Below, piece by piece: positions 1 through 64,000 of a stretch of 64,000 bases of DNA. The notes below the pieces were generated by a model that saw nothing but the letters and a program-made list of their open reading frames with translations, searched no databases and was not told the DNA's origin. Location of the stretch: the NCBI GenBank assembly GCA_963752285.1, contig CAVVXN010000001.1, positions 64,001 to 128,000 of the forward strand. The letters run 5' to 3'. The stretch comes from an uncultured Planctomycetota bacterium (GTDB lineage Bacteria > Planctomycetota > PLA2 > JAEUHO01). Within the stretch, counting starts at the first letter, position 1. The number at the start of each line of letters is the position of its first letter. The translations under genes and the position numbers were made by a program.

Positions 1-537
1 ACCCGCCGGCCCGGCGCATCCGTCGTGCTGCGGGTCGAGACTGTCCTGCGGGCGCGCGGCGCCGCCGTGCGTCCCGACCGCGGACCTGCCCCGAATTCGG
101 CCATCGAGAGGATGCTATCGCCCCTCGGGTCGGTGCGCCAAGGTGACGCCGTGGAGGGCATGTGGATGCGACTTTATTGCGGGCCCGCTTGGGGCGGCTG
201 TCGTCGAGCGGGCGGCGGTCGGGTGGAAGCGGTCCGAGTCTCTCCAGCCCCTGGCTGCCTCCGTTGACTGCGCGGTGGAGCCGCCCCGTCCCAAGTCCGC
301 GCGCGACGCGGCATCCGAAGGTCGCCTGGGTACTCGGCCTTCCATCTTGCGGTCGGGTGCGTCGCGACTTGTGACGCCAGATGCTGACGCCCTTGGAGCA
401 CAGTTGAGACGGTCTCCTGACCTTTCGTTGCCGCTCGTTGCGCTTTGTCAGGAACGGACGGCCTCGGCGCCGCGCTCGTATCGGGCGCCGCAACGTGGCA
501 ACGACGCGCAGGTTGCGGCGAGGAGGCGCAACGAGGG

Positions 538-613
<76 letters not shown>

Positions 614-800
614 TCGAAATCGTCGGCCGCGGAGCCTAGACCTGCCCCCGGGTCGTGTCAAGGCGGGCCGGGCGCCTCGGCCCGATTGCACGGCGCCGAG
701 GCGCACGGCGGGCCCGCCGGCCGCTTCCCACACGGTCGCACCTCGCGCCCGCGCCGTCGCCCGCGCACGGACGAGGCGGGCGGGCGAGTGCGTCGCGGGG

Positions 801-1271
801 TCAGGCGGAGCGGTCCCCGTGCACCAGGATCACCGGCAGGTTCTCCTTGCGCACCATCTCGGTCGCGACCGAGCCCATCAGGATCCGGCTGAGCCCCGTG
901 CGACCGTGTGTCGCGAGCACGATCGTGTCGGCGCCGACGCGACGCGCGGTTTCCTCGATCGTATCGGGGACGCTCACCGCGTGGACCAGGTGGTACTCGG
1001 TCCGCACCCCGCGCGCCACCGCGGTCTCCGGCGGCAGTCGATGGAGCTGCTTCTTCACACGATCCTCGCCCGCCGCCCGCTCCTCCTCCGTCGGGACGTA
1101 GCCCTGGACGTACTGGTTGTAGAGCGGGTTCCCGACGAACGGCGGCTCGGCCACGTGCAGCAGGTGGACGGTACCCCCCGACCCGGTCAAGTGGTAGGCG
1201 ACGGGCACCGCGAGGTTGCCCACCTCCGAGAGATCCGTCGGACAGAGGACGGTGTGGAAGGGAACTCGCAT
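801..1271 (-). CDS. Universal stress protein (UspA family)
   Basis: VLCPTDLS at the N-terminus; IVLATHGRTGLSRILMGSVATEMVR motif. Confidence 0.92.
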   Translation of the reverse strand: MRVPFHTVLCPTDLSEVGNLAVPVAYHLTGSGGTVHLLHVAEPPFVGNPLYNQYVQGYVPTEEERAAGEDRVKKQLHRLPPETAVARGVRTEYHLVHAVSVPDTIEETARRVGADTIVLATHGRTGLSRILMGSVATEMVRKENLPVILVHGDRSA

Positions 1272-1298
1272 CGGCGTCTCCTCGAGTCCCGGTCGAGA

Positions 1299-1835
1299 TC
1301 AGGCCCCCAGCGCGTCGAGGATCTCCATCGCGCTGATGAGACCCACATTGCGCCCGTTCTCCTGGACGAGCACGCGGTGGATCCGGTGCTCCGCCATCAC
1401 CCCAGCGATCTCCTTCAGGCCGGCGTCGGCGGAGACACTGAAGATCTGACCGGTCATCACGTCCTCGGCCGTGTCCTCCGACTCGTCGGGGACATCGAAC
1501 GAATCGAAGTCCTCCTCGAGCATCTCCTCGGAGGACAGGTGGTAGAAGCCGTGACCCCGACGCGGCCGCGAGTCCGGGTCCTCGGCGTACCGCTCGATGA
1601 GGTCGCGGACGGAGACGATACCGATGATGCGCCCTGCCTCGTCGGTCACGGGAGCGCCGCTGATGCGGTTGTCGCTCAGGATCCTCTCGACCTCGCTCAG
1701 GGGCGTCGCGTACGGGACCGTGATGACCTCGGTGCGCATGATGTCGCGCGCCGTGACCAGCCCCCAGCGCTCGACCACCGCCTTCGGGGTCGGCCAGGGC
1801 TGGGCAGCGGGCTCGTGCACGGGTTTCGGTGTCAT
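1299..1835 (-). CDS. CBS domain-pair protein
   Basis: TARDIM..ISGAPV..GIVS and TAEDVM..IHRVLV..GLIS repeats; GGAGG upstream of ATG at 1835. Confidence 0.88.
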   Translation of the reverse strand: MTPKPVHEPAAQPWPTPKAVVERWGLVTARDIMRTEVITVPYATPLSEVERILSDNRISGAPVTDEAGRIIGIVSVRDLIERYAEDPDSRPRRGHGFYHLSSEEMLEEDFDSFDVPDESEDTAEDVMTGQIFSVSADAGLKEIAGVMAEHRIHRVLVQENGRNVGLISAMEILDALGA

Positions 1836-1961
1836 GGTGGCCTCCGCGTTCACGTGGAGTATCCGCTGGAAAGGGGCCGGCGACAACGCCCGCTGCGGCG
1901 TGACGTGCGCGCAGGGGTCCCGGATGCGGGCCGGGCGTATCCTGGACCGCGCGCGCGCCGA

Positions 1962-3251
1962 TCAGCGCGCGAGGCGGATCCCCGTGAACTGCCACCGCGT
2001 TCCGGCGGGAAAGAAGTTCCGATAGGTCCGCCGGACATGCCCCCGCGGCGTGACGCACGAGCCGCCGCGCAGCACGTACTGGTCGCACATGAACTTGCCG
2101 TTGTACTCGCCGAGCGCCCCGGGCGGGACGCGGTACCCGGGATACGGGGCGTACGCGCTGCGCGTCCACTCCCACGCGTCTCCGAACATCTGAGCCGGAA
2201 GGCCGGGTGTCCCGATCGCGGCGCCGCGCGGATGGAGCACGTCGTCCTGGAGGAAGGTCCCGTCTTCGGGCACGTGCGCCGCGGCGACCTCCCACTCCGC
2301 CTCCGTCGGAAGACGCGCGCCGGCCCACGTCGCGTACGCGTCCGCCTCGAAGAGGCTCACGTGGCACACGGGCCGGTCGGGGTCGAGCGGCTCGAGGCCT
2401 CGAAGCGTGTACTCGTGCCAGCGGCCGTCCGCCTCGACCCAGTAGTCCGGCGCGACGCGCGACGCGCGGACCGTCTCGGCCCAGCCCTCCGAGAGCCAGA
2501 GGCGAGGACGCCGGTACCCGGCGTCCTCCATGAACGCGAGGTACTCACCGTTCGTGACGAGACGGTCGGCGATCTCGAATCCTTCGAGATGCACACGATG
2601 GCGGGGACCCTCGTTGTCGAACGCGAATCCCCGCGACGGATCGTGTCCGATCCAGCGCAAGCCTTCCTCGTGCGCGACCCAGGCCATGGACCGCGCGGGC
2701 GCCGATTCGGGGGCGCGCCCCGCGCGGTACGCGGGATGGATCGGGTTCTGGGCGAGCACGTGCTTGATGTCGGTGAGCACGAGTTCCTGGTGCTGCTCCT
2801 CGTGGTTCAGCCCGAGCTCCACGACGTCCCGCAGCGCGGCCGCGCGCGGCCCCCCCTCCGCGAGGAGCGCCCGCATTCGCTCGTCCACGGCGCGCCGGTA
2901 CCCGCGGACCTCATCGACGGTGGGACGCGAGAGGAGGCCGCGGCGCGGCCGCGGGAACTGCCGGCCGACCGCGTCGTAATACGAGTTGAACATGTACTCG
3001 TACGCCGGGTCGAAGGGCGCCCGGTCCGGCTCCGCGACGCGGAGTACGAAGGTCTCGAAGAACCACGTCGTGTGCGCGAGGTGCCACCGTGTGGGGCTCA
3101 CGTCGGGCATCGACTGGATCACCATGTCCTCGACGGCCAGGGGCACGACGAGGCGTTCGGTCTGGGCGCGCACCGCGTCGTAGCGGTCCGCGAGCGGCGC
3201 CGCGCGTGCGTCGGCGCGATCCGCGGCGGCGAGATGGGTCTCCCTCGTCAT
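1962..3251 (-). CDS. egtB: Ergothioneine biosynthesis sulfoxide synthase (DinB-like + FGE-sulfatase domains)
   Basis: QSMPDVSPTRWHLAHTTWFFE, FNSYY, HEEQHQEL, RLPTEAEWE, GEYNGKFM, YRNFF motifs. Confidence 0.9.
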   Translation of the reverse strand: MTRETHLAAADRADARAAPLADRYDAVRAQTERLVVPLAVEDMVIQSMPDVSPTRWHLAHTTWFFETFVLRVAEPDRAPFDPAYEYMFNSYYDAVGRQFPRPRRGLLSRPTVDEVRGYRRAVDERMRALLAEGGPRAAALRDVVELGLNHEEQHQELVLTDIKHVLAQNPIHPAYRAGRAPESAPARSMAWVAHEEGLRWIGHDPSRGFAFDNEGPRHRVHLEGFEIADRLVTNGEYLAFMEDAGYRRPRLWLSEGWAETVRASRVAPDYWVEADGRWHEYTLRGLEPLDPDRPVCHVSLFEADAYATWAGARLPTEAEWEVAAAHVPEDGTFLQDDVLHPRGAAIGTPGLPAQMFGDAWEWTRSAYAPYPGYRVPPGALGEYNGKFMCDQYVLRGGSCVTPRGHVRRTYRNFFPAGTRWQFTGIRLAR

Positions 3252-3325
3252 GCGTCGTTCCGATCCGGACGGAGCATTGTGGACGACGGTGGAGGATCGA
3301 TCAAATCCGTCCTCCCGGCGCTCGG

Positions 3326-3682
3326 TCAGAGCGAGATCACCTTGTCCGCCTTCACCTGTGCAGCCTGGATGTCGCTCATGCCGCCGACGATCCCCACCCG
3401 GACGCGGTCCGCGAGCTGGAAGTAGTTCAGGCACGTGCTGCAGACGATGAGGTGGACACCCTTCTCCTCGAGCGTCTTCAAGAGGTCGAGGACCGGCGAG
3501 CCCTCGGCGACGAGTCGAACGCCCTGGGTGTAGAAGGCGATCGCGCCCGGGAGGTGGCCGTTCTCGAGCAGCAGGGTGAGCCAGGTCCGGAGGAGCTTGT
3601 GGGCGAGATCCGGCTCCGCGTCGCCCATGCCGTTCCGGGTGATCTGGACCAGGGTGCCGGCACCGTCGGGCATGGCCGTCAT
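3326..3682 (-). CDS. DsrE/YedF-like sulfurtransferase-family protein
   Basis: GMG..DL..KLL, FYTQGVRL, CSTCLNYF, GIVGGMSDI; GGAGG RBS. Confidence 0.8.
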   Translation of the reverse strand: MTAMPDGAGTLVQITRNGMGDAEPDLAHKLLRTWLTLLLENGHLPGAIAFYTQGVRLVAEGSPVLDLLKTLEEKGVHLIVCSTCLNYFQLADRVRVGIVGGMSDIQAAQVKADKVISL

Positions 3683-3815
3683 CTCGATCCCTCCGCAAAT
3701 CGTCTCGAAAGGATACGGCGGCCGCGGGCCGAGGACCCGCGGCCGGCTCGCGAGCGATCCCGGCCGGGGCCGCCGAGGCGCTCGGCCCCTCCCCCGAGGG
3801 CGATACTCCCCCCGC

Positions 3816-5507
3816 GTGGGCCTCGAGAAGTACGAGCTCCTGGAGCAGCTGCTCGTCGCGGGACCGAGCACGTTCTTCCGTGGGCGGAGCAAGGTCCTCG
3901 GGAACGATCTCCTCATCCGCCGGCTCGAGATCGACCCCACGCGCGCCGACGACGTCCACGAGACGTTCTACCGGGAGCAGCGCCACGGCGCGGGCATCTC
4001 GCATCCGCACGTGCAGCGCGCGCTCGACGTCCTCGAGGCCGACGGCTACCTGTGGTCGATCCACGAGTACCGACCGATCACCTCCACGCGCGAGGTGGTC
4101 GAGAAGGACGGGCCCCTCGGCGTGGCCCGCGCTGCGCGCCTCGGCGCGCAGGTGGCCGACGCCCTCGACGCGATGCACGCCCGGGGCTTCGTGCACGGCC
4201 GCGTCACGCCGCGGAACGTCCTCGAGGACGACCGCGGCGAGGCGATGCTCATCAACCTCGTCAAGAGCGCCGACCTCGCGGCAGGGATCTGGCCCCTGCG
4301 CCCCGCCGTGCTCGGCCTCTCTCCCTTCTCCGCGCCCGAGGAGTTCAGGCTCGAGCGCCCGACGCCCCAGGCCGACGTCTACGGCCTCGCCGCGACGGCC
4401 GTGTGGTGGCTCACGAAGCGGTGGCCGCGCGGCGGAGAGGACGAGGAGGAGGCGCACGCCCTCGCCGCGGCCGGCGCGCCGGCGATCGACATCCGCGCGC
4501 TGCGGCCCGAGGTGCCGCCGGCCCTCGCCAACGCGCTCCTGGCGGCCCTGGAGCCCGATCCGGCGGAGCGACACGGCAGCGCCGCGGCGCTCGGCTCACG
4601 GCTGGTCGAAACCTGGCAACGCCTCGCGGCCGAGATCCCTTCCGGATTCCACGCAGGCGCGACGCTCGCCCCGAGCGGCGCGGCCGGTCCCGTCCGCATC
4701 GAGGGGCGCCACGGGTCGGGCGCGTTCGGCGTCGTCCTCCGCGCGCGGAGCCACGAGAGCGCACGCCTCCTCGCGGTGAAGGCCCTGAAGCCCGAGCACC
4801 GCGGCGACCAGGACGCGCACGAGCGCTTCCTTCGCGAGGCGCGAGCGATGCAGGCCATCGACCACCCGAACGTCGTGCGGATCCGCGGCGTGGGCGAGGA
4901 GCACGGAACGCCCTACGCGGTGATGGACTTCATCCCGGGTCCCGACCTCGGCTCCCTGCTGCTGAAGGAGGGTCGCTTCCCGCCGCTGCGCGCCGCGCGC
5001 CTCGCGGCGGGGATCGCGCACGGTCTCGAGGCGATCCACCGCGAGGGGATCATCCACCGCGACCTGAAACCCCACAACGTGCTCGTCGCGCCCGGCGATC
5101 GGCCCGTGATCGCCGACTTCGGCGTGGCGCGCGAGATCGCCGCGCCCCGCCTCACCATGACCGGCGGCCTCCTCGGCACGCCCGCGTACATGGCACCCGA
5201 GCAGATCGAGAACGGCCCGTCCACGCCCGCGATGGACCTCTACGCACTGGGCGCGATGCTGTACGAGATGCTCTCGGGCTCGGTGCCGTTCCCCACGCGC
5301 GACCCCCTCGAGGCGATCCGCCTCACGCTCCACGGGACGCCTCCTCCCCTCCCGCCGGACGTCCCGCCCGCCCTCGCGGGGGCGACGCTACGCCTCCTCG
5401 AGAAGGACCCCGCCGACCGGCCCGTCTCGGCGGGAGTCGCAGCCGAGATGATCGAGCGCGCCGCCGGCCTCCTCCAGGAAGCCTCCGCACCGACCGCGTC
5501 GGCGTGA
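3816..5507 (+). CDS. Tandem Ser/Thr protein kinase (degenerate N-terminal domain + intact C-terminal kinase)
   Basis: C-domain GSGAFG, AVKAL, HRDLKPHN, DFG, APE; N-domain HGRVTPRNV and SAPEE; GTG start inferred. Confidence 0.88.
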   Translation: MGLEKYELLEQLLVAGPSTFFRGRSKVLGNDLLIRRLEIDPTRADDVHETFYREQRHGAGISHPHVQRALDVLEADGYLWSIHEYRPITSTREVVEKDGPLGVARAARLGAQVADALDAMHARGFVHGRVTPRNVLEDDRGEAMLINLVKSADLAAGIWPLRPAVLGLSPFSAPEEFRLERPTPQADVYGLAATAVWWLTKRWPRGGEDEEEAHALAAAGAPAIDIRALRPEVPPALANALLAALEPDPAERHGSAAALGSRLVETWQRLAAEIPSGFHAGATLAPSGAAGPVRIEGRHGSGAFGVVLRARSHESARLLAVKALKPEHRGDQDAHERFLREARAMQAIDHPNVVRIRGVGEEHGTPYAVMDFIPGPDLGSLLLKEGRFPPLRAARLAAGIAHGLEAIHREGIIHRDLKPHNVLVAPGDRPVIADFGVAREIAAPRLTMTGGLLGTPAYMAPEQIENGPSTPAMDLYALGAMLYEMLSGSVPFPTRDPLEAIRLTLHGTPPPLPPDVPPALAGATLRLLEKDPADRPVSAGVAAEMIERAAGLLQEASAPTASA

Positions 5508-5617
5508 GCACCGCCCGCGCGCGTCCGGGAGCCGGTACGCCGTGACGTTGGGGGCCGCTGTTCGCGACGTCGGGCCGTCCCCACGGCGCGGTGGCGAGCC
5601 CGACCGGGACCGCGCGC

Positions 5618-6457
5618 TCAGGTGCGCCGACGGCGGACCCGGCCGAGGTCCGACCCGATCGGCTGGGGCAACGTCCAGCCGCCGTCCGCCACCCACACGC
5701 TGCCCGTGATCCACGGCGCGAGGGGGCTCGCGAGGAAGCAGACGAGCTCCGCGACCTCCTCGGCCGTGCCGAAGCGCCCCATCGGGATCTCGCTCCTCAC
5801 CCGCGCCTCGATCTCGGGCGTCGGCCAGAGCCGCTCGGCGGCGCCCCGGCTCGTGAACGGTCCCGGCGAGACCGCGTTCACGCGAATCCCGAGCGGCGCC
5901 CACTCCGCGGCCAGCGACCGCGTCATCGCCTCGACGCCCGCCTTCGCGCACGCGGAGTGCACCACGCCGGGCTTCCCGGTCGTGGCGTAGGGCGCGCTCA
6001 CGTTCACGATCGCGCCCCCGCGGTGCCGCATGAGACGACCGGCCTCGCGCGAGACGAAGAACACGCCCGAGAGCGCGATGTCCACGACGGCCTGGAAACC
6101 CTTCGGCGGGAGCTCGAGCGCCGGCGCGATGAAGTTCCCCGCCGCATTGTTGACGACGACGTCCACGCCGCCGAACCGCTTCGCCGCGGCACGCACCACC
6201 CGGCGCACGGCCGGCGCGTCCCGCACGTCGAGCGCCTGGCTGAGGACCTCGAAGCCCTCCGCCTCCGCCGCGGCGAGGAGCCCATCGTGGTGCGCGAGGT
6301 CCCGGCTCGCGCAGACGACGCTGGCGCCGAGTCGCCCGAGCCGGAGCGAGACCTCGAGGCCGAGGCCCGTGCCCCCGCCCGTGACGAACGCCGTCTTCCC
6401 CGCGAAGCACCCCGCGGGGAGGAAGGGGGCCGGGATGGGGCTCGGCGGGATCGTCAC
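5618..6457 (-). CDS. SDR oxidoreductase, 2,4-dienoyl-CoA reductase-like
   Basis: TGGGTGLG, NNAAGNF, HSACAKAG, IPMGRFG; GTGA overlap with the upstream gene. Confidence 0.88.
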   Translation of the reverse strand: MTIPPSPIPAPFLPAGCFAGKTAFVTGGGTGLGLEVSLRLGRLGASVVCASRDLAHHDGLLAAAEAEGFEVLSQALDVRDAPAVRRVVRAAAKRFGGVDVVVNNAAGNFIAPALELPPKGFQAVVDIALSGVFFVSREAGRLMRHRGGAIVNVSAPYATTGKPGVVHSACAKAGVEAMTRSLAAEWAPLGIRVNAVSPGPFTSRGAAERLWPTPEIEARVRSEIPMGRFGTAEEVAELVCFLASPLAPWITGSVWVADGGWTLPQPIGSDLGRVRRRRT

Positions 6458-6834
6458 GCCGGCCACGTGGTGGCGATCCGCTCGGTGTCGAGGTAGTCCG
6501 CGATGCGCGTCACGTGCTCCCCTTCGAGCCGGAACACGGAACAACCCCGGTTCTCGTAGCGTACGCCGTCCCGCGTCGTCCCGACGTTCGTCCACTCTGC
6601 GATCGCGCGGTCGTCCACCACGCCCGCCCAGCGGACCTCGAATCGGAGGCCGTGTCGAAACAGCCGCTGGTTCTGGCGGAGGAAGACGAGCACCCGTCGG
6701 CGTCCCTCGACGACGCCGCCGAAGCGGGCCCCCGGGAACTCCAGGACCACGTCGGGCGCGAGGACCGCCGCCAGGTCGTCGATCCGACCTTCGGAGAGGG
6801 CGTGGAAGAACGACCGGACGCCGTCGGGGCTCAT
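6454..6834 (-). CDS. NTF2/SnoaL-like protein
   Basis: VRSFFHAL, LAPDVVLEFP, YENRGCSVFRL, IADYLDT. Confidence 0.8.
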   Translation of the reverse strand: MSPDGVRSFFHALSEGRIDDLAAVLAPDVVLEFPGARFGGVVEGRRRVLVFLRQNQRLFRHGLRFEVRWAGVVDDRAIAEWTNVGTTRDGVRYENRGCSVFRLEGEHVTRIADYLDTERIATTWPA

Positions 6835-6918
6835 GGGCCGCGGAGGGTACCCCCCCCGCGCCCCGCGCCACAACCCCGACGGCGCTCCCCGGAGGCGTTC
6901 GAGGGGCGAGTTCGAGCG

Positions 6919-7842
6919 TCAGGGCAGCGGCGTCACGCGCGCGTTCGTGAGGACGAGGATCCGCACGCCCTCGTGGCGGAGGACCTGACCCCGCTGGTCG
7001 GAGACGAAGTCGACGTCGCCGCGGGCCGTCACCTGGACGTCGTCCTCGCCCTCGGGCCGGACGACCCACGTGACCTGCTCGCCCTCGAGCGTCAGCTCGC
7101 GACAGAGGAGCCGCGCGCGGCCCGTCGCGACGCGCCGGCCGGGGGTCGTGTCCGCCACGGCGTCCCCGGAGAGCAGGACCTCGTGCGCGTACGCGAGGGG
7201 GCAGTAGAAGACGACCTTCGCCGCGCGGATCCGTGTGGGGTTCTCGAGGTAGCGCGCGCGCTCGATGTCGGCGAGGGGACGGTCGGGCTTCGCGCCGGGT
7301 CGGGGCGGCGCCGCCGCGGAGCGTCGGGGGAGCAGCGCGAACGGGGCGCGGGCCCCCGAGGCGCCCCGGTCGGCGGGAGCCGCCGCGACGACGGAGGGCG
7401 GACGGGCGGGCGCCGCGCCCGCGGCCGCCGGGGAAGCCGGCCCCGGGACGGCGCCCGGGACGGCGCCCGGGACGGCGCCCGGGACGGCGCCCGGGACGGC
7501 GCCCGGGACGGCGCCCGGGACGGCGGCGGGCGCGGTCCGGAGTGTCCCTCGCGGCGCGGCGCCTCCCGACACGACTTCCGGCGGCGCCTCGGGGGAGGCC
7601 GCGCCGCGCGTGGCGGGCGGCGCGCCCGTCGGCGCCGCGCGGGGGTCCACGGCCGCGACCGGGAACACGCGCTCGTCGCCGATCGTACCGTCCGAGACCT
7701 CGCGCCAGGGACCGCCCTCGTCCACGAGGAGCCACGCGTCGTCCGTCGGGTCGCCCCTCGGCGCCGCGCCGCCCGGCGCACGGCATGCACCCAGGGCCGC
7801 GCCGAGGGCCAAGGCCGCGAGCGCGAGGAACCGGGTCGTCAT
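6919..7842 (-). CDS. Putative lipoprotein with (AVPG)7 linker and beta-rich C-terminal domain
   Basis: Signal with lipobox-like LGAC; Pro/Ala linker; C-terminus reminiscent of OstA/LptA strands. Confidence 0.6.
   Translation of the reverse strand: MTTRFLALAALALGAALGACRAPGGAAPRGDPTDDAWLLVDEGGPWREVSDGTIGDERVFPVAAVDPRAAPTGAPPATRGAASPEAPPEVVSGGAAPRGTLRTAPAAVPGAVPGAVPGAVPGAVPGAVPGAVPGPASPAAAGAAPARPPSVVAAAPADRGASGARAPFALLPRRSAAAPPRPGAKPDRPLADIERARYLENPTRIRAAKVVFYCPLAYAHEVLLSGDAVADTTPGRRVATGRARLLCRELTLEGEQVTWVVRPEGEDDVQVTARGDVDFVSDQRGQVLRHEGVRILVLTNARVTPLP
7442..7525. repeat. 12-bp tandem repeat CCCGGGACGGCG x7 (in-frame AVPG)
   Basis: Seven perfect adjacent copies read directly. Confidence 0.95.
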
Positions 7843-7846
7843 CGGC

Positions 7847-9244
7847 TCAGCGCGGCGTCGCTTCGGGGGGAGGAGGAGGCGGCGGCGGCGGCGGGACCGG
7901 AGTCGAACGCGGCGCGCCGGGCGTCGGGCGGACGACCGGCGGCCCGGACTCCGCCGGCGGGGTGGGGCAGGGGCACGGCGGCTTCGCCGGCGCGCCGTCC
8001 TCCTTCTCCTCGAGCCGCTCGAGCTCGGAGGGCGGCGTGATGATGTGGAACTCGCTCGTCTTCCTCACGATCGTCGGCGTCAGCATGAAGACGAGCTCGG
8101 TCTTGACCTTCGTCTCGTTCGTGCGGGTGAAGAGCTGGCCCAGGAGGGGGATCTCGGAGAGCAGCGGCGTCTTCGCCTTGTCCCTCACGTTGAGGTTCGT
8201 GTAGAGGCCACCGATCACGAGTGTCTCGCCGTCGCCGAGCGTCACCGTCGTCTTCGCGCTGCGCGTGGTTTGCACGGGCTGGAGCGTGCCGCCGGTGGTC
8301 GCCGAGAGGCCCTCGACCCCCTGCACCTGGGGGTTGATGTCGAGCGTGACGAACGACTCGCCGATGTGCGTCGCGGTGACCGTCAGGTGGACGCCCGTGT
8401 TCAACGTGGACGCCTTGTACGACGTGTTCGTCAGGTCGGCTCGCTCGAAGATGTTCACCTGCCGGACCTCTTGCGTCGTGACGTCGGCCGGCACGCCCTG
8501 CGTGCAGATGATCGAAGGCTTCGAGAGCACCTCCGCCTTCCCCTCGAGCTGCATCGCCTCGAGGCTCAGGTCGGCGAGGCCGTAGTGCCCGGCGGTCTTC
8601 GCCACGAACCCGAAGAGAAGGCTCGTGCCCTGGAACGGCAGTCCGCCCGGGAGCTGCGAGCCGATGTACGCGGGCGGGCTCAGGATCGCGTCGGCGCCCC
8701 GGAAGAGGGTGTCCGGACCGGCCTTGTCGCGGTTCCAGAGGTAGTCCAGACCGAACTCGAAGTTCGACTCGTACGTGATCTCGATGACCTTCGCCTCGAT
8801 GAAGACCTGCGGCTTCGACACGTCGAAGTAGGCGGCGGCCTGCACGGCCAGCTCCACGTCGTCGGGAAGCCCGTCGATCAGGAGCACGTTCTGCTGGAAG
8901 TCCTTGAGCGTCACCCCGGGCACGGGGAGGAGCTGCGTCAAGCTCGTCAACAGCTCCTTCGCCGAGACGAAGTTGGTCCGGTAGAAGAAGAGGATCTTTC
9001 CGTCCGGCTTCTGGATGACGCCGTCCTGGGGGAACGCGAGCGGCGGAGGCGACTCGGCCGGCGGCGCGGACGGGGCGGCCGGCGCGGACGCCGGAGCCGG
9101 CGGGGTGGCGGGGGGGACGGGAGGCGCGGCCGCCGGCGCGGCGGCGGGTCCGTCGGCCCGCGCGTCGGGCAGGTGCCACGTCACCGACAGGAGCGCGAGG
9201 ACGCAGGCGGTCCGGAGACCCAGGCGACGACGAAGAGGGATCAC
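7847..9244 (-). CDS. Secretin (GspD/PilQ family), short form
   Basis: QVFIEAKVIEI, GETLVIGGL, KTPLLSEIPLLGQLF, TELVFMLTPTIV; signal peptide ending ARA; GGAGG before GTG. Confidence 0.88.
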   Translation of the reverse strand: MIPLRRRLGLRTACVLALLSVTWHLPDARADGPAAAPAAAPPVPPATPPAPASAPAAPSAPPAESPPPLAFPQDGVIQKPDGKILFFYRTNFVSAKELLTSLTQLLPVPGVTLKDFQQNVLLIDGLPDDVELAVQAAAYFDVSKPQVFIEAKVIEITYESNFEFGLDYLWNRDKAGPDTLFRGADAILSPPAYIGSQLPGGLPFQGTSLLFGFVAKTAGHYGLADLSLEAMQLEGKAEVLSKPSIICTQGVPADVTTQEVRQVNIFERADLTNTSYKASTLNTGVHLTVTATHIGESFVTLDINPQVQGVEGLSATTGGTLQPVQTTRSAKTTVTLGDGETLVIGGLYTNLNVRDKAKTPLLSEIPLLGQLFTRTNETKVKTELVFMLTPTIVRKTSEFHIITPPSELERLEEKEDGAPAKPPCPCPTPPAESGPPVVRPTPGAPRSTPVPPPPPPPPPPEATPR

Positions 9245-9558
9245 GGCTTCGGCCTCCGGCTCGGTTGCTCCACCGTGGACCATCGGTCGAACCGCGGGCC
9301 GCACGCAGCGCGGACGCGCCGACCTGCCGTCAAACCGCCGCCCTCCGCCGCTCGGCCCTCCCGGGCGTAATGAACCCGTCAAGGGAATCGGCCAGGTTCC
9401 GCCACCCGCCCTCGCCGCGCGGTCGCGTTGCCGCGGGCCGCGTCGTGGCTACAATCCCCGGCGCCCCGCGCCCCCGGGAGGGGGGCGCTCCGACCCGACG
9501 GGTCGCCTCGGTGGGGCGCGAGGCGTCGTCGAGGTTCGCTCTCCCGCGGGAGGATGGA

Positions 9559-10893
9559 ATGGCCGAGACCGTGGACACGGGTCTGTTGCCGCGCACCTAC
9601 TTCAAGGCGCCCCGGGTGCCCTTCGACTTCCGGGGTGTGGCCCTGGCCATCCTGGGCTACCTGGTCTTCTGGGCCGGCGGCCTGCTCCTCTCGGAGATCT
9701 TCGGCAAGCAGGACGTCCCCGGCGCCTTCCTGCTCGCCGCCCAGAGCCTCTTCGCCGGCATCCCCTTCATCGGGGACGTGATCGGCCGGTTCCTGCACGA
9801 CGTCTTCCAGGTCCACGCGACGAACCTCGACGACTACACCTTCTGGCACCAGCTCGTCGGCGGCGTGTGGTTCTTCCTCGTGTGGTCGTTCTTCGGCCAG
9901 GCGGTCCACCGGATCGTGTCGCTCCGGATCGCCCGGGACGAGGGCCTGAGCCTCGTCGAGGCGCTCAAGTTCGCCGCGAAGAACTGGCTGACGGTCCTCA
10001 TCGCGCCCGTGATCGTGGGCCTCGCGATGGCCTTCTTCTACTTCTGCAACACGGCGGGCGGCGCCGTGGTCTCGATCCCGGTCCTCGGCGAGGTCCTGGG
10101 CCTCGTGATCATCCCGCTCCAGGTGATCTCGACGCTCCTCCTCCTGCTGATCGGCCTGGGCGGCATCTTCGGCCTCCCGCTCATCGGGGCCGCCGCGGCC
10201 TGGGAGCGGAACGGAAGCCTCGATGCGATCAGCCGCGCGTTCTCGTACGTCTTCGCGCGCCCCCTCCAGTTCTTCTGGAACTACTTCCTGATCTTCCTCT
10301 TCATCGGGGTGATCCTGCTGGTGGGTAGCTGGTTCATCGGCACGCTCAGCGCGTCGTCCGATCTCGGGATCTGGAACAAGGACCTCTCGATGGCGGCCGG
10401 CCCGCCGATGACGCCCGAGCAGGAGCGCTCCCTCTCCAACGAGGACCAGCAGCACTACGCGACGCTCCGCGAGAGCACGAAGCGGGTCGTACCCCCGGCG
10501 CGGAGCTTCCAGGCGGTGCTCCACGCGCCGTGGACGCAGATCGTCAACGTCTTCATGTACTGGGTCTTCTACAACCTCATCTGGCTCGGCATCTTCGGCT
10601 ACGCCCTCTACTGGTTCCTGGGGGCGTCCACGTGCGTCTACGCCGACCTCCGCGCCGACGTGGACGGCACCGAAGAGGACGAGATCTACCTCGAGGAGGA
10701 AGAAGAGGACTTCGACGCGTTCTCCGAGGCCGTGGACCGCGCGGAGCCCGAGACCCAGACCGCCACGCCCCCGGCCGCGCCCGAAGCCCCGGCGACGGGG
10801 TCCGAGACGACGCCCCCTCCGTCCGACGGCGGGAGCGCGTCCGAGGGCGGCGAGACGCCGCCGGCCCCCGAGGGCGAGAAGAGCGACACGTAG
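9559..10893 (+). CDS. Multi-pass membrane protein of unknown function with acidic C-terminal tail
   Basis: Several hydrophobic helices, strong GC3 bias, GGAGG RBS. Confidence 0.8.
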   Translation: MAETVDTGLLPRTYFKAPRVPFDFRGVALAILGYLVFWAGGLLLSEIFGKQDVPGAFLLAAQSLFAGIPFIGDVIGRFLHDVFQVHATNLDDYTFWHQLVGGVWFFLVWSFFGQAVHRIVSLRIARDEGLSLVEALKFAAKNWLTVLIAPVIVGLAMAFFYFCNTAGGAVVSIPVLGEVLGLVIIPLQVISTLLLLLIGLGGIFGLPLIGAAAAWERNGSLDAISRAFSYVFARPLQFFWNYFLIFLFIGVILLVGSWFIGTLSASSDLGIWNKDLSMAAGPPMTPEQERSLSNEDQQHYATLRESTKRVVPPARSFQAVLHAPWTQIVNVFMYWVFYNLIWLGIFGYALYWFLGASTCVYADLRADVDGTEEDEIYLEEEEEDFDAFSEAVDRAEPETQTATPPAAPEAPATGSETTPPPSDGGSASEGGETPPAPEGEKSDT

Positions 10894-10903
10894 GACGACG
10901 CGG

Positions 10904-10936
10904 TGTGGACCGCGCGGGGGCCCCGCGCGGTCCACA
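10904..10936. terminator. Hairpin between convergent genes (probable bidirectional terminator)
   Basis: TGTGGACCGCGCGGGG-G-CCCCGCGCGGTCCACA perfect inverted repeat; no U-tract. Confidence 0.65.
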
Positions 10937-10989
10937 TCTCACGCCCGACGGGAGGACGCCGGTCGGGTCGGCGCACGCGCCGAACGCGC

Positions 10990-11769
10990 TCAGACCGCGA
11001 AGAGCTCGGCCTTCCGCGAGCCGAGGAGCTCGCGCAGCCGCCGGATCACCTTCGAGTGGATCTGGCAGACGCGGCTCTCGGTGAGCCTCAGCATGCCCGC
11101 GATCTCGCGCATCGAGAGGCCGTCGTAGTAGTAGTGCTCGATGACGAACCGCTCCTTGTCGTTCAGGGAGCGGAACAGCACGTCGCGGACCATGCGCTTC
11201 TGCTGGGCGAAGTGCGGGTCTTCGGCGCGGCGGTCGCCGACCAGGTCGAGCATGCGCCCGCCGGTCTCGCCGTCGTCCTCGGTCGCGTCCTCGTTCAAGG
11301 AGAGCATCGAGGTGGGGTTCGCTTCGCGGCGAATCCGCTCGTACTCCTCCATCGAGACCTGCAGCGCCTCGGCCATCTCGGGGTCGGTCGGCTCGCGGCC
11401 GAGCTCGCCGTAGAGGCGGCGGAGGGTGCGATCCACGAGGTTCGTCCGCAGACGGACGAGGCGCGGCACCCAGTCGTTCGTGCGGAGGCTGTCGAGGATG
11501 GCGCCGCGGATCCGCGCGGTGCAGTACGTCTTGAACTGGATCCCGCGGCTCGTGTCGAAGCGGTCGATCGCCTCGATCAGGCCGAAGGTGCCCATGCTGA
11601 CGAGATCGTCCACCTCGACGCTCGCGGGCAGGGTCGAGACCATCCGCTCGGCCAGGTACTTGACCAGCGGAAAGTAGGCCTCGATCAGGAGGGCCTTCAC
11701 CGCGGGCGTCTTGCGCTCGCGGTAGGCGTCCCAGAGGTGCTTGTGATCGGCGTCCCGGATCTTCTTCAT
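10990..11769 (-). CDS. FliA/WhiG-family sigma-28 factor
   Basis: DDLVSMGTFGLIEAIDRFD, RIRGAILDSLR..DWVPR, LTESRVCQIH. Confidence 0.93.
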   Translation of the reverse strand: MKKIRDADHKHLWDAYRERKTPAVKALLIEAYFPLVKYLAERMVSTLPASVEVDDLVSMGTFGLIEAIDRFDTSRGIQFKTYCTARIRGAILDSLRTNDWVPRLVRLRTNLVDRTLRRLYGELGREPTDPEMAEALQVSMEEYERIRREANPTSMLSLNEDATEDDGETGGRMLDLVGDRRAEDPHFAQQKRMVRDVLFRSLNDKERFVIEHYYYDGLSMREIAGMLRLTESRVCQIHSKVIRRLRELLGSRKAELFAV

Positions 11770-12106
11770 CGCTCGTGCTCCGTGCTTCCACCACGTGGAC
11801 CCTGCAGCGCGGAAGGCCCACGGGGCACGGCGTCGTGCACCCGAGAGCGCGGCTTGGCAGCCCGGCCGCCTTCCCAAGGAAGGCCCGTGGCTTTGCGTCC
11901 CCCGGTCACCCGGGGTTTGCCCGTTCATCCACGCCACGATGGGAAAGACCTCAACGCCCCGAGGAGCGTCGCCGCGTTCCTTTGGGGAACTGTTCAGCGG
12001 CCGAGGAACCCTAGCCCAACGGGACGACCTGGCCAGTCGTGTCGAACGAAAAAAACGTCAAGTCCCCTCGGGACGTCGTAACCCGAGCTCGGAGAACGAG
12101 TTGTGT

Positions 12107-12988
12107 TCATCGCCCTCGCGCCGTTCGCGCTTCCGGCCCCGTCCGACCGGTCGTCGCGACCCGCCGGACCCGGAGGTCCGGGGGCGCGCCGGCGAGAAGC
12201 ACGTCGCCCGAGGGTAGGGTCTTGTCTCGGGCCGCGCCGAGATCCACCGCGACCACGATCGTCGCCTCCTGGGAGGCCGGAGCCTCCGCGAGCACCTCGC
12301 CCCGCGGCCCCGCGACGAGGCTCGCCCCCGTGAAGGCGAGGGCCGGGCGCGGCGGCCGGTGCTCGGTGCCCACCCGGTTGGCCGTCACGGTGAACACCCC
12401 GTTCTCGAGCGCGCGGACGGGCATCGCCCGCTGGCACCACGGCAGCACCAGGTTGCTCGGGTGGGCGATCACGTCGGCGCCGGCGCGCGCGAGGGCGCGG
12501 GCCACCTCCGGGTGGATCCAGTCGAAGCAGATCATCACACCGACCCGCATGCCGGCGTGCTCGACCAGAACCAGGTCGCCCGAGCCCGACGCGAACGCCT
12601 CGGGCTCGAACCCGAACAGGTGGGTCTTGCGGTACGAGGCGAGGGCCCGCCCCGCCGCCGCGACGCCGGCTGCGTTGTAGACCGCGGTGCCGTCCCGCTC
12701 GGCGAACCCGCCCACGACGACGCCACCCGTCCGCCGGCTCGCCTCGACGAGCCACCGACCGGTCGGGCCGTGAGGCCACGGCTCGGCGAGGCGCGTCATC
12801 TCGCCGGCGTCGCGAAACGCGTACCCGGTCGAGAAGAGCTCGGGGAGCACCACGAGGTCCGGGGGACGGTCCGTGGCGGCGTGCGCCTCGAGCTCGGTGA
12901 GGCGCTCCAAGGCGCGTGCGAGGTTCGTCTCGACCTCGCCGAAGACGGGCGCGGTCTGCAGGCACGCGAGGCGCTTCGTATCGGGCAT
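12107..12988 (-). CDS. Carbon-nitrogen hydrolase (nitrilase superfamily)
   Basis: Glu-Lys-Cys triad motifs VLPELF, YRKTHLF, ICFDW. Confidence 0.9.
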   Translation of the reverse strand: MPDTKRLACLQTAPVFGEVETNLARALERLTELEAHAATDRPPDLVVLPELFSTGYAFRDAGEMTRLAEPWPHGPTGRWLVEASRRTGGVVVGGFAERDGTAVYNAAGVAAAGRALASYRKTHLFGFEPEAFASGSGDLVLVEHAGMRVGVMICFDWIHPEVARALARAGADVIAHPSNLVLPWCQRAMPVRALENGVFTVTANRVGTEHRPPRPALAFTGASLVAGPRGEVLAEAPASQEATIVVAVDLGAARDKTLPSGDVLLAGAPPDLRVRRVATTGRTGPEARTARGR

Positions 12989-12997
12989 GCCCCGAGG

Positions 12998-14077
12998 CTA
13001 CTTCTCGCCGGAATGCTTGTCGTCGGGGTGGCCCGGCGCGCCGGGCCCGTGTCCACGGCCCGGGCCGCCGCGCGGACCGCGGCCCGGCCCCGGTCCCGGT
13101 CCCGCTCCGGGCTCGCCGGGGGGACCCGGCGGCCCCGCGAGGCCGAGCGCGCGTTCGAGCGCCTGTCCGAGGCGACGGGCCGCGTCGCGGAGCGCCGGGT
13201 CGCGGTCGAGGAACGGGCGCGCGTCGCGGAGCGCGTCGCGCAGGTGAAGCAGCCGCTCCCTCCGTTCGCGGAGGGCGTAGCCGTTCAGGGATTCCGGGTC
13301 GGCCACCGCCTTCTCGAGCTCCTCCATCGCCTCCTGGAAGGCCTCGGGCTCGGCCTCGCGGAGACGGTCGCCGATCGCACGGAGCGCGTCCTCGTCTCCG
13401 GGATCGACGGGCGCGAGTCCCTGGTGCAGGCGGATCATCTCGCGGCCGAAGACGAAGTGGGCGAGGCGTCGCCGGGCGCCCGCGTCGCCAGACGACGCGC
13501 GCTCGCGGAGCGTCGCGAGTCTGCGCTGGACGAGCGCCGGCAGGTCGCTCGGGATCTCGATCGTGCTCGGATCGGCGGTGGCGTGACGCTTCACGCACGC
13601 CTCCCAGAAGTGGTGGAAGAACACGGCCTCGAGGTCCGGTCGGCTGTCGGCCGGGAGGTTCTTCTCGATCGCGGACCGCGCCTCCTCGGGGAGCGCGGCA
13701 AGGAGCGACAGTCCGAGCGCGTGCACGAGCAGCCCCCGCTGGCGCATCGCGTCGCGCGCCGCGGGGTTGCGAAGCCCCTCCATCCCGGGGAGCCGGCCGA
13801 GCCGTTCGCGGTGACGCTCGAGCTCGCGCATCCGCGTCTCGAGCCGCGCCCGCTCCTCGGGTCCGAGCGAGCGGAGGCGGATCACGTTCTTCGCGATGTG
13901 CTCCCGCTGCTCGGCGGGGAGGGTCGCCCAGCCCGGGACGCGCTCGGTCAGCGTCTGGACCTCCGCAGGCGTCAGGCGGTCGAGCGCGCCCGGCTCGTCG
14001 GCGCGGGCCGGTCGGGCCGCGACGAGGACGACCAGGAGGAAGAGCGGCAGGAGGGGAAGGAGACGTCGCGGGAACAT
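12998..14077 (-). CDS. Exported helical protein, DUF3106-like
   Basis: Signal peptide (ARA); W..LP.EQR and L.PEER repeats; follows the anti-sigma gene. Confidence 0.6.
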   Translation of the reverse strand: MFPRRLLPLLPLFLLVVLVAARPARADEPGALDRLTPAEVQTLTERVPGWATLPAEQREHIAKNVIRLRSLGPEERARLETRMRELERHRERLGRLPGMEGLRNPAARDAMRQRGLLVHALGLSLLAALPEEARSAIEKNLPADSRPDLEAVFFHHFWEACVKRHATADPSTIEIPSDLPALVQRRLATLRERASSGDAGARRRLAHFVFGREMIRLHQGLAPVDPGDEDALRAIGDRLREAEPEAFQEAMEELEKAVADPESLNGYALRERRERLLHLRDALRDARPFLDRDPALRDAARRLGQALERALGLAGPPGPPGEPGAGPGPGPGRGPRGGPGRGHGPGAPGHPDDKHSGEK

Positions 14078-14078
14078 G

Positions 14079-14597
14079 TCAGGGCTTTTCGAGGTCGGCG
14101 ATCAGCACGCCCTCGAACTCCTCGTCCGAGAGCGACAGGAGCACGTCCACGTCTTCGAGCAGGTCCGGCGGGACCTCGGCGAGGTCCACCGGTGCCCGCT
14201 GCGCACTCGCCTGCTCGGACACCGCGTCGTCCGTCGTCGGGCCCGACACCGTGAGCGCGTGGATCCCGAGCGCCAGACCCGCCGTCACGACCGCCGCGGC
14301 GGCGACGAGGAGCAGCGGGCGCGCGCGTCGCCGTCTCCCCAGGGCGCCGTCGAGAACGCGACGCGAGAACCCCTCGGGAACGGGCTCGTCCCCGTAGAGG
14401 TCGAGGAGGTCCCACAGCCGGCGCAGGTGCTCCACCTCGCGGAGCGCGTCGGGGTTCTGGTCGAGCCACGACGTCACGTGACGCGCGGCGTCGGGCGAGA
14501 GCTCCCCGTCGAGGTAGGCCGAGATCACCTCGAGCCGACGCTCGGAGTCGAGCAGGTCGAGGCGCGACGCCTCGGGGTCGAAGGAAGGGCCACTCAT
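14079..14597 (-). CDS. Membrane anti-sigma factor
   Basis: ISAYLDGELS motif, one TM helix, coupled to the ECF gene. Confidence 0.8.
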   Translation of the reverse strand: MSGPSFDPEASRLDLLDSERRLEVISAYLDGELSPDAARHVTSWLDQNPDALREVEHLRRLWDLLDLYGDEPVPEGFSRRVLDGALGRRRRARPLLLVAAAAVVTAGLALGIHALTVSGPTTDDAVSEQASAQRAPVDLAEVPPDLLEDVDVLLSLSDEEFEGVLIADLEKP

Positions 14598-15253
14598 GGT
14601 TCGCTCCTGAAACGCGCCTGGCCGTCGAGCAGCGCGTCGGCGTCGTCGCCGGACGCGTCCGCCTCGACCAGGTCCCGGAGGCTTCGCTTGAGGTTCTGGC
14701 GTGCGCGCGTCAAGAGGGACTTGACCGCGGGCACGGTGGTCGAGAGCGTCTCCGCCACGTCCTCGTACGAGCAGTGGTGGTAGCGCGCCAGGACGAGCGC
14801 GAGACGCTGCTGCTCGGGCAGGCGATCCACCGCGGCGCGCACGCGCGCGGCGGCCTCCGCCGCCTCGAGGCTGTCGTGGGCCTCTTCGCCGCTCGGTCCG
14901 GCCGGATCGGCGCGGCCCGCCCCGTCGCCGTCCCCGAAGACGGCGGTGAAGGAGACCACGCTCCGGTTCTTCCGGGAGCGGAGTCGGCGGATCTCGTTGA
15001 GGCAGGCGTTCACGGTGACGCTGTAGAGCCAGGTCTTGAACTTGGCCCGGGGCTCGTACCCGTCCCGGCCCCGGTAGACGCGGAGGAACACTTCCTGCGC
15101 GACGTCCTCGACCCCCGCCGCGCGGGAGCCGAGGTAGCGCCGCGCGAGCCCGAGGACGAGTCCCTGGTACTTGTGGATCAGGACCTCGAACGCGTGCTCG
15201 TCGCCCCCCTGGAAGCGCTGCATCAGGACCTGATCGACGTCGGGCGTGCTCAT
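14594..15253 (-). CDS. ECF sigma-70 factor
   Basis: EDVAQEVFLRVY, FKTWLY, LPEQQR, VKSLLTRARQ. Confidence 0.92.
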   Translation of the reverse strand: MSTPDVDQVLMQRFQGGDEHAFEVLIHKYQGLVLGLARRYLGSRAAGVEDVAQEVFLRVYRGRDGYEPRAKFKTWLYSVTVNACLNEIRRLRSRKNRSVVSFTAVFGDGDGAGRADPAGPSGEEAHDSLEAAEAAARVRAAVDRLPEQQRLALVLARYHHCSYEDVAETLSTTVPAVKSLLTRARQNLKRSLRDLVEADASGDDADALLDGQARFRSEP

Positions 15254-15333
15254 GCAGCCTCTCGGGGTCCCCTTGAACCCCGCCGGGGGCCTCGAGTCGT
15301 GCCCGGGGCGGGGCCCGGGGCGGGGCCCGGCGG

Positions 15334-16917
15334 CTACCGGACCGAACCTACCCGGCCCGGCGGCCAGACCCGGAAGATCACGGGCCCGATGAGCTCGGAG
15401 ATGGGGATCGGGCCGAAGTCGGTGAACCGGCTGTCGTGGCTGTCCGCGCTGTTGTCCCCCAAGACGAAGATCGAGCCCTTCGGAATCCGGAACGCGTACG
15501 AGGCCGGGTCTTCGTCCCCGTCGGAGGGGGCGACCGCGAGGTTCCCGATCTGCGTGTAGTGGAGGTCCTCGTCGAGCGACAGGGAGAAGGGCCGGGCGGC
15601 GCCGCCCGTCCGAACCTCGGGCCGTACCCAGGCCCCCGGGGGCGGCGCGTCGCCCGCCGGGAGGGCCCGCGAGAACCCCTGGCCGCCGGCGTTCGCCGTG
15701 ACGATCCCGTCCACGAGGTCCAGCTCCAGGCGGACCCGGCCGGAGGCGACGCCCGGGGTCCTCGCGATCCATCGGGCGTTTCCCCCGCGCTGGACCTCGA
15801 GGCGCGCGCCCTCGTCGCTCACCTCGAGCGAGAGGCTGGCGACCGACTCGTCCTTCCCCCGGAGGAAGTAGAGGAGGTCGAGGGACACCGTGGAGCCGGC
15901 CGGACGGTCCGCGAGGAGCGAGAGGTATACGTCGCGGAGCGGCACGTCCCGCGCCCGTGCCTGTCCTCCGGACCGCCCCCCCCACGCGAACAGGGTGGGG
16001 CCCACGTAGACGAGGGCCTTCCCCCCGTCCGCGCTCGGGTCCCCGGCCCACTCGCGAGCGTCCTCGGCTCGGTCGAATCGCCACGTCCGGTAGGGGCGGC
16101 GCAGCGCGGCCGAGAGCTCGGGCGGCTTCCGCGCTACGCGGCCGTCCACGTAGACGTCGCCGCCGACGAGGGCGATCGCCTCGCCGCCGAGGCCCGCCAC
16201 CCGCTTCACGTACGTCACGCCGTTGCGCTCGAACGTGACGATCCTCCAGCGCTCCGGCTCGTCGCCCCCGCCGGGCTTCAGGACCACGACGCGGTCGCCG
16301 ACGAGCAGCGTCTCCTCCATGCTCCCCGACGGGATCACGAAGACCTCGACCACGAACGCCTTCACGAGGAAGTAGGCCACGATCGCGCCGAGGATCCACG
16401 GCGCCTCGTGCCACACGAGCTTCTTCACGACATCGCCCGCGCCCTCGGCGAAGAGCACCGTCCGCCGCCCGCGGTCCACCCGGCGGAGCAGGGCGCGGAC
16501 CGCGCGGGGCGCGCCGAACGCGCGGCGCGCGCCCGCGTGGTCCAGGGCGGCGAGGTGCGCGCGGACGTCCGCCTGGATCCGGGCGCGCGCTTCGCGGTCG
16601 CGCACGGCCGAGGCCACGCGCCGCGCGGTCCTCGCGGCGGGACCTTCAGCCGGCGGCGGCGGGAGATCGGGCGCCGGCGCCGGCCGGCGGGGGGCCTTCG
16701 CGTAGCGCACGAGCCCGTGGCTCGAGACCCCCGCGAGCGCGACGTCGCCGGCCCGGACGAGCGCGTGGAGCAGCGGGTGGAGGAAGCCCTCGCGACCGCG
16801 GAGCAGCCATGCGACGCGCGAGCGCAACGCGTCGCGCAGCTCGATCGCGTCCTTCGGACCCGACGCCAGGGCGTCGAGGACGGCCTGCCGCATCCGTTCG
16901 TCGCCGAGCGAGATCAT
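15334..16917 (-). CDS. lepB: Signal peptidase I with N-terminal PadR-like wHTH and HAAS-like extension
   Basis: IPSGSMEETL (Ser), YVKRVAG (Lys), LGDNSADSHDSR; N-terminal REGFLHPLLHAL. Confidence 0.82.
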   Translation of the reverse strand: MISLGDERMRQAVLDALASGPKDAIELRDALRSRVAWLLRGREGFLHPLLHALVRAGDVALAGVSSHGLVRYAKAPRRPAPAPDLPPPPAEGPAARTARRVASAVRDREARARIQADVRAHLAALDHAGARRAFGAPRAVRALLRRVDRGRRTVLFAEGAGDVVKKLVWHEAPWILGAIVAYFLVKAFVVEVFVIPSGSMEETLLVGDRVVVLKPGGGDEPERWRIVTFERNGVTYVKRVAGLGGEAIALVGGDVYVDGRVARKPPELSAALRRPYRTWRFDRAEDAREWAGDPSADGGKALVYVGPTLFAWGGRSGGQARARDVPLRDVYLSLLADRPAGSTVSLDLLYFLRGKDESVASLSLEVSDEGARLEVQRGGNARWIARTPGVASGRVRLELDLVDGIVTANAGGQGFSRALPAGDAPPPGAWVRPEVRTGGAARPFSLSLDEDLHYTQIGNLAVAPSDGDEDPASYAFRIPKGSIFVLGDNSADSHDSRFTDFGPIPISELIGPVIFRVWPPGRVGSVR

Positions 16918-16918
16918 G

Positions 16919-17149
16919 TCAACGCAACGCCACGAACGCGAGGGCCAGGACGAGCGCCACGAGGATCAGGATGACGGCCGTGACCGGAGGCGCAGCGCGC
17001 GGCGCGCCCTCGGCGTCGAGCTCGCGCGTGACGAAGTCCTCGTACGCGTCGTCGTCGAGGTGCGTGGACGGGAGGTCGTCGAAGTCCTCGTCCTCCTCGC
17101 CGTCGGGCCCCTCGACGTCGGGTTCTTCGACGTCGAAGGGCACGCTCAC
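16919..17149 (-). CDS. Small acidic protein with C-terminal TM anchor
   Basis: GTG overlaps the HNH stop; D/E-rich then VILILVALVLALAFVAL; stop 1 nt before lepB ATG. Confidence 0.65.
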   Translation of the reverse strand: MSVPFDVEEPDVEGPDGEEDEDFDDLPSTHLDDDAYEDFVTRELDAEGAPRAAPPVTAVILILVALVLALAFVALR

Positions 17150-17727
17150 GTCCCCACCTGTCGCTGCCACCGGGACGGGAGGAACCGGAGCCACGTCGTG
17201 CGGCCGGAGAGCACCTCGGGATCGAATCCGCCCGGCCACGTCGGTTCGCCCGGCGTGGCACGGAGCCGGAGTCCCGCCTCGCGCGCGGTGCGGTCGGCCT
17301 TCTTGGCGTTGCAGTCGAGGCACGCCGTCACGCAGTTGTCCCAGGACGACCGGCCACCTCTCGATCTTGGGATGACATGGTCGATGGTCAGGTGCTCGGA
17401 GCGCGGACGCTTTCCGCAGTACTGGCAGCGGAAGGCGTCGCGTCGGTACACGTTGCGGCGTGTGAAGGCGACGGGGATCTCGGGGACGTCGTTGTAGCCG
17501 TGGAGGACGATCACCTCGGGGATGGGGAAGTCGAACCCGACCGAGCGGACGCGCCCCCCCTCGTAGGAGCCGCGATCGACCCAGACGGCCCAGTCGGCGA
17601 CCTCGAACGTCTCGGGATGCACCGCTCCCGCGATCCCGCGCGCCATGAGCAGGACGGCCCGGCGGACCGTCGTGGTCGAGATCGGGACCCAGGAGCGGTT
17701 CAGCACGAGGGAACGCCCGTCGAGCAT
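17146..17727 (-). CDS. HNH endonuclease (McrA-like)
   Basis: LVLN, RD..RCQYCG, TIDHVIPRSRGG, WDNCVTACLDCN..K. Confidence 0.92.
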   Translation of the reverse strand: MLDGRSLVLNRSWVPISTTTVRRAVLLMARGIAGAVHPETFEVADWAVWVDRGSYEGGRVRSVGFDFPIPEVIVLHGYNDVPEIPVAFTRRNVYRRDAFRCQYCGKRPRSEHLTIDHVIPRSRGGRSSWDNCVTACLDCNAKKADRTAREAGLRLRATPGEPTWPGGFDPEVLSGRTTWLRFLPSRWQRQVGT

Positions 17728-17796
17728 GGGCAGGATGGTACCGGCGGGACGGGGCAACTCCAGCCCCCGGGTCCCGCGGAGGTGGGCGCCGGTCGG

Positions 17797-19659
17797 TCAC
17801 GAACCGTCGAGGACCTGCTCGATCATCTCCGCGTAGCGCCGCGCCACGACGTGCCGGCGCAGCTTCATGGTCTGGGTCAGGCATCCACCCTCGACGTCGA
17901 GCGCCTCGTGGAGGAGCGCCACCCGGGCCACCCGCTCGAACGGCTTCAGGTTGGTGGTGCGCCGGATCGCCTCCCGGTGCAGGAGGGCGAGGACGTCCGG
18001 GCGGGCGGCGAGGTCGTCCGGCGTCCTTCGGGGATCGAGCCCGAGCGCCCGCGCAACCGCCTCGGGCTCCGGGAGGAGGAGCGCGGCGAGCGTCTTGTGG
18101 TCCTGACCGACCACGACCGCCTGCTGGATCAGCGGCGAGACGAGGAGGGCGTCCTCGACGCGCTGCGGCTCCACGTTCTCGCCGCCCGAGAGAACGATCG
18201 TCTCCTTCGCACGTCCGACGAAGCAGAGGTCCCCGTACTCCGTCAGGTACCCGAGGTCGCCCGTGTCGAACCAGCGGTCGGCGTCGATGGCGCGCCGCGT
18301 GAGCTCGTCGTCGTGGTGGTAGCCCCGCATCACGTGCGGGCCGCGCGTGAAGACGAGTCCCGGCCGACCCGGCGGCAGAGGACGCCTCGTCTCGGGGTCG
18401 CGGATCTCGATCTCCACGTCCTCCACGGCGGTCCCGATCGTCCCGAGGACGTTTCGCCCCTCCCGGCGCACGGCCACGACGGGACTCGTCTCCGTCAGGC
18501 CGTAGCCCACGAGGATCGGCACGCCGATCGTGCGGAAGAAGCGGTCGATGTGCGCCGGCATGAGGCCCCCACCGCTGATCGCGCCGCGCATGCGCCCGCC
18601 CGTCGCCGCACGGACGGGCCGGAACACGACGCGGTGCGCGAGGCGGTCGAGGGGAAAGGCGAGCGCCGCCGCCGCGACGCCCGCGGCGCGGAGCGCGCCC
18701 TCCCGGAGGATCCCCAGCCCGCGCGGCCGCTCGACGCGCAGCACGTGTCCCCGCGCGCGGTCCCATCCCCACGCGCGGAGCGAGGCGAGCGCGAACGCGC
18801 CGCGGAACACCGACCGGCGGAGGGGCGAGCCGTCGTCGAGTCGTTTCCGCACGCCGTCGTAGACCATCTCCCACAGGCGCGGGACCGAGGCCATGAACGT
18901 CGGCCGGAAGCGGGCCATGTCGTCGCGGAGGTGTCGTCGGCTCGTGTACGCGATGCACGCGCCCGCGACGAGCGCCGCGTACTCGACCGTGCGCTCGAAG
19001 ATGTGCCAGGGGGGGAGGATCGAGAGGAAGACCTCCGAGGGCAGCATGTGGAAGAGCGGCGGAAGCACGCGCACCTGGTGCGCGAAGTTCGCCTGCGAGA
19101 GGACCACGCCCTTCGGCCGCCCCGTGGTCCCGGAGGTGTAGATGATGGTCGCGACGTCCTCGGCGCGGACCGCGCCGGCCCACGCGCCGAACTCCGGCCC
19201 CGACGCGCCTTCCCGCTCGAGGTCGTCGAGCGTCCGCCCCGACGCACGCGCGGGCTCGAGGCTCACGACCTCGCCCATCGAGGGGACGGAGGCCCGGATC
19301 GAGGCGAGGGCGTCGGCGCGCGCGGCATCGTGCGCCAGGACGAGCCCGACCTCCGCGTGGCGGAAGATCTCGCCCATCTCCTCGGGCGGCGTGTCGGTGC
19401 CGCGCGGCACCGACACCGCGCGCACGAGCTGGAGCGCCAGGTCCGCGGCGATCCAACGCCGCGAGTTGTCGGCGAACATCCCGACGCGGTCGCCGGGCCG
19501 GACGCCCATCCGCCGGAGGCCTTCGGCGATTCGCGCCGCCCGCAGGAGGAGCGCGGTGCGGGTCACCTCGCCGTCGCGATCCTGCTGCACGACCTTGTCG
19601 GGCGACGACGCGCGTCGCTCTTCGAGGAACGCGGGGACGGTCCGGGGCGAAGGGCTCAC
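17797..19659 (-). CDS. Long-chain fatty acid-CoA ligase
   Basis: IYTSGTTGRPKGV, GYGLTETSP, FDTGDLG, GENVEP, LTQTMKLRR. Confidence 0.92.
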   Translation of the reverse strand: MSPSPRTVPAFLEERRASSPDKVVQQDRDGEVTRTALLLRAARIAEGLRRMGVRPGDRVGMFADNSRRWIAADLALQLVRAVSVPRGTDTPPEEMGEIFRHAEVGLVLAHDAARADALASIRASVPSMGEVVSLEPARASGRTLDDLEREGASGPEFGAWAGAVRAEDVATIIYTSGTTGRPKGVVLSQANFAHQVRVLPPLFHMLPSEVFLSILPPWHIFERTVEYAALVAGACIAYTSRRHLRDDMARFRPTFMASVPRLWEMVYDGVRKRLDDGSPLRRSVFRGAFALASLRAWGWDRARGHVLRVERPRGLGILREGALRAAGVAAAALAFPLDRLAHRVVFRPVRAATGGRMRGAISGGGLMPAHIDRFFRTIGVPILVGYGLTETSPVVAVRREGRNVLGTIGTAVEDVEIEIRDPETRRPLPPGRPGLVFTRGPHVMRGYHHDDELTRRAIDADRWFDTGDLGYLTEYGDLCFVGRAKETIVLSGGENVEPQRVEDALLVSPLIQQAVVVGQDHKTLAALLLPEPEAVARALGLDPRRTPDDLAARPDVLALLHREAIRRTTNLKPFERVARVALLHEALDVEGGCLTQTMKLRRHVVARRYAEMIEQVLDGS

Positions 19660-19686
19660 AGCGAGAGCGTACCGGAGCCGGAGACG

Positions 19687-20340
19687 CTACGATCCCCCGC
19701 ACGACTCCTGGCGGGTGAAGACCACGTCGGCCGGCATGCCGCGCGGGGACTGTTCCTTCCTCAGGACCACACCCGTGATCGATTCCTCGGGGTCCACGTA
19801 GAGCGTGACGGGGCCCTGGATGAAGCGACCGTACCGTTCGAGCTGCACCTGGTAGACGAAGCGGTACCGGCCGCCGCGGCGGACCCAGAGGGGCTTGATC
19901 GAGTCGAGGACGACCGGCTCGCCCAGCGGCATGCCGAACCCGTCGAGGCCGTAGAGAAGCCAGTCCTCGCGCGCGTCGGGGTCGTCGCAGCCCTTCTCGG
20001 GGGCCGGGGAACGCATACGGCAGACCAGGTACGGGAGCGAGCGCGAGAGCGGACCGTAGAGGCCGAGGCGCTGGTGCGCGTCGTTCGGTCGGACCACGAC
20101 GCCCGGCTCGACCACCTTCACGCACGTCACGACGCCCGGCTCGGTCTCGGACTCGATCGCCACGCACTCTCCGACTTTCGCGTCGAGCATCGGGTTCACG
20201 AGGTCGAAGGGCTCCGGCTCGGGCGCCGCCTCGTGGGGCAGGACGCGGAAGTGGATCCAGGCGAGGACGGCGAGCGCGATCGTGAGGAACCCCGCGACGA
20301 CGCGCTCGGCCACGGAGGAGGGGCGGCGGTCGGCGCTCAT
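19687..20340 (-). CDS. Hypothetical membrane-anchored protein
   Basis: ATG coupled to upstream stop, GGAG RBS, one N-terminal TM. Confidence 0.7.
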   Translation of the reverse strand: MSADRRPSSVAERVVAGFLTIALAVLAWIHFRVLPHEAAPEPEPFDLVNPMLDAKVGECVAIESETEPGVVTCVKVVEPGVVVRPNDAHQRLGLYGPLSRSLPYLVCRMRSPAPEKGCDDPDAREDWLLYGLDGFGMPLGEPVVLDSIKPLWVRRGGRYRFVYQVQLERYGRFIQGPVTLYVDPEESITGVVLRKEQSPRGMPADVVFTRQESCGGS

Positions 20341-20915
20341 TGCCGCTCCTCCGGCGAGATCAGGTCCCACGTGTGCCCGCCGCGCTGGAAACGGAGCAGG
20401 CCGAATACCGGCACCGAGTCGTCGAGCCACGCGACCACGTGGTCGGCCCCCCCCTCGGACCGGAGCGCGGGGTCGATCAGGTCGAAGCGCCACGCGTCCT
20501 GCTCGCGGCCGCGGAACGTGATCTTGGCGCGGCGGATGCGCTCCCACACCCACACGCGGTCGTACCCCTCGGGGTCCATGGGGGCCATCAGGGGGAACAG
20601 ACCGTGCCGGGCGGGCAGGTGATCGTAGCGCGCGAAGCCGTTCGGGAGCGGGGCGCCGAGCCGGTCGCGGTACGTGACCGAGATCCGGATGCGCGGCTCG
20701 CGCTGGGCGGCCGCGGGGACCGCGGCGTCCACGACGTAGGTGATGGTCGTTCCGGACTCGTTCCGGTACGTCGCGGTCTCGCCCTTCTGGGCGTCGGCGA
20801 TCAGGCGCGTCGCGTCGAACGTGGGCGCCGCGCGCCCGGCCGGCGACGGCCTCAGGATGATCGAGGCGGACAGGGCGATCACGGCGACGGCGAGGAGCAG
20901 GACGAGCGCTCGCAT
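20337..20915 (-). CDS. Hypothetical exported or membrane-anchored protein
   Basis: MRALVLLLAVAVIAL N-terminus, GGAG RBS. Confidence 0.7.
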   Translation of the reverse strand: MRALVLLLAVAVIALSASIILRPSPAGRAAPTFDATRLIADAQKGETATYRNESGTTITYVVDAAVPAAAQREPRIRISVTYRDRLGAPLPNGFARYDHLPARHGLFPLMAPMDPEGYDRVWVWERIRRAKITFRGREQDAWRFDLIDPALRSEGGADHVVAWLDDSVPVFGLLRFQRGGHTWDLISPEERQ

Positions 20916-21107
20916 CGGCTCTCCACCCCCCGCACGGCCCAGCTCGGCGAGCCCCAGAAGCGCGCGGATTGTACGCCGGGCCGACTCCCGCTCGACCCGG
21001 AACCCGCCGGCGGCACGGGGCCGGCCAAATCTGCGCCGACCGACCCCGTTCGCTACAATCGACCGCCACTGCCCCCAGTGCGGGGCCACATCACAGGAGA
21101 GAACCTG

Positions 21108-21437
21108 ATGGCCCAGAATCTGCCCGCTTTCACCGACGACAACTTCGCCGCGGAGGTGAAGGGGAGCGAGACGCCCGTCCTCGTGGACTTCGGCGCGGAG
21201 TGGTGCGGGCCGTGCCGCGCGCTGGCGCCGATCGTCCAGGATCTGGCGTCGGAGTACGACGGGAAGCTCAAGGTCGGGACCGTGGACATCGACCACAGCC
21301 GCCAGGTGGCCGCGGAGTACGGGATCATGTCCGTGCCGACGATCATCTTCTTCAAGGGCGGGAAGGCCGTGGACAAGATCGTGGGTCTGCGGCCCAAGGC
21401 GGACCTGAAGGTCAAGATCGACGCCCTGATCGGCTGA
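21108..21437 (+). CDS. trxA: Thioredoxin
   Basis: WCGPC active site; AGGAG RBS; 109 aa. Confidence 0.96.
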   Translation: MAQNLPAFTDDNFAAEVKGSETPVLVDFGAEWCGPCRALAPIVQDLASEYDGKLKVGTVDIDHSRQVAAEYGIMSVPTIIFFKGGKAVDKIVGLRPKADLKVKIDALIG

Positions 21438-21477
21438 GACCGCCGACCCGGGCTTCGCGCCCGGACCCGACGTCGCC

Positions 21478-21520
21478 CCCGGGGCGCTCCCTCGCCAGGG
21501 AGCGCCCCGGGTTCGTTTCT
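21478..21520 (+). terminator. Intrinsic terminator after trxA
   Basis: CCCGGGGCGCTCCCT-cgcc-AGGGAGCGCCCCGGG followed by TTCGTTTCT. Confidence 0.8.
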
Positions 21521-21538
21521 GTAGGCGACCAGCGACGC

Positions 21539-21744
21539 GGGAGGGCCCAAGGACCCGGAAGACGAGCCCCGGGCGGGCCGCGCGGCGAGCGCGGGGCGGC
21601 TTCGGACGCGCGTCTCGCGGGCCCCGGGGGAGGAAGGCGATCCGGAGGCGACGGTTCCGGCGAAACCCGAGGCCCGCGAGATCCGTCCAATCCAGTGGAT
21701 CGCCCCTCGGGGCGGTCCCCGGGGGTCGAGCCGCATACCCTCCC
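21539..21744 (+). ncRNA. Candidate long-hairpin ncRNA, 6S-like (strand uncertain)
   Basis: Nested complementary segments GGGAGGG/CCCTCCC, CCCCGGG..GGCCGC/GCGGTC..CCGGGG, GGGGCG/CGCCCC, GGACG/CGTCC, TCTCGCGGGCC/GGCCCGCGAGA. Confidence 0.5.
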
Positions 21745-21773
21745 TCCTCCCTCCCTCGGTTCCCCCCGGGCCG

Positions 21774-21801
21774 CCCCCGGGAGCCTCCGGGCTCCCGGGG
21801 G
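21774..21801. terminator. GC hairpin, probable terminator
   Basis: CCCCCGGGAGCC-tccg-GGCTCCCGGGGG 12-bp stem. Confidence 0.6.
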
Positions 21802-21927
21802 CGTGCGATTCTCTGGGGCGGAGCTCCCCGGAACCGATCCACCACGGCGCGCCCCGACGCACCGCCCGCGCCCCCTCACGCCCCGAGACGCCTGGAGGGG
21901 CCGGACGGTACCAACGGCGTCCCGAGG

Positions 21928-23460
21928 TCACCGCCGGAGGTAGGTCCCGCCGGTTCGCGCCGCGAGGCGACGGAGCGTCTCCTGCCAGCGCGCCGCCACG
22001 TCGTCTCCGCCGACGTCGAGCACGTCGATTCGCGCGCGACGCCACCGGTTCGCCGTGAGGACCTCCTCGAAGAGGTCCGTCCGCGTGAACCAGGCGCCCG
22101 CGGAGGGGACGCCGTCCGAGAGCACGACCACCGTGTCGAGGTCCGGGTCGTCGAGCGCGGCCGCGATGCCGTCGTAGAGCGCGGTCCGGCCATGCGGCGC
22201 ACGGCCGTCGAGCCGTTCGTGGATCCGCTTCCGGTTCGCCGCGCCGAGCTCGACCGCGTGCGGGAACAGCGCCTCGACGTCGTCGGAGAAGCAGTAGACG
22301 TTGACCCGCGCGGACCCCAGACGGGCGATCGCCTGGTCGAGGGCCTCCACCACCCGTGCCCAGCGCGGGCGGCCGTCGCTTCCGGGACGCGCCATGCTGC
22401 CCGACCCGTCGAGCACGAACCCCACGTGCCGACTCGCGAGCGGAAGGTCGAGGAAGCGGACGCCCGCCACCGTGCGCTCGTCGTCGGGGAGCGCGTGCGG
22501 CGCCCGCGAGGCGGGCGCCCCGGCCGGGTCGAAGTCCCGCCCGTCCCCCTCGAGCCAGGCGGTCCACGCGGCCGGGTCGGGGTCGAACGGGATGCTCGTG
22601 AGGCGGACGAGCGACGCGTGCGCGGCCGCGCGCACACGCAACCGCTCGTCGCCGAGGCGCGCCACCAGCGGCGCCAGTACCTGCCGGTCCCGCACCACCC
22701 CGGCGAGCTCCGCCGCTCGGAGCCGGACCGACCAGACCGCGTCGTCGAGTCCGTGCAGCACGGCGACCACCGCCGCCCGGCCGCCCCCGGTCGGGGACGC
22801 GGGAGCGACGGAGCCCTCCAGGGCGGAGAGCCGGACCCGGAAGTCCGGGTCCGCGAAGAACGCGACCGAGGGCGGGTCCGCCCCGGTCCGCGCCGCGAGG
22901 ACGTCGATCGCGACCGCGCGTACGAGCCCGTCGTGGTCCTCGAGCGCGTCCCGTATCGGGGGAACCGCGGCCGGGTCGTCGGTCTGCCCGAGCCACCGCA
23001 CCGCGGCCGCTCGGACCATCGGCATGCGGTCGCGGGCGAGGAGGAGGAGCAGATCGAGCCCCACGCGGTCCGTCCAGAGCGCGGCCGCGCGGAGACCCGC
23101 GGCCCGGGCGCGCGCCGAGGAGAGCCGCGCGAGGTCGTGTCCGAGCCGCGCGTGGGCGGGTCCGTCCGTCGCCCCGAGCACGCCCGCGACCGCGCGCCGA
23201 ACGTACGGGTGCTCGTCGTCGAGGCCCTCCACGAGGAGCCGGAGCGCGGCGACGTCGTCGCGCCCCGCCAGGCGCCGGTACGCCGCGGCGCGGGTGCGCG
23301 GCAGCGGGTCGCGGGCGAGGCGCCGGACCGCGCCGAGGTCGTCGGTGCCCGCGCGCGCGGGGAGCGCGAGGGCGAGGAGGAGGAGGAGGGTCCGGGGCCG
23401 GGTCGGGCCCGCTCGCGGAACGTGGGCGCCTCGGGGCCGCGGAACGGGATCGGGGGACAT
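21928..23460 (-). CDS. HEAT-repeat + vWA domain protein (exported)
   Basis: Repeated L.D....VR..A; MIDAS DGSGS, GRTALYD, LSDG. Confidence 0.85.
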   Translation of the reverse strand: MSPDPVPRPRGAHVPRAGPTRPRTLLLLLALALPARAGTDDLGAVRRLARDPLPRTRAAAYRRLAGRDDVAALRLLVEGLDDEHPYVRRAVAGVLGATDGPAHARLGHDLARLSSARARAAGLRAAALWTDRVGLDLLLLLARDRMPMVRAAAVRWLGQTDDPAAVPPIRDALEDHDGLVRAVAIDVLAARTGADPPSVAFFADPDFRVRLSALEGSVAPASPTGGGRAAVVAVLHGLDDAVWSVRLRAAELAGVVRDRQVLAPLVARLGDERLRVRAAAHASLVRLTSIPFDPDPAAWTAWLEGDGRDFDPAGAPASRAPHALPDDERTVAGVRFLDLPLASRHVGFVLDGSGSMARPGSDGRPRWARVVEALDQAIARLGSARVNVYCFSDDVEALFPHAVELGAANRKRIHERLDGRAPHGRTALYDGIAAALDDPDLDTVVVLSDGVPSAGAWFTRTDLFEEVLTANRWRRARIDVLDVGGDDVAARWQETLRRLAARTGGTYLRR

Positions 23461-23790
23461 GGCGCACTCCGGGTCGTCGGAAGCGTCATCGCGCCGTCAC
23501 CCCGACCGGTCACATCCGGTGCCAAAGGGCTCGGAACGCGGTCTCCGGGGCCGTTTCGGGCACCTTGGCCCCGAAAGCACCGCCCCGCCGCGACCGATCC
23601 AGCCGGGACATGGGAGGTTCGGCGGGACCAGGACGGAGGCGCTTCGACGAAGGTCGAGGGGGGTCCCTCGGTGTCGGAGCCCCCGCCTAGGATCCCGTCG
23701 CGGGTCGCGGGCAAGTCGCTCAGCTGACGCCGGGGCGTCGGGCGTGCCGGGTCGTTGGACGGGAACGGGTCTGCTCGCGGAGGAGGGTCC

Positions 23791-24291
23791 ATGCTTCCCG
23801 CGAACTTGACGCCTCTCGAGGTGCTCGACCTCGGGATCCAGGGCGAGGTGCTCGCCTATCGCATGTACGACGCGCTCGCGCGGCGCGTCCAGGTGCCGAC
23901 GCTCCAGACGCGGCTCCACCAGCTCCGCAAGGACGAGAAGGAGCACCGCAAGACGCTGAAGGCACACCGCCGCTCCATGTTCCCGGGCGCCGACACGGCG
24001 GTCAGCGAGCACGAGGCGAGCGAGGTGTTCGGCCCCGTGACGGCCGAGTCGATCCGCGACAAGGAGTCACTGATCCAGGCCCTCTACGGGGCCATACGGT
24101 TCGAGGAGTACTGCGCGTACTTCTACGAGAAGATGCAGTACAAGCTGCCGAACCGCGAGGCGCAGATCTTCGTGGAGGTCCTCGCCGACGAGGGCCGGAC
24201 CCACGCCGAGATCCTGAAGCAGCAGATCGAGACCCTCCGCGGCCTGAACGTCGAGGTGGACGACAAGGGCCGCGCGGTCGAGGTGTTCTGA
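23791..24291 (+). CDS. Ferritin-like/rubrerythrin-family protein
   Basis: Two E..Y / DE..H helical pairs (KDEKEH, ADEGRTH); GGAGG RBS. Confidence 0.82.
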   Translation: MLPANLTPLEVLDLGIQGEVLAYRMYDALARRVQVPTLQTRLHQLRKDEKEHRKTLKAHRRSMFPGADTAVSEHEASEVFGPVTAESIRDKESLIQALYGAIRFEEYCAYFYEKMQYKLPNREAQIFVEVLADEGRTHAEILKQQIETLRGLNVEVDDKGRAVEVF

Positions 24292-24390
24292 GGCGGGTCC
24301 CCGATCGGCGGCCCGGACCCTGCGGCACCCGCCGGCCGGCCCGGTTCGATGTCGCCGAACCTCCGGCGGCGGGTAGGCTCCGCTCCCGCC

Positions 24391-24924
24391 ATGGGTATCG
24401 GCGACGTGATCAACCGACGGCGCTTCCGCTGGGCCGTCGCCGTGGGCTTCGCGCTCACCCTCTTCTTCACGCTGTGGCTTCTGGCCCTCGCGCTGGGGCT
24501 CCTCCAGCACGGCCTCCGCGACCTCGCCGCGCCGATGCCCCTCGCCTACGTCGTCGTGGGCGGCGCGTCGCTCGTCGCGTCGATCGTGGTCCTCTTCTCA
24601 CTCCTCTTCGGCTACGTGTTCCACGGGGCCGACCTCGCCGCGCCGACACCGCGGTACCTGCTCTTCGGCTGGACCTGCACGGGTTGCCTCTTCTTCCTGT
24701 CCCAGAGCGTCGCGCTCGCCAAGTTCGGGGCGAGGTCCTTCCCGCACGTGCCCTCGTGGCTCTCCGAGCTGTACTGGTACTTCGTGCCCGCCGGCGCGGT
24801 GGTCTTCGCGCTCCTCCTCTGGGTGAACGCGGAAGGACACCACCACCTGGTGGACTGGGACGACCCGGCGTACGACGACGCAACCGACGCGATCGAGGAC
24901 TACGACGAACCCGACGGCGCCTGA
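24391..24924 (+). CDS. Hypothetical 4-TM membrane protein
   Basis: Four hydrophobic segments, HHH and acidic tail. Confidence 0.7.
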   Translation: MGIGDVINRRRFRWAVAVGFALTLFFTLWLLALALGLLQHGLRDLAAPMPLAYVVVGGASLVASIVVLFSLLFGYVFHGADLAAPTPRYLLFGWTCTGCLFFLSQSVALAKFGARSFPHVPSWLSELYWYFVPAGAVVFALLLWVNAEGHHHLVDWDDPAYDDATDAIEDYDEPDGA

Positions 24925-24933
24925 GGGAGACGG

Positions 24934-26295
24934 TCACGAGTGCCCGACGATCTCCTCGAGCTCCTCGGGCTCCTTCGGCGCGCCGGCGGTCAGGACCTCG
25001 CAGCCGTCCTCGGTGACGAGGACGTCGTCCTCGATCCGAACGCCGATCCCGCGGTACCGCTCGGGCAGGTTCGGCTCGTCGGGGTGGAAGTAGAGCCCCG
25101 GCTCCACGGTGAAGACCATGCCGGGGACGAGCGGGCGTCCGGGCTCGCCGTCCCGCGCGTACGCACCGACGTCGTGCACGTCGATCCCGAGCCAGTGCCC
25201 GGTTCCGTGCATGTAGACGTGTCGGTAGGTCTTGTCCTCGATCGCCTTCTCCACGGGACCCTCGACCACGCCGAGGTCCACGAGCCCCGTCGCCAGCACC
25301 CGCACGGCGGTCTCGTGCAGGTGGTGCCACTCGAGCCCGGGCCGGACGGAGCGGATCACCTCCATCTGCGCGCGGAGCACGAGGTCGTAGATCTCGCGCT
25401 GCTCGCCCGTGAACTTCCCCGACACCGGCCACGTGCGCGTGAGGTCACCGGTGTAGTAGCCCACCTCGGCGCCGGCGTCGACCAAGACGAGCTCGCCCGC
25501 GCGCATCGTCCGCCGGTTCGCGATGTAGTGCAGCACACACGCGTTCGGACCGCTGCCGACGATGGTGGCGTACCCGGGCGCGACGGCGCCCGCGCGCCGG
25601 AACACGTACTCGATCTCAGCCTGGATCTCGAACTCCCGGAGCCCCGGGCGCGTCAGGCGCATCGCCTGCCGGTGGCCCTCGGCCGACACCTCCGTCGCGC
25701 GGCGCAGGGCCGCGATCTCGCCGGGCGACTTCACGAGCCGCATCTCGTGGAGGACGCTCATGGGGTCCTCGATCACGCGCGGCGCCTTCTTGCCGCGCCG
25801 CGCGAGGTACTGGGCCTTTCGAACCGTTCGGACGACGGTGCGGTCCAGGTCCTCGTCGAGACCGAGCGCGTAGACGAGTCGGGATCGCCCGACGAGCAGC
25901 TTCTCGAGCTGCGGGGCGAGCTCTTCGATCCCGAAAGCCGCGTCGCACCCGACCGCCGCCTTGGCCCCCTCGACACCCACGCGCTCGCCGTCCCAGACCT
26001 CGCGCTCGCGGTCTCGGCGCCGCAGGAACAGCACGAACGGGTGCTCGGGGTGGCCCGGCAGGAACAGCGCCGCGGCCTCGGGCTCCTCGAAACCCGTCAG
26101 GTACCAGAGGTCGCTGTTCGGGCGGTACTCGTACATCGTGTCGTTGCTGCGGACACGCGGGGGCGTGGCGCAGACGAGGGCCGCCGAGTCGTCGCCGAGG
26201 CGGCTCAGGAAGCGCTCGCGGCGGCTCGCGAAGAGGTCTCGGCCGGCGCCCACGGTGGGCGCGATCGGCGTGGGCAATGCGGAGGGCTCGGGCAT
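24934..26295 (-). CDS. pepP: Xaa-Pro aminopeptidase (M24B)
   Basis: YLTGFEEP, LVDAGAE..YTGDLTRT, HGTGHWLGIDVHD, TVEPGLY, GVRIEDD. Confidence 0.95.
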   Translation of the reverse strand: MPEPSALPTPIAPTVGAGRDLFASRRERFLSRLGDDSAALVCATPPRVRSNDTMYEYRPNSDLWYLTGFEEPEAAALFLPGHPEHPFVLFLRRRDREREVWDGERVGVEGAKAAVGCDAAFGIEELAPQLEKLLVGRSRLVYALGLDEDLDRTVVRTVRKAQYLARRGKKAPRVIEDPMSVLHEMRLVKSPGEIAALRRATEVSAEGHRQAMRLTRPGLREFEIQAEIEYVFRRAGAVAPGYATIVGSGPNACVLHYIANRRTMRAGELVLVDAGAEVGYYTGDLTRTWPVSGKFTGEQREIYDLVLRAQMEVIRSVRPGLEWHHLHETAVRVLATGLVDLGVVEGPVEKAIEDKTYRHVYMHGTGHWLGIDVHDVGAYARDGEPGRPLVPGMVFTVEPGLYFHPDEPNLPERYRGIGVRIEDDVLVTEDGCEVLTAGAPKEPEELEEIVGHS

Positions 26296-26403
26296 GGGAT
26301 CTCGCGGGGTGGGGAGGCGGGGGCGGTCCCGCCGCCCCCGGCGTATGCGGGGGAGAAGGCTTCGTCAGGAGCGCGGGGGGGGGCCCCGACGTCCAACGGC
26401 TCC

Positions 26404-28503
26404 TCAGTCTACGAAGGCGTCCTTGAGCGTCTGGAGAACCTCGTACTCGAGGTTCGCGGGACCGAGCCAGGCGGCCTGCCGGACGGGCACGTCGTGCTTC
26501 TCGCCGATGCGCCGGACCTCCTCGCAGAGCTCCGGGCCCACCGCGTGGTGAACGAGCACCACGTCCGCCTCCTCCGCCTGGCCCGCGATCTCGCGGAGCG
26601 TCTTGTACGGCGGGCGCACGCCCGTGGCGATCCAGCAGCCTTCGAACCGATAGGCGCGCGCGAGGCTCTCGAACGCCGCGCGGTCCTTCGGGTTCTCGGC
26701 GTCGCTCCCTACGACGAGGAGGCGGACCGGGTCCTCCTCCTCCTCGAGCAGCGACTTCGTCTCCTCCTTGTCCACGTCGGGCTCGAGCGCGCCCGCCGCC
26801 TCGGCGCGCCCGCGCGCCTCGGCCATCGCGTCGGCGAAGACGTCCGGCTCGAGGGCCGCGAGCTCGGTGAGCATCGCGAGCCCGCGACGGATGCGCGCGG
26901 CGTCACCCGACTCGAGGTGGGCCTGGGCCGCGCGGCGTCCGGCCTCCTTCCACACCTCGCGCCGCTCGGGCGCGGTCTGGAGCAGATCGAAGAGCTGCTC
27001 GTCGCGCGCGGTCGCGTCGAGCAGGCGTGACACGGGGCCGTCGGACTCGCCGAGGAAAGCCTCGAGCGTCTCGATGGAGCCGCGCTGGCACAGCTTCGCG
27101 CGGAAGCGTTCGTACGTGCGGAGCGCCTCGCCCGCCTCCCCGAGCGCCAGGAGCGCCTCGAGGCGCGTGCGGTACGCGCCGAACCAGGTGTCGAAGTCGG
27201 GCCGGCTCTTGAACGCGCGGTCCACGAGGTCGAGCGCGGCGTGGGCGTCGCCCTCCTGGAGGCGCTGGCGGGCGAGGTCGAGGTGATGGCCCGCCCCGGC
27301 GCGGCCCGCCGAGGGCGCCGTGGCCCGCGCGGTGGGCCGTCCGGGAATCCGGACGTCGGGCACCCGGAGCACGAGCGCGTCGAACACGGGGCCCTTCACC
27401 TCGGGCTCCAGCGAGACCGCGCCCGCGTTGCGGAGCACGAGGCGCGACGCGTGATCGAGCTCGTCGCCCTCCGCGCCCTTCTCGAGCAGGCAGCGACCGA
27501 GGAAGAATCGCGACCGGGCGTGCACGATCCGCGCCTTCGCACGGTTCTCGCGCATCAGGGCGTCGGCCTCCTCGAGGTGGCGCGCCGCGGTGTCCCAGTC
27601 GCCCTCTTCGTAGCTCAGCATGCCGAGTGTGTAGATGGCGTTGTAGGAACGCCCCTCGCCCCCCTGACCGCTCTCGAGGAGCGCCCGGGCACGGGCGCGG
27701 CCCTCGCGATCGGGCGTGGGGAGCAGGTCGAGCGTGCCGCGCACGCCGAGCGTGGCGAGGGCGAGGTCGCCGACGAGCACGCTCCGATACGGGTCCTCGG
27801 CCGGCAACCGCTCGAGCGCGCGCTCGTAGCGCGCCACGGCCTCGTCCCAGTTGCCCTCGAGCTGGTGGATGCGGCCGGCCTTGCGGTCGATCTTGCTCTG
27901 CGCCCGGGCGTCGAGGCCGCACTCGCGGGCGAACTCGGACGCGCGTTCGAGTCGCGCGAGGGTCGCCTCGAGCGGCTGGTCGTCGCGGTCGGCGCGGCGG
28001 AGCGACTCCTCGAGCAGGAACTCGGCGTCGCGCCGGCTGCCCTCGTCGTTGACGTGCGTGAGGTGCCGGCGGTAGAGGTCGAACGCGCGGTCGCCTTCGC
28101 CGTCACGCAGGAGCATGCGCCCCACCGCGCGCAGCGCGATCCGCCCTTCGGGGTGTTCGAGCCCGCTCTCGAAGGCGGGGTCGTCCATGAGCGCGCGGAT
28201 GCGCGCGCGGTCGCCGCCGCGCGAGGCGGCGTCGAGCTGTCCGAGGTGACGCCAGCGGTTGGCGGCGTCGCCGTCGGCCGCGGGGAGGCCCTCGAGCCAG
28301 GCCGCGGCGTCTTCGGGTCGAGTCGCGCCGACGATCTCCTCGAGGGCGCCGGCATGGAAGTGGTTCGCGTCGCGGCCCGGCGCGAGTACGGCCAGGTCGG
28401 CGACGGTGCGGACGGCGCGCTGGACGCTCTCTTGGTCTTCGCCTGCGCCAGCGTCCAGCACGACGTGGTGGACGAGGCGGTCGATCTCTGTCTTCCAGGG
28501 CAT
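26404..28503 (-). CDS. TPR-rich protein with C-terminal DUF2325-like alpha/beta domain
   Basis: TPR-like helices (AGRIHQLEGNWDEAVARY, LGMLSYEEGDWDTA); C-terminal LLVVG..ADVVLV..HDVPV. Confidence 0.7.
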   Translation of the reverse strand: MPWKTEIDRLVHHVVLDAGAGEDQESVQRAVRTVADLAVLAPGRDANHFHAGALEEIVGATRPEDAAAWLEGLPAADGDAANRWRHLGQLDAASRGGDRARIRALMDDPAFESGLEHPEGRIALRAVGRMLLRDGEGDRAFDLYRRHLTHVNDEGSRRDAEFLLEESLRRADRDDQPLEATLARLERASEFARECGLDARAQSKIDRKAGRIHQLEGNWDEAVARYERALERLPAEDPYRSVLVGDLALATLGVRGTLDLLPTPDREGRARARALLESGQGGEGRSYNAIYTLGMLSYEEGDWDTAARHLEEADALMRENRAKARIVHARSRFFLGRCLLEKGAEGDELDHASRLVLRNAGAVSLEPEVKGPVFDALVLRVPDVRIPGRPTARATAPSAGRAGAGHHLDLARQRLQEGDAHAALDLVDRAFKSRPDFDTWFGAYRTRLEALLALGEAGEALRTYERFRAKLCQRGSIETLEAFLGESDGPVSRLLDATARDEQLFDLLQTAPERREVWKEAGRRAAQAHLESGDAARIRRGLAMLTELAALEPDVFADAMAEARGRAEAAGALEPDVDKEETKSLLEEEEDPVRLLVVGSDAENPKDRAAFESLARAYRFEGCWIATGVRPPYKTLREIAGQAEEADVVLVHHAVGPELCEEVRRIGEKHDVPVRQAAWLGPANLEYEVLQTLKDAFVD

Positions 28504-28871
28504 GGAACTCCATCTCCGACGTACGGGTCCCGGGTTCGGCATGGGCGTGAACGGTTTCATCGCCGGCCGTGGGACCCCCGCGGCCATCCTACCGAAGCGG
28601 GACCATCGAGGGAGGGGGGTCGTTCCCGCTCGGGGGGACGGGACCTCGGCCGCCAGCCGCGTCGGATCCCCGCTCGAGGCGCCCTCCCCCGGACGGCGTC
28701 CCCGCGGGACGTGCGCGCGCCGAGGACCGCGCCGGCGCGGGCAGGGTGGGCCCGCACGGCCGACGGGTCGCGCGACGGTCTCGACGCAAGGTGCCCTCGC
28801 GCCGGGACTTGAGGCGGACCGGCACGCCCCCTCCCGTCACGGGGCGTCCGGCGCGATCGCGGCCGCGCGAC

Positions 28872-29366
28872 TCACGGGTGCGACGGGGCCGCGTGGGCGA
28901 GGTCCCCGACGACGCGGATCGCGTGGTGGCCCGTGAGGCGCTCGACGGGGCTCCAGTCGATCCGGTCCGCGGCCCCGCGGGTCTCGCGGACCTCCAGGAC
29001 GCGACCGGGTGCCAACGGGAACGGCTCGGTGTGCCACACCCCCGCGTCGATCGACACGCCCTCCCCGGGGGCGGTCCTCAGCGCCGCGGCGCGCGGTCCA
29101 TCGGGCGTGACGACCAGCAACACGACGAGGAGCGGCGCGGGGCCGAGCGCGACGACCACGCGCTCGGTCGAGACGTGGCGCTCGAGCCTCTCGAAGCGAG
29201 GCGGCGCGGCCTCGAGGTTCGCGATGGACACCGTGACGCCGGCGGTCGCATCGAGGCGCAGGTGCCGGCCCGGGGCGAGCAGGCGCCCGTAGGGCCGGAG
29301 CGCCTCCGCGCTCGCGGGCACCACCTCGAGCCTCAGGTCGCCGAGAGCGCCCCGCGCGGCCACCAT
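28872..29366 (-). CDS. Ureidoglycolate lyase-like cupin
   Basis: EALRPYG, LERH..TE, GEGVSIDAGVWH. Confidence 0.7.
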   Translation of the reverse strand: MVAARGALGDLRLEVVPASAEALRPYGRLLAPGRHLRLDATAGVTVSIANLEAAPPRFERLERHVSTERVVVALGPAPLLVVLLVVTPDGPRAAALRTAPGEGVSIDAGVWHTEPFPLAPGRVLEVRETRGAADRIDWSPVERLTGHHAIRVVGDLAHAAPSHP

Positions 29367-29372
29367 CGCCGG

Positions 29373-31787
29373 TCACATGTCTACGGCGAGACTCGCGAAG
29401 AACGACAGGCCGGGCGCGGGCAGGCGGCTCGCCGGCGGCACGTAGCTCGCGTCGAAGAGGTTCGTCACGCCGAAGTTCAGGAACGCGTCGTGGTAGTCGC
29501 CGAAGTCGAGCCCGGTGCCCAAGAGCACTTCGCCCGTGACGTAGCTGTCGCCGCCCGTGTACCCGTGCTCCGCGTTCGACGCGCCGTAGACCGCCGCGTC
29601 GGCGAACCAGCGGCGAACTCGGTAGCCGCGCGGCTGCGGGACGGAGTACCGCGTACCGAGGCGCCAGAGGAGGGGCACGTTCGCGACGACCGAGGTGTCG
29701 GTGGACCGCGTCGTGCCGAACGACCCGTAGAGCTCGGCGCCCTCGAGCGTCCGCCAGGGCCGCCACGCGCCGGTCAGCTCGAGCCCGTAGAGCGTTACGT
29801 CGCCGACGTTGTCGAGCTCCGCCGTGGGGCCGAGGATCGGCGCGATCTCCCGCTCGCCGATGAAGTCGTGGACGTAGTGGCCGAAGCCCGCGACCTGGAA
29901 GGAGCCGCAGTCCCCGACCGAAGCCTTGAGGCCGGCCTCGCCGTTCACGTTGAGCTCGGGGTCGAGGTCCGGGTTGCCGAACACGAGGCGGCCGTTCACC
30001 ACCGTGGTCGCGTTGCGCTCGTCGAGCGTGGGTCGCCGCCACCCGCCGGAGGCGTTGGCGTACGCGGTGAGCCACGGACGCAGGTGCCGTGCGACGCCGC
30101 CGGCGCCGCCCACCAGGACCTTCGTGATGCTCTGGTCCACGCGGTTGTCGGAGTTGTGGTAGACGTCGACGCGGATCCCCGCGTGCGTGTCCCAGCACTC
30201 GGAGTGCGACTGGTCCTCCACGAGGAGGCTCGCAAACCACTCCTCGGCCGTGTAGCGCCGCGTGAGCTGGGTGCCGAAGCCGATCGTCTGGAACGTGCGT
30301 CCGTCGAGGAGCTGCGCCGCCAGGATCGAGCTCGAGTCGTCCGCGAGGACGCCGTCGCCGATCTTCGGGGCCGTCGTCGGCTGGCAGCACTGCGCCGTGT
30401 CGCCGATGATCGTCTCCTGGCGCTTCAGCCGCGCATAGCCGACGGTCAGCTCGGCCCACGTGTCGTGGCAGGGGAAGAGGTACAGGTTGCCCTGCAGGTT
30501 GAACTGGTAGCGCTTCGCGTCGTCCTGGCCCCCGATGCCGGTCGAGTAGCCGTAGAACGAGTCGTCGGTTTTGGCGAGGAACGAGTCGAGCGCGATCGAC
30601 GCCTTCGTGCCCGTGAACACGCCGCCGAGGTCGAACGAGGTGAACGAGAGCGCGAGGAAGAACCGGTCGTAGTCGGGGACGGGGCCGCCGGGTCCGATCG
30701 CCGTCGGGCTGTGTACGTCGTAGCCCTTCACGTACTGCGCCGTCACGCCGATCCGGCTGCGGTTGTCGATGAAGTAGTCGAGCGCGAGGTCCGCGGCCCA
30801 CGACCGGTACGAGGACTCGTCGAGGATCGAGCCGTCCCCCAGGAGACGGTCGCCGCGGCGTGTCCACGTCCCGCCGACGAGGGCGGCGATGCGGTCGCGA
30901 CCGACGTCGGCCTCGGCGCGGCCTCGAATGCCGCGCGTCGCGGAGTCGTAGCCCACCGCGCCGCCGACGTCGGCCGAGAGGCAACCGTGCCGGCGCGGGC
31001 GCCGCGGGACGATGTTGATCATGCCCCCCGGGCTGTCGAGCCCCTTCAGGTACACGCCCGGACCGTGGTACAGCTCGACCCGCTCCGTGGACTCGACGTC
31101 CCAGAGCGTGAGCGAGGAGCCGAGGAGGCCGAGCACGTCGCTCGTCGGCCACACGCCGTCGGTCAGCACCTTCACCCGCGTCCCGCCGAGGCCGCGGATC
31201 ACGGGGAGCTCTAGGAACGGGTTCCCGTTGTCGGCCACGATCACGTTGGGGAGGCGGCGGGCGATGTCGCCGATGTCCATGGGCCGCCACTCGGTGAGGT
31301 CGTGGCGTTCGATCACGTCCACCCACTGCGGGACGCGCTTCACGGGCTTCACCCGGGCGTCCATCGACACCTCGCGGATGTCGTGGCGATAGAGGATCGG
31401 CCGCGGCGTGAACGGGTCGGGGGGCGGCAGGGGCGGGCCGAGGCCCACGCCGCGGCTGCGGAAGTCCTTGTCCCAGTCCCCGGGCGGCGGGGGCGGCTCG
31501 GGGGGCCGCTCGCGCACGTCCGGCCCGGGCCCGCCGGTCGGGGGCACGGGCGGGAGCGCATCTTCGGGACCGCCCGGCTCGGGCGGACGCTCGCGGGTGT
31601 CGGGCGAGGGGCCCTCGTCGGCCGGCCCCGCGTCCGGAGCCGGCGGCGGAGGCGGCGGCGCGGGCACGGCGGCGGCGGGCGGCGTTTTGGCCGGGGCGTC
31701 GTCGGCGCGCGCGACGCCCGGATGGACGAACGCCGCTCCCATGCCGACCATCACGATCCACCACCACCGCGGACGCGGGAACCTCAT
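29373..31787 (-). CDS. TonB-dependent receptor
   Basis: Plug motifs IRGLGG.RVKVLTDG and ERVELYHGPG..GGMINIV; GNPDLDPE, GVTNLFD..Y. Confidence 0.88.
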   Translation of the reverse strand: MRFPRPRWWWIVMVGMGAAFVHPGVARADDAPAKTPPAAAVPAPPPPPPAPDAGPADEGPSPDTRERPPEPGGPEDALPPVPPTGGPGPDVRERPPEPPPPPGDWDKDFRSRGVGLGPPLPPPDPFTPRPILYRHDIREVSMDARVKPVKRVPQWVDVIERHDLTEWRPMDIGDIARRLPNVIVADNGNPFLELPVIRGLGGTRVKVLTDGVWPTSDVLGLLGSSLTLWDVESTERVELYHGPGVYLKGLDSPGGMINIVPRRPRRHGCLSADVGGAVGYDSATRGIRGRAEADVGRDRIAALVGGTWTRRGDRLLGDGSILDESSYRSWAADLALDYFIDNRSRIGVTAQYVKGYDVHSPTAIGPGGPVPDYDRFFLALSFTSFDLGGVFTGTKASIALDSFLAKTDDSFYGYSTGIGGQDDAKRYQFNLQGNLYLFPCHDTWAELTVGYARLKRQETIIGDTAQCCQPTTAPKIGDGVLADDSSSILAAQLLDGRTFQTIGFGTQLTRRYTAEEWFASLLVEDQSHSECWDTHAGIRVDVYHNSDNRVDQSITKVLVGGAGGVARHLRPWLTAYANASGGWRRPTLDERNATTVVNGRLVFGNPDLDPELNVNGEAGLKASVGDCGSFQVAGFGHYVHDFIGEREIAPILGPTAELDNVGDVTLYGLELTGAWRPWRTLEGAELYGSFGTTRSTDTSVVANVPLLWRLGTRYSVPQPRGYRVRRWFADAAVYGASNAEHGYTGGDSYVTGEVLLGTGLDFGDYHDAFLNFGVTNLFDASYVPPASRLPAPGLSFFASLAVDM

Positions 31788-31975
31788 CGGTCCGTGGTCC
31801 TCCCTCGGCCCTCGCCCGGACCGCCTGGGGTCGAGCGTATCGGGCCCCGGCCCGCCCCGCAACGCGCGCTGTGGCGTGCACGGGGGCAACGGGGGTCCCA
31901 CCCACGGCGGGAATGTCCCCGAGCGGTCACGGACGCCCCGGCGGGGCGGTCCGGGGGAGGCCGGGGCGGGTTCGC

Positions 31976-33361
31976 TCAGCGCCGGCGGCGGGCGGGCTTG
32001 TGCCAGCGGGGGATCCCGCTCCCGGGCTCGGAGGGCGCGGGCTCCTCCACCGGCACCGGCCGCGGCTGCGGCTGCGGCGGCTCGAAGCCCGGGAACCGCT
32101 TCTGCTCGATCTGGCGGTTGATCAGCTTCTCGATGGACGTCAGGAAGGGGCCGTCGTTCGGGGTGACCAAGGTGACGGCCCACCCCTTTTCCCCCATCCG
32201 GGCGGTGCGACCGACGCGGTGGACGTAGTCCTCGGGGTTCTCGGGGATGTCGTAGTTGAAGACGTGGTCCACGCCCTGGATGTCGAGGCCCCGCGCGGCG
32301 ACGTCGGTCGCCACGAGCAGCTCGAGGCGCCCCTCGCGGAAGTCCGCGAGGATCGCCTCGCGCTGCCGCTGGGGCAGCCCGCTGTGGATCTCGTGCGCGT
32401 CGAAGCCCTCGCGCGAGAGGGCGTACGCGACCCGGTCGGCGGTGAAGCGGGTGCGCGTGAACACGATCGTGCGCCTCGGCTCGCGCTGTCGGAGGATGGC
32501 GATCAGGAGCTCGCGCTTGCGGTCGTGCGGGACGACGTAGAAGACCTGGTCCACCTCGTCCACGGTGAGGGTCCGGCTCTCGATCTCGACCCGATCGTGC
32601 TCCTGGAGGTGGCGGCGGATCAGGGCCTCCACGTCGTCGTTGAGCGTCGCCGAGACGAAAAGGCTCTGCTTGCGACCGCTGCACGCGCGGAGGATCCGGT
32701 CGATGTCGTCCCGGAAGCCGAGGTCGTACATGCGGTCCACCTCGTCCAGCACGAGGCGCTCGACCTTCCCCGCGTCGAACGTGCCGCGGCCGATGTGGTC
32801 GAGGAGCCGACCCGGGGTACCGACGACGACGGCGGCCTTGGGGATCCGCACGAAGTCGCTCCGAAGGCGCGTCCCGCCGTAGATGCAGGCCACGCGGAGG
32901 GGCAGGTGCTTCGCCAGCCGTTCGGCCTCGCCGGCCACCTGCATGGCGAGCTCGCGGGTGGGCACGACGACGAGCAGGCGCACGGGTCCGTGCGGCGGCG
33001 TCGAGGCGGGGGCCCGGGCCTCGTCGAGGAGGGCGAGACAGGGAAGGAGGAAGGCTGCGGTCTTGCCCGTTCCGGTCCGCGAGCGCGCGACGACGTCTCG
33101 CCCCTCGAGGGCGAGGGGGATCATGCGGGCCTGGACTTCGGTCGGGGTCGTGTAGGCGGCCTCGTGGACCGCGAGATTCAGGGGCCGGGGGAGGTCGAAC
33201 TCGTCGAAGCCGGACGTCTCGGGGTCGCCGGAGGGTTCGGCGGCCGGCACCGGCTCGGGCCGTCCGGCGCCGGTCCCGCGCCGGCGACGACGCCGGCGAG
33301 ACCGCCCCGAGGATCCGACGTCCTCCGTCTCCCGGCCTTCGGGAAGCGGATCGGATGTCAT
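31976..33361 (-). CDS. DEAD-box RNA helicase
   Basis: Q motif, TGTGKT, PTRELA, TPGR, DEVD, SAT, ARGLD, HRVGRTAR. Confidence 0.95.
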   Translation of the reverse strand: MTSDPLPEGRETEDVGSSGRSRRRRRRRGTGAGRPEPVPAAEPSGDPETSGFDEFDLPRPLNLAVHEAAYTTPTEVQARMIPLALEGRDVVARSRTGTGKTAAFLLPCLALLDEARAPASTPPHGPVRLLVVVPTRELAMQVAGEAERLAKHLPLRVACIYGGTRLRSDFVRIPKAAVVVGTPGRLLDHIGRGTFDAGKVERLVLDEVDRMYDLGFRDDIDRILRACSGRKQSLFVSATLNDDVEALIRRHLQEHDRVEIESRTLTVDEVDQVFYVVPHDRKRELLIAILRQREPRRTIVFTRTRFTADRVAYALSREGFDAHEIHSGLPQRQREAILADFREGRLELLVATDVAARGLDIQGVDHVFNYDIPENPEDYVHRVGRTARMGEKGWAVTLVTPNDGPFLTSIEKLINRQIEQKRFPGFEPPQPQPRPVPVEEPAPSEPGSGIPRWHKPARRRR

Positions 33362-33430
33362 CGGGGCCGATCGTACCCGGAGCGGAGTAGGGCAGGTGGT
33401 ATAAGGGCCGCCCCGACCGAAATCCGCCGC

Positions 33431-33520
33431 GGAGAGGTGGCAGAGCGGTCGAATGCACCGGCTTGCTAAGCCGGCGTACCCGTCAGGGTACCCCGGGTTC
33501 GAATCCCGGCCTCTCCGCCA
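33431..33520 (+). tRNA. tRNA-Ser (anticodon GCT)
   Basis: GGAGAGG acceptor stem, CCGGC-TTGCTAA-GCCGG anticodon arm, long variable arm, TTCGAATC, CCA end; 90 nt. Confidence 0.97.
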
Positions 33521-33720
33521 CTCCTTCGACTCCCGACCCGGATTTTCGCTGTTCGCCGCGCGCGGACCGTGCGCGCGGGCACGGCAAGGGGAGTTGGGGC
33601 CTACCTCCCCCGCACCCCTAACTCCTTCGACTCCCGACCCGGATTTTCGCTCTTCGCCGCGCGCGGACCGTGCGCACGGGCGCGGCAAGGGGAGTTGGGG
33701 CCTACCTCCCCCGCACCCCT
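33521..33720. repeat. Two near-identical ~100-bp tandem units directly after tRNA-Ser
   Basis: 33521-33619 and 33622-33720; each has CGACTCCCGACCCGGATTTTCG and a GGGGAG..CTCCCC hairpin. Confidence 0.92.
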
Positions 33721-33743
33721 CACGCGCCCCTCGGGGAGGGGGC

Positions 33744-34550
33744 TCAGCGACGTTCGACCCGTAGCACGTTGTGCGTCTTGAACGGCCGGTCGTCCGTGCC
33801 CGCGGCGTCCCAGCCCCGGTCGCTCTCGATCCAGAGCTCGACCGCGCCGTTCGTGACGAGGCCGTCCTCGCGGGAGAGGACGAAATGGGCCTTCACGCTC
33901 GTCTTGGCCTCACGCACCCAGTCGGCGACCGCCTGCGCCTCCGGCTCGACCTGCGGGATGACCACGGCGCCCGTGCCGGAGAGCACGACCTCCTCGGAGC
34001 GCACGGCTTCCACGTGCAACGTGAGCATCAAGCCCAGTGGCATCGGCAGGCCGTCGAGGGCGTCCGGGACGTCCCAGGTCGCCGCGGCCTCGGGGATGTC
34101 GCTCTCCGAAAGAGGGCGAAGACGCGCCGCGAGCCACGCGGCCGGGGAGACGAGGTCACCTGTTCCTACGCCGCCGCGACGCACCTGGTAGCCCACGGGG
34201 CTGACGAAATCCGACACGTCGTCGATCCGCCCGTCCGCTCCGAGGGTGAAGGTGAACGTGCTCTCCTTCACGCCCGGGGACGTCGGCAGGCGTTTCCACA
34301 CCACGCGTCGGCCGCCGTCCCCAGCGGCCGTCGCGGTCAACGAGACGTCGGCGGTCCACGAGAGCTCGCCGTGCTCGCTCGGTCCGCGCCGGCTCTCCTG
34401 CTTCCAGTCGAGGTGGTAGGTACGGACCGCGCCGTCGGGAAGGGAGACGGGCAGGCGGAGGAACGGCGCGGGGGGAGGCGTGGCACGACCACAGGCGGGC
34501 AGGAGCAGCGCGAGCAGGAGTGTTCCCATTGCAATCGATCGGTGGTGCAT
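33744..34550 (-). CDS. Hypothetical lipoprotein
   Basis: LLLALLLPAC lipobox-like signal; start at 34550 or 34529. Confidence 0.7.
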   Translation of the reverse strand: MHHRSIAMGTLLLALLLPACGRATPPPAPFLRLPVSLPDGAVRTYHLDWKQESRRGPSEHGELSWTADVSLTATAAGDGGRRVVWKRLPTSPGVKESTFTFTLGADGRIDDVSDFVSPVGYQVRRGGVGTGDLVSPAAWLAARLRPLSESDIPEAAATWDVPDALDGLPMPLGLMLTLHVEAVRSEEVVLSGTGAVVIPQVEPEAQAVADWVREAKTSVKAHFVLSREDGLVTNGAVELWIESDRGWDAAGTDDRPFKTHNVLRVERR

Positions 34551-34597
34551 ACCGCGATCTCCCCTGCAGCGCGTAGGGGACAGAGGGTAGGCGCGTC

Positions 34598-34834
34598 CGA
34601 CTCCCGACCCAGATTTTCGACATTCCCCACGAGCACGATCCATCCGCCCTTCCCCCGATCCCCTCCCAAGCCGGAATCTTGCTCTTCGCCGCCGGGGCCC
34701 CCACGCGTTCCCCGCCTTGGGATCAGGCTCTCCAGGCGTCGCAGTCCTCGCGGAGAGCCGCGTGCAGGACCCGTGCCGACCGCTCGGCGTAGAGCCCGTC
34801 CTCCCCGAGCCGCCGCACGGGGAGCCGGGCCCGC
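34598..34834. repeat. Diverged direct copy of the transposase 3' end plus downstream flank (partner 38784-39046)
   Basis: Alignable by eye over ~240 bp with scattered substitutions. Confidence 0.92.
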
Positions 34835-34995
34835 TTCGATTGGGGCGTGGCGGCGGTGCTGGGTCACGTAGCCGCAGAGACCGTCGGTCCCCACGATCAT
34901 CACCGTCGCCGTGTTCGTGCCGCCTCCGCCGCCGCAGCCCGCCAGGGCGAGGCCGGCACACAGTCCGAGCCGAGCCCGAGCAGCGTACTCCGCAT
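34835..34995 (-). pseudogene. Frameshifted, truncated lipoprotein gene fragment
   Basis: GAGAGG + ATG MRSTLLGLG, then a shifted frame LGLCAGLALAGCGGGGGTNTATVMIVG cut off at the repeat. Confidence 0.55.
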
Positions 34996-35507
34996 GTGCC
35001 TCTCGCGGCAGGCGGCATCGACGTGGCCGCGTTCCGCCGCCCCGCCGAGGCGGCGAGGATGCGGGGGCAGCCGACGTACCGTCAAGGGCAATCGGCCGTC
35101 GCCGTCGGAGGGTGCGCGGGGTACGGAGGCAGGCACCACCGGCGCGGGCGCCGTGTGGCTCTCGAACCGCGTCCGCACTCTCGCCGATCCCACCCGGAAG
35201 GCCTTGGATCCCGAAGCACAGATCGCCGGCTCCGGCTCCCGGCTTCGTGCCCGTGTGGCGTGCTGGTGAAGGCTGCGTTCCGGCGCGCAACGCAGAGAGC
35301 TGCACCTCGACTCCGTCCATTCTGGTGGGGACCTCTCGCCTCCGCGGCAGATCCCGGAGTGCGTCGGTCGGGCGCGCGCCGAGGCGGTGCCCTGGTCACG
35401 CCGCCTCGTCGTCTCGGCGCCGGGACGGACCGGCGCCGCGGGCGGGAGAGACGCCCAGGATCGGAAGGACGGGTCGGGAGCCGATGGGCGGGCGCTTGCG
35501 GAGTGGA

Positions 35508-38500
35508 CTACCTCTTCGCCTGCTCCAGGCACCACCGTTTGTTCTGCTCGAAGAGGCGCACGCCGGGGAAGCGTTCGATCGCGTGGTCGTAGACGGCGAT
35601 CGCGCCGTTCCAGTCCTTGGCGTCCGAGAAGGTCTTCGCCCACCGGTCCCAGATCGCGATGGCGTTCCCGCTCAACCGCCGGCTGTCCGGCGCGGCCGCG
35701 ATCCCGGCCGCGTACACGTCCACGGCTTCCTGCCAGTGGCCGGCGTCCGACAGGCTGCGGGCCCAGGTGTCGTAGAGCGCCTCGGCGGCCTCCCGGTGGG
35801 CCGCCGCGTCCGGGAGCAGGTCGGCGGCGCGGGCCAGGAAGGCGACGCCCTCTTCGCCCTTGCCCTGCGACGCCAGGGTCGCGAGCGTCTGCTGCACGCG
35901 ATTGCGCGCGGCCCGCTTCACGCCCTCGTCGTCGGGAAAGCGCTCGCGCATGGCCTGCAGGGCGACCAGCGCGGCTTCAGGGTCCGCGGCCTGCGCGGCC
36001 CACTGCTGCGTCAGCCAGGCGACGTTTCTCACGAGCGTGCGCTCGCCGGGGACCTTCTCGAGCCCCTTCACGTACACGTCCGCGGCCTGCTCCCAGTGCC
36101 CCGCCGACATCTCGGCGCGGGCCCACGCGTCGTAGACGAACGCGTAGAGGTCCGTGGCGTCCTTGGCCTTCGTGAAGAGCGCGCGACCGCGGTCGAGCGC
36201 GTCGATGGCCTCCGCATGCTTGCCGGCGCGGACGAGGTCGTTCACCTGACGCCTCAGCTCGTTGGCGCTGGTGCTGGCGACGCGGTCCATGTCGGGGAAG
36301 AGCTGCTTCAGCTTCGCCTGGACCTCGGCGGCCTCGTCGGCCCCGCCGTGCGCGTAGGCGGCGCGCGTCCACTCCTGGGCGAGGTAGGCCGTGTTCTGGC
36401 GAAGGAGCCGGTCCTGGGGGAAGCGCCCCAGCGCGCTCGCGTAGACCTGGGCGGCCTCCAACCACGCTTTGGCGGCCATCTTCCGTTTCGCCCAGAGGTC
36501 GAACACGTTCACCGCGAGCGCGTCGCGATCCTTCCCCGCGGGCAGGAGGTCGCCGGCGGACTCGATCACGGCGAGCGCCTCCTCCTCCTTCCCCTCTTTC
36601 GCCAGCGCGAGCGCCACGCGCTGCACGTGGCTCGCCCCCACCAGCGCGATCGACGGCACGGCCGGGAAGCGTTCCCGCAGCGCGCGCAGCAGGTCGAACG
36701 AGGCGGCGGGGCCGCTCTGTCTCGCGCGCGCCCGGGCCCACTCCTGGGCCAGGTAGCCGGCGTTCTGCCGCAGCGCCGCATCGTCGGGAATCGCCGCCAG
36801 GCCCTGCTCGATCACCTGCGCCGCCGCGTCGTAGTGGCCCTGCCGCACCTCGGAGGTGAACCAGCGCGCGTAGAGCGAGGACCGCCACGACACGATCTCG
36901 TCCCGCGCTCCGCCCTCGAGACGATCCAGGCCGGGAAGCGCCGCTGCCAGCGCCTCGGTCCAGTGCGACTCCCTCACCAGCTTCTCGGCGCGCTTGAGGA
37001 AGACCCAGGACCGCAGGTCGCCGAATCCGGCGTCGGGCACCGCCCGGGCGGCACGGCCGAGGATCGCGAGCGCGTCGTCCACGTGGCCGGCGTCGATCGC
37101 GTCGTTCGCCCATCCGCTCCAGATCGCGCGCTGGTTGTTCCGAAGCAGCGCGTCCTCGGGCGCGAGGGCCAAGCCCGTTTCCACCACCTCGAGCGCCTGC
37201 TCGTACTTCCCGCCCTTCTGGAGCTCGACACCCCAGTTCGCGAGCACGGCCAGGGCATTCTTCACCGCGGAGCCGAACTCCTCGTCGAGGCTCATCGCGC
37301 GGAAGTACTCCATCAGCGCCTCGTGGTAGCGCTTCTCCTGGCCCAGCCTGACGCCGTGGTTGTAGTAGATGATCGCGGCGAGGCCTGCCTCCCGCACCTC
37401 GCGCCGCTGGTCCCGGTGCGCGTCCGGGATGTAGCGGAAACCGGTGAGCGCCTGGACCTTCGCGGCGACGGCCGGATCGCGTGCGGGGTTGAAGCCCTGC
37501 GGCGTCGTCGTCTCCACGTCCATGTGATTCGTGCCCTCGTAGAGGATCGAGAACGCGTGCGTGGGCACCTCGATCGCCCGGGCGTCGAGCCCCAGGCCCA
37601 GGGCGAGGACGTTGAAGAGCGTGGCGGACGAGACGCAGTTGAAGGTGCCGGTGTCGAGCACGGTGGAGAGGTCGGTCTGGTTCGCCACGTAGCCCTTCGA
37701 CATGGGGCCCGCGTGCATCCACTTCAGCAGGGCCTCGCCCTTCGCCGCGGGCGTCTTCGCGGAGGCGACGGCCTCCCTCGCCTGCTCCTCCAGCTCGTCG
37801 AGCCGCGCGACGTAGGCCTTCCGGCGCGCGGGGTCCGTCACGCCAGATGCGAGCAGCGCCGCCTCCTCGAAGAGCGCGCGATCCAGGCGACCCTGTCGCG
37901 CGCGATCGAAGAGCGCTCGCTCGTCGGGCGCGATCGAGGGGTGCAGCGATGTCGTCTTCTCCAGGCGGGCGAGGACGTCGAACGCGCGGGCCGGGGACTC
38001 GCCGAAGGCGTACCGGCTCTTCGGCTCCCCCTCGAACCCGAGCACCTCCACCTCGGCGGCGGCGACGCGGGTCGCGCCGGCTGCCGGCGTGAGCCGCACG
38101 AGGATGAATCGCGCGGCGATCGGCGGGAAGGGGAAGAGCCTGGGCCGTCCGGCGGCGTCCAGCGGGTCCGCCCGCACCGAGGTGAAGCCCGCGTGCGCGG
38201 AGACCGTCGAGACCAGGACCTCGACCCGCGCGGCCGGCGCCTGGGAAGCCCTCGCGTCGGGAAGCGTCACGCGCACGCCTTGCGGCGCGACCTCTGCGTC
38301 GCCGAAGCCGTAGACGACGTCGAGCGTCGTGCCAGGCGCGACGGCGACCTCGGCGACCGTGTCGGACTTTCCGTCTGCCAGCGCGGCGACGGAGGCCGCT
38401 TCGCCGCCGAACGCCGTGGTCGCGACGACCGAGGCCGCCGGCAGCCTGAGGAGGTCGACCGGCTTCTCCTCCTCCGCGCGCGCCGCACGCGGCAGCAGGC

Positions 38501-38567
38501 TCAGGAGCGCGAGGGCGAGCGCCGCGCCCGGCAGAACGAGACGAGCCCGGGCCAGCACGCGGATCAT
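35508..38567 (-). CDS. Exported protein: discoidin-like domain + transglutaminase-like domain + TPR array
   Basis: Signal ending ARA; GTFNCVSS, PTHAF, DVETT; repeated LRQN.AYLAQEW helical units. Confidence 0.8.
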   Translation of the reverse strand: MIRVLARARLVLPGAALALALLSLLPRAARAEEEKPVDLLRLPAASVVATTAFGGEAASVAALADGKSDTVAEVAVAPGTTLDVVYGFGDAEVAPQGVRVTLPDARASQAPAARVEVLVSTVSAHAGFTSVRADPLDAAGRPRLFPFPPIAARFILVRLTPAAGATRVAAAEVEVLGFEGEPKSRYAFGESPARAFDVLARLEKTTSLHPSIAPDERALFDRARQGRLDRALFEEAALLASGVTDPARRKAYVARLDELEEQAREAVASAKTPAAKGEALLKWMHAGPMSKGYVANQTDLSTVLDTGTFNCVSSATLFNVLALGLGLDARAIEVPTHAFSILYEGTNHMDVETTTPQGFNPARDPAVAAKVQALTGFRYIPDAHRDQRREVREAGLAAIIYYNHGVRLGQEKRYHEALMEYFRAMSLDEEFGSAVKNALAVLANWGVELQKGGKYEQALEVVETGLALAPEDALLRNNQRAIWSGWANDAIDAGHVDDALAILGRAARAVPDAGFGDLRSWVFLKRAEKLVRESHWTEALAAALPGLDRLEGGARDEIVSWRSSLYARWFTSEVRQGHYDAAAQVIEQGLAAIPDDAALRQNAGYLAQEWARARARQSGPAASFDLLRALRERFPAVPSIALVGASHVQRVALALAKEGKEEEALAVIESAGDLLPAGKDRDALAVNVFDLWAKRKMAAKAWLEAAQVYASALGRFPQDRLLRQNTAYLAQEWTRAAYAHGGADEAAEVQAKLKQLFPDMDRVASTSANELRRQVNDLVRAGKHAEAIDALDRGRALFTKAKDATDLYAFVYDAWARAEMSAGHWEQAADVYVKGLEKVPGERTLVRNVAWLTQQWAAQAADPEAALVALQAMRERFPDDEGVKRAARNRVQQTLATLASQGKGEEGVAFLARAADLLPDAAAHREAAEALYDTWARSLSDAGHWQEAVDVYAAGIAAAPDSRRLSGNAIAIWDRWAKTFSDAKDWNGAIAVYDHAIERFPGVRLFEQNKRWCLEQAKR

Positions 38568-38783
38568 CGGATTCCCCCCGTCTCGGCCACCTCGCCAGGG
38601 CCGAGGTCGCGCGGGAGGCCGCGGGCTCCCGGCCCGGTCCGTCGCAAGGGTCGCCGGCCCGTCCGGACGAGGACCGACCTGCCCCCGCCGAACGGGCCCG
38701 ATCCTACGTCGTGGCCCCACCGCCCACCAGGGCCAGCCGAGGGCGGACTGCCGTGCGCGCGCGAGTCGTCGCCCCTTCACCTT

Positions 38784-39046
38784 CGACTCCCGACCCAGAT
38801 TTTCGACATTCCCCACGAGCACGATCCATCCGCCCTTCCCTCGATCCAATCCCAAGCCGGAGTTTCGCGCTTCAATCCCAAGCCGGAGTTTCGCGCTTCG
38901 CCGCCAGGGCCCCCACGCATTCCCCGCCTTGGGATCAGGCTCTCCAGGCGTCGTAGTCCTCGCGGAGAGCCGCGTGCAGGACCCGGGCCGACCGCTCGGC
39001 GTAGAGCCCGTCCTCCCCGAGCAGCCGCACGTGGAGCCGGGCCCGC
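38784..39046. repeat. Second copy of the ~240-bp duplication, with an internal 26-bp tandem duplication
   Basis: CAATCCCAAGCCGGAGTTTCGCGCTT at 38847-38872 and 38873-38898. Confidence 0.9.
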
Positions 39047-39900
39047 CTCTGGACGGTCGAGACGGAGGCCCGCACGCCGTGGGCGATCTCCCGGATGGAG
39101 AGTGCACACGCGTGGCGTAGGAGCCCGACGCGAAGCACCTCCCACGCGTCGATGCTCCGGCGCCCGGGCGCCACGCGCCAGAGCGGGGCCTCTTCCTCGG
39201 CGCGGTCCAGAGCGCGTTTCAAGGTCGCGGGAAGTACCAACACGCGCGCGGCGAGCACGCCGTCGGCACGGCGGGCTCTGTCCCCGAGCCAGCGTTGGAC
39301 GTGAGCGGGCTTCGCCAGCAGCAGCTCGTCGAGGTCGACTTCGTCTGGCGTCGGGGAGCGAAGCCAGGCTCGCACCAGACGAATCGGAACGGTTCGGCCA
39401 TTGCGAACCGCCGGATCGAGTCGTTGGCCGAAGTCGCGGGCGAGCCAGGGACGTCCTCTTCCGCGGGCGTAATCACGAGCACTCGAGAAGGGATAGGCTT
39501 CGGCGTCCGTGACGATGCCCGCTCGGACCGGGTTGTCGTGGATGTAGCCGATCACCGCACGACGATAGGCTTTCGTTAGGATGAGCTTCGCCCGGAACCT
39601 GCCACGAAAGAGCGGGCCGTCGCGATCGTGACGCAGGTTGAACCACCGGGCGTAGGCGTCTTCGATGCGCTGCAATGCGGCCGAGATGTCGCCGTGCGGG
39701 CTACGCACGAGCAGGTGGAAGTGATTGTCCATCAAGCAGTAAGCGTGGATCTCGAGTCGCTCTCGCCGGACCGAGCAGGCAAGTAGGGCCAGGAAACGCA
39801 GGAACTCGTGGCGGGACTCGAAGATCGCCCGCTGGGCGACCCCGCGGTTCGTGATGTGCCACCAGGCCCCCTCGAAGTCCCGTCGCAGGCGTCTCGGCAT
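38935..39900 (-). mobile_element. REP-associated tyrosine transposase (RAYT / Y1 HUH, IS200-like) with C-terminal HTH
   Basis: MPRRLR, WHITNRG, AYCLMDNHFHLL (HUH), YIHDNPVRAG (catalytic Tyr), YPFSS. Confidence 0.92.
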
Positions 39901-40075
39901 GATGTCTGCCTCCGAGGGGGGATCGCCCGACCTCCCGTCCTGGTCACAGGCGGGCGGTCGCGGATCACTCCCGGTGGGGGTCGCCGGCCGGAACCAGCCG
40001 CCGCGCGGGGCCGCACCGGTGGGGGTCAACCGATCCGGTCGGCCAAGTCGAGGTCGTCAGCCGCCGGCCCGGGGC

Positions 40076-40181
40076 CCGGGCGGTGCGGGCCTGAAGAGCG
40101 AAAATCTGGGTCGGGAGTGGATCGATCGGGCCGGGCGGTGCGGGCCTGAAAGTCGATAATCTGGGTCGGGAGTCGATCGAT
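40076..40181. repeat. Two ~55-bp tandem units carrying the inverted 22-nt motif
   Basis: CCGGGCGGTGCGGGCCTGAA..AATCTGGGTCGGGAGT.GATCGAT occurs twice. Confidence 0.88.
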
Positions 40182-42069
40182 GCGGATGCGGGTGGTTGTT
40201 GTCTTTCTGCTCGTTCTCGGGGCGTCCGGTGCGGCCGGTGCGCCCGACGGCTCGCCGGTGGGCGCGCGCCTGTCGGTGTTCGGCGAGGGCGGCGGTCCGG
40301 CGGTCGAGGGCGACGTCTTCCACCTGCTCGACGCGGCGAAGTCCCCGCGGCAGTCGAACGCGCTGGCCTTCGACCGCGCCGACGAGGGCGCGCGGGACCG
40401 CGTGACCCTCCGGTGCCGGATGCGCGTCCTCGCGGGGGGTGACGGCGGCTCGTACCTCTTCCTGAACACGGCGGAATACGGCGTCCGCGGCCCCGCGCCG
40501 TTCCTGCCGAGCGTCGTGGAGCCGAACCTCCGCCGCTCGTTCGCGGTGGGTATCGACGTCCACGACCCGCCGAGCCAGGAGGTGTTCACCCCGTGGGGCA
40601 ACTACCAGGACCTCCCGCAACGCGAGGTCTCGCTCCACTGGGACGGGCGCGAGATCGTGAAGCGCGTCTCGCCCGAAGAGTTCCGCGGCGACGACGCGGA
40701 GGTGGAGATCACGCTCCGGATGGTCGTCGGCGGGGCCGAGGCGACGGTGCGAATCGGCGAGGGCACCGTCTACGACGCCTACTTCGTGCCCGGCGTCACG
40801 CCCTACGAGACACGCCTCGCGATCGCGGCCGGCACGCGTTCCGACGCCACGACGACCTTCGACGTCTCCGACGTGGCGTTCACCGTCGGGGCGCCGGCGC
40901 GGCCGACACGCCGGCCGCACCACGTCGCGGTCTTCAACCACGTCCTCACGGACAACCGGAAGACCGCGTTCGACGAGGAGGTCACGCTCCCCCCCGCGGA
41001 GTTCGCGTTCGGCCGCGTGCTCATGACGATCGACATCCACGACGCCGGACCCGACTGGGACGAGTGGGACCGGAACGGCGAGGTCTCGGTCTGGACGAAG
41101 GACGGCGAGAAGCTCCCGATCGTCTCCTTCATCACGTCGTACCGAACGCCGTGCCACTGGGTGGTGGACGTCACACACCTCCGCCCGCTCCTCTCCGGCA
41201 CGACCCGACTCGAGATCGCGGCGGGGACGACCTTCTACAAGAACCGCGGCTTCATGATGAGCCTGGCGCTCGATTTCTGTCCCGGCACCGCGGACCCCGA
41301 GCCCTGGCGCGTGGTCCCGGTGTGGGTCGGGACCGCGCACCATGGACCGCCGGACAACCACTTCCAGGACTTCTTCGTCCCGCGGACCGTCGCGATCCCC
41401 GCGGAGGCGACGGCGGCCCGGCTCGTCGTGACGACGACGGGCCACGCCCAGGTCGGCGAGTTCACGCCCTCGCGCCGCACGATCGTCTTCACCCCCGACG
41501 TCGCCGCCTCCCCATCGGTCGAGCGCCGCTTCGAGAGCGCCCTCTGGAAGACCGACTGCTACCTGAACCCGAACCGCCCCCAGTTCGGGACCTGGCAGTT
41601 CTCGCGCGCCGGGTGGGCCCCGGGCGACGTCGTCCGGCCGTGGTGGATCGACCTGGCGCCCGACCTCCAGCCGGGCAAGGAGGCCGGGCTCCGATACGAG
41701 ACCCAGGCGTACGACTTCTCGGGGCAGGACGAGAAGCCGACGGAGAAGCAGGTCGCCGAGGCCTCACAGGTGGTCCGCGCGTACCTGATCCTGTACCGCG
41801 CCCCCTCCGCGCAGGTCACCCCCCCCACCCTCCTCGTCGCCGACGTGGCCAGGGGCAGCCACGCCGAGGGCGCCGGCGTACAGGCGGGGGACTACCTCTC
41901 GTCGTACGACGGGAAGCCCGTGGACTCGCTCGACGACCTCCGCGCTGCGCTGAAGGCCGCGGAGGCCGCGGGAGAGAAGGAGGTCCGGATCGTGCTCTAC
42001 CGCGGCGCCGAGCGGGTGGAGCTGACCCTGCCACCGGGCCGCATGGGCGTCAGCCTCACGGGGGAATGA
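40180..42069 (+). CDS. Exported PNGase F-like protein with N-terminal lectin-like and C-terminal PDZ domains
   Basis: DEWDR, FITSY, WVVDVT, TTTGH, GTWQFSRAGW.PG; PDZ-like GSHAEGAGVQAGD. Confidence 0.75.
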   Translation: MRMRVVVVFLLVLGASGAAGAPDGSPVGARLSVFGEGGGPAVEGDVFHLLDAAKSPRQSNALAFDRADEGARDRVTLRCRMRVLAGGDGGSYLFLNTAEYGVRGPAPFLPSVVEPNLRRSFAVGIDVHDPPSQEVFTPWGNYQDLPQREVSLHWDGREIVKRVSPEEFRGDDAEVEITLRMVVGGAEATVRIGEGTVYDAYFVPGVTPYETRLAIAAGTRSDATTTFDVSDVAFTVGAPARPTRRPHHVAVFNHVLTDNRKTAFDEEVTLPPAEFAFGRVLMTIDIHDAGPDWDEWDRNGEVSVWTKDGEKLPIVSFITSYRTPCHWVVDVTHLRPLLSGTTRLEIAAGTTFYKNRGFMMSLALDFCPGTADPEPWRVVPVWVGTAHHGPPDNHFQDFFVPRTVAIPAEATAARLVVTTTGHAQVGEFTPSRRTIVFTPDVAASPSVERRFESALWKTDCYLNPNRPQFGTWQFSRAGWAPGDVVRPWWIDLAPDLQPGKEAGLRYETQAYDFSGQDEKPTEKQVAEASQVVRAYLILYRAPSAQVTPPTLLVADVARGSHAEGAGVQAGDYLSSYDGKPVDSLDDLRAALKAAEAAGEKEVRIVLYRGAERVELTLPPGRMGVSLTGE

Positions 42070-42133
42070 CCTCTCCCCGCGTGGCGTTCCGCCTCTCGCT
42101 TTGGACGTACACTCCTTTGCCGAGGAGGCACCC

Positions 42134-42583
42134 ATGTCGAAGCTGCCGCGCCCCAAGGGGCACCACACGATCACGCCGGGGTTCGCCGTCGAGCACGCCT
42201 CCGACGTGCTCTCGTTTCTCCAGAAGGCATTCGGGGCGAAGGTCGTCGATCGCTACGACGGGCCGGGCGGCGCGATCATGCACTGCGAGGTCATGCTCGG
42301 CGACTCCTCCGTGATGTTCGGCCAGGCGATGCCGGGCTACGACCCGATGCCCGCCTCGCTCTCGTACTACGTCGACGACGCGAAGGCCGTCGATGACACG
42401 TACGCGCGGGCGATCGCCGCCGGCGCCCAGTCGGTCATGGCCCCGAAGAACCAGTTCTACGGCTACCGCTCCGCGACCGTGAAGGACATGGGCGGGAACA
42501 AGTGGACGATCTGCGCCGTGATCGAGCAGCTCACGAAAGAGCAGATCGAAGAACGCATGGCCGCCATGCCGAAGGGCGACTGA
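42134..42583 (+). CDS. VOC/glyoxalase-family protein (PhnB-like)
   Basis: HTITP, F.QKAFGA, IMHCEV, QFYGYR...VKD.GGNKW; GAGGAGG RBS. Confidence 0.9.
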   Translation: MSKLPRPKGHHTITPGFAVEHASDVLSFLQKAFGAKVVDRYDGPGGAIMHCEVMLGDSSVMFGQAMPGYDPMPASLSYYVDDAKAVDDTYARAIAAGAQSVMAPKNQFYGYRSATVKDMGGNKWTICAVIEQLTKEQIEERMAAMPKGD

Positions 42584-42609
42584 CGCGCGGCCGAGCGTGG
42601 CGTGCCGGC

Positions 42610-43559
42610 GTGACCCTCGCACCCCTCCCGCCCGCGGTCCCCGTCTTCGGACGGCGGCGCGCGGGCTGCTCGTACCGGTCCCGGCCCTCCGCGTACGCCC
42701 TGCTGCGGGACCGTGAGGGGCGCATCGCCGTGGTGGTCACGCCGCGGGGCGTCCACCTCCCCGGTGGAGGATACGAGGGCGGGGAGCGCGCCGAGACGGC
42801 GGTGGTTCGGGAGGTGAGGGAGGAGGCGGCCTCTTCGTCGAGGTCGTCCGGCCGCTCGGCCGGGCCGTCGAGCACCTCGAGGCCGAGCGCGAGGGACGGT
42901 TCTCGGTGGACGCCCGCTACTTCGAGGTCCACCGCGTCGCGGCCCGCGCCGACGCTCCGACCGAGCCGGACCACGCGACCTCGTGGCTCCCCGCGGGCGT
43001 GGCCATGCGTCGCGTGCTGCGGCGGAGCCACGCCTGGGCGATCGCTCGGTTCGCGATGTCGCCCGTCGCGGCGATCGGAAGAGACGCGCGTCCCCCGACG
43101 CACGTGCGTGCCTTCACACACGACGACGCGCCCGCGTGCGAGGCGGTCCTCCGCGCGCTTCCGGAGTGGTTCGGGATCGAAGAGGCGCTCCGCGGGTACG
43201 TAGAGGCCCTCGATCGCCCGCCGGCCCGGGTCGCGGAACGAGACGGTTCGATCGTCGGCTTCGTCCAGTGGACGCGCGCGCGGGAGGAGGACGCCGAGAT
43301 CCACGTCCTCGCGGTCCGGCCCGAATGCCGCGGCTCGGGGGTCGGTCACGCGCTGCTCGTGGCGGCGGAGGCGGCGCTCTCGGCCGAAGGCGTGCGGACG
43401 CTTCGCGTGAAGACGCTCGGCCCCTCCCGCCCGGATGCCCACTACGCCCGCACACGCAGCAGCTACGAGCGCTGGGGCTTCTTCGCGACGGGCGAGTCGC
43501 GCAGGGAGTGGGGGCCGGAGAATCCCTGCCTCACGATGGAGAAGTCGCTCGAGCGCTGA
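42610..43559 (+). pseudogene. NUDIX hydrolase-GNAT acetyltransferase fusion with a 1-nt frameshift near 42828
   Basis: Nudix box [21 protein letters not shown](G)L is completed by adding one G; the next frame carries GNAT RGSGVG and VKTLG. Confidence 0.7.
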
Positions 43560-43663
43560 CGGCGATCGGACCCCTCGTCGCCGTACTTCGACATCGACGG
43601 CCGGCGTCGCCGGTATCCTCGGTGTCCTACCCCCTCGGGCCCGGACGGCCCACGGCGAGCCCC

Positions 43664-44389
43664 ATGGGACGGATCTTCGAGAAACGCAAGACGACGATGT
43701 TCGCCCGGTGGGACCGGGTGTCGAAGCAGTTCTCCCGCATCGCGAAGGAGATCGCCATCGCCGTCAAGTCGGGCAGCGCCGACCCCGTCGCGAACCCGTC
43801 CCTCCGGCGCGCGATCCAGAACGCGCGCGCCGCGAACATGCCGAAGGACAAGATCGAGAACGCGATCCGCCGCGCGTCGGGCCACGACGGGGTCGCGTAC
43901 GAGGAGATCCTGTACGAGGGCTACGGCCCCCACGGCATCGCGATCCTCGTGGAGGCCGCCACCGACAACCCGACCCGCACCGTCGCGATCGTGCGCAGCG
44001 CGTTCAAGGCCCACGGCGGAAACCTCGGCGCGACGGGCAGCGTCGGGTTCCAGTTCCAGCGGATGGGCGTCTTCCGTGTCGATGCCCACGCCGTCGAGGA
44101 CGCCGACGCACTCGAGCTCGACATGATCGACCACGGGCTGGAGGAGATGCGCGAGGGCGAGGGAGAGAAGGGCGAGCCCCAGCTGATCCTCCGTTGCGGC
44201 TTCGGCGACCTGGGGAACCTGCAGAAGGCGCTCGAGGAGCGCGGCATCCACCCGGTGTCGGCGGGCTCCGAGTACCTCTGCCGGAACCTCATCGAGCTGC
44301 CCGGGGACCAGGCGAACGAGGTCCTCGCGCTGGCGGACGCGCTCGAGCAGGACGACGACGTCCAGCACGTCTTCACCGCGCTCGCCTGA
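43664..44389 (+). CDS. YebC/PmpR-family protein
   Basis: [34 protein letters not shown]. Confidence 0.95.
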
Positions 44390-44428
44390 CCGCGAGGGGA
44401 ACGCGACGCGCGTGCGCGGTCCCCGCGA

Positions 44429-46204
44429 CTAGTCGAGCACCTCCCCGTCCGCGTCGGGGAGGTGTCCCCGGTCCGAGCTCATCGGCGACGACTCCGCAGC
44501 ATCGAGCAGGACGTCCACGACGAACGGGCCCTTGGCCGCCAGCGCCCGCTCGAGCGAAGGGGCGAGATCCGTCTCCGACGTGACCGTCGCACCATCCGCG
44601 CCCAGGCTCCGCGCGAACGCGACGAAGTCCGCTCGCGGGATCTCCGTCTCCCCGGGCGCGGAAACGTCCGCGCGGACGCTCGTCGCGGAGGCACGCCGAC
44701 GGGCCTCGTTCAGCACGATCCACACGGCACGCGCCCCCGCGCCGAGGGCCGTCCGGATCTCCTGCCCCTCGAGCATCGAGCGCTCGTCCACCACCGCGAC
44801 GGCCGGGCCACCCCGGCCGAGGGCCGCGCCGACCACGCCACACGCCATGCGTCCTCGCGAGCCGGCTGTCGCGCCCGCGCGGTAGCGCCGCGGTCGATCG
44901 AAGCGGAGGTGATGGTTCGCCCACGCGAACGCGGGACCCGACTCGGACAGCACGACCGCGTCACTGCGCTCGACCACGACGTGCTGCACCGCATCCATCA
45001 ACGCCTGCGGTCGGACCGCGCCCTCCTCGCGGAGATCGACGGCGAGAGGATGGACCGGGAGGGAGGACCGCGGCGAAGGCCCGGCCTCGCGAAGACACGG
45101 CAGGAGCTCCCGCAGGAAGGCGCTCACGTCCGCCTGGATCCCGAACGTGGGTACGTGCGGGTAGGCGGCGCCGAACACCGCCGGGTCGAGGTCCACGTGC
45201 ACGACGCCGCCGGGCGGGACGCGCCGGCGATCCCACTGCGACGTGAGCTCGCCGAGCCGCGTACCGAGAACGAGCAGGCGTCCGGGCCGCTCCCGTTCCA
45301 GGAACGAGAGGGCCGACGCATGCCCGCCGACTCCCGTGACCCCCACGAAGAGCGGGTGGGACTCGGGGAACACGCCCTTTCCGCGCGGCGAGCACATCAC
45401 GCCGGCTCCGGTCCGCTCGGCCACGGACCGCACGAGTGGCGACGCGTCGCGCGCGCCGGCCCCGACCCAGATCGCGAACCCCGCCCTCTGCAGGAGCAGA
45501 GCGGCGCGACGCGCGTCCGCGTGGGCCACCGAGGGAACCGCGACGTCGATCGGCGCGTCGAGCGAGAGGGCCACGCGATGCGCGTCCACGGAACGCGCCT
45601 GGCTCGACGTCGGGACGGAGACGTGGGCGACGAAGCGATGCCGCCCGGCCAGGCCGACGAGCAGGCGTCGAACGACCTCGGGCAGGTCGTCGCCTCCCAA
45701 CACCGGCACGGCGAGGTCGAAGAGGTGCGTGTCGTGAAGCGCCCCCTGGACCGCGGCGTACGGGCTCGTCTCCCCGGCGGCGCCGCGTCCCCACTTCGAG
45801 ACGCCCGTCGAGGACGAGAGCAGGACGAGCTTCGCGCGGTCCGCGCGGGCCGCGGCCACCCCGGGCAGGGCCTCGAGGACACCGTGGTCCGCGGCGACCA
45901 CGACCGCCGCGGGCCTGCCCGTCGCGTGGTGGTGCTCGAGCGCGGCGAACACCGCGCCGCCGGCGTCGCGCAGCGGCACGAAGTCGATCGCCGAGCGCGC
46001 GACCGCTTCGTAGAGCGGGCCGCGCGTCCCGTCCCGGGCCCCGAACACGCGCCCGACCCCTGCGCGGCGCAGCCCCTCGACCAGCGCCGCCGCGACCGTG
46101 ACGGTCCGCGCCGGTGCCCCCCGAGACGGCTCGGCTCGACCCGTCTCCCGTTCCCGGCCTGGCCGCGCTCGCGTATCGAGGGAGTCCGTACGGGTCACCG
46201 ACAT
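44429..46204 (-). CDS. ThDP-binding acetolactate-synthase-like protein with degenerate motifs
   Basis: KGVFPESHPLFVGVTG, LVLGTRLGE, HVDLDP, GPFVVDV; lacks the GDG motif and conserved Glu. Confidence 0.8.
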   Translation of the reverse strand: MSVTRTDSLDTRARPGRERETGRAEPSRGAPARTVTVAAALVEGLRRAGVGRVFGARDGTRGPLYEAVARSAIDFVPLRDAGGAVFAALEHHHATGRPAAVVVAADHGVLEALPGVAAARADRAKLVLLSSSTGVSKWGRGAAGETSPYAAVQGALHDTHLFDLAVPVLGGDDLPEVVRRLLVGLAGRHRFVAHVSVPTSSQARSVDAHRVALSLDAPIDVAVPSVAHADARRAALLLQRAGFAIWVGAGARDASPLVRSVAERTGAGVMCSPRGKGVFPESHPLFVGVTGVGGHASALSFLERERPGRLLVLGTRLGELTSQWDRRRVPPGGVVHVDLDPAVFGAAYPHVPTFGIQADVSAFLRELLPCLREAGPSPRSSLPVHPLAVDLREEGAVRPQALMDAVQHVVVERSDAVVLSESGPAFAWANHHLRFDRPRRYRAGATAGSRGRMACGVVGAALGRGGPAVAVVDERSMLEGQEIRTALGAGARAVWIVLNEARRRASATSVRADVSAPGETEIPRADFVAFARSLGADGATVTSETDLAPSLERALAAKGPFVVDVLLDAAESSPMSSDRGHLPDADGEVLD

Positions 46205-46374
46205 GGCCGTCGCTCCTTTGGAGAAGGACCTGGACCTGCGTCAGGGGGTGGCCGCGGCGCGCGCGGAGTTACCTCGGGGCGACCCGGACGCGCCGTCGGC
46301 CCCGTACAATCGGGCCCGGCCGGCGTCGGGGGCGGCCCGGGGTCGGGCGGGTGGAGGCCGGTGGAGATCGGACC

Positions 46375-47301
46375 ATGGGGCCCCTCGGAGCCTCGGGGCG
46401 CGACGACGACGCCCGACGCGAGACCTTCGCGGCGGGACTTCGCGAGGCGATGTCCCTCTGGGGCCCGTTCGAGCTCCCCCCCGAGCGATTCGAGGAGGAG
46501 GCCACGACGCGGATCCGACGGCGCCTAGAGCGGTCGGGAGCCGACGCGACGTCCGAGGCGGTCCGAGGCGCGCTCGCGCGGACGTCCCTCCCCGACCTCG
46601 CGCTCGCCGTGGCCTGCTCCGACGGCGCTTCCGGATCGTGGGACACCCTGGTCGGCCGGCTCACGCCTCGACTCGTCGGGCTCGCCCAGGCGCGCGGAGC
46701 GTCGGGCGCCGAGGCGCGGGTCCTCGCGGCCGACGTGCTCTCCGAGATGTCGATCCCCGCCAGCGGCGGCCGGGTTCGGAGGCTCATCGACACGTACGAG
46801 GGCGCCGGAAGCCTGTTCGGCTGGGCGGCGGTGATCCTCGTGCGCCGGCTCCACCGAGCGCGGCACCGCGACGCCGCACGGGCCGGCCACGCGACCGCCG
46901 AGGCGACCGGACGAGAGTCTCGAGCTTCCCATGGCGCCGACCCGGCGGCGGTGGCCGCGGGGGCCGAAGCGGTCGCGAGTTTTCGCCGCGCGCTCCAGGC
47001 CGCGTGGACCGCCCTCTCGGGGCGCGAGCGGCTCGCCCTCTCGTGGCGCTACCTCGACGGGATCCCGCAGACCCGGATCGCGACGCTGCTCCGGGTGAGC
47101 GAGCCGCACACGAGCCGCATCGTGACGGGCGCCGTGGCGCGCCTGCGAACCGGCCTCGAGCGGGCGCTCGGCCACGAGGCGAACGGGCCGGAGGGCGCAT
47201 GGCCCGCGCTCGTCGAGGTTCTTCGCGCCCAGATGGTATCCGCGAGGCCCGTGCCGCCACTCCCTACGGGGGAGGCTCCCCCCGCACGAGGTCCCCGATG
47301 A
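46375..47301 (+). CDS. Sigma-70/ECF-like factor with N-terminal extension
   Basis: DLALAVAC, YEGAGSLFGW, region 4 LSGRER..Y.DG..Q..IA.LLRVS. Confidence 0.82.
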   Translation: MGPLGASGRDDDARRETFAAGLREAMSLWGPFELPPERFEEEATTRIRRRLERSGADATSEAVRGALARTSLPDLALAVACSDGASGSWDTLVGRLTPRLVGLAQARGASGAEARVLAADVLSEMSIPASGGRVRRLIDTYEGAGSLFGWAAVILVRRLHRARHRDAARAGHATAEATGRESRASHGADPAAVAAGAEAVASFRRALQAAWTALSGRERLALSWRYLDGIPQTRIATLLRVSEPHTSRIVTGAVARLRTGLERALGHEANGPEGAWPALVEVLRAQMVSARPVPPLPTGEAPPARGPR

Positions 47302-48320
47302 CGATCGACGCCGATTCCCGTGACGCGTTCCTGGTGGATCAGGCCACGAGGGCCGACGCCGGTCCCTGCCCCGACGCGAGCGTGGTCGCCGGCCTCGTCG
47401 AGGGGGCGCTGCTCGACGACGAGGGGGAGCGCGTCGCCGCGCACGCGGCCCTGTGCCCGGCATGTCGGGAGGCGATCGTGGTCCTGGCCGAGGCCGGCGA
47501 GGGCGACGTGCGGTCCCGTGCGCCCAGGCCCGCGCCCGCCCCGCGCGCGCGGCCCCGCCCGCGGCGGCTCCCACCCCGCCGGCTCGTCGCGATCGCCGCC
47601 CTCGTCCTCGTCGGGGTCGGCGCCCTCGCGCTCCTCGCCCACGCCCCCACCGAGAGCGACGCGCACGCCGGCACCGACGCCCGCCTCCTCGCCGCCGCGC
47701 GGGACCTCGCGTCGGCCGACCCGGGCCTCTTCGCGCGCTTCACGCCCCTCACGCACGACGAGCGGACCGCGGCCCGCGGCGTCCGCGAGCGCGGCGGGCT
47801 CGTGCTCCTCGGGCCGCGGGAGGTCGTGCTCTCGGACCGCCCCGCGTTTCGCTGGGAGACGGTCCCGGGATCGACGCGCTACGAGGTGACGGTCCTGGGG
47901 GCCGACGACCGGCCGATCTGGACCCGGGCCGCGACCGGCACGAGCCTCCCCTATCCCGACGACGAGCCCGCCTTGGAGGCGGGCACGCGCCACGCGTGGG
48001 CGCTCTCGACACAGGGCGTCCTCGGCGGGCGTACCGAGTCGCGCGCCACGTTCACCGTCGCCTCGCCCGACCAGGCTGACGCCTTCGCGCGCGCCCGGCG
48101 CGCGATCACGGACCGCGCGCCCGCCGATCTGGCCGCGCTCCTCTGTGCGCACTGGGCGCTCCGGCACGGTCTCCTCGACGAGGCCGAGCAGCTCGCGAAC
48201 GCGGCGCTGGCCGACGATCCCGACGACGACGCGCGCGTGGAGACGCTCCGCGCGGTCCTGCGCCGGCGCGGCGCGAGCACCACGGGCGCGGCCCGGGGGT
48301 CCGGGGCGGGAACGCGATGA
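47298..48320 (+). CDS. Zn-binding anti-sigma (zf-HC2) with TM and extracytoplasmic DUF928-like domain
   Basis: HAALCPAC, TM helix, RPAFRW...YEV; ATGA coupling on both sides. Confidence 0.75.
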   Translation: MTIDADSRDAFLVDQATRADAGPCPDASVVAGLVEGALLDDEGERVAAHAALCPACREAIVVLAEAGEGDVRSRAPRPAPAPRARPRPRRLPPRRLVAIAALVLVGVGALALLAHAPTESDAHAGTDARLLAAARDLASADPGLFARFTPLTHDERTAARGVRERGGLVLLGPREVVLSDRPAFRWETVPGSTRYEVTVLGADDRPIWTRAATGTSLPYPDDEPALEAGTRHAWALSTQGVLGGRTESRATFTVASPDQADAFARARRAITDRAPADLAALLCAHWALRHGLLDEAEQLANAALADDPDDDARVETLRAVLRRRGASTTGAARGSGAGTR

Positions 48321-51289
48321 CGCGCCGCGCGGCCCGGTCCCTGGCCCTCCTCGTCACCGTGGCCCTCGCAGTGCTGGGCGGGCCCCCGGCGGCGGCCGGC
48401 GAGTCTTCGCGCTCCAACGTGAAGCTCGACCAGGCCGCATTCCGGTTCGTGAAGGCCTTCTCGGACGGCGACGAGGACGCGATGCGCGCCGTGGCCGAGG
48501 ACCGCTCGTACGACGCCCGAAGCCTCGCCGACCGGATGCTCGCGCTCTACGAGTACGCGTGGACTCGGTCCTCGCCGCGGCAGAAGGTCATCATGGACGC
48601 GATCGGCGCCTACGCGGAGCGCGCCCGCTCGCGGCCCGAGGTGCGGGGACTGCCCCAGGTCGTCGCGGCCTGGGCCCTCCTCGCGCCGAAGGACCTGGCG
48701 CGAAACCAGTGGTTGCGCGGGATCGTGGACCAGGTGCACCAGGCGGAGGACCGGACGGAACCGGCGAAGGTCCTCGAGATCCTCGCGACGGCGAAGTCCG
48801 CGCTGGCCGTGCAGCCGCCCACCCTGTCGGTGCTCGTGTTGCGCGAGTCCGAGGCCCGCGCCCTCCGGAGCACGGGTCGCCTGGACGAGGCGGTCGCCGC
48901 CTGCGGGCGGGCGAAGGACGTCGCCGAGGCGCTCCGCTCGCCTCGGGACGAGGCCTACTGCCTCGAGCTGCTCGGCCTGGTCCAGGCCCGCGCCAACCGG
49001 ACCGCCGAGGCGGCGGCGGCGTACGAGGAGGCGCTGGCGATCCGGGAGGACTTCGGGCCCCCGAGGAACGCGACGTGGGTGCGGGTCGAGCTCTGCCGCG
49101 CGTGGTCCGAGCTCGGGAGGCTCGCCGACGCGCTCGCGGTCGGCGAGCGTGCGCTGAGCGACCAACGCGACCTCGGCGACCCGGATCTCCTCGGGCGGAA
49201 CCTCTTCGTGCTCGCGTGTGCGCGGCGCGACCTCTTCGATCCCGCGGGCGCGCGGGACCTCTACGAGCGGGCCGCCGCGGCGTACCGAACCGCCAAGGAC
49301 GACCTGGCCTCGGCGACGGCCCTCTCGGGCTCCGCGTGCATGCGCCTGACGAACCCGGCGCGCGACCTCGACGGCGCGAAGGAGCGATACGAGCAGGTTC
49401 TCGCGACCGCGAAGGCCCACGACGACGCGTACCTCGCGCTCCTGGCCACGTACGGGCTCGGCAGCACGGCGCGGGACCGCGGCGACACTCGGGAGGCCGT
49501 CGAGCTCCACGAGCGCGCCCTCGCCATGGCGACCGATCAGCAGAAGCAGGACATCGCCATGTACGTCCTCGCCGCCCTCGGCTCCGACCACCTGGTGCGC
49601 GGCGAGCCGAAGGCGGCCGTGGACGCGCTCGAGCGCGCCATCCGGATCGCGGACGAGATGCACTTCCCCCAGCGACGGCTCGGGATCACGCACCGTCTCC
49701 TCGCGCGGGCCTACCACGAGAGCGGTCGTCCGCACGACGCCGTGGTGGCCGCCGAGGCCGGGCTCGTGCTGCGGCGGGACCGGGCGCGGGAGCTCGGAGA
49801 GGGCTTCAGCGCCACGGAGCAGGCGGGGGTCCGGGCGACCGCGGACACGGGCATCCTGGCCGCCCTCCGCTGGGTCGCGCGCGAGCCGCGGGCGCGCGCG
49901 GACGCGGCCGCCGCCGCCTTCCTCCTCTCCGAGGCGGCGCGCGCCGAGTTCCTCGCCGACCGGCTGATCGACGCGGGCGACCCGATCGAGACGCGGGAGG
50001 AGCGCGCGGAGCAGGAGTCCGCACGCCGGAGGCTCGACGACGCGAGACGGAGCGTCCTCCTCCTCGCGTTCGGCGAGGCGCGGGACGACGCGGCCCTCGC
50101 GGCCGCGAAGAAGGCGTACGAGGAGGCGGGCGCCCGGCTCCGCGAGCTCCGCGCGCGCGCCGACCTGCGTCGCGACACGGCGCGCGGGGGCGCGGACCCG
50201 GTCTCGCTCGAGGAGGCGCAGCGGGCGCTGCCCGAGGGCACGGCCCTCGTCTTGTACCAGGTCACCTACGAGCGGCTCGTGGCCGTGGTCGTCACGCGCG
50301 GGGGCGCGGACCTGGTGGACCTGGGCGAGCCCGCCCCGGTGATCGAGGCGTCGAAACGATGGCTCGACGCGATCGCGTCTCCGGACGGGGAGGAGGGCGA
50401 CCTGCCCGAGACCCTGTACGACGCGCTCGTCGGACCGCTCGCGTCGCGCCTCACGGACGCGCGAACGCTCCTCGTCGGTCGCGACGGCCCCCTCGAGTAC
50501 CTCCCCTTCGAGGCGCTGGTCCATCGGGAGGACGGGCGCCCGCGACGCGCCGTCGAGCGGTGGACGATCTCGTACGTGCCCTCGGCGACCGTCTACGCGA
50601 CGCTCGAGAGCCGTGCCGACTCCGCGCCCCCGCGGGACTCGCTCGTCGCCCTGGGCGACCCCGTGTATCCCGGCGAGACCGGTCGGCCGGACGCGGAGCG
50701 GAGCGTGGCGCGCACGCGCGGGCTCGCGAGCCTCGATCGGCTGTTCGCGAGCGGCGACGAGGTCCGGGCGGTCGCGGCGCGCTTCGCCCCCGCCCGTCGG
50801 ACGGTCCTCCTTCGCGAGGACGCGACGCGTGCGCGCCTCGCCGACGCCGTCCGGGCCGACGGGAACCGGCTCCGCGTCCTCCACCTCGCGTGCCACGGCT
50901 TCGTGGACGAGCGGATTCCGTACGGCTCCGGCCTCGTCCTCTCCGGGGCCGACGTTTTGAGCGTGGACGACGTGTCCCGGATGCGCCTGTCCGCGGACGT
51001 CGTCGTGCTCTCCGCCTGCGAGAGCGGCCGGGGCCGGGCGCGGGTGGGCGAGGGGATCCTCGGCCTGCCGCGCGCGTTCCTCACCGCGGGGGCGACGCGC
51101 GTGGTCGCGGCGGACCGCGCCATCGCCGACGAGGACGCGCGCGACCTCCTGTCCCGGTTCTACGACGCGTATCTCGACGGCGGTCTCGCCCCCGCGGCCG
51201 CCCTCCGCGCGGCCAAGCTCCAGCGCATCCGCGCGGGCGGCCCCGCGGCGCACCCGTACGCCTGGGCGGGCCTCGTGCTCTGGGAGTGA
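48317..51289 (+). CDS. TPR + CHAT (caspase-like) protease with signal peptide
   Basis: LPFEAL, LHLACHG (His), VVLSACESG (Cys), HPYAWAG; TPR helices. Confidence 0.92.
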   Translation: MTRRAARSLALLVTVALAVLGGPPAAAGESSRSNVKLDQAAFRFVKAFSDGDEDAMRAVAEDRSYDARSLADRMLALYEYAWTRSSPRQKVIMDAIGAYAERARSRPEVRGLPQVVAAWALLAPKDLARNQWLRGIVDQVHQAEDRTEPAKVLEILATAKSALAVQPPTLSVLVLRESEARALRSTGRLDEAVAACGRAKDVAEALRSPRDEAYCLELLGLVQARANRTAEAAAAYEEALAIREDFGPPRNATWVRVELCRAWSELGRLADALAVGERALSDQRDLGDPDLLGRNLFVLACARRDLFDPAGARDLYERAAAAYRTAKDDLASATALSGSACMRLTNPARDLDGAKERYEQVLATAKAHDDAYLALLATYGLGSTARDRGDTREAVELHERALAMATDQQKQDIAMYVLAALGSDHLVRGEPKAAVDALERAIRIADEMHFPQRRLGITHRLLARAYHESGRPHDAVVAAEAGLVLRRDRARELGEGFSATEQAGVRATADTGILAALRWVAREPRARADAAAAAFLLSEAARAEFLADRLIDAGDPIETREERAEQESARRRLDDARRSVLLLAFGEARDDAALAAAKKAYEEAGARLRELRARADLRRDTARGGADPVSLEEAQRALPEGTALVLYQVTYERLVAVVVTRGGADLVDLGEPAPVIEASKRWLDAIASPDGEEGDLPETLYDALVGPLASRLTDARTLLVGRDGPLEYLPFEALVHREDGRPRRAVERWTISYVPSATVYATLESRADSAPPRDSLVALGDPVYPGETGRPDAERSVARTRGLASLDRLFASGDEVRAVAARFAPARRTVLLREDATRARLADAVRADGNRLRVLHLACHGFVDERIPYGSGLVLSGADVLSVDDVSRMRLSADVVVLSACESGRGRARVGEGILGLPRAFLTAGATRVVAADRAIADEDARDLLSRFYDAYLDGGLAPAAALRAAKLQRIRAGGPAAHPYAWAGLVLWE

Positions 51290-51532
51290 GCGCGCCGGCT
51301 GCGCCGCGCGCCGCGGACCGCGCGCGTCCCGACGCCGGCATCGACGACCCGACGACGCTGCGTCCCCCCACCGGAGGCGCCTCGCTTGCGACGCCTCGAT
51401 GCACCGGGGCCTCTGCCCGTCGGGGTGAACGGAAGCGGCATTCGGCGCGATCTCGTTCCTGCTGCGGAAGGGCGTCGATGCGGGCACGCAGGCGTGTCTC
51501 ACCGGTGAGGACCGCCGCCCCGGCCGGGTGGG

Positions 51533-52417
51533 TCAACGGTAGAGGATCGAGAGGAGCACCAGGCGCTCCCCGTGGCGCAGAGGCTCTCGCGCGTGGACCA
51601 CCCCGCACTCCATGGCGACGGCGGAGCCCGGCTCGATCTCGTGCCGGTGGACCGCGCCGCGCGGGCCGTACGTCAGGAGCGCCGAGCCCGAGGAAGACCC
51701 GTTCGGCAGCGCGCGGTCCACGCACACGAGCAGGTTCACGGTGAAGCCCGGGTCGTCGGCGTGGGGCCACGTGTGGTCGCGCGGCTTCGTGTAGTAGAGG
51801 TACTTCGCGACGAGACCCGGCGAGACGTCGCGCCCCACGGCGCGGGCTACGGCGCGGCAGAGTCGGGCATCGACGGCGAGCTCGCACCCTCGCCGTCCGG
51901 GCCGCCGGCCACTCGCGACGCGCCCGACGCGAAGGCCCCGCGAGGCGTCGCGTCGAAGGGCGTGGAGCCGCCGCGCGTCGAGCCCGGGGAGCGCGTCGAG
52001 CGGCACGACGGCGGTGGGGTAGCCGATCCCGAAGAAGTGCACCAGCGCGTTCCAGCCCGCGCGCAGCACGGGATCGGTCGGGACGCGACCGTCCGGGGCG
52101 AGCCCGGTCGGCGCGTACTGGAGCAGGATGCGGAGCGGACGGTCCGCGCCGGCCCCGCGACGCTCGATCGTCCGCGCGAGGCGGCGCGCGAGGCGGAGCG
52201 CCGTCCGGCCCCAGGTGGCCCGCGGTCCCGCCGCGCGTCGCCACGCGGCGGCGTGGGTACGGAGGACGCGGACCCGCGGGTCCCGCCGGCCCGAGACGTG
52301 GCGCAGGTTGATGTCGTCCTCGGGCAGGCGGTACGCGAGCTCGCCCGCGGTCAGGAGCAGGTCGAGGAGCGCCCGGGCGGGCGGGTCGTCGCAGAACGCC
52401 TCCCGGGCGCGGGGCAC
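51533..52417 (-). CDS. Putative 2OG-Fe(II) oxygenase
   Basis: C-terminal YLYY..PHADD (HxD), VVHAREP (His), GERLVL (Arg); true start may be ATG 52485 if the G5 run lacks one base. Confidence 0.62.
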   Translation of the reverse strand: MPRAREAFCDDPPARALLDLLLTAGELAYRLPEDDINLRHVSGRRDPRVRVLRTHAAAWRRAAGPRATWGRTALRLARRLARTIERRGAGADRPLRILLQYAPTGLAPDGRVPTDPVLRAGWNALVHFFGIGYPTAVVPLDALPGLDARRLHALRRDASRGLRVGRVASGRRPGRRGCELAVDARLCRAVARAVGRDVSPGLVAKYLYYTKPRDHTWPHADDPGFTVNLLVCVDRALPNGSSSGSALLTYGPRGAVHRHEIEPGSAVAMECGVVHAREPLRHGERLVLLSILYR

Positions 52418-52497
52418 CGCGTCGCGGAAGGGCAGGGAGTAGCGGATCGCCGCGGTGGGGCGCGCGAGCCGCCCCCGCGGAGCATCGAAGCCTACGA

Positions 52498-52617
52498 CTA
52501 CTGCTCCTGCCCCAGCGAGGCGCGGCCCCCCTTGACCTTGGCGGCGTCCGCCTTGCGAACGGGCAGGTCCTTGGGGCTCTTCGCGGACGCGTTCTTGCTC
52601 GGCTTCTTCGAGGGCAT
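52498..52617 (-). CDS. Putative double-glycine leader precursor peptide (39 aa), absent from the ORF track
   Basis: MPSKKPSKNASAKSPKDLPVRKADAAKVKGG-RASLGQEQ; GGAGG RBS; high GC3; divergent from the C39 exporter operon. Confidence 0.78.
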   Translation of the reverse strand: MPSKKPSKNASAKSPKDLPVRKADAAKVKGGRASLGQEQ

Positions 52618-52701
52618 CACCGATCCTCCGGGTTGGGGTGGCGACTACTATGTCAATCCCCGCGGCGGCGGCAAGGCCCTGGGCGTGGAGGTGAGAGGCG
52701 C

Positions 52702-53679
52702 TTGGCCGAACCCGAGCTCGAACCGCCCGCGGCGCTCACGGCCACGGTCTTCGAGATCGCCGGACGGCCGGTCACGGTGCGAGACGTGGTTCGTGCGGCG
52801 GACGCACGAGGGGCCCTCGACGACGCCAAAGGCCGATTCGTCGCGGGCCTCGAGGCCGAGGCGCGGGCCCGGGAGGCCGGGGAGGCCCCCCCCGACGACG
52901 CCGTCGAGGCGCGCGCGAACGAGATCCGGTACGAGCGCAACCTGATCACCGCCGAGGAGGCGGAGTCGTGGCTTTCGGCCCGGGGTCTCACGTACGACGC
53001 GCTCCTCGATCACTGTCGTCGCGAGCTCCTCCGGGAGGCCGAGGCCGCTGTGGCCGACCGCGCGAGAGGCCTCGTACCGCCCGAACGCGAGGCCGACTTC
53101 CTCGCCTACCTCGTGTTCTCGGGCGAGCTCGATGGCCAGGCGCGGGAGCTGGCGCGACGCCTCGTGGTGAGCGACCCGGACGGGGACCTCTCGCCCGACC
53201 GCCTGCGGTCGGTGGAGGCGTCCTACCGACGACACCTGTCGGCGCTCACGGCGGAGCGGGAACGCGAACGCGTCCTGGCCCTCCTGCGCCTCCCCTTGAC
53301 GCGGGTGGACGTCGAGGTCCTCGACGCGCCTTCGCTCGACGCGGCGCGGGAGGTCGTCCTGTGCCTTCGCCAGGACGGCGCCGACACCGCGGCGCTCGCG
53401 GCGGAGACCGGGTACCCCCACGCGCGGGCTTCGCCGTTCCTGGACGACCTCGAGGACGACGTGCGCGACGCGCTCCTCTCCGCGGCGCCCGGCGACGTGC
53501 TGGAACCGGTCGAGGAGCCCCCGCGCGTGCGCGTCTTCCGCCTGCGCTCGAAACGCGAGCCGACGCTCGAAGACCCCGAGGTGCGCGAGCGCGTGGACCA
53601 GCGGATCGTCGACGCGCACTTCGCCGAGCGGGTCGCGCGGACCGTGAGGTGGCGGCTCTCGGACGAGCGGAACCGATGA
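52702..53679 (+). CDS. PpiC/SurA-like (peptidylprolyl isomerase-related) maturation protein
   Basis: RYERNLITAEE..WL..RGL, DAAREVVLC, LLSAAPGDVLEPV; TTG start after GGAGG; coupled to the ABC gene. Confidence 0.62.
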   Translation: MAEPELEPPAALTATVFEIAGRPVTVRDVVRAADARGALDDAKGRFVAGLEAEARAREAGEAPPDDAVEARANEIRYERNLITAEEAESWLSARGLTYDALLDHCRRELLREAEAAVADRARGLVPPEREADFLAYLVFSGELDGQARELARRLVVSDPDGDLSPDRLRSVEASYRRHLSALTAERERERVLALLRLPLTRVDVEVLDAPSLDAAREVVLCLRQDGADTAALAAETGYPHARASPFLDDLEDDVRDALLSAAPGDVLEPVEEPPRVRVFRLRSKREPTLEDPEVRERVDQRIVDAHFAERVARTVRWRLSDERNR

Positions 53680-56600
53680 GCGAGCTCCTCCGAGAGAGCC
53701 CCCTCGAACGCACGGTCTTCCGGTTCCTCGGCGCCGGGGCCCGCGCCGCCCTGCTCGAACGGTTCACCCCGTGCCGCTTCGCGTTCGGCGACGTCGTCGT
53801 ACGCCAGGGCGAGGAGGCCGACGCCTACTACGTGATGACGGAGGGACGTGCGCGGGTCCTCCGCACGACCGAGACGGGCGAGGAGATCTCGCTGCGGGTC
53901 CTCCGGACGGGGGACGAGTTCGGCGAGGCCGCGCTCTCGCCCGGCGGCGCGCGGTCGGCCACGGTTCGGTGCAGCAGCCGCGTCGAGGTCCTCCGCCTCG
54001 AACGGACCGCGTTTCTCGCCCTGGCCCACGAGAACCCCGCGATCCGTCACGCGGTCGAGATCGCGGCCCGGTTCAAGACGCTCCACGGGTTCCTGTACGA
54101 GTTCAGCAACTTCGGCCGCCTGTCGGCGCCGTGCGTCCAGCGGTTGGTGGAGAGCCTCGAGCCCGAGCCGCGCGCGCGCGGCGAGGTCTTCCTCCGCGAG
54201 GGCGACCCGCCCGGCCCGATGTACGTGATCCAGCAAGGCCGCGTCCGGCTCTTCACGACCCGCGGCGGTCGCGAGCACAACCTCGCATTCCGGCGGGAGG
54301 GCGAGTTCTTCGGCGAGATGTCCGCCTTGAGCGGCACGCCGCGGTCCGCGTCCGCCGAGGCGACGACCGACACCGTGCTCCTCGCGCTTCGACCGCAGGC
54401 GGTGAACCGCCTCCGGGAGGAGTTCCCGGATCTCGGCCGCCTGCTCGAAGAACGCATCGCCCAGTACCGGTCCGACGAGGCCGCGCGCGTACCGCTCGAC
54501 TTCGCCACCGAGATGCTGCCGGCGGACGCGTCCGTCGAGAACAAGGTCGGCCTGGACCTCGAGGACGAGACGCCCGCCCCCGGTCCCGACGCCGCGGCGG
54601 TGAAGGTCCCGCGCCTGCGGCGTCGGTTCCGGTCCTTCCCCTACGTCGCGCAGATCGACGAGATGGACTGCGCCGCCGCGGCACTCGCCATGGTCTGCCG
54701 CCACCACGGGCGCAAGGTGGCGCTGCCCCGCATCCGCGAGCTGTGCCAGACCTCCACCGACGGCACGAGCCTCAAGGCGATCTGCCACGCCGCCCGCGAG
54801 CTGGGCCTGGCGGCGCGCGCGGCGAAAGTGTCCGCGCGCGAGATCGACGGCCTGCCGCTGCCGGCGATCGCCCATTGGGAGGGGAACCACTGGGTCGTCG
54901 TGCACGCGGTGGACCGCGGCCACGTCCACGTCGCCGATCCCGCGCAGGGCCTCCGCAAGATCGACCGGCGCGCGTTCCTCGAACGCTGGACCGGCTACGC
55001 CGCCCTCTTCGACTACACGACCGCCTTCGAGCACGCCCCCGAGGGCCGGCCGGCGCTCTCCTGGATCTGGCCCTTCTTCGGACGCCACCGCGCGGTCCTC
55101 GTGAAGGTGCTCCTCCTCGCCGGTGTCGTCAGCGCGCTCCAGCTCGTCCTGCCGCTCCTCACGCAGACGGTGATCGACTCCGTGATCGTCGGCAAGGACG
55201 TGAGCCTCCTCGCGACCATCATGCTCGGCATCGGCGCGGCCCTCGTGTTCATGGTCCTCGCGAGCGTCGTCCAGCAGTACCTGCTCGCCTACGCGGCGGT
55301 GCGCATCGACTCGGCGATCCTCGACTTCCTGACGCGCCGGCTGCTCGCGCTCCCGATGCGGTACTTCCAGACCCGGCGCACCGGCGACATCCAGCGTCGC
55401 CTGGACGGCGCGGAACAGATCCGGGAGCTCGTGGTCCAGCACGGCATCGGCAGCGTCCTCGCGATCGTGCTGCTCCTCGGCTGCCTCGGGCTGATGTTCG
55501 CGTACAGCGCGACCCTCGCGCTCGCCTTCCTCGCGGTTGCGCCGCTGTACGGCGTGCTGGTCTGGCTGTCGGTGCGCTTCTTGAAGCCCATCCTCGCCGA
55601 CCTCGAGGCGAGCCGCGGCCGGTACCGGGCGCACCAGATCGACGCGATCAAGGGCATCGAGGCGGTGAAGGCCGCGTCCGCCGAAGGCGCGTTTCGCGAC
55701 GCGATGCTCTCGCAGTTCCTCTCGGTCACCCGGCAGATGTTCCGCGGAACGTTCTTCTTCATGGGCTACGACAGCGCGATCCAGACGCTCAGCGTGGTCG
55801 CGACGGCCCTCTTCCTCTGGGTCGGCGCCCGCCAGGTCCTCTCGGGCGCGATGTCCGTGGGCGGGTTCGTCGCGTTCAACACCCTCGCGATGATGGCGAA
55901 CGCCTCGATCCTCCGGCTGCTCCAGTCGTGGGAGAAGGCGCTCTCGGCCTCCGTCCTCCTCCACCGGCTCGAGGACGTGGTCGCGCAGGAGCCCGAGCAG
56001 GGCAGCGACCACGCGCGGCTCCGGCCCGTCCCGAGCCTCGAGGGCCGGATCGAGCTCCGGGGCGTCGGCTTCCGCTACGGCGGGCCCGAGTCCCCGCGCA
56101 TCCTCCAGGACGTCACGCTGGACGTGCCCGCCGGGCAGAGCCTCGCGCTCGTGGGACGGAGCGGCTGCGGCAAGACGACCCTCGTGAAGCTCGTGGCCGG
56201 GCTCCTCGAGCCGACGGAGGGCACGATCCTCTTCGATCGCATGGACCTCGCGACGCTCGACCACGCCGCGCTCCGCCGCCACGTCGGCATCGTCCTCCAG
56301 GAGAACCACGTCTTCGACGGGTCGATCCGCGACAACATCGCGTTCGGCGATCCCGACCCGGACCTCGGCCGCGTGCTCTGGGCCGCGCGCATGGCGAACG
56401 CCCACGAGTTCGTGATGCGGCTGCCGCTGGGCTACGAGACACGCGTCGGCGAGTCGGGCCTCGCGCTCTCGGGGGGCCAGAAGCAGCGTGTCGTGATCGC
56501 CCGCGCGCTGTACGCCGATCCCGCGGTCCTGATCTTCGACGAGGCGACCAGCGCGCTCGACTCCGAGTCCGAGCGCGCCATCCAGGAGAGCATGGGCCAG

Positions 56601-56774
56601 CTTCTCGCGGGCCGGACGTCGCTCGTCATCGCCCACCGCCTCTCGACGATCCGCGACGCCGACCGGATCGTCGTCCTCGAGCGGGGGAAGATCGCCGAGG
56701 AGGGCACACACGACGAGCTGATGGCGCTCCGCGGCCTCTACTTCCACCTCTCGAGCCAGCAGGCGACGGGCTGA
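53676..56774 (+). CDS. Peptidase-containing ABC transporter: 2x cNMP-binding + C39 peptidase + TMD + NBD
   Basis: FGE..RSA twice; QIDEMDCAAA, NHWVVV, VADP; GRSGCGKT, LSGGQKQR, DEATSALD, IAHRL. Confidence 0.93.
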   Translation: MSELLRESPLERTVFRFLGAGARAALLERFTPCRFAFGDVVVRQGEEADAYYVMTEGRARVLRTTETGEEISLRVLRTGDEFGEAALSPGGARSATVRCSSRVEVLRLERTAFLALAHENPAIRHAVEIAARFKTLHGFLYEFSNFGRLSAPCVQRLVESLEPEPRARGEVFLREGDPPGPMYVIQQGRVRLFTTRGGREHNLAFRREGEFFGEMSALSGTPRSASAEATTDTVLLALRPQAVNRLREEFPDLGRLLEERIAQYRSDEAARVPLDFATEMLPADASVENKVGLDLEDETPAPGPDAAAVKVPRLRRRFRSFPYVAQIDEMDCAAAALAMVCRHHGRKVALPRIRELCQTSTDGTSLKAICHAARELGLAARAAKVSAREIDGLPLPAIAHWEGNHWVVVHAVDRGHVHVADPAQGLRKIDRRAFLERWTGYAALFDYTTAFEHAPEGRPALSWIWPFFGRHRAVLVKVLLLAGVVSALQLVLPLLTQTVIDSVIVGKDVSLLATIMLGIGAALVFMVLASVVQQYLLAYAAVRIDSAILDFLTRRLLALPMRYFQTRRTGDIQRRLDGAEQIRELVVQHGIGSVLAIVLLLGCLGLMFAYSATLALAFLAVAPLYGVLVWLSVRFLKPILADLEASRGRYRAHQIDAIKGIEAVKAASAEGAFRDAMLSQFLSVTRQMFRGTFFFMGYDSAIQTLSVVATALFLWVGARQVLSGAMSVGGFVAFNTLAMMANASILRLLQSWEKALSASVLLHRLEDVVAQEPEQGSDHARLRPVPSLEGRIELRGVGFRYGGPESPRILQDVTLDVPAGQSLALVGRSGCGKTTLVKLVAGLLEPTEGTILFDRMDLATLDHAALRRHVGIVLQENHVFDGSIRDNIAFGDPDPDLGRVLWAARMANAHEFVMRLPLGYETRVGESGLALSGGQKQRVVIARALYADPAVLIFDEATSALDSESERAIQESMGQLLAGRTSLVIAHRLSTIRDADRIVVLERGKIAEEGTHDELMALRGLYFHLSSQQATG

Positions 56775-56885
56775 CGCTCTCCGCCGGCCGTGCCGGCAGC
56801 GACATCGCGTGGGCCCGGGCCTCTCCGGGGTTGCTCCGCGGGCGTCGCCCCGATGGAATGGCCGACCCAGGCTGGAGAGGTCCCC

Positions 56886-57329
56886 ATGGAACCCACGATC
56901 GAGACGCTCACAAAACGACCCCTGCTCGGCATCCGCGCGCACGTGAAGGTCACGCAGATCGGCGAGCGGATCGGCGAGCTGATGCCGCGTCTCATGGCCG
57001 TCGCCGGTCCCCACGTGGCGGGTCCTCCCGTCGCGCGCTGGCACACGTGGGAGAACGACGAGGGCGAGATGGAGCTCGCGGTGCCCGTCCGGACGCCGGT
57101 CGAGGGCCGGGGCGAGGTCCAGGCCTCCACGCTGCCCGGCGGGCGCGCCGCGGTGTTCACACACGTCGGTTCCTACGAGGGCCTGAAGGACGCGTGGGGT
57201 GGCGTCTCCAAGTGGCTCCAGTCGAGCGCCTACCAGGGCCGGGACGCGCCCTGGGAGGAGTACGTGGACGACGGCCGGAGCACCCCGGTCGAGAGGCTCC
57301 GCACGCGGATCGTCTGGCCGATCGTCTGA
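56886..57329 (+). CDS. GyrI-like small-molecule-binding protein
   Basis: LPGGRAA..H.GSYEGL..AW, PWEEY, LRTRIVWP. Confidence 0.85.
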   Translation: MEPTIETLTKRPLLGIRAHVKVTQIGERIGELMPRLMAVAGPHVAGPPVARWHTWENDEGEMELAVPVRTPVEGRGEVQASTLPGGRAAVFTHVGSYEGLKDAWGGVSKWLQSSAYQGRDAPWEEYVDDGRSTPVERLRTRIVWPIV

Positions 57330-57415
57330 CGCGCCCGCACGGCGCCGCGCGGGGACGGGCGCCGAGGACCGGGACCGGTTGTCCGGCCTCCGGTCGCCTG
57401 CCATCCTCTCGGCGC

Positions 57416-58063
57416 ATGAAGAAGCTCCTCCAGGGCATCCTCGACTTCCGCCGCCGCCGCCCGGCGGGCTACGCGAAGGCGCTCGCCGAGCTCGCGCTCG
57501 GGCAGACGCCCGACGCGCTCCTGATCTGCTGCTCGGACAGTCGCGTCGCGCCGAACGTCTTCGCGTCCGTCGAGCCCGGTGACCTCCTCGTGGTCCGCAA
57601 CGTCGGGAACCTGGTGCCGCCGCACGACGAGGGCGGGACGTCCGAGACGTCCGTGGCCGCCGCGATCGAGCTGGCCGTCGGCGCCCTGCACGTGGAGGAC
57701 GTGATCGTCTGCGGACACTCGGGATGCGCGGCGATGCGCGCGGTCCACGAGGGCGACCGGGCCTCGGTCGCGCCGCCGCTCGCCGCCTGGCTGAAGCACG
57801 GCGAGCCCGCCCTCCGTGGCCTGGGCCGTCCCCCCCGGGGCCTGACGCACGAGAACCACCTGTCGCAGCAAAACACCCTGCTCCAGCTCGAGAACCTCCG
57901 CACGTACCCGGCCGTGCGCGAGGCCGAGACGATCGGGACGCTCCGTCTGCACGCCTGGTGGTTCGACATCGCGCGAGCCGAGGTACAGCATCACGACGAG
58001 GAGCAGGACGGCTTCGTCCCCCTCGACGACGCCTCGGTGGCCCGACTCCTGATGCGCCTCTGA
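57416..58063 (+). CDS. Beta-class carbonic anhydrase
   Basis: GQTP, CSDSR, VRNVGN, GHSGC Zn ligands. Confidence 0.94.
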   Translation: MKKLLQGILDFRRRRPAGYAKALAELALGQTPDALLICCSDSRVAPNVFASVEPGDLLVVRNVGNLVPPHDEGGTSETSVAAAIELAVGALHVEDVIVCGHSGCAAMRAVHEGDRASVAPPLAAWLKHGEPALRGLGRPPRGLTHENHLSQQNTLLQLENLRTYPAVREAETIGTLRLHAWWFDIARAEVQHHDEEQDGFVPLDDASVARLLMRL

Positions 58064-58267
58064 CCGTCCTGGCCGTCCGGCGGAAGGACGACGATCCTCC
58101 CGGCACCGTCCGCGAACGGGCTCGGCCAGGCCTCCCGCGAGCCCACCCGGGGCGAAGGTCGCCCGGCGAACGCGGCGTCCCGCCCCGCCGACCGGGCGGC
58201 GCCGTCGCACCGGTCGCGGCCGACTCGGACGCGTGCTCGAGCTCCGTACGCGTACACTCGCGCGCCC

Positions 58268-59194
58268 TTGGATCCCGGGTCGTCCGTTCCGCTCCTGCCG
58301 TACCGTGAACCGCGCTGGGAACGCTCGGTCGCGAGCGTGGAGATCGACGACGAGAGAGGGCGCGCGCTCCTCGCGGCGTGGCCCGAGCTCGTCGGGCGGC
58401 CCTGGCGGCATCTCGAGGGCGGCCTTCGGTCGTCCGGTTTCCGGGTCGGCGACGACCTCGTGCTGCGCGTCGCGTCGTCCCCCGAACAGGACCTGGAGCG
58501 GGAGGCCGCGCTCCACGAACGCATGGCCGGGCGCGTCCGCGTGCCCCGCGTGCGGGGTCGCGCCCCCGGCGCGCTGCTCTTGGAGCACGTCCCGCACGCC
58601 GAGCTGCCCGACACGGCGGCCGCCGGTGGCGCCGCGGGACGCGCCGCGGCGCGAATCCACGCGTTCGGGTACGAGCGGAGCGGGTTCCTCGACGCGCACC
58701 TCGACGTCGTCGATCCGTTCCCCGACGCGCTGACCGGGCTCCTCGGGTGGACGACGTCGTGTCTCGCCGGGCCGGCCGGGCGGACCCTCGGCCCGCGTGT
58801 CGCGCGCGTCCGTGACGCGTGGCAGGAGGCGCACGCGGCGCTCGTCCGCGCCACCGAGCGACCCGTCCTCCTGCACGCCGACTTCAAGCCCGCGAACGTG
58901 AAGTGGCTGCCCGGCGAAGGGGACGTGGTCGTGTTCGACTGGGAGTTCTCGTGGGCCGGCCCCGCGCTGATGGACGTCGGACAGATGTTCCGTTGGGGCG
59001 CGTCGGCGGAGTTCACCTCGGCCTTCGCGTCGGCGTACCGGGCCGAGGGGGGAACGATGTCCGAGGGGTGGGCGCGGACCGCGGCGCTCCTGGACCTCTT
59101 CAACCTGGTCGGCCTCCTCGACCACCTCGAGCCGATGCCGCGCCGCGACGGCGACCTGCTGGACGCCGTGGATCGGACCCTCGGGACGCGGTAG
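58268..59194 (+). CDS. APH/choline-kinase-like phosphotransferase
   Basis: LLHADFKPAN, FDWE. Confidence 0.82.
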   Translation: MDPGSSVPLLPYREPRWERSVASVEIDDERGRALLAAWPELVGRPWRHLEGGLRSSGFRVGDDLVLRVASSPEQDLEREAALHERMAGRVRVPRVRGRAPGALLLEHVPHAELPDTAAAGGAAGRAAARIHAFGYERSGFLDAHLDVVDPFPDALTGLLGWTTSCLAGPAGRTLGPRVARVRDAWQEAHAALVRATERPVLLHADFKPANVKWLPGEGDVVVFDWEFSWAGPALMDVGQMFRWGASAEFTSAFASAYRAEGGTMSEGWARTAALLDLFNLVGLLDHLEPMPRRDGDLLDAVDRTLGTR

Positions 59195-59286
59195 CCCCGC
59201 CGACGTCGAAGGCCGACGGCGTGCGGGACGCAGGCGGGGCGGGTACGCTCGCGCCCCCAGGGCACGGAGGCGGGAGGAGCGTCGGG

Positions 59287-61035
59287 ATGGCCGCCGACAC
59301 GAACCGGGTCGCCGGGATCGACCTCGGGACCACGAACAGCTCGATCGCCGTGTTCGAGGACGGACGCGTCCGCGTCCTTCCGAACGCGCTGGGCGAACCC
59401 CTCACGCCCTCCGTGGTGGCGTGGGACGAGCGCGAGCGGCGCATGCTCGTCGGCCGCACGGCGAAGGACATCTGGGCGCTCCACCCGGACCGTGGCGCCG
59501 GCCTCTTCAAGCGCGCCATGGGGACGAACCGCGTGTACCGGGTCGGACCGCAGCTTCTGACGGCGATCGAGCTGAGCGCGCTCGTCCTCCGGGATCTCAA
59601 GGAGAACGCCGAGCGCTCGCTCGGCGAGATCGTCGAGCGGGTCGTCATCACGGTGCCCGCCTACTTCAACGAGGACCAGCGCCTCGCGACGCGGCAGGCC
59701 GGCGAGCGCGCGGGATTCTGCGTCGAGCGCATCCTGAACGAGCCCACGGCGGCGGCCATCGCGCACGGGCTCCACCGGCGCAAGAGCGAGGCGGTGCTGC
59801 TGGTGTTCGATCTCGGCGGCGGCACGTTCGACGTGTGTGTCATGGAACGCTTCGAGGGGAACCTCGAGGTCAAGAGCGTCGCGGGCGAGAGCATGCTCGG
59901 CGGCGAGGACTTCACGCGTCGCATCGCCGGCGCGGCGCTCGAGCGCTTCGGGCTCCCCTTCGAGATCGCGGAGATGGAGGATCCGGAGGCGCTGGCCCTG
60001 CTCGTCAAGCGGGCCGAGCTCCTGAAGCGCGGTCTCGCCGGCGCGACGACGGGGAGCCCCCCGCCCGCCCTCCGCATCCCGCCGTTCGGCACGCGTCTGA
60101 AGGAGGAGCAGTCGGTCCCGGTCGGCGCCGCGATCCTCGACGACGCCTTCGCGCCCCTGCTCTCCCGGCTGACCGGGCCCGTGCGCACCGCGCTCCGGAG
60201 CGCGCACCTCACGCGCACCGACGTGGACGAGCTGATCCTGGTGGGCGGCGCCACGCGGCTGCCGCAGGTCGTCCAGCTGGTCTGCGAGCTCCTGCCGGTC
60301 GCTCCGCACGACGGCGTGGATCCCGACCTGGCCGTCGCGTACGGCGCGGCGATCCAGGGCGCCCTCTACGCCCGCGAGGAGGCGGTCTCGGACCTCGTGG
60401 TCACCGACATCGCGTCCCACAGCCTCGGCGTGGACACGTGCAAGGTCTTCGGCGCCGAACATCGCGGGGGCTACTTCTCCCCGATCATCCACCGGGGAAC
60501 GGTGATCCCCACCTCGCGCGCGACCACCTTCACCACGATCGACGCGAACCAGACGGTCATGGTCCTCGGCGTGTACGAGGGCGAGGCGCGGCACGTGAAG
60601 GACAACCGGAAGATCGGCGAGCTGCGCGTGAGCGGCATCCCGAAGGGACCGCCGGGTAAGGGCGTCGAGGTCACGTTCACGTACGACCTCGACGGCATCC
60701 TCCAGGTGGACGCGCGGGTTCGCGACACGGGCGCCACGTTCTCGAAGGTGTTCCACCGCACGGGGCGAGAGCTCGACGCCGACGAGGCCGCGGCGGCGGC
60801 CGCCCGCCTCGCGGAGCTCAAGGCCGACCCGTGCGAGGCGCCCGCCGTGCGCGATCTGATCGCGCGGGCCGAGCTCTTGCTCCGCGACGTGAGCGCCGAG
60901 GAACGACGGCAGCTCGAGCAGGGGCTCGACGCCCTCGAGCACGCGCTCCTCGACCGCGACGCCGCGCGCATCGAGGAGGCGCGCGCCCACCTCGAGTCGC
61001 TCTGCCAGGAGCTCGACGGCGGGGACCGCTGGTGA
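59287..61035 (+). CDS. Hsp70-family chaperone, HscC-like
   Basis: GIDLGTTNS, TVPAYFN, NEPTAAA, DLGGGTFD, LGGEDF, VGGATR, FSPIIHRGTVIPTSR. Confidence 0.9.
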   Translation: MAADTNRVAGIDLGTTNSSIAVFEDGRVRVLPNALGEPLTPSVVAWDERERRMLVGRTAKDIWALHPDRGAGLFKRAMGTNRVYRVGPQLLTAIELSALVLRDLKENAERSLGEIVERVVITVPAYFNEDQRLATRQAGERAGFCVERILNEPTAAAIAHGLHRRKSEAVLLVFDLGGGTFDVCVMERFEGNLEVKSVAGESMLGGEDFTRRIAGAALERFGLPFEIAEMEDPEALALLVKRAELLKRGLAGATTGSPPPALRIPPFGTRLKEEQSVPVGAAILDDAFAPLLSRLTGPVRTALRSAHLTRTDVDELILVGGATRLPQVVQLVCELLPVAPHDGVDPDLAVAYGAAIQGALYAREEAVSDLVVTDIASHSLGVDTCKVFGAEHRGGYFSPIIHRGTVIPTSRATTFTTIDANQTVMVLGVYEGEARHVKDNRKIGELRVSGIPKGPPGKGVEVTFTYDLDGILQVDARVRDTGATFSKVFHRTGRELDADEAAAAAARLAELKADPCEAPAVRDLIARAELLLRDVSAEERRQLEQGLDALEHALLDRDAARIEEARAHLESLCQELDGGDRW

Positions 61036-61934
61036 GCGAGGTGGACGCAGCGCTCCTCGACGCGGTGCGACACGCGCCGGACGCCCCGGCGGCGCGACGC
61101 GCGGTGGCGGCGGCGATGGCGGCGACGCCGGACGCCGCGCCCGGACGCGTCCGAATCCTCCGTCGCGCGCTGGCGCGTCGTCTCGCGGAGCTCGAGCGCG
61201 CGCGCGCGCCCCGGGCGACCGGCGGCGCGGCCGCACCGGCGGTCGAGGCGCGCCCCGGGATCGGGAGCGCGGGCGACTGGCGCCGCGCGTGGCTCGACCC
61301 GACGACCGACCCGCACGCCCTGTCGGCGTGGCTCGACGACCTCTGGTCGCGGGACGCGGACGCCGCGGAGCGCCTCGCGCGGCTCCTCGACGCCCGCGAG
61401 GAGTGGTTCGCGCTCCACGCCGCGGGCGGGCTCGGCGACGCCGTGGGGTCGGTCCTCGAGCGCTGGGTCCGTACGGGCAACACGCCCGGCGCGCGCGAGG
61501 CACTCCGGCGGACCCTTCCGGCGGGTCGCAAGATCCTCGACCGGATCGAACGCGAGGCCCCGCGACTCTTCGCCGCCGAGGAGACGCTCCTTCGTCCTCT
61601 CGTGGACCGCGCGTACGCGAAACGCCTCGCGCGATCGTCCGTGCGGCGGCGCGCGACGCCGCGACGGACGGGCGGCGTCTTCGCGACCGTCTTGGTGACG
61701 CTGTGGCTCCTGAACCAGTGCCGGCGTGCGGGACCCGTGGCCCCGCACGACGCGGCGACGCCCCCGACGACGTCGTCGGAGGACGCGCGCGGGGACGTCC
61801 ACGAACGGCAGGGGCCGGTCCCCCGGGACGCGGAGGGCCCGGAGGGGCTCCCCGGAACGCCGGCGGCCGCGGCACCGGGCGCGGAGCCGACGACCGCGCC
61901 CCCGGCGTCCGACGCGCCGGGGGGCGAGCGTTGA
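61032..61934 (+). CDS. Hypothetical protein with one TM segment
   Basis: GTG/TGA coupling with both neighbours. Confidence 0.6.
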   Translation: MSEVDAALLDAVRHAPDAPAARRAVAAAMAATPDAAPGRVRILRRALARRLAELERARAPRATGGAAAPAVEARPGIGSAGDWRRAWLDPTTDPHALSAWLDDLWSRDADAAERLARLLDAREEWFALHAAGGLGDAVGSVLERWVRTGNTPGAREALRRTLPAGRKILDRIEREAPRLFAAEETLLRPLVDRAYAKRLARSSVRRRATPRRTGGVFATVLVTLWLLNQCRRAGPVAPHDAATPPTTSSEDARGDVHERQGPVPRDAEGPEGLPGTPAAAAPGAEPTTAPPASDAPGGER

Positions 61935-63442
61935 CGAACGACGACGCCCTGCCTGCGACCGAGGACCCGTTCGAGCTCCTGGGCCTCCCGCGCACCGCGG
62001 ACGAGGTCGAAGCGCGGCGCGCGTACGTCCGGCTCGCGAAGCGGTTTCGCCCCGAGACGCACCCGGTCGCGTTCCGGCGCGTCCGTCGCGCGTGGGAGGA
62101 CGTGCGGGACTGGATCCGGTGGGTGCGGGGAGCGGACGCTCCCGAGCACGACGAACCCGGGGACCGACGCGCCGCTCACCTCGCCCGCGCGGAGGCCGCG
62201 CGGTCCCGTGCCCACCCCCTTTGGGCCGACGCGGCGCGTGGCGACGTCGGAGCGGCCCGCGCGCGGGCCCGGGCCTGGGTCCGCGACGAGCCCGCATCCG
62301 AGGAGGCCTGGACGCACCGCTACCTCCTCGAGGACGTGTTCGTGTCCCGCGAGGCCGCCACGTCGGTCCTGGAGGAAGCGTTCGCCTCGACGGCCGCCCC
62401 CGCGAGCGTCGCGCTCCGCCTGCTCGAGCGCTCCGAGCGCGAGGCCGTGGCGCGCGGACCGGAATGCGCGTGGGAACGGCTCTCGCGATGGACGGACCGG
62501 AAGGCCGCCCTCGCGTGGATGGGCCTCCGTGTGAGCGTCGGCCTCCGCGACGGTCGCGCCGGAGCGCTGGCGGAAGAGGTGCTCGGCCCGGCCTTCGAGG
62601 ACGACGCGCGCGACGACCCCGCCCTGGAGCACCTGGCGTGGGTCGTGATGGTCGGCGCGGCGCGGGAGGCCCCCGAACGGGCCGCCGAGATCGCGAAGCG
62701 CTACCCGCAGGTCGCCACGCCCGGCGGCTGGACCCCGTGGGAACAGCTCGAGGTGGTGCGCGAGGTCGCCGCCGGCCTCTCCCGCTGGGCCGGCGACGAC
62801 CCGCACCGTGGGGAGCTCGCCCGCTTCGTGGCGGTCGCGGGCGTCCTCGACATCGCGACGGTCGCGCCGTGGGCCTCGCGCCTCGCGCGCGACTTTCGCG
62901 CGCGCCCCGAGCTCTGGTTCGACGACCTCCTCGACCTCGACCGCGAGGCGAAGGACGCCCTCGGTCTCTTCTCGCGGACGATCCGCAACGAACCGCTGCT
63001 CCCGCCCGGCCCCCTGTCGGTGAGGCGCGTCCTCGCGGTGCTCCACGGGGTGGAGGACCGCGTGCGTCGCTGGAAGCGTCGTCGCTTCCGCCGCGCGTAC
63101 CTCGTGGCCATCGTCCTCGTCGGCGCCGCGCTCGGGGCGGGCTTTCGGGGCTGGGCGATGCCCGTCGCCATCGTGTCCATGATCGCGCTCGACCTCTCGC
63201 GAGCCCGACGGCGGTACGAGAAGCTCGTGCGGCGGCCCCTGCTCCGCCTCGTGCTCGAACACGCCGTTCCCCCCGAGCGGCTCTCCCCGCTGATCGAGCG
63301 GAACCGGCGCACCCTCGACGCGCTTCACGACCTGCAGGAGCTCGTGCGGGAGGACGAGGCCCTCGAGGCGGTCTACTGGGCCCGCCGCATGGCCGAGATC
63401 GCGCCCGCCCACCGCGCCGCCACGCCCGACGAGACCGGTTGA
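61931..63442 (+). CDS. J-domain protein with C-terminal TM pair (Djl-like)
   Basis: DPFELLGL..RRAY.RLAKRFRPETHPVAF..V..AWE. Confidence 0.75.
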   Translation: MTNDDALPATEDPFELLGLPRTADEVEARRAYVRLAKRFRPETHPVAFRRVRRAWEDVRDWIRWVRGADAPEHDEPGDRRAAHLARAEAARSRAHPLWADAARGDVGAARARARAWVRDEPASEEAWTHRYLLEDVFVSREAATSVLEEAFASTAAPASVALRLLERSEREAVARGPECAWERLSRWTDRKAALAWMGLRVSVGLRDGRAGALAEEVLGPAFEDDARDDPALEHLAWVVMVGAAREAPERAAEIAKRYPQVATPGGWTPWEQLEVVREVAAGLSRWAGDDPHRGELARFVAVAGVLDIATVAPWASRLARDFRARPELWFDDLLDLDREAKDALGLFSRTIRNEPLLPPGPLSVRRVLAVLHGVEDRVRRWKRRRFRRAYLVAIVLVGAALGAGFRGWAMPVAIVSMIALDLSRARRRYEKLVRRPLLRLVLEHAVPPERLSPLIERNRRTLDALHDLQELVREDEALEAVYWARRMAEIAPAHRAATPDETG

Positions 63443-63545
63443 GGCGCCCGGCGGCGGACGGCGAGCCGTGCGGGGTCGGTCCGGATGGCCCTCGCGACGC
63501 AGGGTCGATATCCTCCCCCTTCTGTCGTTCGTCCGAGGAGGTGTC

Positions 63546-64000
63546 ATGCGGTCCCGCCTTCTCTTCGTCGCGACCGCGCTCGCCGTCCTCCTCACGGTAC
63601 CGGCGCGCGCGCGGGGCGGCGACGCCTCGCCCCTCACCGAGGCCGACCAGCGGGCCTTCGCCTGGTTCGACGGGATCGGCCTCCCCTCCACCGCGGGGAA
63701 GCCGTACGTCCGCGTCACCTGGACGAACGCCGCCGCCGGGGAGGACGCGCCGCGGGACGAGCGCGTGTGGGAGGTGGACGGGTTCCTCATCGACGAGAAG
63801 GACGGCACGATGACGCTGCTCGACGCGGACGGTTGGCCCCGTCGCGTGGAGCGGAGGGGCCTCGGTGCCTGGTCGGGGCGCGTGGACGAGCTCGACCTCG
63901 CCCGGGTCGCGGCGGAGGTGTCGGCGCGCCTCCGCGCGTTCGCCGAGGACCCGGCTTCCGTCGAGCCTGCGCGCGTCGTGTTCCGTGGCGTGCGGGGTCT
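63546..64000 (+). CDS. Exported hypothetical protein (partial, runs off the window)
   Basis: GAGGAGG RBS; MRSRLLFVATALAVLLTVPARA signal; frame open to the window end. Confidence 0.7.
   Translation, partial: MRSRLLFVATALAVLLTVPARARGGDASPLTEADQRAFAWFDGIGLPSTAGKPYVRVTWTNAAAGEDAPRDERVWEVDGFLIDEKDGTMTLLDADGWPRRVERRGLGAWSGRVDELDLARVAAEVSARLRAFAEDPASVEPARVVFRGVRG

Follow-up and report, generated by a model that had tools for sequence, protein, structure and literature searches.

Elements of the IS200/IS605 family carry subterminal hairpins but lack terminal inverted repeats; their TnpA, about 130-150 aa long, has no HTH, and tnpB is often present. In REPtrons (Ton-Hoang 2012, PMC3333891; Messing 2012, PMC3479197), a RAYT (TnpA_REP) is associated with REP/BIME sequences or REPINs, and for RAYT Groups 1 and 4 the cited part of Bertels (2017, PMC5581495) gives low flanking 16-mer counts (12-14). 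RAYT-like genes with terminal inverted repeats instead of REP hairpins constitute the TIRYT/TIRtron class, whose repeats are described, in the passages cited from Di Nocera (2013, PMC3733652), as moderately abundant families occurring as singles, dimers and clusters. The motif GGGGWSAS is reported, in the descriptions drawn upon here, for many but not all TIRYT repeats. The section of Quentin (2018, PMC6006769) on TnpA-Y1 subclass 2.1 assigns to it a DnaA_C/HTH C-terminus; the TIRYT/TIRtron class probably corresponds to this subclass. Its proteins are long, and their C-terminal HTH is of the Bac_DnaA_C, HTH_23 or HTH_28 type.

The locus described here lies in a 64,000-nt stretch of DNA (C1:64001-128000), referred to as the window, and is very probably a TIRtron, a new example of the described TIRYT class. 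Like other TIRtrons, it encodes a RAYT-like Y1/HUH protein about twice as long as E. coli TnpA_REP with a predicted C-terminal domain of the DnaA_C/HTH type, it has long terminal inverted repeats around the gene and no REP hairpins, and its repeat family consists of singles, dimers and clusters. It differs in that GGGGWSAS was read on neither strand of the repeat, that the family is small (16-19 copies, in one genome of 41), and that the locus also contains a second, truncated copy and ends duplicated in tandem. The non-palindromic repeat flagged by an earlier note on this DNA is already explained by the published class, as far as the cited parts of PMC3733652 and PMC6006769 describe it.

The intact unit, its truncated copy and the encoded protein

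A pattern search of the window found CGACTCCCGACCCRGATTTTCG on the + strand without mismatch at 33527, 33628, 34598 and 38784, and on the - strand with one mismatch each at 40099 and 40154, that is, at all six positions listed in the earlier note (0.02 matches expected; none of 100 shuffles reached six). The inversion of the copies about the transposase, claimed in the same note, was confirmed by 29-nt arms (38783-38811 and 40148-40176, inverted pair I1, 93% complementary), which surround the Y1 gene and form the ends of the element. There is one ORF within 38784-40175, and neither the left nor the right end of the element gave a significant fold. The features of the locus are listed in Table 1.

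Table 1. Features of the tRNA-Ser locus (positions counted from the first nucleotide of the window)
Feature	Position	Strand	Basis or remark
tRNA-Ser(GCT)	33431-33520	+	ARAGORN; Rfam tRNA 60.7 bits
Two tandem 101-bp units	33520-33721	+	Direct-repeat family D3, 96% identical
Orphan gene, 268 aa, lipoprotein-like N-terminus	33744-34550	-	ORF and start call
Truncated second copy of left end	34598-34837	+	Repeat 34598-34619 and last ~40-48 transposase codons
~670-nt stretch	34838-35507	.	No coding signal, no detectable transposase remnant
Accessory gene, 1019 aa, TPR repeats, signal-peptide-like N-terminus	35508-38567	-	Pfam
Intact unit, very probably a TIRtron, 1,392 bp	38784-40175	-	Left repeat, TIRYT gene, two right repeats
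Left terminal inverted repeat	38784-38811	+	Adjoins 3' end of TIRYT gene
26-nt tandem duplication in left end	38848-38899	+	Read from the sequence; equals the 26-nt alignment gap
TIRYT gene, 321 aa	38935-39900	-	N-terminal Y1/HUH nuclease domain; predicted C-terminal DnaA-domain-IV-like helix-turn-helix domain
Two tandem 55-bp units	40073-40181	-	Direct-repeat family D5, 89% identical; motif matches
Gene, 629 aa, PNGase-F-C-like and PDZ domains	40180-42069	+	Pfam

The left boundary of the unit was set by the duplicate at 34598-34837, which is identical to 38784-39049 in 228 of 266 alignment columns, with homology from the first base of the motif. Because the start of the duplicate falls precisely on the repeat's first base, the tip of the repeat marks the boundary of DNA that was moved or copied. 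The truncated copy lacks the 26-nt duplication; it was matched by tblastn to residues 284-321 of the transposase (87%), and a profile search recognized only the C-terminal ~48 codons. Its source could be local duplication and not transposition. The sequence beyond it (34838-35507) is unique in the genome; no transposase remnant was found there by a six-frame profile search, and GC content by codon phase revealed no coding pattern between 34570 and 35470. Target-site duplications were absent at all three bounded elements of this genome, and no trustworthy excision or circle junction was found in the metagenome contigs. The genome contains one intact Y1 gene and one fragment, and only one intact copy of the element was seen.

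The gene product had been described in the earlier note as a RAYT-type Y1 transposase, and the searches agree with this: it matches PF01797 (E 8.6e-8), and among solved structures its best match is E. coli TnpA_REP (4ER8, E 3.2e-7), in an alignment that pairs both HUH and the Y-containing motif. The predicted structure (pLDDT 94.6) gave a Z of 17.3 when aligned to 4ER8 with VIA-align; for IS608 TnpA, Foldseek returned an E of about 1e-3 and VIA-align a Z of 9.7. Of the catalytic residues H60, H62 and Y119, the latter two are invariant among 44 aligned sequences, and H60 is present in 90% or more. In the structural model, the C-terminal domain (about residues 222-316) has a DnaA-domain-IV-like fold: alignment of residues 222-316 to DnaA domain IV gave VIA-align Z values of 11.4 and 10.8 (88 residues and rmsd 2.5 in the better case), although for a small helical domain a Z of 11.4 is in the tool's caution range for a possibly common arrangement. 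Pfam detected no significant HTH in the TIRYT itself (best E 0.13-0.16); its homologues match the HTH families PF08299 (Bac_DnaA_C), PF13384, PF08281 and PF04545.

The repeat family in this genome and in relatives

Genome-wide, the repeat occurs in 15 copies at up to two, 16 at up to three and 19 at up to four mismatches; one of the 19 sits within a gene, probably by chance. Two inverted doublets and three tandem pairs are among them, and there are clusters on C1, C2 and C5. The same-genus genome G001 has no copy and the 39 other relatives have none or one each (up to three mismatches); among the 41 genomes searched, this small repeat family is thus specific to one. Ten of 11 homologous loci from relatives are flanked by an inverted repeat pair of their own, the eleventh being interrupted by a contig end. 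Since the motif brackets the gene and is confined to this genome, and since each homologue in the relatives has repeats of its own on both sides, it is the cognate repeat of the TIRYT. The genome-wide count proposed in the earlier note revealed a genome-specific family (16 copies). The 10-12 copies outside the locus occupy ordinary intergenic DNA between convergent, divergent or tandem genes, and their placement follows no consistent rule relative to genes.

As the earlier note had stated, the motif is not palindromic; single units folded no better than shuffled sequences (z -1.3 to +1.4). Conservation reaches beyond the 22 nt, with A or T at position -2 in 18 of 18 copies and TT at positions +4 and +5 in most. 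Two 92-bp inverted doublets, which share 84% identity, form long hairpins when folded (z -3.8 and -6.8) and look like miniature non-autonomous derivatives. In the window, motif copies are nested in the larger tandem units of Table 1. Each 101-bp unit opens with a repeat copy (33527-33548 and 33628-33649); these units have no significant fold (z -1.3 and -0.7), and their non-repeat part is unique in the genome except for a 35-nt match at C1:634523. The 55-bp units carry the right repeats of the element, the inner at 40099-40120 and the outer at 40154-40175.

Relatives carry several paralogues and truncated copies. Their repeats include some with GGGGWSAS (L006, GGGGAGAG; L004, GGGGTCAG), and their cognate repeats occur at dispersed sites: G015 has 31 copies (control, 3), G037 has 54 and G039 has 86, many of them as convergent doublets 70-100 nt apart. 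In G014 there are two repeat-bounded units of 1,319 bp, 100% identical, with unrelated flanks and no target duplication at either; they show the same kind of unit as 38784-40175.

These data bear on the idea that the TIRYT is an immobile, domesticated single-copy protein for which the repeats serve as operators, bound by its DnaA-like domain, so that it regulates the exported-protein genes beside them. There is only one intact gene, the fold predicted for its C-terminal domain is known from double-strand DNA binding, the tandem direct copies, spaced 29, 55 and 101 nt apart here and 32 nt apart in G015, resemble binding-site arrays, and several copies lie just upstream of gene starts (40154 in the window, C3:366699 elsewhere in the genome). 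Copies are, however, also found between convergent genes and past 3' ends, the hairpin doublets and the truncated element copy are footprints of mobility, and conservation of the catalytic His and Tyr holds for 44 homologues. With identical element copies in G014 and a repeat that, unlike a conserved regulon, is missing from the same-genus genome, we consider such a regulator very unlikely.

Comparison with REPtrons and IS200/IS605

The locus resembles REPtrons in its homologous Y1 nuclease, for which 4ER8 is the best solved match, in the inverted cognate repeats that flank the gene, each paralogue having its own repeat family, and in the convergent doublets, which form hairpins as REPINs do. 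In contrast to REPtrons, single repeats have no palindrome and GTAG is on neither strand of the motif, the protein has a predicted additional DNA-binding domain, and its score with the NCBIfam equivalog REP_Tyr_transpos (NF047646) is 70.6 bits, under the cutoff of 80; on the missing palindrome and GTAG tag and on this score, assignment to the REPtrons was rejected. The combination of a single-copy gene with abundant repeats, a REPtron trait, has as its counterpart here one intact gene, one fragment and only 16-19 repeats. Whereas the REPtron gene is fixed in single copy, the paralogues and truncated copies of the relatives and the identical duplicates in G014 are IS-like. With IS200/IS605 elements such as IS608 and ISDra2 the locus shares the Y1/HUH fold and the lack of target-site duplication. 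Membership in this family was also rejected: the ends are terminal inverted repeats, unfolded and without hairpins, and there is one ORF inside.

We propose that 38784-40175 is a small IS-like unit encoding one protein, a TIRYT, which would combine a single-strand DNA nuclease of the RAYT-like Y1/HUH type with a DNA-binding domain resembling DnaA domain IV. The ends of the unit would be terminal inverted repeats of about 30 nt, with the 22-mer as their core, and the remaining motif copies (the truncated left end, solo and tandem repeats, and the 92-bp doublets) would be products of the same element. The C-terminal domain may position the TIRYT on the repeat, the HUH/Tyr119 centre may nick and rejoin one strand at the repeat tip, and repeat-bounded DNA would be moved without target duplications, by analogy with the chemistry of IS200/IS605 and TnpA_REP.

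The tRNA-Ser flank and its genes

The contact with the tRNA 3' end noted earlier is real, the first copy beginning 6 nt beyond it, and copies precede the starts of three exported-protein genes as had been claimed (signal peptides were assessed by eye only): the start at 34550 has a copy 48 nt upstream (34598), the start at 38567 has one 217 nt upstream (38784), and the ATG at 40180 is preceded by one that ends 5 nt ahead of it (40154-40175). Those at 33527 and 33628 are downstream of two 3' ends and precede no gene. The 268-aa protein has no Pfam or NCBIfam match, and its gene, with a moderate coding signal, is present in none of 40 relatives. The 1019-aa protein matches TPR families (E down to 2.5e-17) and, weakly and below the cutoff of that family, Transglut_core (transglutaminase-like; E 4.4e-4); homologues were found in two of 40 relatives (G019 and G010), where they adjoin neither the tRNA nor a TIRYT. 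The PNGase/PDZ gene, present in four of five relatives at 53-64% identity and always distant from tRNA-Ser, is a conserved host gene outside the element.

Synteny with G001 stops at the 3' end of tRNA-Ser, the last common block ending at window position 33521. The break extends over more than 19 kb, including at least 13 kb beyond the last repeat, and the match does not resume at 40180; the G001 flank is equally unique, and of eight ORFs called there on the right-hand side of the tRNA, none has a match in G000. The tRNA-Ser flank is a variable region with two accessory genes. Invariant gene order, which the earlier note had named as evidence against its reading, was not found, because the order differs from that in relatives; the edges of the break, however, are not set by motif copies.

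This reading was that of an integron-like hotspot, the repeats serving as attC-like sites at which the Y1 transposase captures and shuffles cassettes beside tRNA-Ser. Integrons have an IntI tyrosine recombinase adjoining the array, and their cassettes, co-oriented and promoterless, are bounded by imperfect palindromes of the attC type. As in an integron, accessory genes here follow one another with short repeats in between, copies being at gene boundaries; G001 synteny stops where the first copy begins, the two inter-copy genes are orphan or patchy (0/40 and 2/40 relatives), and the window lacks a tyrosine recombinase, as the earlier note held (none of 12 genomic PF00589 matches; the nearest is at C1:21215-21646). 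Unlike an integron, the window has no IntI and the repeats do not resemble attC hairpins; the genes, which have their own upstream regions, occur in both orientations, and cassettes are found nowhere else, no inter-repeat segment being present twice in the genome. The TPR gene has homologues away from TIRYT and tRNA and a host-like codon composition (GC3 0.92-1.0), the loss of synteny runs far past the last repeat, the flank in G001 is equally unique, and the other 10-12 copies are intergenic in all orientations. Cassette capture is therefore very improbable.

A weaker form of capture would be that the 6.65-kb span from 33527 to 40175 is or was one mobilisable composite, once moved by the TIRYT, which carried the lipoprotein-like and TPR genes to tRNA-Ser; in that case, TIRYT elements would be able to take up host genes and relocate them. 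The outermost copies form an inverted pair (33526-33554 and 40093-40121, pair I4, 90% complementary), the synteny break falls at the left edge, the right edge is 5 nt from a conserved gene, and the cargo genes are accessory. Yet no empty site was found, tRNA-Ser and the PNGase/PDZ gene being on different contigs in G004 and G007, the relatives in which both were found. The failure of G001 synteny to resume at 40180, the lack of a second copy of the span and of a target duplication, and a search of the window for the tRNA-Ser 3' end, which returned only the tRNA itself, also make this composite very unlikely. Under the preferred reading, a TIRtron of 1,392 bp, copies would have accumulated in a gene-poor, lineage-specific stretch beside tRNA-Ser, and the accessory genes between them would be neighbours of the repeats and not cassettes.

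The tandem direct copies and the sites near gene starts are also compatible with a regulatory role.

Repeat copies and element ends in the window

A pattern search of the window with the 22-nt motif CGACTCCCGACCCRGATTTTCG recovered all six copies listed in an earlier note, in the positions and orientations claimed there: four on the + strand without mismatch (33527, 33628, 34598 and 38784) and two on the - strand with one mismatch each (40099 and 40154). The expected number of matches was 0.02, and none of 100 shuffled sequences reached six. The copies are, as had been stated, inverted about the transposase gene, which is bracketed by the copy at 38784 (+) and those at 40099/40154 (-), with 93% complementarity over 29 nt. 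Since the tRNA-Ser(GCT) gene ends at 33520, the first copy begins 6 nt after it. The genes of the region are listed in the table.

Genes in and around the repeat-containing part of the window
Feature	Position	Strand	Profile match
TonB-dependent receptor	29376-31787	-	
tRNA-Ser(GCT)	33431-33520		
268-aa protein with lipoprotein-like N-terminus	33747-34550	-	no family match
1019-aa TPR protein	35511-38567	-	weak transglutaminase-like match
Y1 transposase, 321 aa	38938-39900	-	PF01797, E 8.6e-8
629-aa protein	40180-42066	+	PNGase-F-C-like and PDZ domains

In two places the motif copies are contained in larger tandem repeats, consisting of two 101-bp units with 96% identity (33520-33721) and two 55-bp units with 89% identity (40073-40181). 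A metagenome contig (X2; 240 nt, low depth, five differences) spanning 39992-40225, with the right repeats and the start of the next gene, had a 6-nt insertion (GATGCG) at window position 40178, which would add two codons to the gene start.

The left end of the element is duplicated. Segment 34598-34837 was alignable with 38784-39049 (228 of 266 columns identical), and the single gap, of 26 nt, corresponds to a tandem duplication of the intact copy (38848-38899). The first base of the motif is also the first homologous one, the flanks upstream of 34598 and 38784 being unrelated. The truncated copy covers the last ~40-48 codons of the transposase gene; neither alignment nor profile search detected a further remnant of it in 34838-35510. 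It stands at the start of a stretch of about 900 nt (34570-35470) without coding signal, a length out of the ordinary for this genome. Stacking 18 genomic copies showed conservation beyond the 22 nt: all 18 had A or T at position -2 and 14 had it at position -1, in a genome with 73% G+C, and repeat positions +4 and +5 were mostly TT. That the motif is no palindrome, as the note had remarked, is borne out by folding: single units, both element ends and the 101-bp units folded no better than shuffled sequences (z between -1.3 and +1.4). No Rfam family was found at the copies, the only real match in the region being the tRNA.

The repeat family in the source genome and in relatives

The source genome (4.64 Mb, five contigs, 89% complete) contains 15 motif copies at up to two mismatches (none with the reversed control), 16 at up to three and 19 at up to four; one four-mismatch match lies inside a gene and is probably due to chance. 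The copies are clustered in the window (six in 6.7 kb), on contig C2 (five in 9.4 kb) and on contig C5 (three in 4.7 kb), and the remaining ones are a tandem pair 29 nt apart on contig C3 and two singles. By a crude, approximate GC3-based gene call, all copies with up to three mismatches lay between genes or at the very end of an ORF. They occur in convergent, divergent and co-directional spacers (same approximate gene call) and so are not consistently associated with gene starts or with exported proteins.

Besides the transposase gene and its fragment at 34598-34837, no Y1 transposase gene was found in this genome. Two 92-bp elements, C2:89838-89929 and C2:96238-96329 (5839-5930 and 12239-12330 of fetched locus L016), have an inverted motif copy at each end and form long hairpins (z -3.8 and -6.8). 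They are intergenic, 84% identical to each other over the full length, and look like miniature non-autonomous derivatives.

Some further loci deserve mention. The pair at C3:366670-366720 (L018 3171-3221) ends 14 nt ahead of the ATG of a gene whose product begins like a signal peptide. On its other side it overlaps the final codons of the preceding ORF as called; insertion may have altered the C-terminus encoded there. At C5:37222-37588 (L017 3223-3589) two diverged, inverted copies lie 345 nt apart before a large kinase-like gene, with no gene between them and a third copy 4.3 kb off. Near the C2 cluster, segment C2:86314-86744 (L016 2315-2745) has 77-92% identity to three places in G001, a genome of the same genus, which suggests another multi-copy element.

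Transposase homologues with 33-51% identity were found in 34 of 41 genomes (the source genome included), often several per genome and often truncated. Of 11 fetched homologous loci, 10 had their own inverted repeat pair (29-61 nt) just outside the ORF, and the eleventh was cut by the contig end. The flanking repeats vary between paralogues, with some stretches that are related. In the closest homologue, at 51% identity, CCACACCCGACCCGATTTTTCG stands at either end. In relative G015 the cognate repeat, TTCRCWCCCGGYACHAATYGTG, is dispersed, with 31 copies versus three in the control. A shared core, ATACGGWRCCNGG, occurred 54 times in G037, 86 in G039, 11 in G022, nine in G028 and not at all in G019 (controls 0-2), many occurrences being convergent pairs 70-100 nt apart.

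The motif of the window was not found in G001, and the other 39 relatives gave three single matches, two of these with three mismatches. The third, with one mismatch, is a solo copy in G035:C306 (L105 507-528), in a genome of the same order; the 4 kb around it hold no transposase homologue. When metagenomes were scanned for the repeat, the single match, on a 40%-GC contig without related genes, was taken as chance. A search of genome contigs for related loci brought up only remote relatives with a Y1 domain, spread over many phyla, and these were left unused.

In G014, two 1,319-bp units of the same type, 100% identical and in the same orientation, lie 8.1 kb apart on contig C4 (L106 2406-3724 and 10524-11842). 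Inverted repeats of 33 nt delimit each of them, and their flanks are unrelated and show no target duplication. Units of this family have therefore been copied whole, and recently.

The transposase, its class and a possible mechanism

The identification of the protein as a RAYT-type transposase with cognate repeats was correct, as judged from the PF01797 match, the relationship to E. coli TnpA_REP and the presence of own repeats at paralogues. Among solved structures TnpA_REP (4ER8) was the closest by sequence (E 3.2e-7), and the alignment paired the HUH and tyrosine motifs of the two proteins; the score with NCBIfam REP_Tyr_transpos, 70.6 bits, was below the cutoff of 80. At E <=1e-10, 442 database proteins matched (top identity 55%), many of them labelled RayT by one source and several with C-terminal HTH Pfam families including Bac_DnaA_C. 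In a 44-sequence alignment H62, Y119 and S140 were invariant and H60 was conserved in at least 90%.

The AlphaFold model derived from this alignment was confident (pLDDT 94.6, pTM 0.89). Residues 1-181 matched 4ER8 (Z 17.3, 157 aligned, rmsd 2.6), which also headed the Foldseek matches, followed by the ISDra2 and IS608 transposases. For residues 222-316 the match was to DnaA domain IV in complex with a DnaA box (88 aligned at rmsd 2.5, Z 11.4; also Z 10.8), although with a small helical domain such a Z, near 11, can reflect a common arrangement. Here nearly the whole domain is covered, the Pfam labels of homologues point the same way, and sigma-region-4 entries scored far lower (Z 5-6). The model thus predicts a Y1 nuclease joined to a domain resembling a DnaA-box reader.

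The left repeat (38784-38811) holds TTTTCGACA, which fits eight of nine positions of TTWTNCACA, the DnaA-box consensus quoted in PMC6006769, and TTATCGACT, in the inner part of the right repeat (40148-40175), also resembles this consensus. As the likeness was spotted by eye, it counts as a lead only, and the inner part of the repeat is a candidate DnaA-box-like site.

In Di Nocera et al. 2013 (PMC3733652), RAYT-like genes with long flanking terminal inverted repeats are called TIRYTs and the whole units TIRtrons, and their repeat families are described as moderately abundant, occurring as singles, dimers and clusters. Quentin et al. 2018 (PMC6006769) assign 20 of 26 TIRYTs to TnpA-Y1 subclass 2.1, that is long proteins with C-terminal Bac_DnaA_C, HTH_23 or HTH_28, without REP; in Bertels et al. 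2017 (PMC5581495) the flanking 16-mers of RAYT Groups 1 and 4 are reported to reach only 12-14 copies. The locus matches this described, little-studied TIRYT/TIRtron class. Unlike many TIRYT repeats, however, the repeat does not contain GGGGWSAS, which is present in the repeats of two relatives. In the literature as far as available, TIRYT mentions were confined to PMC3733652 and PMC6006769, and no bench test of the elements was found.

What the analysis shows is the architecture of the element, the conservation of its catalytic residues, a correspondence of protein and repeat from paralogue to paralogue, the copied boundary at the repeat tip and the identical units in a relative. Target duplication was absent at all three bounded elements in the source genome and at both in G014. 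In TnpA_REP and IS200/IS605 chemistry an HUH/Tyr centre cuts and rejoins a single strand. By a similar route, the protein would dock on the repeat through its DnaA-like domain, one strand would then be cut and rejoined at the repeat tip by the HUH/Tyr119 centre, and repeat-bounded DNA, either the 1.39-kb unit itself or the miniature doublets, would move.

The locus offers little that is new in kind, and its surprise is low, but the anatomical detail is useful: a tip defined by the start of the truncated copy, A/T 2 nt outside the repeat, the miniature 92-bp doublets, a confident protein model and the recent duplication of a related unit in a relative. With these as substrates, it could for the first time be examined biochemically how enzymes of a hairpin-reading family turned to inverted repeats.

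The tRNA-Ser flank and the proposed gene capture

The earlier note had interpreted the repeats as integron-like gene-capture sites at tRNA-Ser. Part of the comparison with relatives is as this would predict: synteny with G001 covers window 27081-33521 and halts at the tRNA 3' end, and of 40 relatives none had the lipoprotein-like gene and two had the TPR gene. Gene order beyond the tRNA does differ, but the mismatch is not confined to the repeat-bordered genes: 33521-53000 as a whole is almost unmatched in G001 (best match 862 nt at 66% identity), and the right flank of G001 has no counterpart in the source genome either (none of eight ORFs called by the crude, approximate GC3-based caller matched). 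Moreover, the PNGase/PDZ gene is conserved in four of five relatives and lies on a separate contig from tRNA-Ser in G004 and G007, the two relatives where both were found, and homologues of the TPR gene adjoin neither a TIRYT nor a tRNA. Integron-like capture is also unsupported by the segments themselves, since genes between copies are on both strands, no inter-repeat segment recurs elsewhere in the source genome, and none of the 12 tyrosine-recombinase matches of the genome is in the window.

A tRNA-derived att site was considered and rejected: TTCGACTCCC of the repeat looks T-loop-like, but the matching T-stem is, as judged by eye, missing from the motif. The tRNA-Ser 3' end occurs only once in the window, which counts against an att site and against capture alike. 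A foreign island was likewise rejected on composition, GC being even (0.66-0.79) except for the transposase gene, which alone is lower (0.66-0.68); this uniformity also speaks against capture. GC3 of the transposase gene is weaker than that of neighbouring host genes (0.92-1.0), and its low GC and GC3 fit weaker selection or later arrival.

Six public read runs contained 5-12% of the sampled words, and four gave short, low-depth contigs. No excision or circle junction was found in the parts that they cover, and since no joint had a side longer than 28 nt, the joints cannot be trusted. Nothing shows that the repeats delivered genes, and the locus is not supported as a new gene-capture system. 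The tRNA-Ser flank is a lineage-specific, gene-poor region with accumulated repeat copies. One read contig (X3; 230 nt, depth 2.7) matched 33385-33520, i.e. tRNA-Ser and the 46 nt before it, exactly, and continued beyond 33520 into AT-rich sequence unlike the window; it may reflect either strain variation at the tRNA flank or a chimeric assembly.

Follow-up and report, generated by a model that had tools for sequence, protein, structure and literature searches.

A candidate two-module system for an oxidised and exported peptide with a double-glycine leader

Overview

The locus studied here lies within the window, the whole stretch of 64,000 nucleotides that was analysed, and it probably encodes a system of two modules for an oxidised, GG-cleaved and exported RiPP. 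The basis of this reading is gene conservation, adjacency, the fold and metal triad of an oxygenase, the protease residues of an exporter and co-occurrence at the genome level; the chemistry and its site, as well as cleavage, export, gating and a signalling role of the product, are what we infer from it. A sequence-only reading of this DNA had proposed an oxidatively modified and exported core of eight residues, a proposal that stood up in each comparative test, and every gene it had described was found where it had been placed:

51533..52447, minus strand: predicted 2OG/Fe(II) oxygenase of an apparently new family (fold and metal triad; start uncertain)
51593-51595, 51755-51757 and 51761-51763, minus strand: codons of the oxygenase metal triad, H289, D235 and H233, respectively
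52498..52617, minus strand: precursor peptide gene, 39 aa (SD GGAGGA, GC3, homologues)
52618..52701, no strand: divergent intergenic region of 84 bp between the precursor and the PpiC-like gene (coordinates of the flanking genes)
52702..53679, plus strand: PpiC-like (SurA/PrsA-like) protein, 325 aa (Pfam and profile matches, weak)
53676..56774, plus strand: HetC-type exporter, 1032 aa (Pfam domains)
54636..55013, plus strand: C39 peptidase domain, exporter residues 321-446 (alignment to PCAT1 (4ry2) and ComA)

A conserved precursor gene is linked to the oxygenase

Read from its ATG, the small ORF encodes the 39-aa peptide MPSKKPSKNASAKSPKDLPVRKADAAKVKGG-RASLGQEQ; in the program-made ORF listing it begins with the GTG codon just before this ATG. 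A ribosome-binding site (GGAGGA) is located 6 nt 5' of the ATG, and 38 of the 39 codons have G or C at the third position. Because the region has a G+C content of 73%, a bare ORF of 39 codons means little. The ORF stands above chance because homologues adjoin the oxygenase homologue in all 11 other loci examined, and it is a real gene.

In 12 out of 12 loci (the window, L004 and L006-L015) the gene immediately upstream of the oxygenase homologue is a homologous small ORF; these loci belong to five phylum-level lineages and are labelled Planctomycetia/Planctomycetota, Thermoanaerobaculia/Acidobacteriota, Binatota and Verrucomicrobiota. A clear Shine-Dalgarno site precedes 10 of the 11 other ORFs (weak in L015), and the precursor stop overlaps the oxygenase start in L008, L009 and L011. 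Peptide and oxygenase thus form an invariant, portable two-gene unit. The distant members of the oxygenase family L030 and L031 have no such peptide nearby, so the link is confined to the close oxygenase subfamily.

Each of the 12 peptides starts with a Lys-rich segment, followed by KDL, [VI][KQR]GG and a short core that contains G-x-E. In the alignment M1, L18, G30, G31 and G36 are invariant, the core glycine G36 being the only invariant core residue, and conservation is at least 90% at K16, K27 and E38. Searching 5.8 billion proteins with the 12-peptide profile resulted in 45 clusters at E <= 1, most of which have x-G-P-E-x or G-x-E in the core; the Glu is missing in three or four of these 45 relatives, which counts against our reading. 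Both the conservation of the leader and the co-occurrence with the other genes, proposed earlier as checks, came out positive (for the oxygenase 12 of 12 loci, always adjacent; 45 database clusters). The ORF ending in VKGG-RASLGQEQ is present on the minus strand as first described, with SD site and conserved homologues, but the suggested KDL-x8-VKGG spacing has to be corrected, as nine and not eight residues separate KDL from VKGG.

The leader comprises residues 1-31, with a Lys-rich N-terminus, KDLPVRK and KVKGG, and is followed by the eight-residue core RASLGQEQ, in which G36-Q37-E38 is the conserved G-x-E. The residues V, A and V at positions -4, -7 and -12, respectively, relative to the GG fit the double-glycine leader consensus; among the NCBIfam leader models there is no match at E <= 0.1. 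A point against the main reading is the core itself, which is very short and hydrophilic.

The oxygenase has a 2OG/Fe(II) fold and no curated model

The oxygenase gene is listed as 51533-52417 on the minus strand, and its 308-aa translation covers 51533-52459, which gives a length of 294 to 308 aa. Its start is uncertain: the N-termini of the homologues align upstream of the GTG at 52417, to an ATC at 52445-52447, and the absence of a canonical start codon at this position also counts against the main reading. The protein matches no Pfam or NCBIfam model. A set of 117 representative relatives was found, and H233, D235 and H289 (308-aa numbering) are invariant in 103 aligned relatives.

In the AF2 model (pLDDT 95.6), ~145 aa at the N-terminus form a helical domain, which is followed by a C-terminal domain with the double-stranded beta-helix fold (residues 148-308, same numbering). 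A Foldseek search gave 203 matches in the PDB at E <= 1e-3; the listed ones are all 2OG/non-haem-iron oxygenases. VIA comparison of the model with SnoN, PHD2 and P. putida P4H gave Z 15-16 and an rmsd of ~3 A over ~153 residues, and a PDB profile search found 9blq at 3.6e-4 and 4iw3 at 0.016. Judged by the modelled fold and the metal triad, the oxygenase belongs to the 2OG/Fe(II) superfamily, and it appears to be a new family without a curated model. From the HxD...H...R pattern noticed before, HxD...H held in all 103 sequences and agrees with the fold, whereas the Arg (R291) is invariant only within the close subfamily. No basic 2OG-binding residue is conserved in the wide family, a further point against our reading.

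PHD2, Trichoplax PHD and P. putida P4H rank with the best structural matches of the catalytic domain. Like the window oxygenase they carry the HxD...H triad, and their substrates are peptides or proteins; they differ in that identity is only 11-16% and that the window oxygenase has the additional 145-residue helical N-domain. The structural neighbours also include the small-molecule oxygenases SnoN, EctD and BesD/HalB. Prolyl hydroxylation was rejected as the general reaction, since in the window's clade the position between the core Gly and Glu is occupied by Q, H, E, S, W, V or G instead of Pro.

A PpiC-like gene is coupled to a HetC-type exporter

On the other side of the divergent region, GGAGGTGAG is found upstream of TTG 52702, the putative start of the PpiC-like gene. 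With this start the gap, estimated before at ~85 bp, measures 84 bp; the promoters are presumably located in it. A scan of 51300-53000 found neither sigma-70-type nor terminator-like sites, a result that is not informative for this organism.

The PpiC-like protein matches Pfam Rotamase_2 with E 7e-4 and 20.8 bits, below the cut-off of 27, and a profile of six homologues found PrsA (6vj6) at E 1.8e-3 and SurA at 2.4e-3. TIGR04500 matched four of the six homologues weakly (best 6.5e-10, 180-bit cut-off not reached), while the window's own protein had no match to this model at E <= 1. No obvious signal peptide was seen by eye. The proposed coupling to the ABC transporter was confirmed, as the TGA overlaps the exporter ATG in the sequence ATGA; the gene product is a weak relative of SurA/PrsA and TIGR04500. 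In all nine genomes where it was found, the gene is directly upstream of the cNMP-exporter, and its product probably serves the export module as a chaperone or partner protein.

The exporter consists of cNMP_binding (4e-42, two stretches), Peptidase_C39 (3.7e-37), ABC_membrane (2.1e-38) and ABC_tran (2.4e-33) domains. The catalytic Cys/His/Asp set, previously called intact, is in place together with a Gln: in the residue-by-residue alignment, Gln326, Cys332, His405 and Asp421 fall on the catalytic positions of PCAT1 and ComA (in the 7n87 construct the Cys is replaced by Ala). The scores against TIGR03796 and TIGR01193 are below both cut-offs. In the window's genome (G000, 89% complete) this is the only C39 domain found, matched by one Lys-rich GG-leader ORF. 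An HlyD-type adaptor is absent beside the exporter, and a homologue of the HlyD of L007 was not found in this 89% complete genome. No adaptor for passage across an outer membrane was thus found, which we count against the main reading.

Peptide unit and export pair behave as separate modules

Of 11 genomes with the oxygenase, 9 carry the PpiC-like/cNMP-exporter pair, compared with 3 of 61 relatives of the window organism, G000 and G003 included. In the two other oxygenase-bearing genomes (G419 and G421) a query with the window's protein found no PpiC-like gene, and identity to their cNMP-type exporter is just 35-38%, which counts against our reading. Co-occurrence of all four genes, as expected earlier, therefore holds for the genomes but not for a fixed cassette: in no more than 3 of the 11 genomes is the pair a neighbour of the peptide/oxygenase unit, which likewise counts against our reading.

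In the Acidobacteriota genomes G418 and G420 the pair is located ~440 kb and ~260 kb, respectively, from the oxygenase and adjoins HlyD, a sigma-54 activator and 8-10 small ORFs. These array peptides have the same leader type as the precursor and unrelated cores; the short G-x-E core is specific to the oxygenase-linked peptides. This indicates that the leader, and not the core, goes with the exporter, and that the pair is a separate export module, which would also serve other peptides with this leader type.

As the arrays have no modifying enzyme nearby, unmodified export is evidently the default for the leader family. The window peptide could accordingly be an ordinary, unmodified double-glycine peptide, either a toxin resembling class II bacteriocins or a pheromone, with the oxygenase acting elsewhere (on a small molecule or protein) or serving immunity or regulation; the small-molecule oxygenases among the structural neighbours fit this idea. 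We consider it unlikely, given the adjacency of peptide and oxygenase in 12 of 12 loci from five lineages (stop and start overlapping in three), the restriction of G-x-E to oxygenase-linked peptides, and the lack of any other conserved neighbour able to supply a small-molecule pathway.

Discussion

In the two-module reading, the first module would comprise the 39-aa precursor, with its 31-residue Lys-rich double-glycine leader and RASLGQEQ, and a dedicated oxygenase, whose prolyl-hydroxylase-like catalytic domain is predicted to follow a helical N-terminal domain. The enzyme would most likely hydroxylate a residue in or beside the core tripeptide G-x-E, and because x varies, Glu is the best candidate target in the window's clade. 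The second module would be the PpiC-like protein, acting as cytoplasmic partner or chaperone, and the translationally coupled cNMP-cNMP-C39-ABC exporter. Its C39 domain would cut after Gly-Gly and the transporter would export the short product, a step probably gated together with cleavage by a nucleotide ligand on the N-terminal cNMP-type domains. A signalling role of the exported product is likely.

The peptide might instead stay in the cell as a substrate or regulator, for instance a Lys-rich one associated with nucleic acid or the ribosome, whose hydroxylation reports O2, 2OG or iron and whose GG is no cleavage site. PHD-type enzymes acting on EF-Tu or HIF provide the model: the protein prolyl hydroxylases PHD2 and P. 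putida P4H (P4H in a structure with EF-Tu) are among the closest structural neighbours, G-P-E occurs in most cores of the 45 database relatives, and the exporter is usually not adjacent. The invariant GG with V, A and V at consensus positions, the same leader type on arrays adjoining the exporter and the presence of the exporter pair in 9 of 11 genomes make this improbable. Equally improbable is an oxygenase that modifies the leader (e.g. by lysyl hydroxylation of its Lys-rich N-terminus), or one that performs a non-hydroxylating oxidation such as C-alpha hydroxylation of the core Gly with backbone scission, which would give a product that is shorter and perhaps amidated. In favour of this, no core residue other than this Gly is invariant, members of the window's clade differ in the residue that follows it, and 2OG-dependent backbone-cleaving RiPP enzymes are reported (PMC12636437), but those are HEXXH proteins of a different fold, and the Lys-rich leader looks like an export feature rather than an enzyme target because array peptides without oxygenase share it.

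Among known systems, CinX and CanE are 2OG/Fe(II) peptide hydroxylases of RiPP pathways. SmaO is described as a 2OG Asp beta-hydroxylase that acts just after a GG leader and for which the first eight core residues, DGDG, suffice (PMC12186529). The window oxygenase would resemble these enzymes in its target, a short acidic motif in a precursor with a GG leader; they tailor peptides alongside the enzyme that defines the class (ATP-grasp, lanthipeptide synthetase or lasso cyclase), whereas the window oxygenase is the sole modifying enzyme. NHLP/Nif11-type bacteriocin export systems (TIGR03796/TIGR03797) likewise combine a double-glycine leader, which is cleaved there, and a C39 ABC exporter in Gram-negative-type bacteria, and their precursors are sometimes encoded far from the exporter. 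The window exporter scores below the equivalog cut-offs (527 against 853 and 409 against 709), and the Lys-rich leader of the window precursor, with KDL...KVKGG, is unrelated.

HetC of Nostoc PCC 7120 is described as a cNMP-C39-ABC exporter of unknown substrate; its cNMP domain binds ppGpp in vitro, and according to the paper the neighbourhood of HetC contains no double-glycine peptide gene (PMC10986499). Domain order (cNMP-type, C39, ABC transmembrane, ATPase), protease residues and a host with Gram-negative-type envelope are shared according to that description, while the window exporter differs in its adjacent candidate substrate, two Pfam cNMP stretches and the PpiC-like gene coupled upstream. 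The rosaritide (mir) cluster encodes the precursor MirA, the graspetide synthetase MirB, the TIGR04500 PpiC-type protein MirC, an obligatory partner with no demonstrated isomerase activity, and the PCAT MirD (PMC13097080). It shares with the window the combination of a double-glycine-processing PCAT (predicted for the window) and a divergent PpiC/SurA-like protein. The window locus differs in having a 2OG oxygenase and no ATP-grasp enzyme, and its type of PpiC-like gene travels with the exporter and not with the modifying enzyme; MirD is a TIGR03796-type PCAT, a model for which the window exporter stays below the cut-off.

The earlier statement that the locus fits no class that could be named agrees with the lack of a curated model and of any published description of this peptide/oxygenase system in the literature searched. 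The locus has the appearance of a so far undescribed family of bacterial peptides that are modified and secreted.

Precursor gene and its conservation

The locus is organised as two divergent operons, as the sequence-only reading had described it; their gap, put there at about 85 bp, is 84 bp by coordinates. The four genes are:

51533 to about 52447, minus strand: 2OG/Fe(II)-type oxygenase gene, about 300 codons, 50-80 nt downstream of the precursor
52498-52617, minus strand: putative precursor, 39 codons
52702-53679, plus strand: PpiC-like gene, 325 codons, 84 bp from the precursor start
53676-56774, plus strand: cNMP-cNMP-C39-ABC exporter gene, 1032 codons, its start overlapping the PpiC-like stop as ATGA

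The genome (G000; five contigs, 4.64 Mb, 89% complete) has a G+C content of 73%, and since spurious long ORFs occur everywhere at this composition, a short ORF requires independent support. The precursor ATG is preceded at 6 nt by GGAGGA, and the third position is G or C in 38 of the 39 codons. Furthermore, a same-strand ORF of 37-53 codons lies immediately 5' of the oxygenase gene in all 12 loci found (the window and 11 others), so that conservation of the small ORF, which had been left to be checked, is confirmed. A Shine-Dalgarno sequence is clear at ten of the 11 other loci and weak in L015, and in three loci (L008, L009 and L011) the precursor stop overlaps the oxygenase start. Judged by this comparison, the predicted precursor ORF is a real, conserved gene. 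A scan of 51300-53000 for sigma-70-type promoters and terminators found none.

Besides the window, the loci comprise one contig from a metagenome scan (L004, the only locus from that source) and ten genome records (L006-L015), which were retrieved by a 9-sequence alignment search of genome contigs; a single-protein scan of genome contigs with the oxygenase gave no match. The records are labelled Planctomycetia/Planctomycetota (L006, L010, L012), Thermoanaerobaculia (L007), Acidobacteriota (L008, L011), Binatota (L009) and Verrucomicrobiota/Verrucomicrobiae (L013-L015). L006 is a contig of G003, a genome of the same family, and statements on the loci L013 and L024 depend on an unpublished genome (G422).

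A peptide family with a short G-x-E core

Alignment of the 12 precursors revealed a common build: Met, a Lys-rich stretch, [KR][DESV]L, about nine residues, [VI][KQR]GG and then the core. The Leu of [KR][DESV]L, the GG and one core Gly are invariant. The cores are 8-19 residues long, with a Glu two positions past the invariant Gly in 11 of 12. GG leaders have a consensus of hydrophobic residues at -4, -7 and -12; the window leader, as read from its sequence, has Val, Ala and Val, respectively, at these positions before the predicted cleavage point.

Core sequences of the 12 precursors
RASLGQEQ (window), AASAGHEKLR, TTNLGEEPLT, QAGLGQVRGGPVLGQEDLA, MAPGPETLPG, MTPGPETLSGR
MYSGPPTDPIEP, MATYGPES, TITYGPET, LFVSGGLAGPEDFNFSQP, LSSQVGGGLAGPEDFRGF, LGVGGGLAGPEDWGVHSP

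Searched with a profile built from these 12 sequences, a set of 5.8 billion proteins yielded 45 clusters at E <= 1; 42 clusters reach E <= 1e-4, and every one of the 45 is unnamed or annotated as 'hypothetical protein'. Most have the core x-G-P-E-[TDSN]; in the clade with the KDLPVRK-type leader of the window, G-[QHESWVG]-E stands in place of G-P-E, and the Glu is missing from three or four of the 45 clusters. The window precursor matched no leader or bacteriocin model in Pfam (E <= 0.01) or NCBIfam (E <= 0.1), and the best match of ten related peptides to curated models was an EntF-type one at E 0.088. No paralogues were found in G000. At the gene level, a RiPP is recognised by a precursor with leader and core that adjoins a candidate modifying enzyme, and this arrangement is present at 12 of 12 loci.

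Two variants were seen within the family. Three precursors (L010 6769-6927, L012 6786-6938 and L015 6683-6844) form a subgroup with a leader Cys at -8 (L010, L012) or -6 (L015), with leaders ending in DCKDIRGG, DCKKIKGG and SCKVQGG and a longer core, GGLAGPED[FW]. In two of the three genomes behind them (G419, G421) the exporter is divergent (35-38% identical) and no PpiC-like gene was detected, so leader and exporter may co-vary in this subgroup. On the metagenome contig L004, the precursor linked to the oxygenase is preceded at about 100 bp by a second small ORF (260-472, plus strand). It contains LADLIPRKDPKGG-SGGSGKAVFGGG, again a leader of GG type with a Gly-rich core.

An oxygenase of the 2OG/Fe(II) superfamily outside described families

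Only four relatives of the oxygenase emerged when 5.8 billion proteins were searched by word index; an exhaustive HMMER search of 1.84 billion representatives gave 117 at E <= 1e-3, 13 of them at E <= 1e-30. The window protein itself had no match in Pfam (E <= 0.01) or NCBIfam (E <= 0.1). When 54 relatives were compared with Pfam, 52 were unmatched and two gave marginal, sub-threshold matches to HalD and TauD. Among 103 aligned family members the sole invariant columns are H233, D235 and H289 (HxD...H; numbering from the 308-aa translation), and the corresponding codons were checked in the window. A close subfamily of 14 sequences additionally shares invariant Y223, S259, R272, R291-E292-P293 and G297-E298. 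R291, within H-x-R-E-P, and R272 are thus invariant in this subfamily and are candidate 2OG-binding basic residues; across the 103 sequences no Arg/Lys column reaches at least 90%, and position +10 past H289 is R, H, K, Q or S.

An AF2 model built from the 103 sequences reached a pLDDT of 95.6 and a pTM of 0.92 (pLDDT of 50.2 with six sequences) and has a double-stranded beta-helix (jelly-roll) fold. Foldseek returned 203 matches in the PDB at E <= 1e-3; all matches listed are 2OG/non-haem-iron oxygenases, among them a Burkholderia 2OG oxygenase, the prolyl-4-hydroxylase of P. putida, AviO1, EctD and BesD/HalA-type enzymes. Using VIA-align, Z-scores of 15-16 (up to 16.1; rmsd about 3 Å over about 153 residues) were obtained to SnoN, human PHD2, Trichoplax PHD and the P. 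putida enzyme, all within residues 148-308. In the model, a helical domain of about 145 residues precedes this part, and none of the structural matches extends into it. A profile search of PDB sequences pointed in the same direction (9blq, the hydroxylase PolD, E 3.6e-4; P. putida prolyl-4-hydroxylase, 0.016). The oxygenase-like gene of the sequence-only reading therefore holds up: by its modelled fold and its invariant triad, the predicted protein is a member of the 2OG/Fe(II) superfamily, outside any described family.

A predicted complex of oxygenase and precursor scored 0.01 against a mark of 0.32, which speaks neither for nor against binding. No such peptide was found near two distant family members (L030, L031), indicating that the peptide link belongs to the close subfamily.

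The N-terminus of the window oxygenase is anomalous. The homologues begin with M-x-[VI]-R-L-x-x-P-F-R-A, which aligns with AAIRYSLPFRDAV in the window (IRYSLPFRDAV, 52415-52459, minus strand), and where they have Met the window has an ATC codon (52445-52447); the only canonical start, a GTG at 52417, lies downstream of it. This points to a non-canonical start, to truncation of the N-terminus or to an error in the assembly.

Exporter and PpiC-like protein

In Pfam, the exporter matched Peptidase_C39 (127.6 bits), ABC_membrane (133.1) and ABC_tran (116.1), all above the cut-offs, and cNMP_binding in two stretches (142.5 bits). When the C39 domain is aligned with PCAT1 (4ry2) and ComA, Q326, C332, H405 and D421 fall on the catalytic positions; the catalytic set proposed earlier is intact, and the protease should therefore be active, as far as can be predicted from its residues. 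The protein stays under the curated cut-offs of TIGR03796 (527.2 vs 853.3 bits), TIGR03797 (409 vs 709.4) and TIGR01193 (390 vs 523.85). There is no HlyD adaptor gene beside it in the window, and the HlyD protein of L007, as a query without a positive control in G000, had no match in this 89% complete genome.

The upstream gene was described in the sequence-only reading as PpiC-like and coupled to the exporter. The ATGA overlap bears out the coupling, and the gene is immediately upstream of a cNMP-type exporter in nine of the nine genomes in which it was found. The similarity to PpiC is weak: the 325-aa protein scored 20.8 bits with Rotamase_2 (Pfam cut-off 27), and a profile of six PpiC-like sequences gave weak matches to PrsA (1.8e-3) and SurA (2.4e-3). 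Four of six homologues match TIGR04500, a 'PpiC-related putative peptide maturation system protein' (best E 6.5e-10, about 38 bits, against a cut-off of 180 bits); the window protein has no match to it at E <= 1.

Two modules with separate distributions

Co-occurrence of the leader peptide with the other three genes was borne out, although not as a single cassette. The precursor accompanies the oxygenase at every locus, and the PpiC-like/exporter pair is present in nine of 11 oxygenase-bearing genomes, but local tblastn placed the pair next to precursor and oxygenase at three loci only (the window, L006 and L007). A HlyD gene follows the pair in L007, and no further neighbour is common to the loci. 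In six genomes (G418, G420, G422, G823, G824, G825) the PpiC-like gene is found away from the oxygenase, directly 5' of a cNMP-type C39 exporter that shares 50-57% identity with that of the window. The remaining two, G419 and G421, encode a long C39 exporter of 35-38% identity; no PpiC-like gene was found there with the window protein as query, nor in two short loci around the exporters.

The exporter module of the Acidobacteriota genomes G418 and G420 is about 440 kb and about 260 kb from the oxygenase, respectively, and has the order PpiC-like gene, exporter, HlyD, sigma-54 activator and an array of small ORFs:

L022, 14848-16869, plus strand, and L023, 1489-3885, minus strand: peptide arrays of 8-10 ORFs, 47-72 aa

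Each of these ORFs starts with a Lys-rich stretch, continues with [KS]L and A-x-x-V-[KRQ]-GG, and ends in a core of 15-30 residues; the cores are unrelated. The two genomes share these peptides in conserved form, and no modifying enzyme was observed in the vicinity. In these genomes, homologous exporters are thus accompanied by GG peptides, a point on which the proposal of a peptide exporter had depended. Because the leaders are alike and the cores unrelated, the leader type tracks the exporter, and it is the oxygenase that the short G-x-E core accompanies. A single C39 domain and a single peptide of this GG-leader type are encoded in G000. Taken together, gene neighbourhoods indicate that the system is modular, with a predicted unit of precursor and oxygenase and a separate unit of PpiC-like gene and exporter.

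The two modules have a sparse distribution. Of 61 relatives of G000, three gave a match to the PpiC-like family (G000, G003 and, weakly, G047) and two to the oxygenase. When 401 genomes of the phylum were sampled, the oxygenase was found once, in G000, and a sample of 401 Acidobacteriota contained it in three.

At one of the Verrucomicrobiae loci (L034, G825:C4:215351-218728) the exporter aligns to the window protein in several frames, due to either frameshifts (a pseudogene) or long-read assembly errors.

Several further genes flank the window locus. A 990-aa TPR-CHAT protein (48317-51289, plus strand; Pfam CHAT 3.1e-55) with weak similarity to Csx29-type TPR-CHAT proteins (2e-4) adjoins the oxygenase gene, and a GyrI-like small-molecule-binding protein (56790-57329, plus strand; Pfam 4.3e-20) is encoded downstream of the exporter. 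Neither is conserved at the other loci, and both were rejected as parts of the system. Farther downstream, aminoglycoside-phosphotransferase-like (58268-59194, plus strand) and Hsp70-like (58819-61035, plus strand) ORFs with overlapping coordinates were judged from their translations only.

Comparison with known systems

No curated model matches precursor or oxygenase, and literature searches, whose coverage excluded subscription-only papers, found no description of this family pair; the earlier statement that the system fits no nameable class still applies. The exporter has the same architecture, including an N-terminal cNMP-type domain, as that given for HetC, the cNMP-domain C39 exporter of Nostoc PCC 7120, in the accessible text of PMC10986499. 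According to the same paper, HetC binds ppGpp through its cNMP domain in vitro, and heterocyst development depends on the protease and ATPase residues of HetC; in the absence of a GG-leader gene near hetC, the substrate is not known. The paper regards finding it as the crucial next step.

MirC of the rosaritide cluster is the only studied TIGR04500 protein that we found. It is described, in PMC13097080, as the obligatory partner of a graspetide synthetase, in a cluster that also encodes a PCAT; PMC8939145 names TIGR04500 among the genes associated with ATP-grasp loci. A PpiC-like gene thus occurs together with a PCAT gene in both systems. Unlike MirC, which partners an enzyme, the PpiC-like protein described here tracks the exporter, which suggests a role in delivery or export.

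2OG oxygenases that act on GG-leader precursors have precedents in SmaO (PMC12186529) and CorC (PMC13097080). Both are tailoring enzymes, whereas the oxygenase is the only enzyme here and belongs to no described family.

Proposed mechanism

The analysis supports, and refines, the reading of the locus as a putative GG-leader RiPP system with a C39 exporter. The oxygenase would oxidise, most likely hydroxylate, the core at or beside G-x-E. As the middle residue of this motif varies in the clade of the window, the conserved Glu is the better candidate. Alternatively, the invariant core Gly may be hydroxylated at C-alpha, followed by scission. Prolyl hydroxylation is possible in the G-P-E clades; as a general reaction it is ruled out for the clade of the window, in which Q, H, E, S, W, V or G takes the place of the Pro.

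The C39 domain would cut after G31 and the 8-residue product would be exported, with the cNMP-type domains gating export. We place the PpiC-like protein with the export module, which it would serve, because its gene tracks the exporter and not the oxygenase. The product would be short and hydrophilic, and our guess is that it is a signal rather than an antibiotic.

A more far-reaching proposal, which we put forward tentatively and with more doubt than confidence, is a new RiPP class. Its sole class-defining enzyme would be a hitherto unrecognised, prolyl-hydroxylase-like 2OG/Fe(II) oxygenase with a helical leader-binding domain, and its products would be diffusible G-x-E-hydroxylated signals of 8-20 residues. 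Two gates would control their release: the oxygenase would make it depend on O2, 2OG and iron, and the HetC-type exporter on a nucleotide second messenger.

The locus adds a new peptide family and a new enzyme family, both without a curated model, in Planctomycetota, Acidobacteriota, Verrucomicrobiota and Binatota, phyla in which secreted peptides are almost unknown. The two-gene unit, a precursor of 37-53 codons with one oxygenase, is a small test system, ready to be expressed, that could reveal a new peptide oxidation. Moreover, the Lys-rich KDL...KVKGG leader linked to cNMP-domain C39 exporters provides a concrete signature to search for HetC-type substrates. If the new-class reading is true, cNMP-domain C39 exporters would gain in these peptides their first defined family of substrates.
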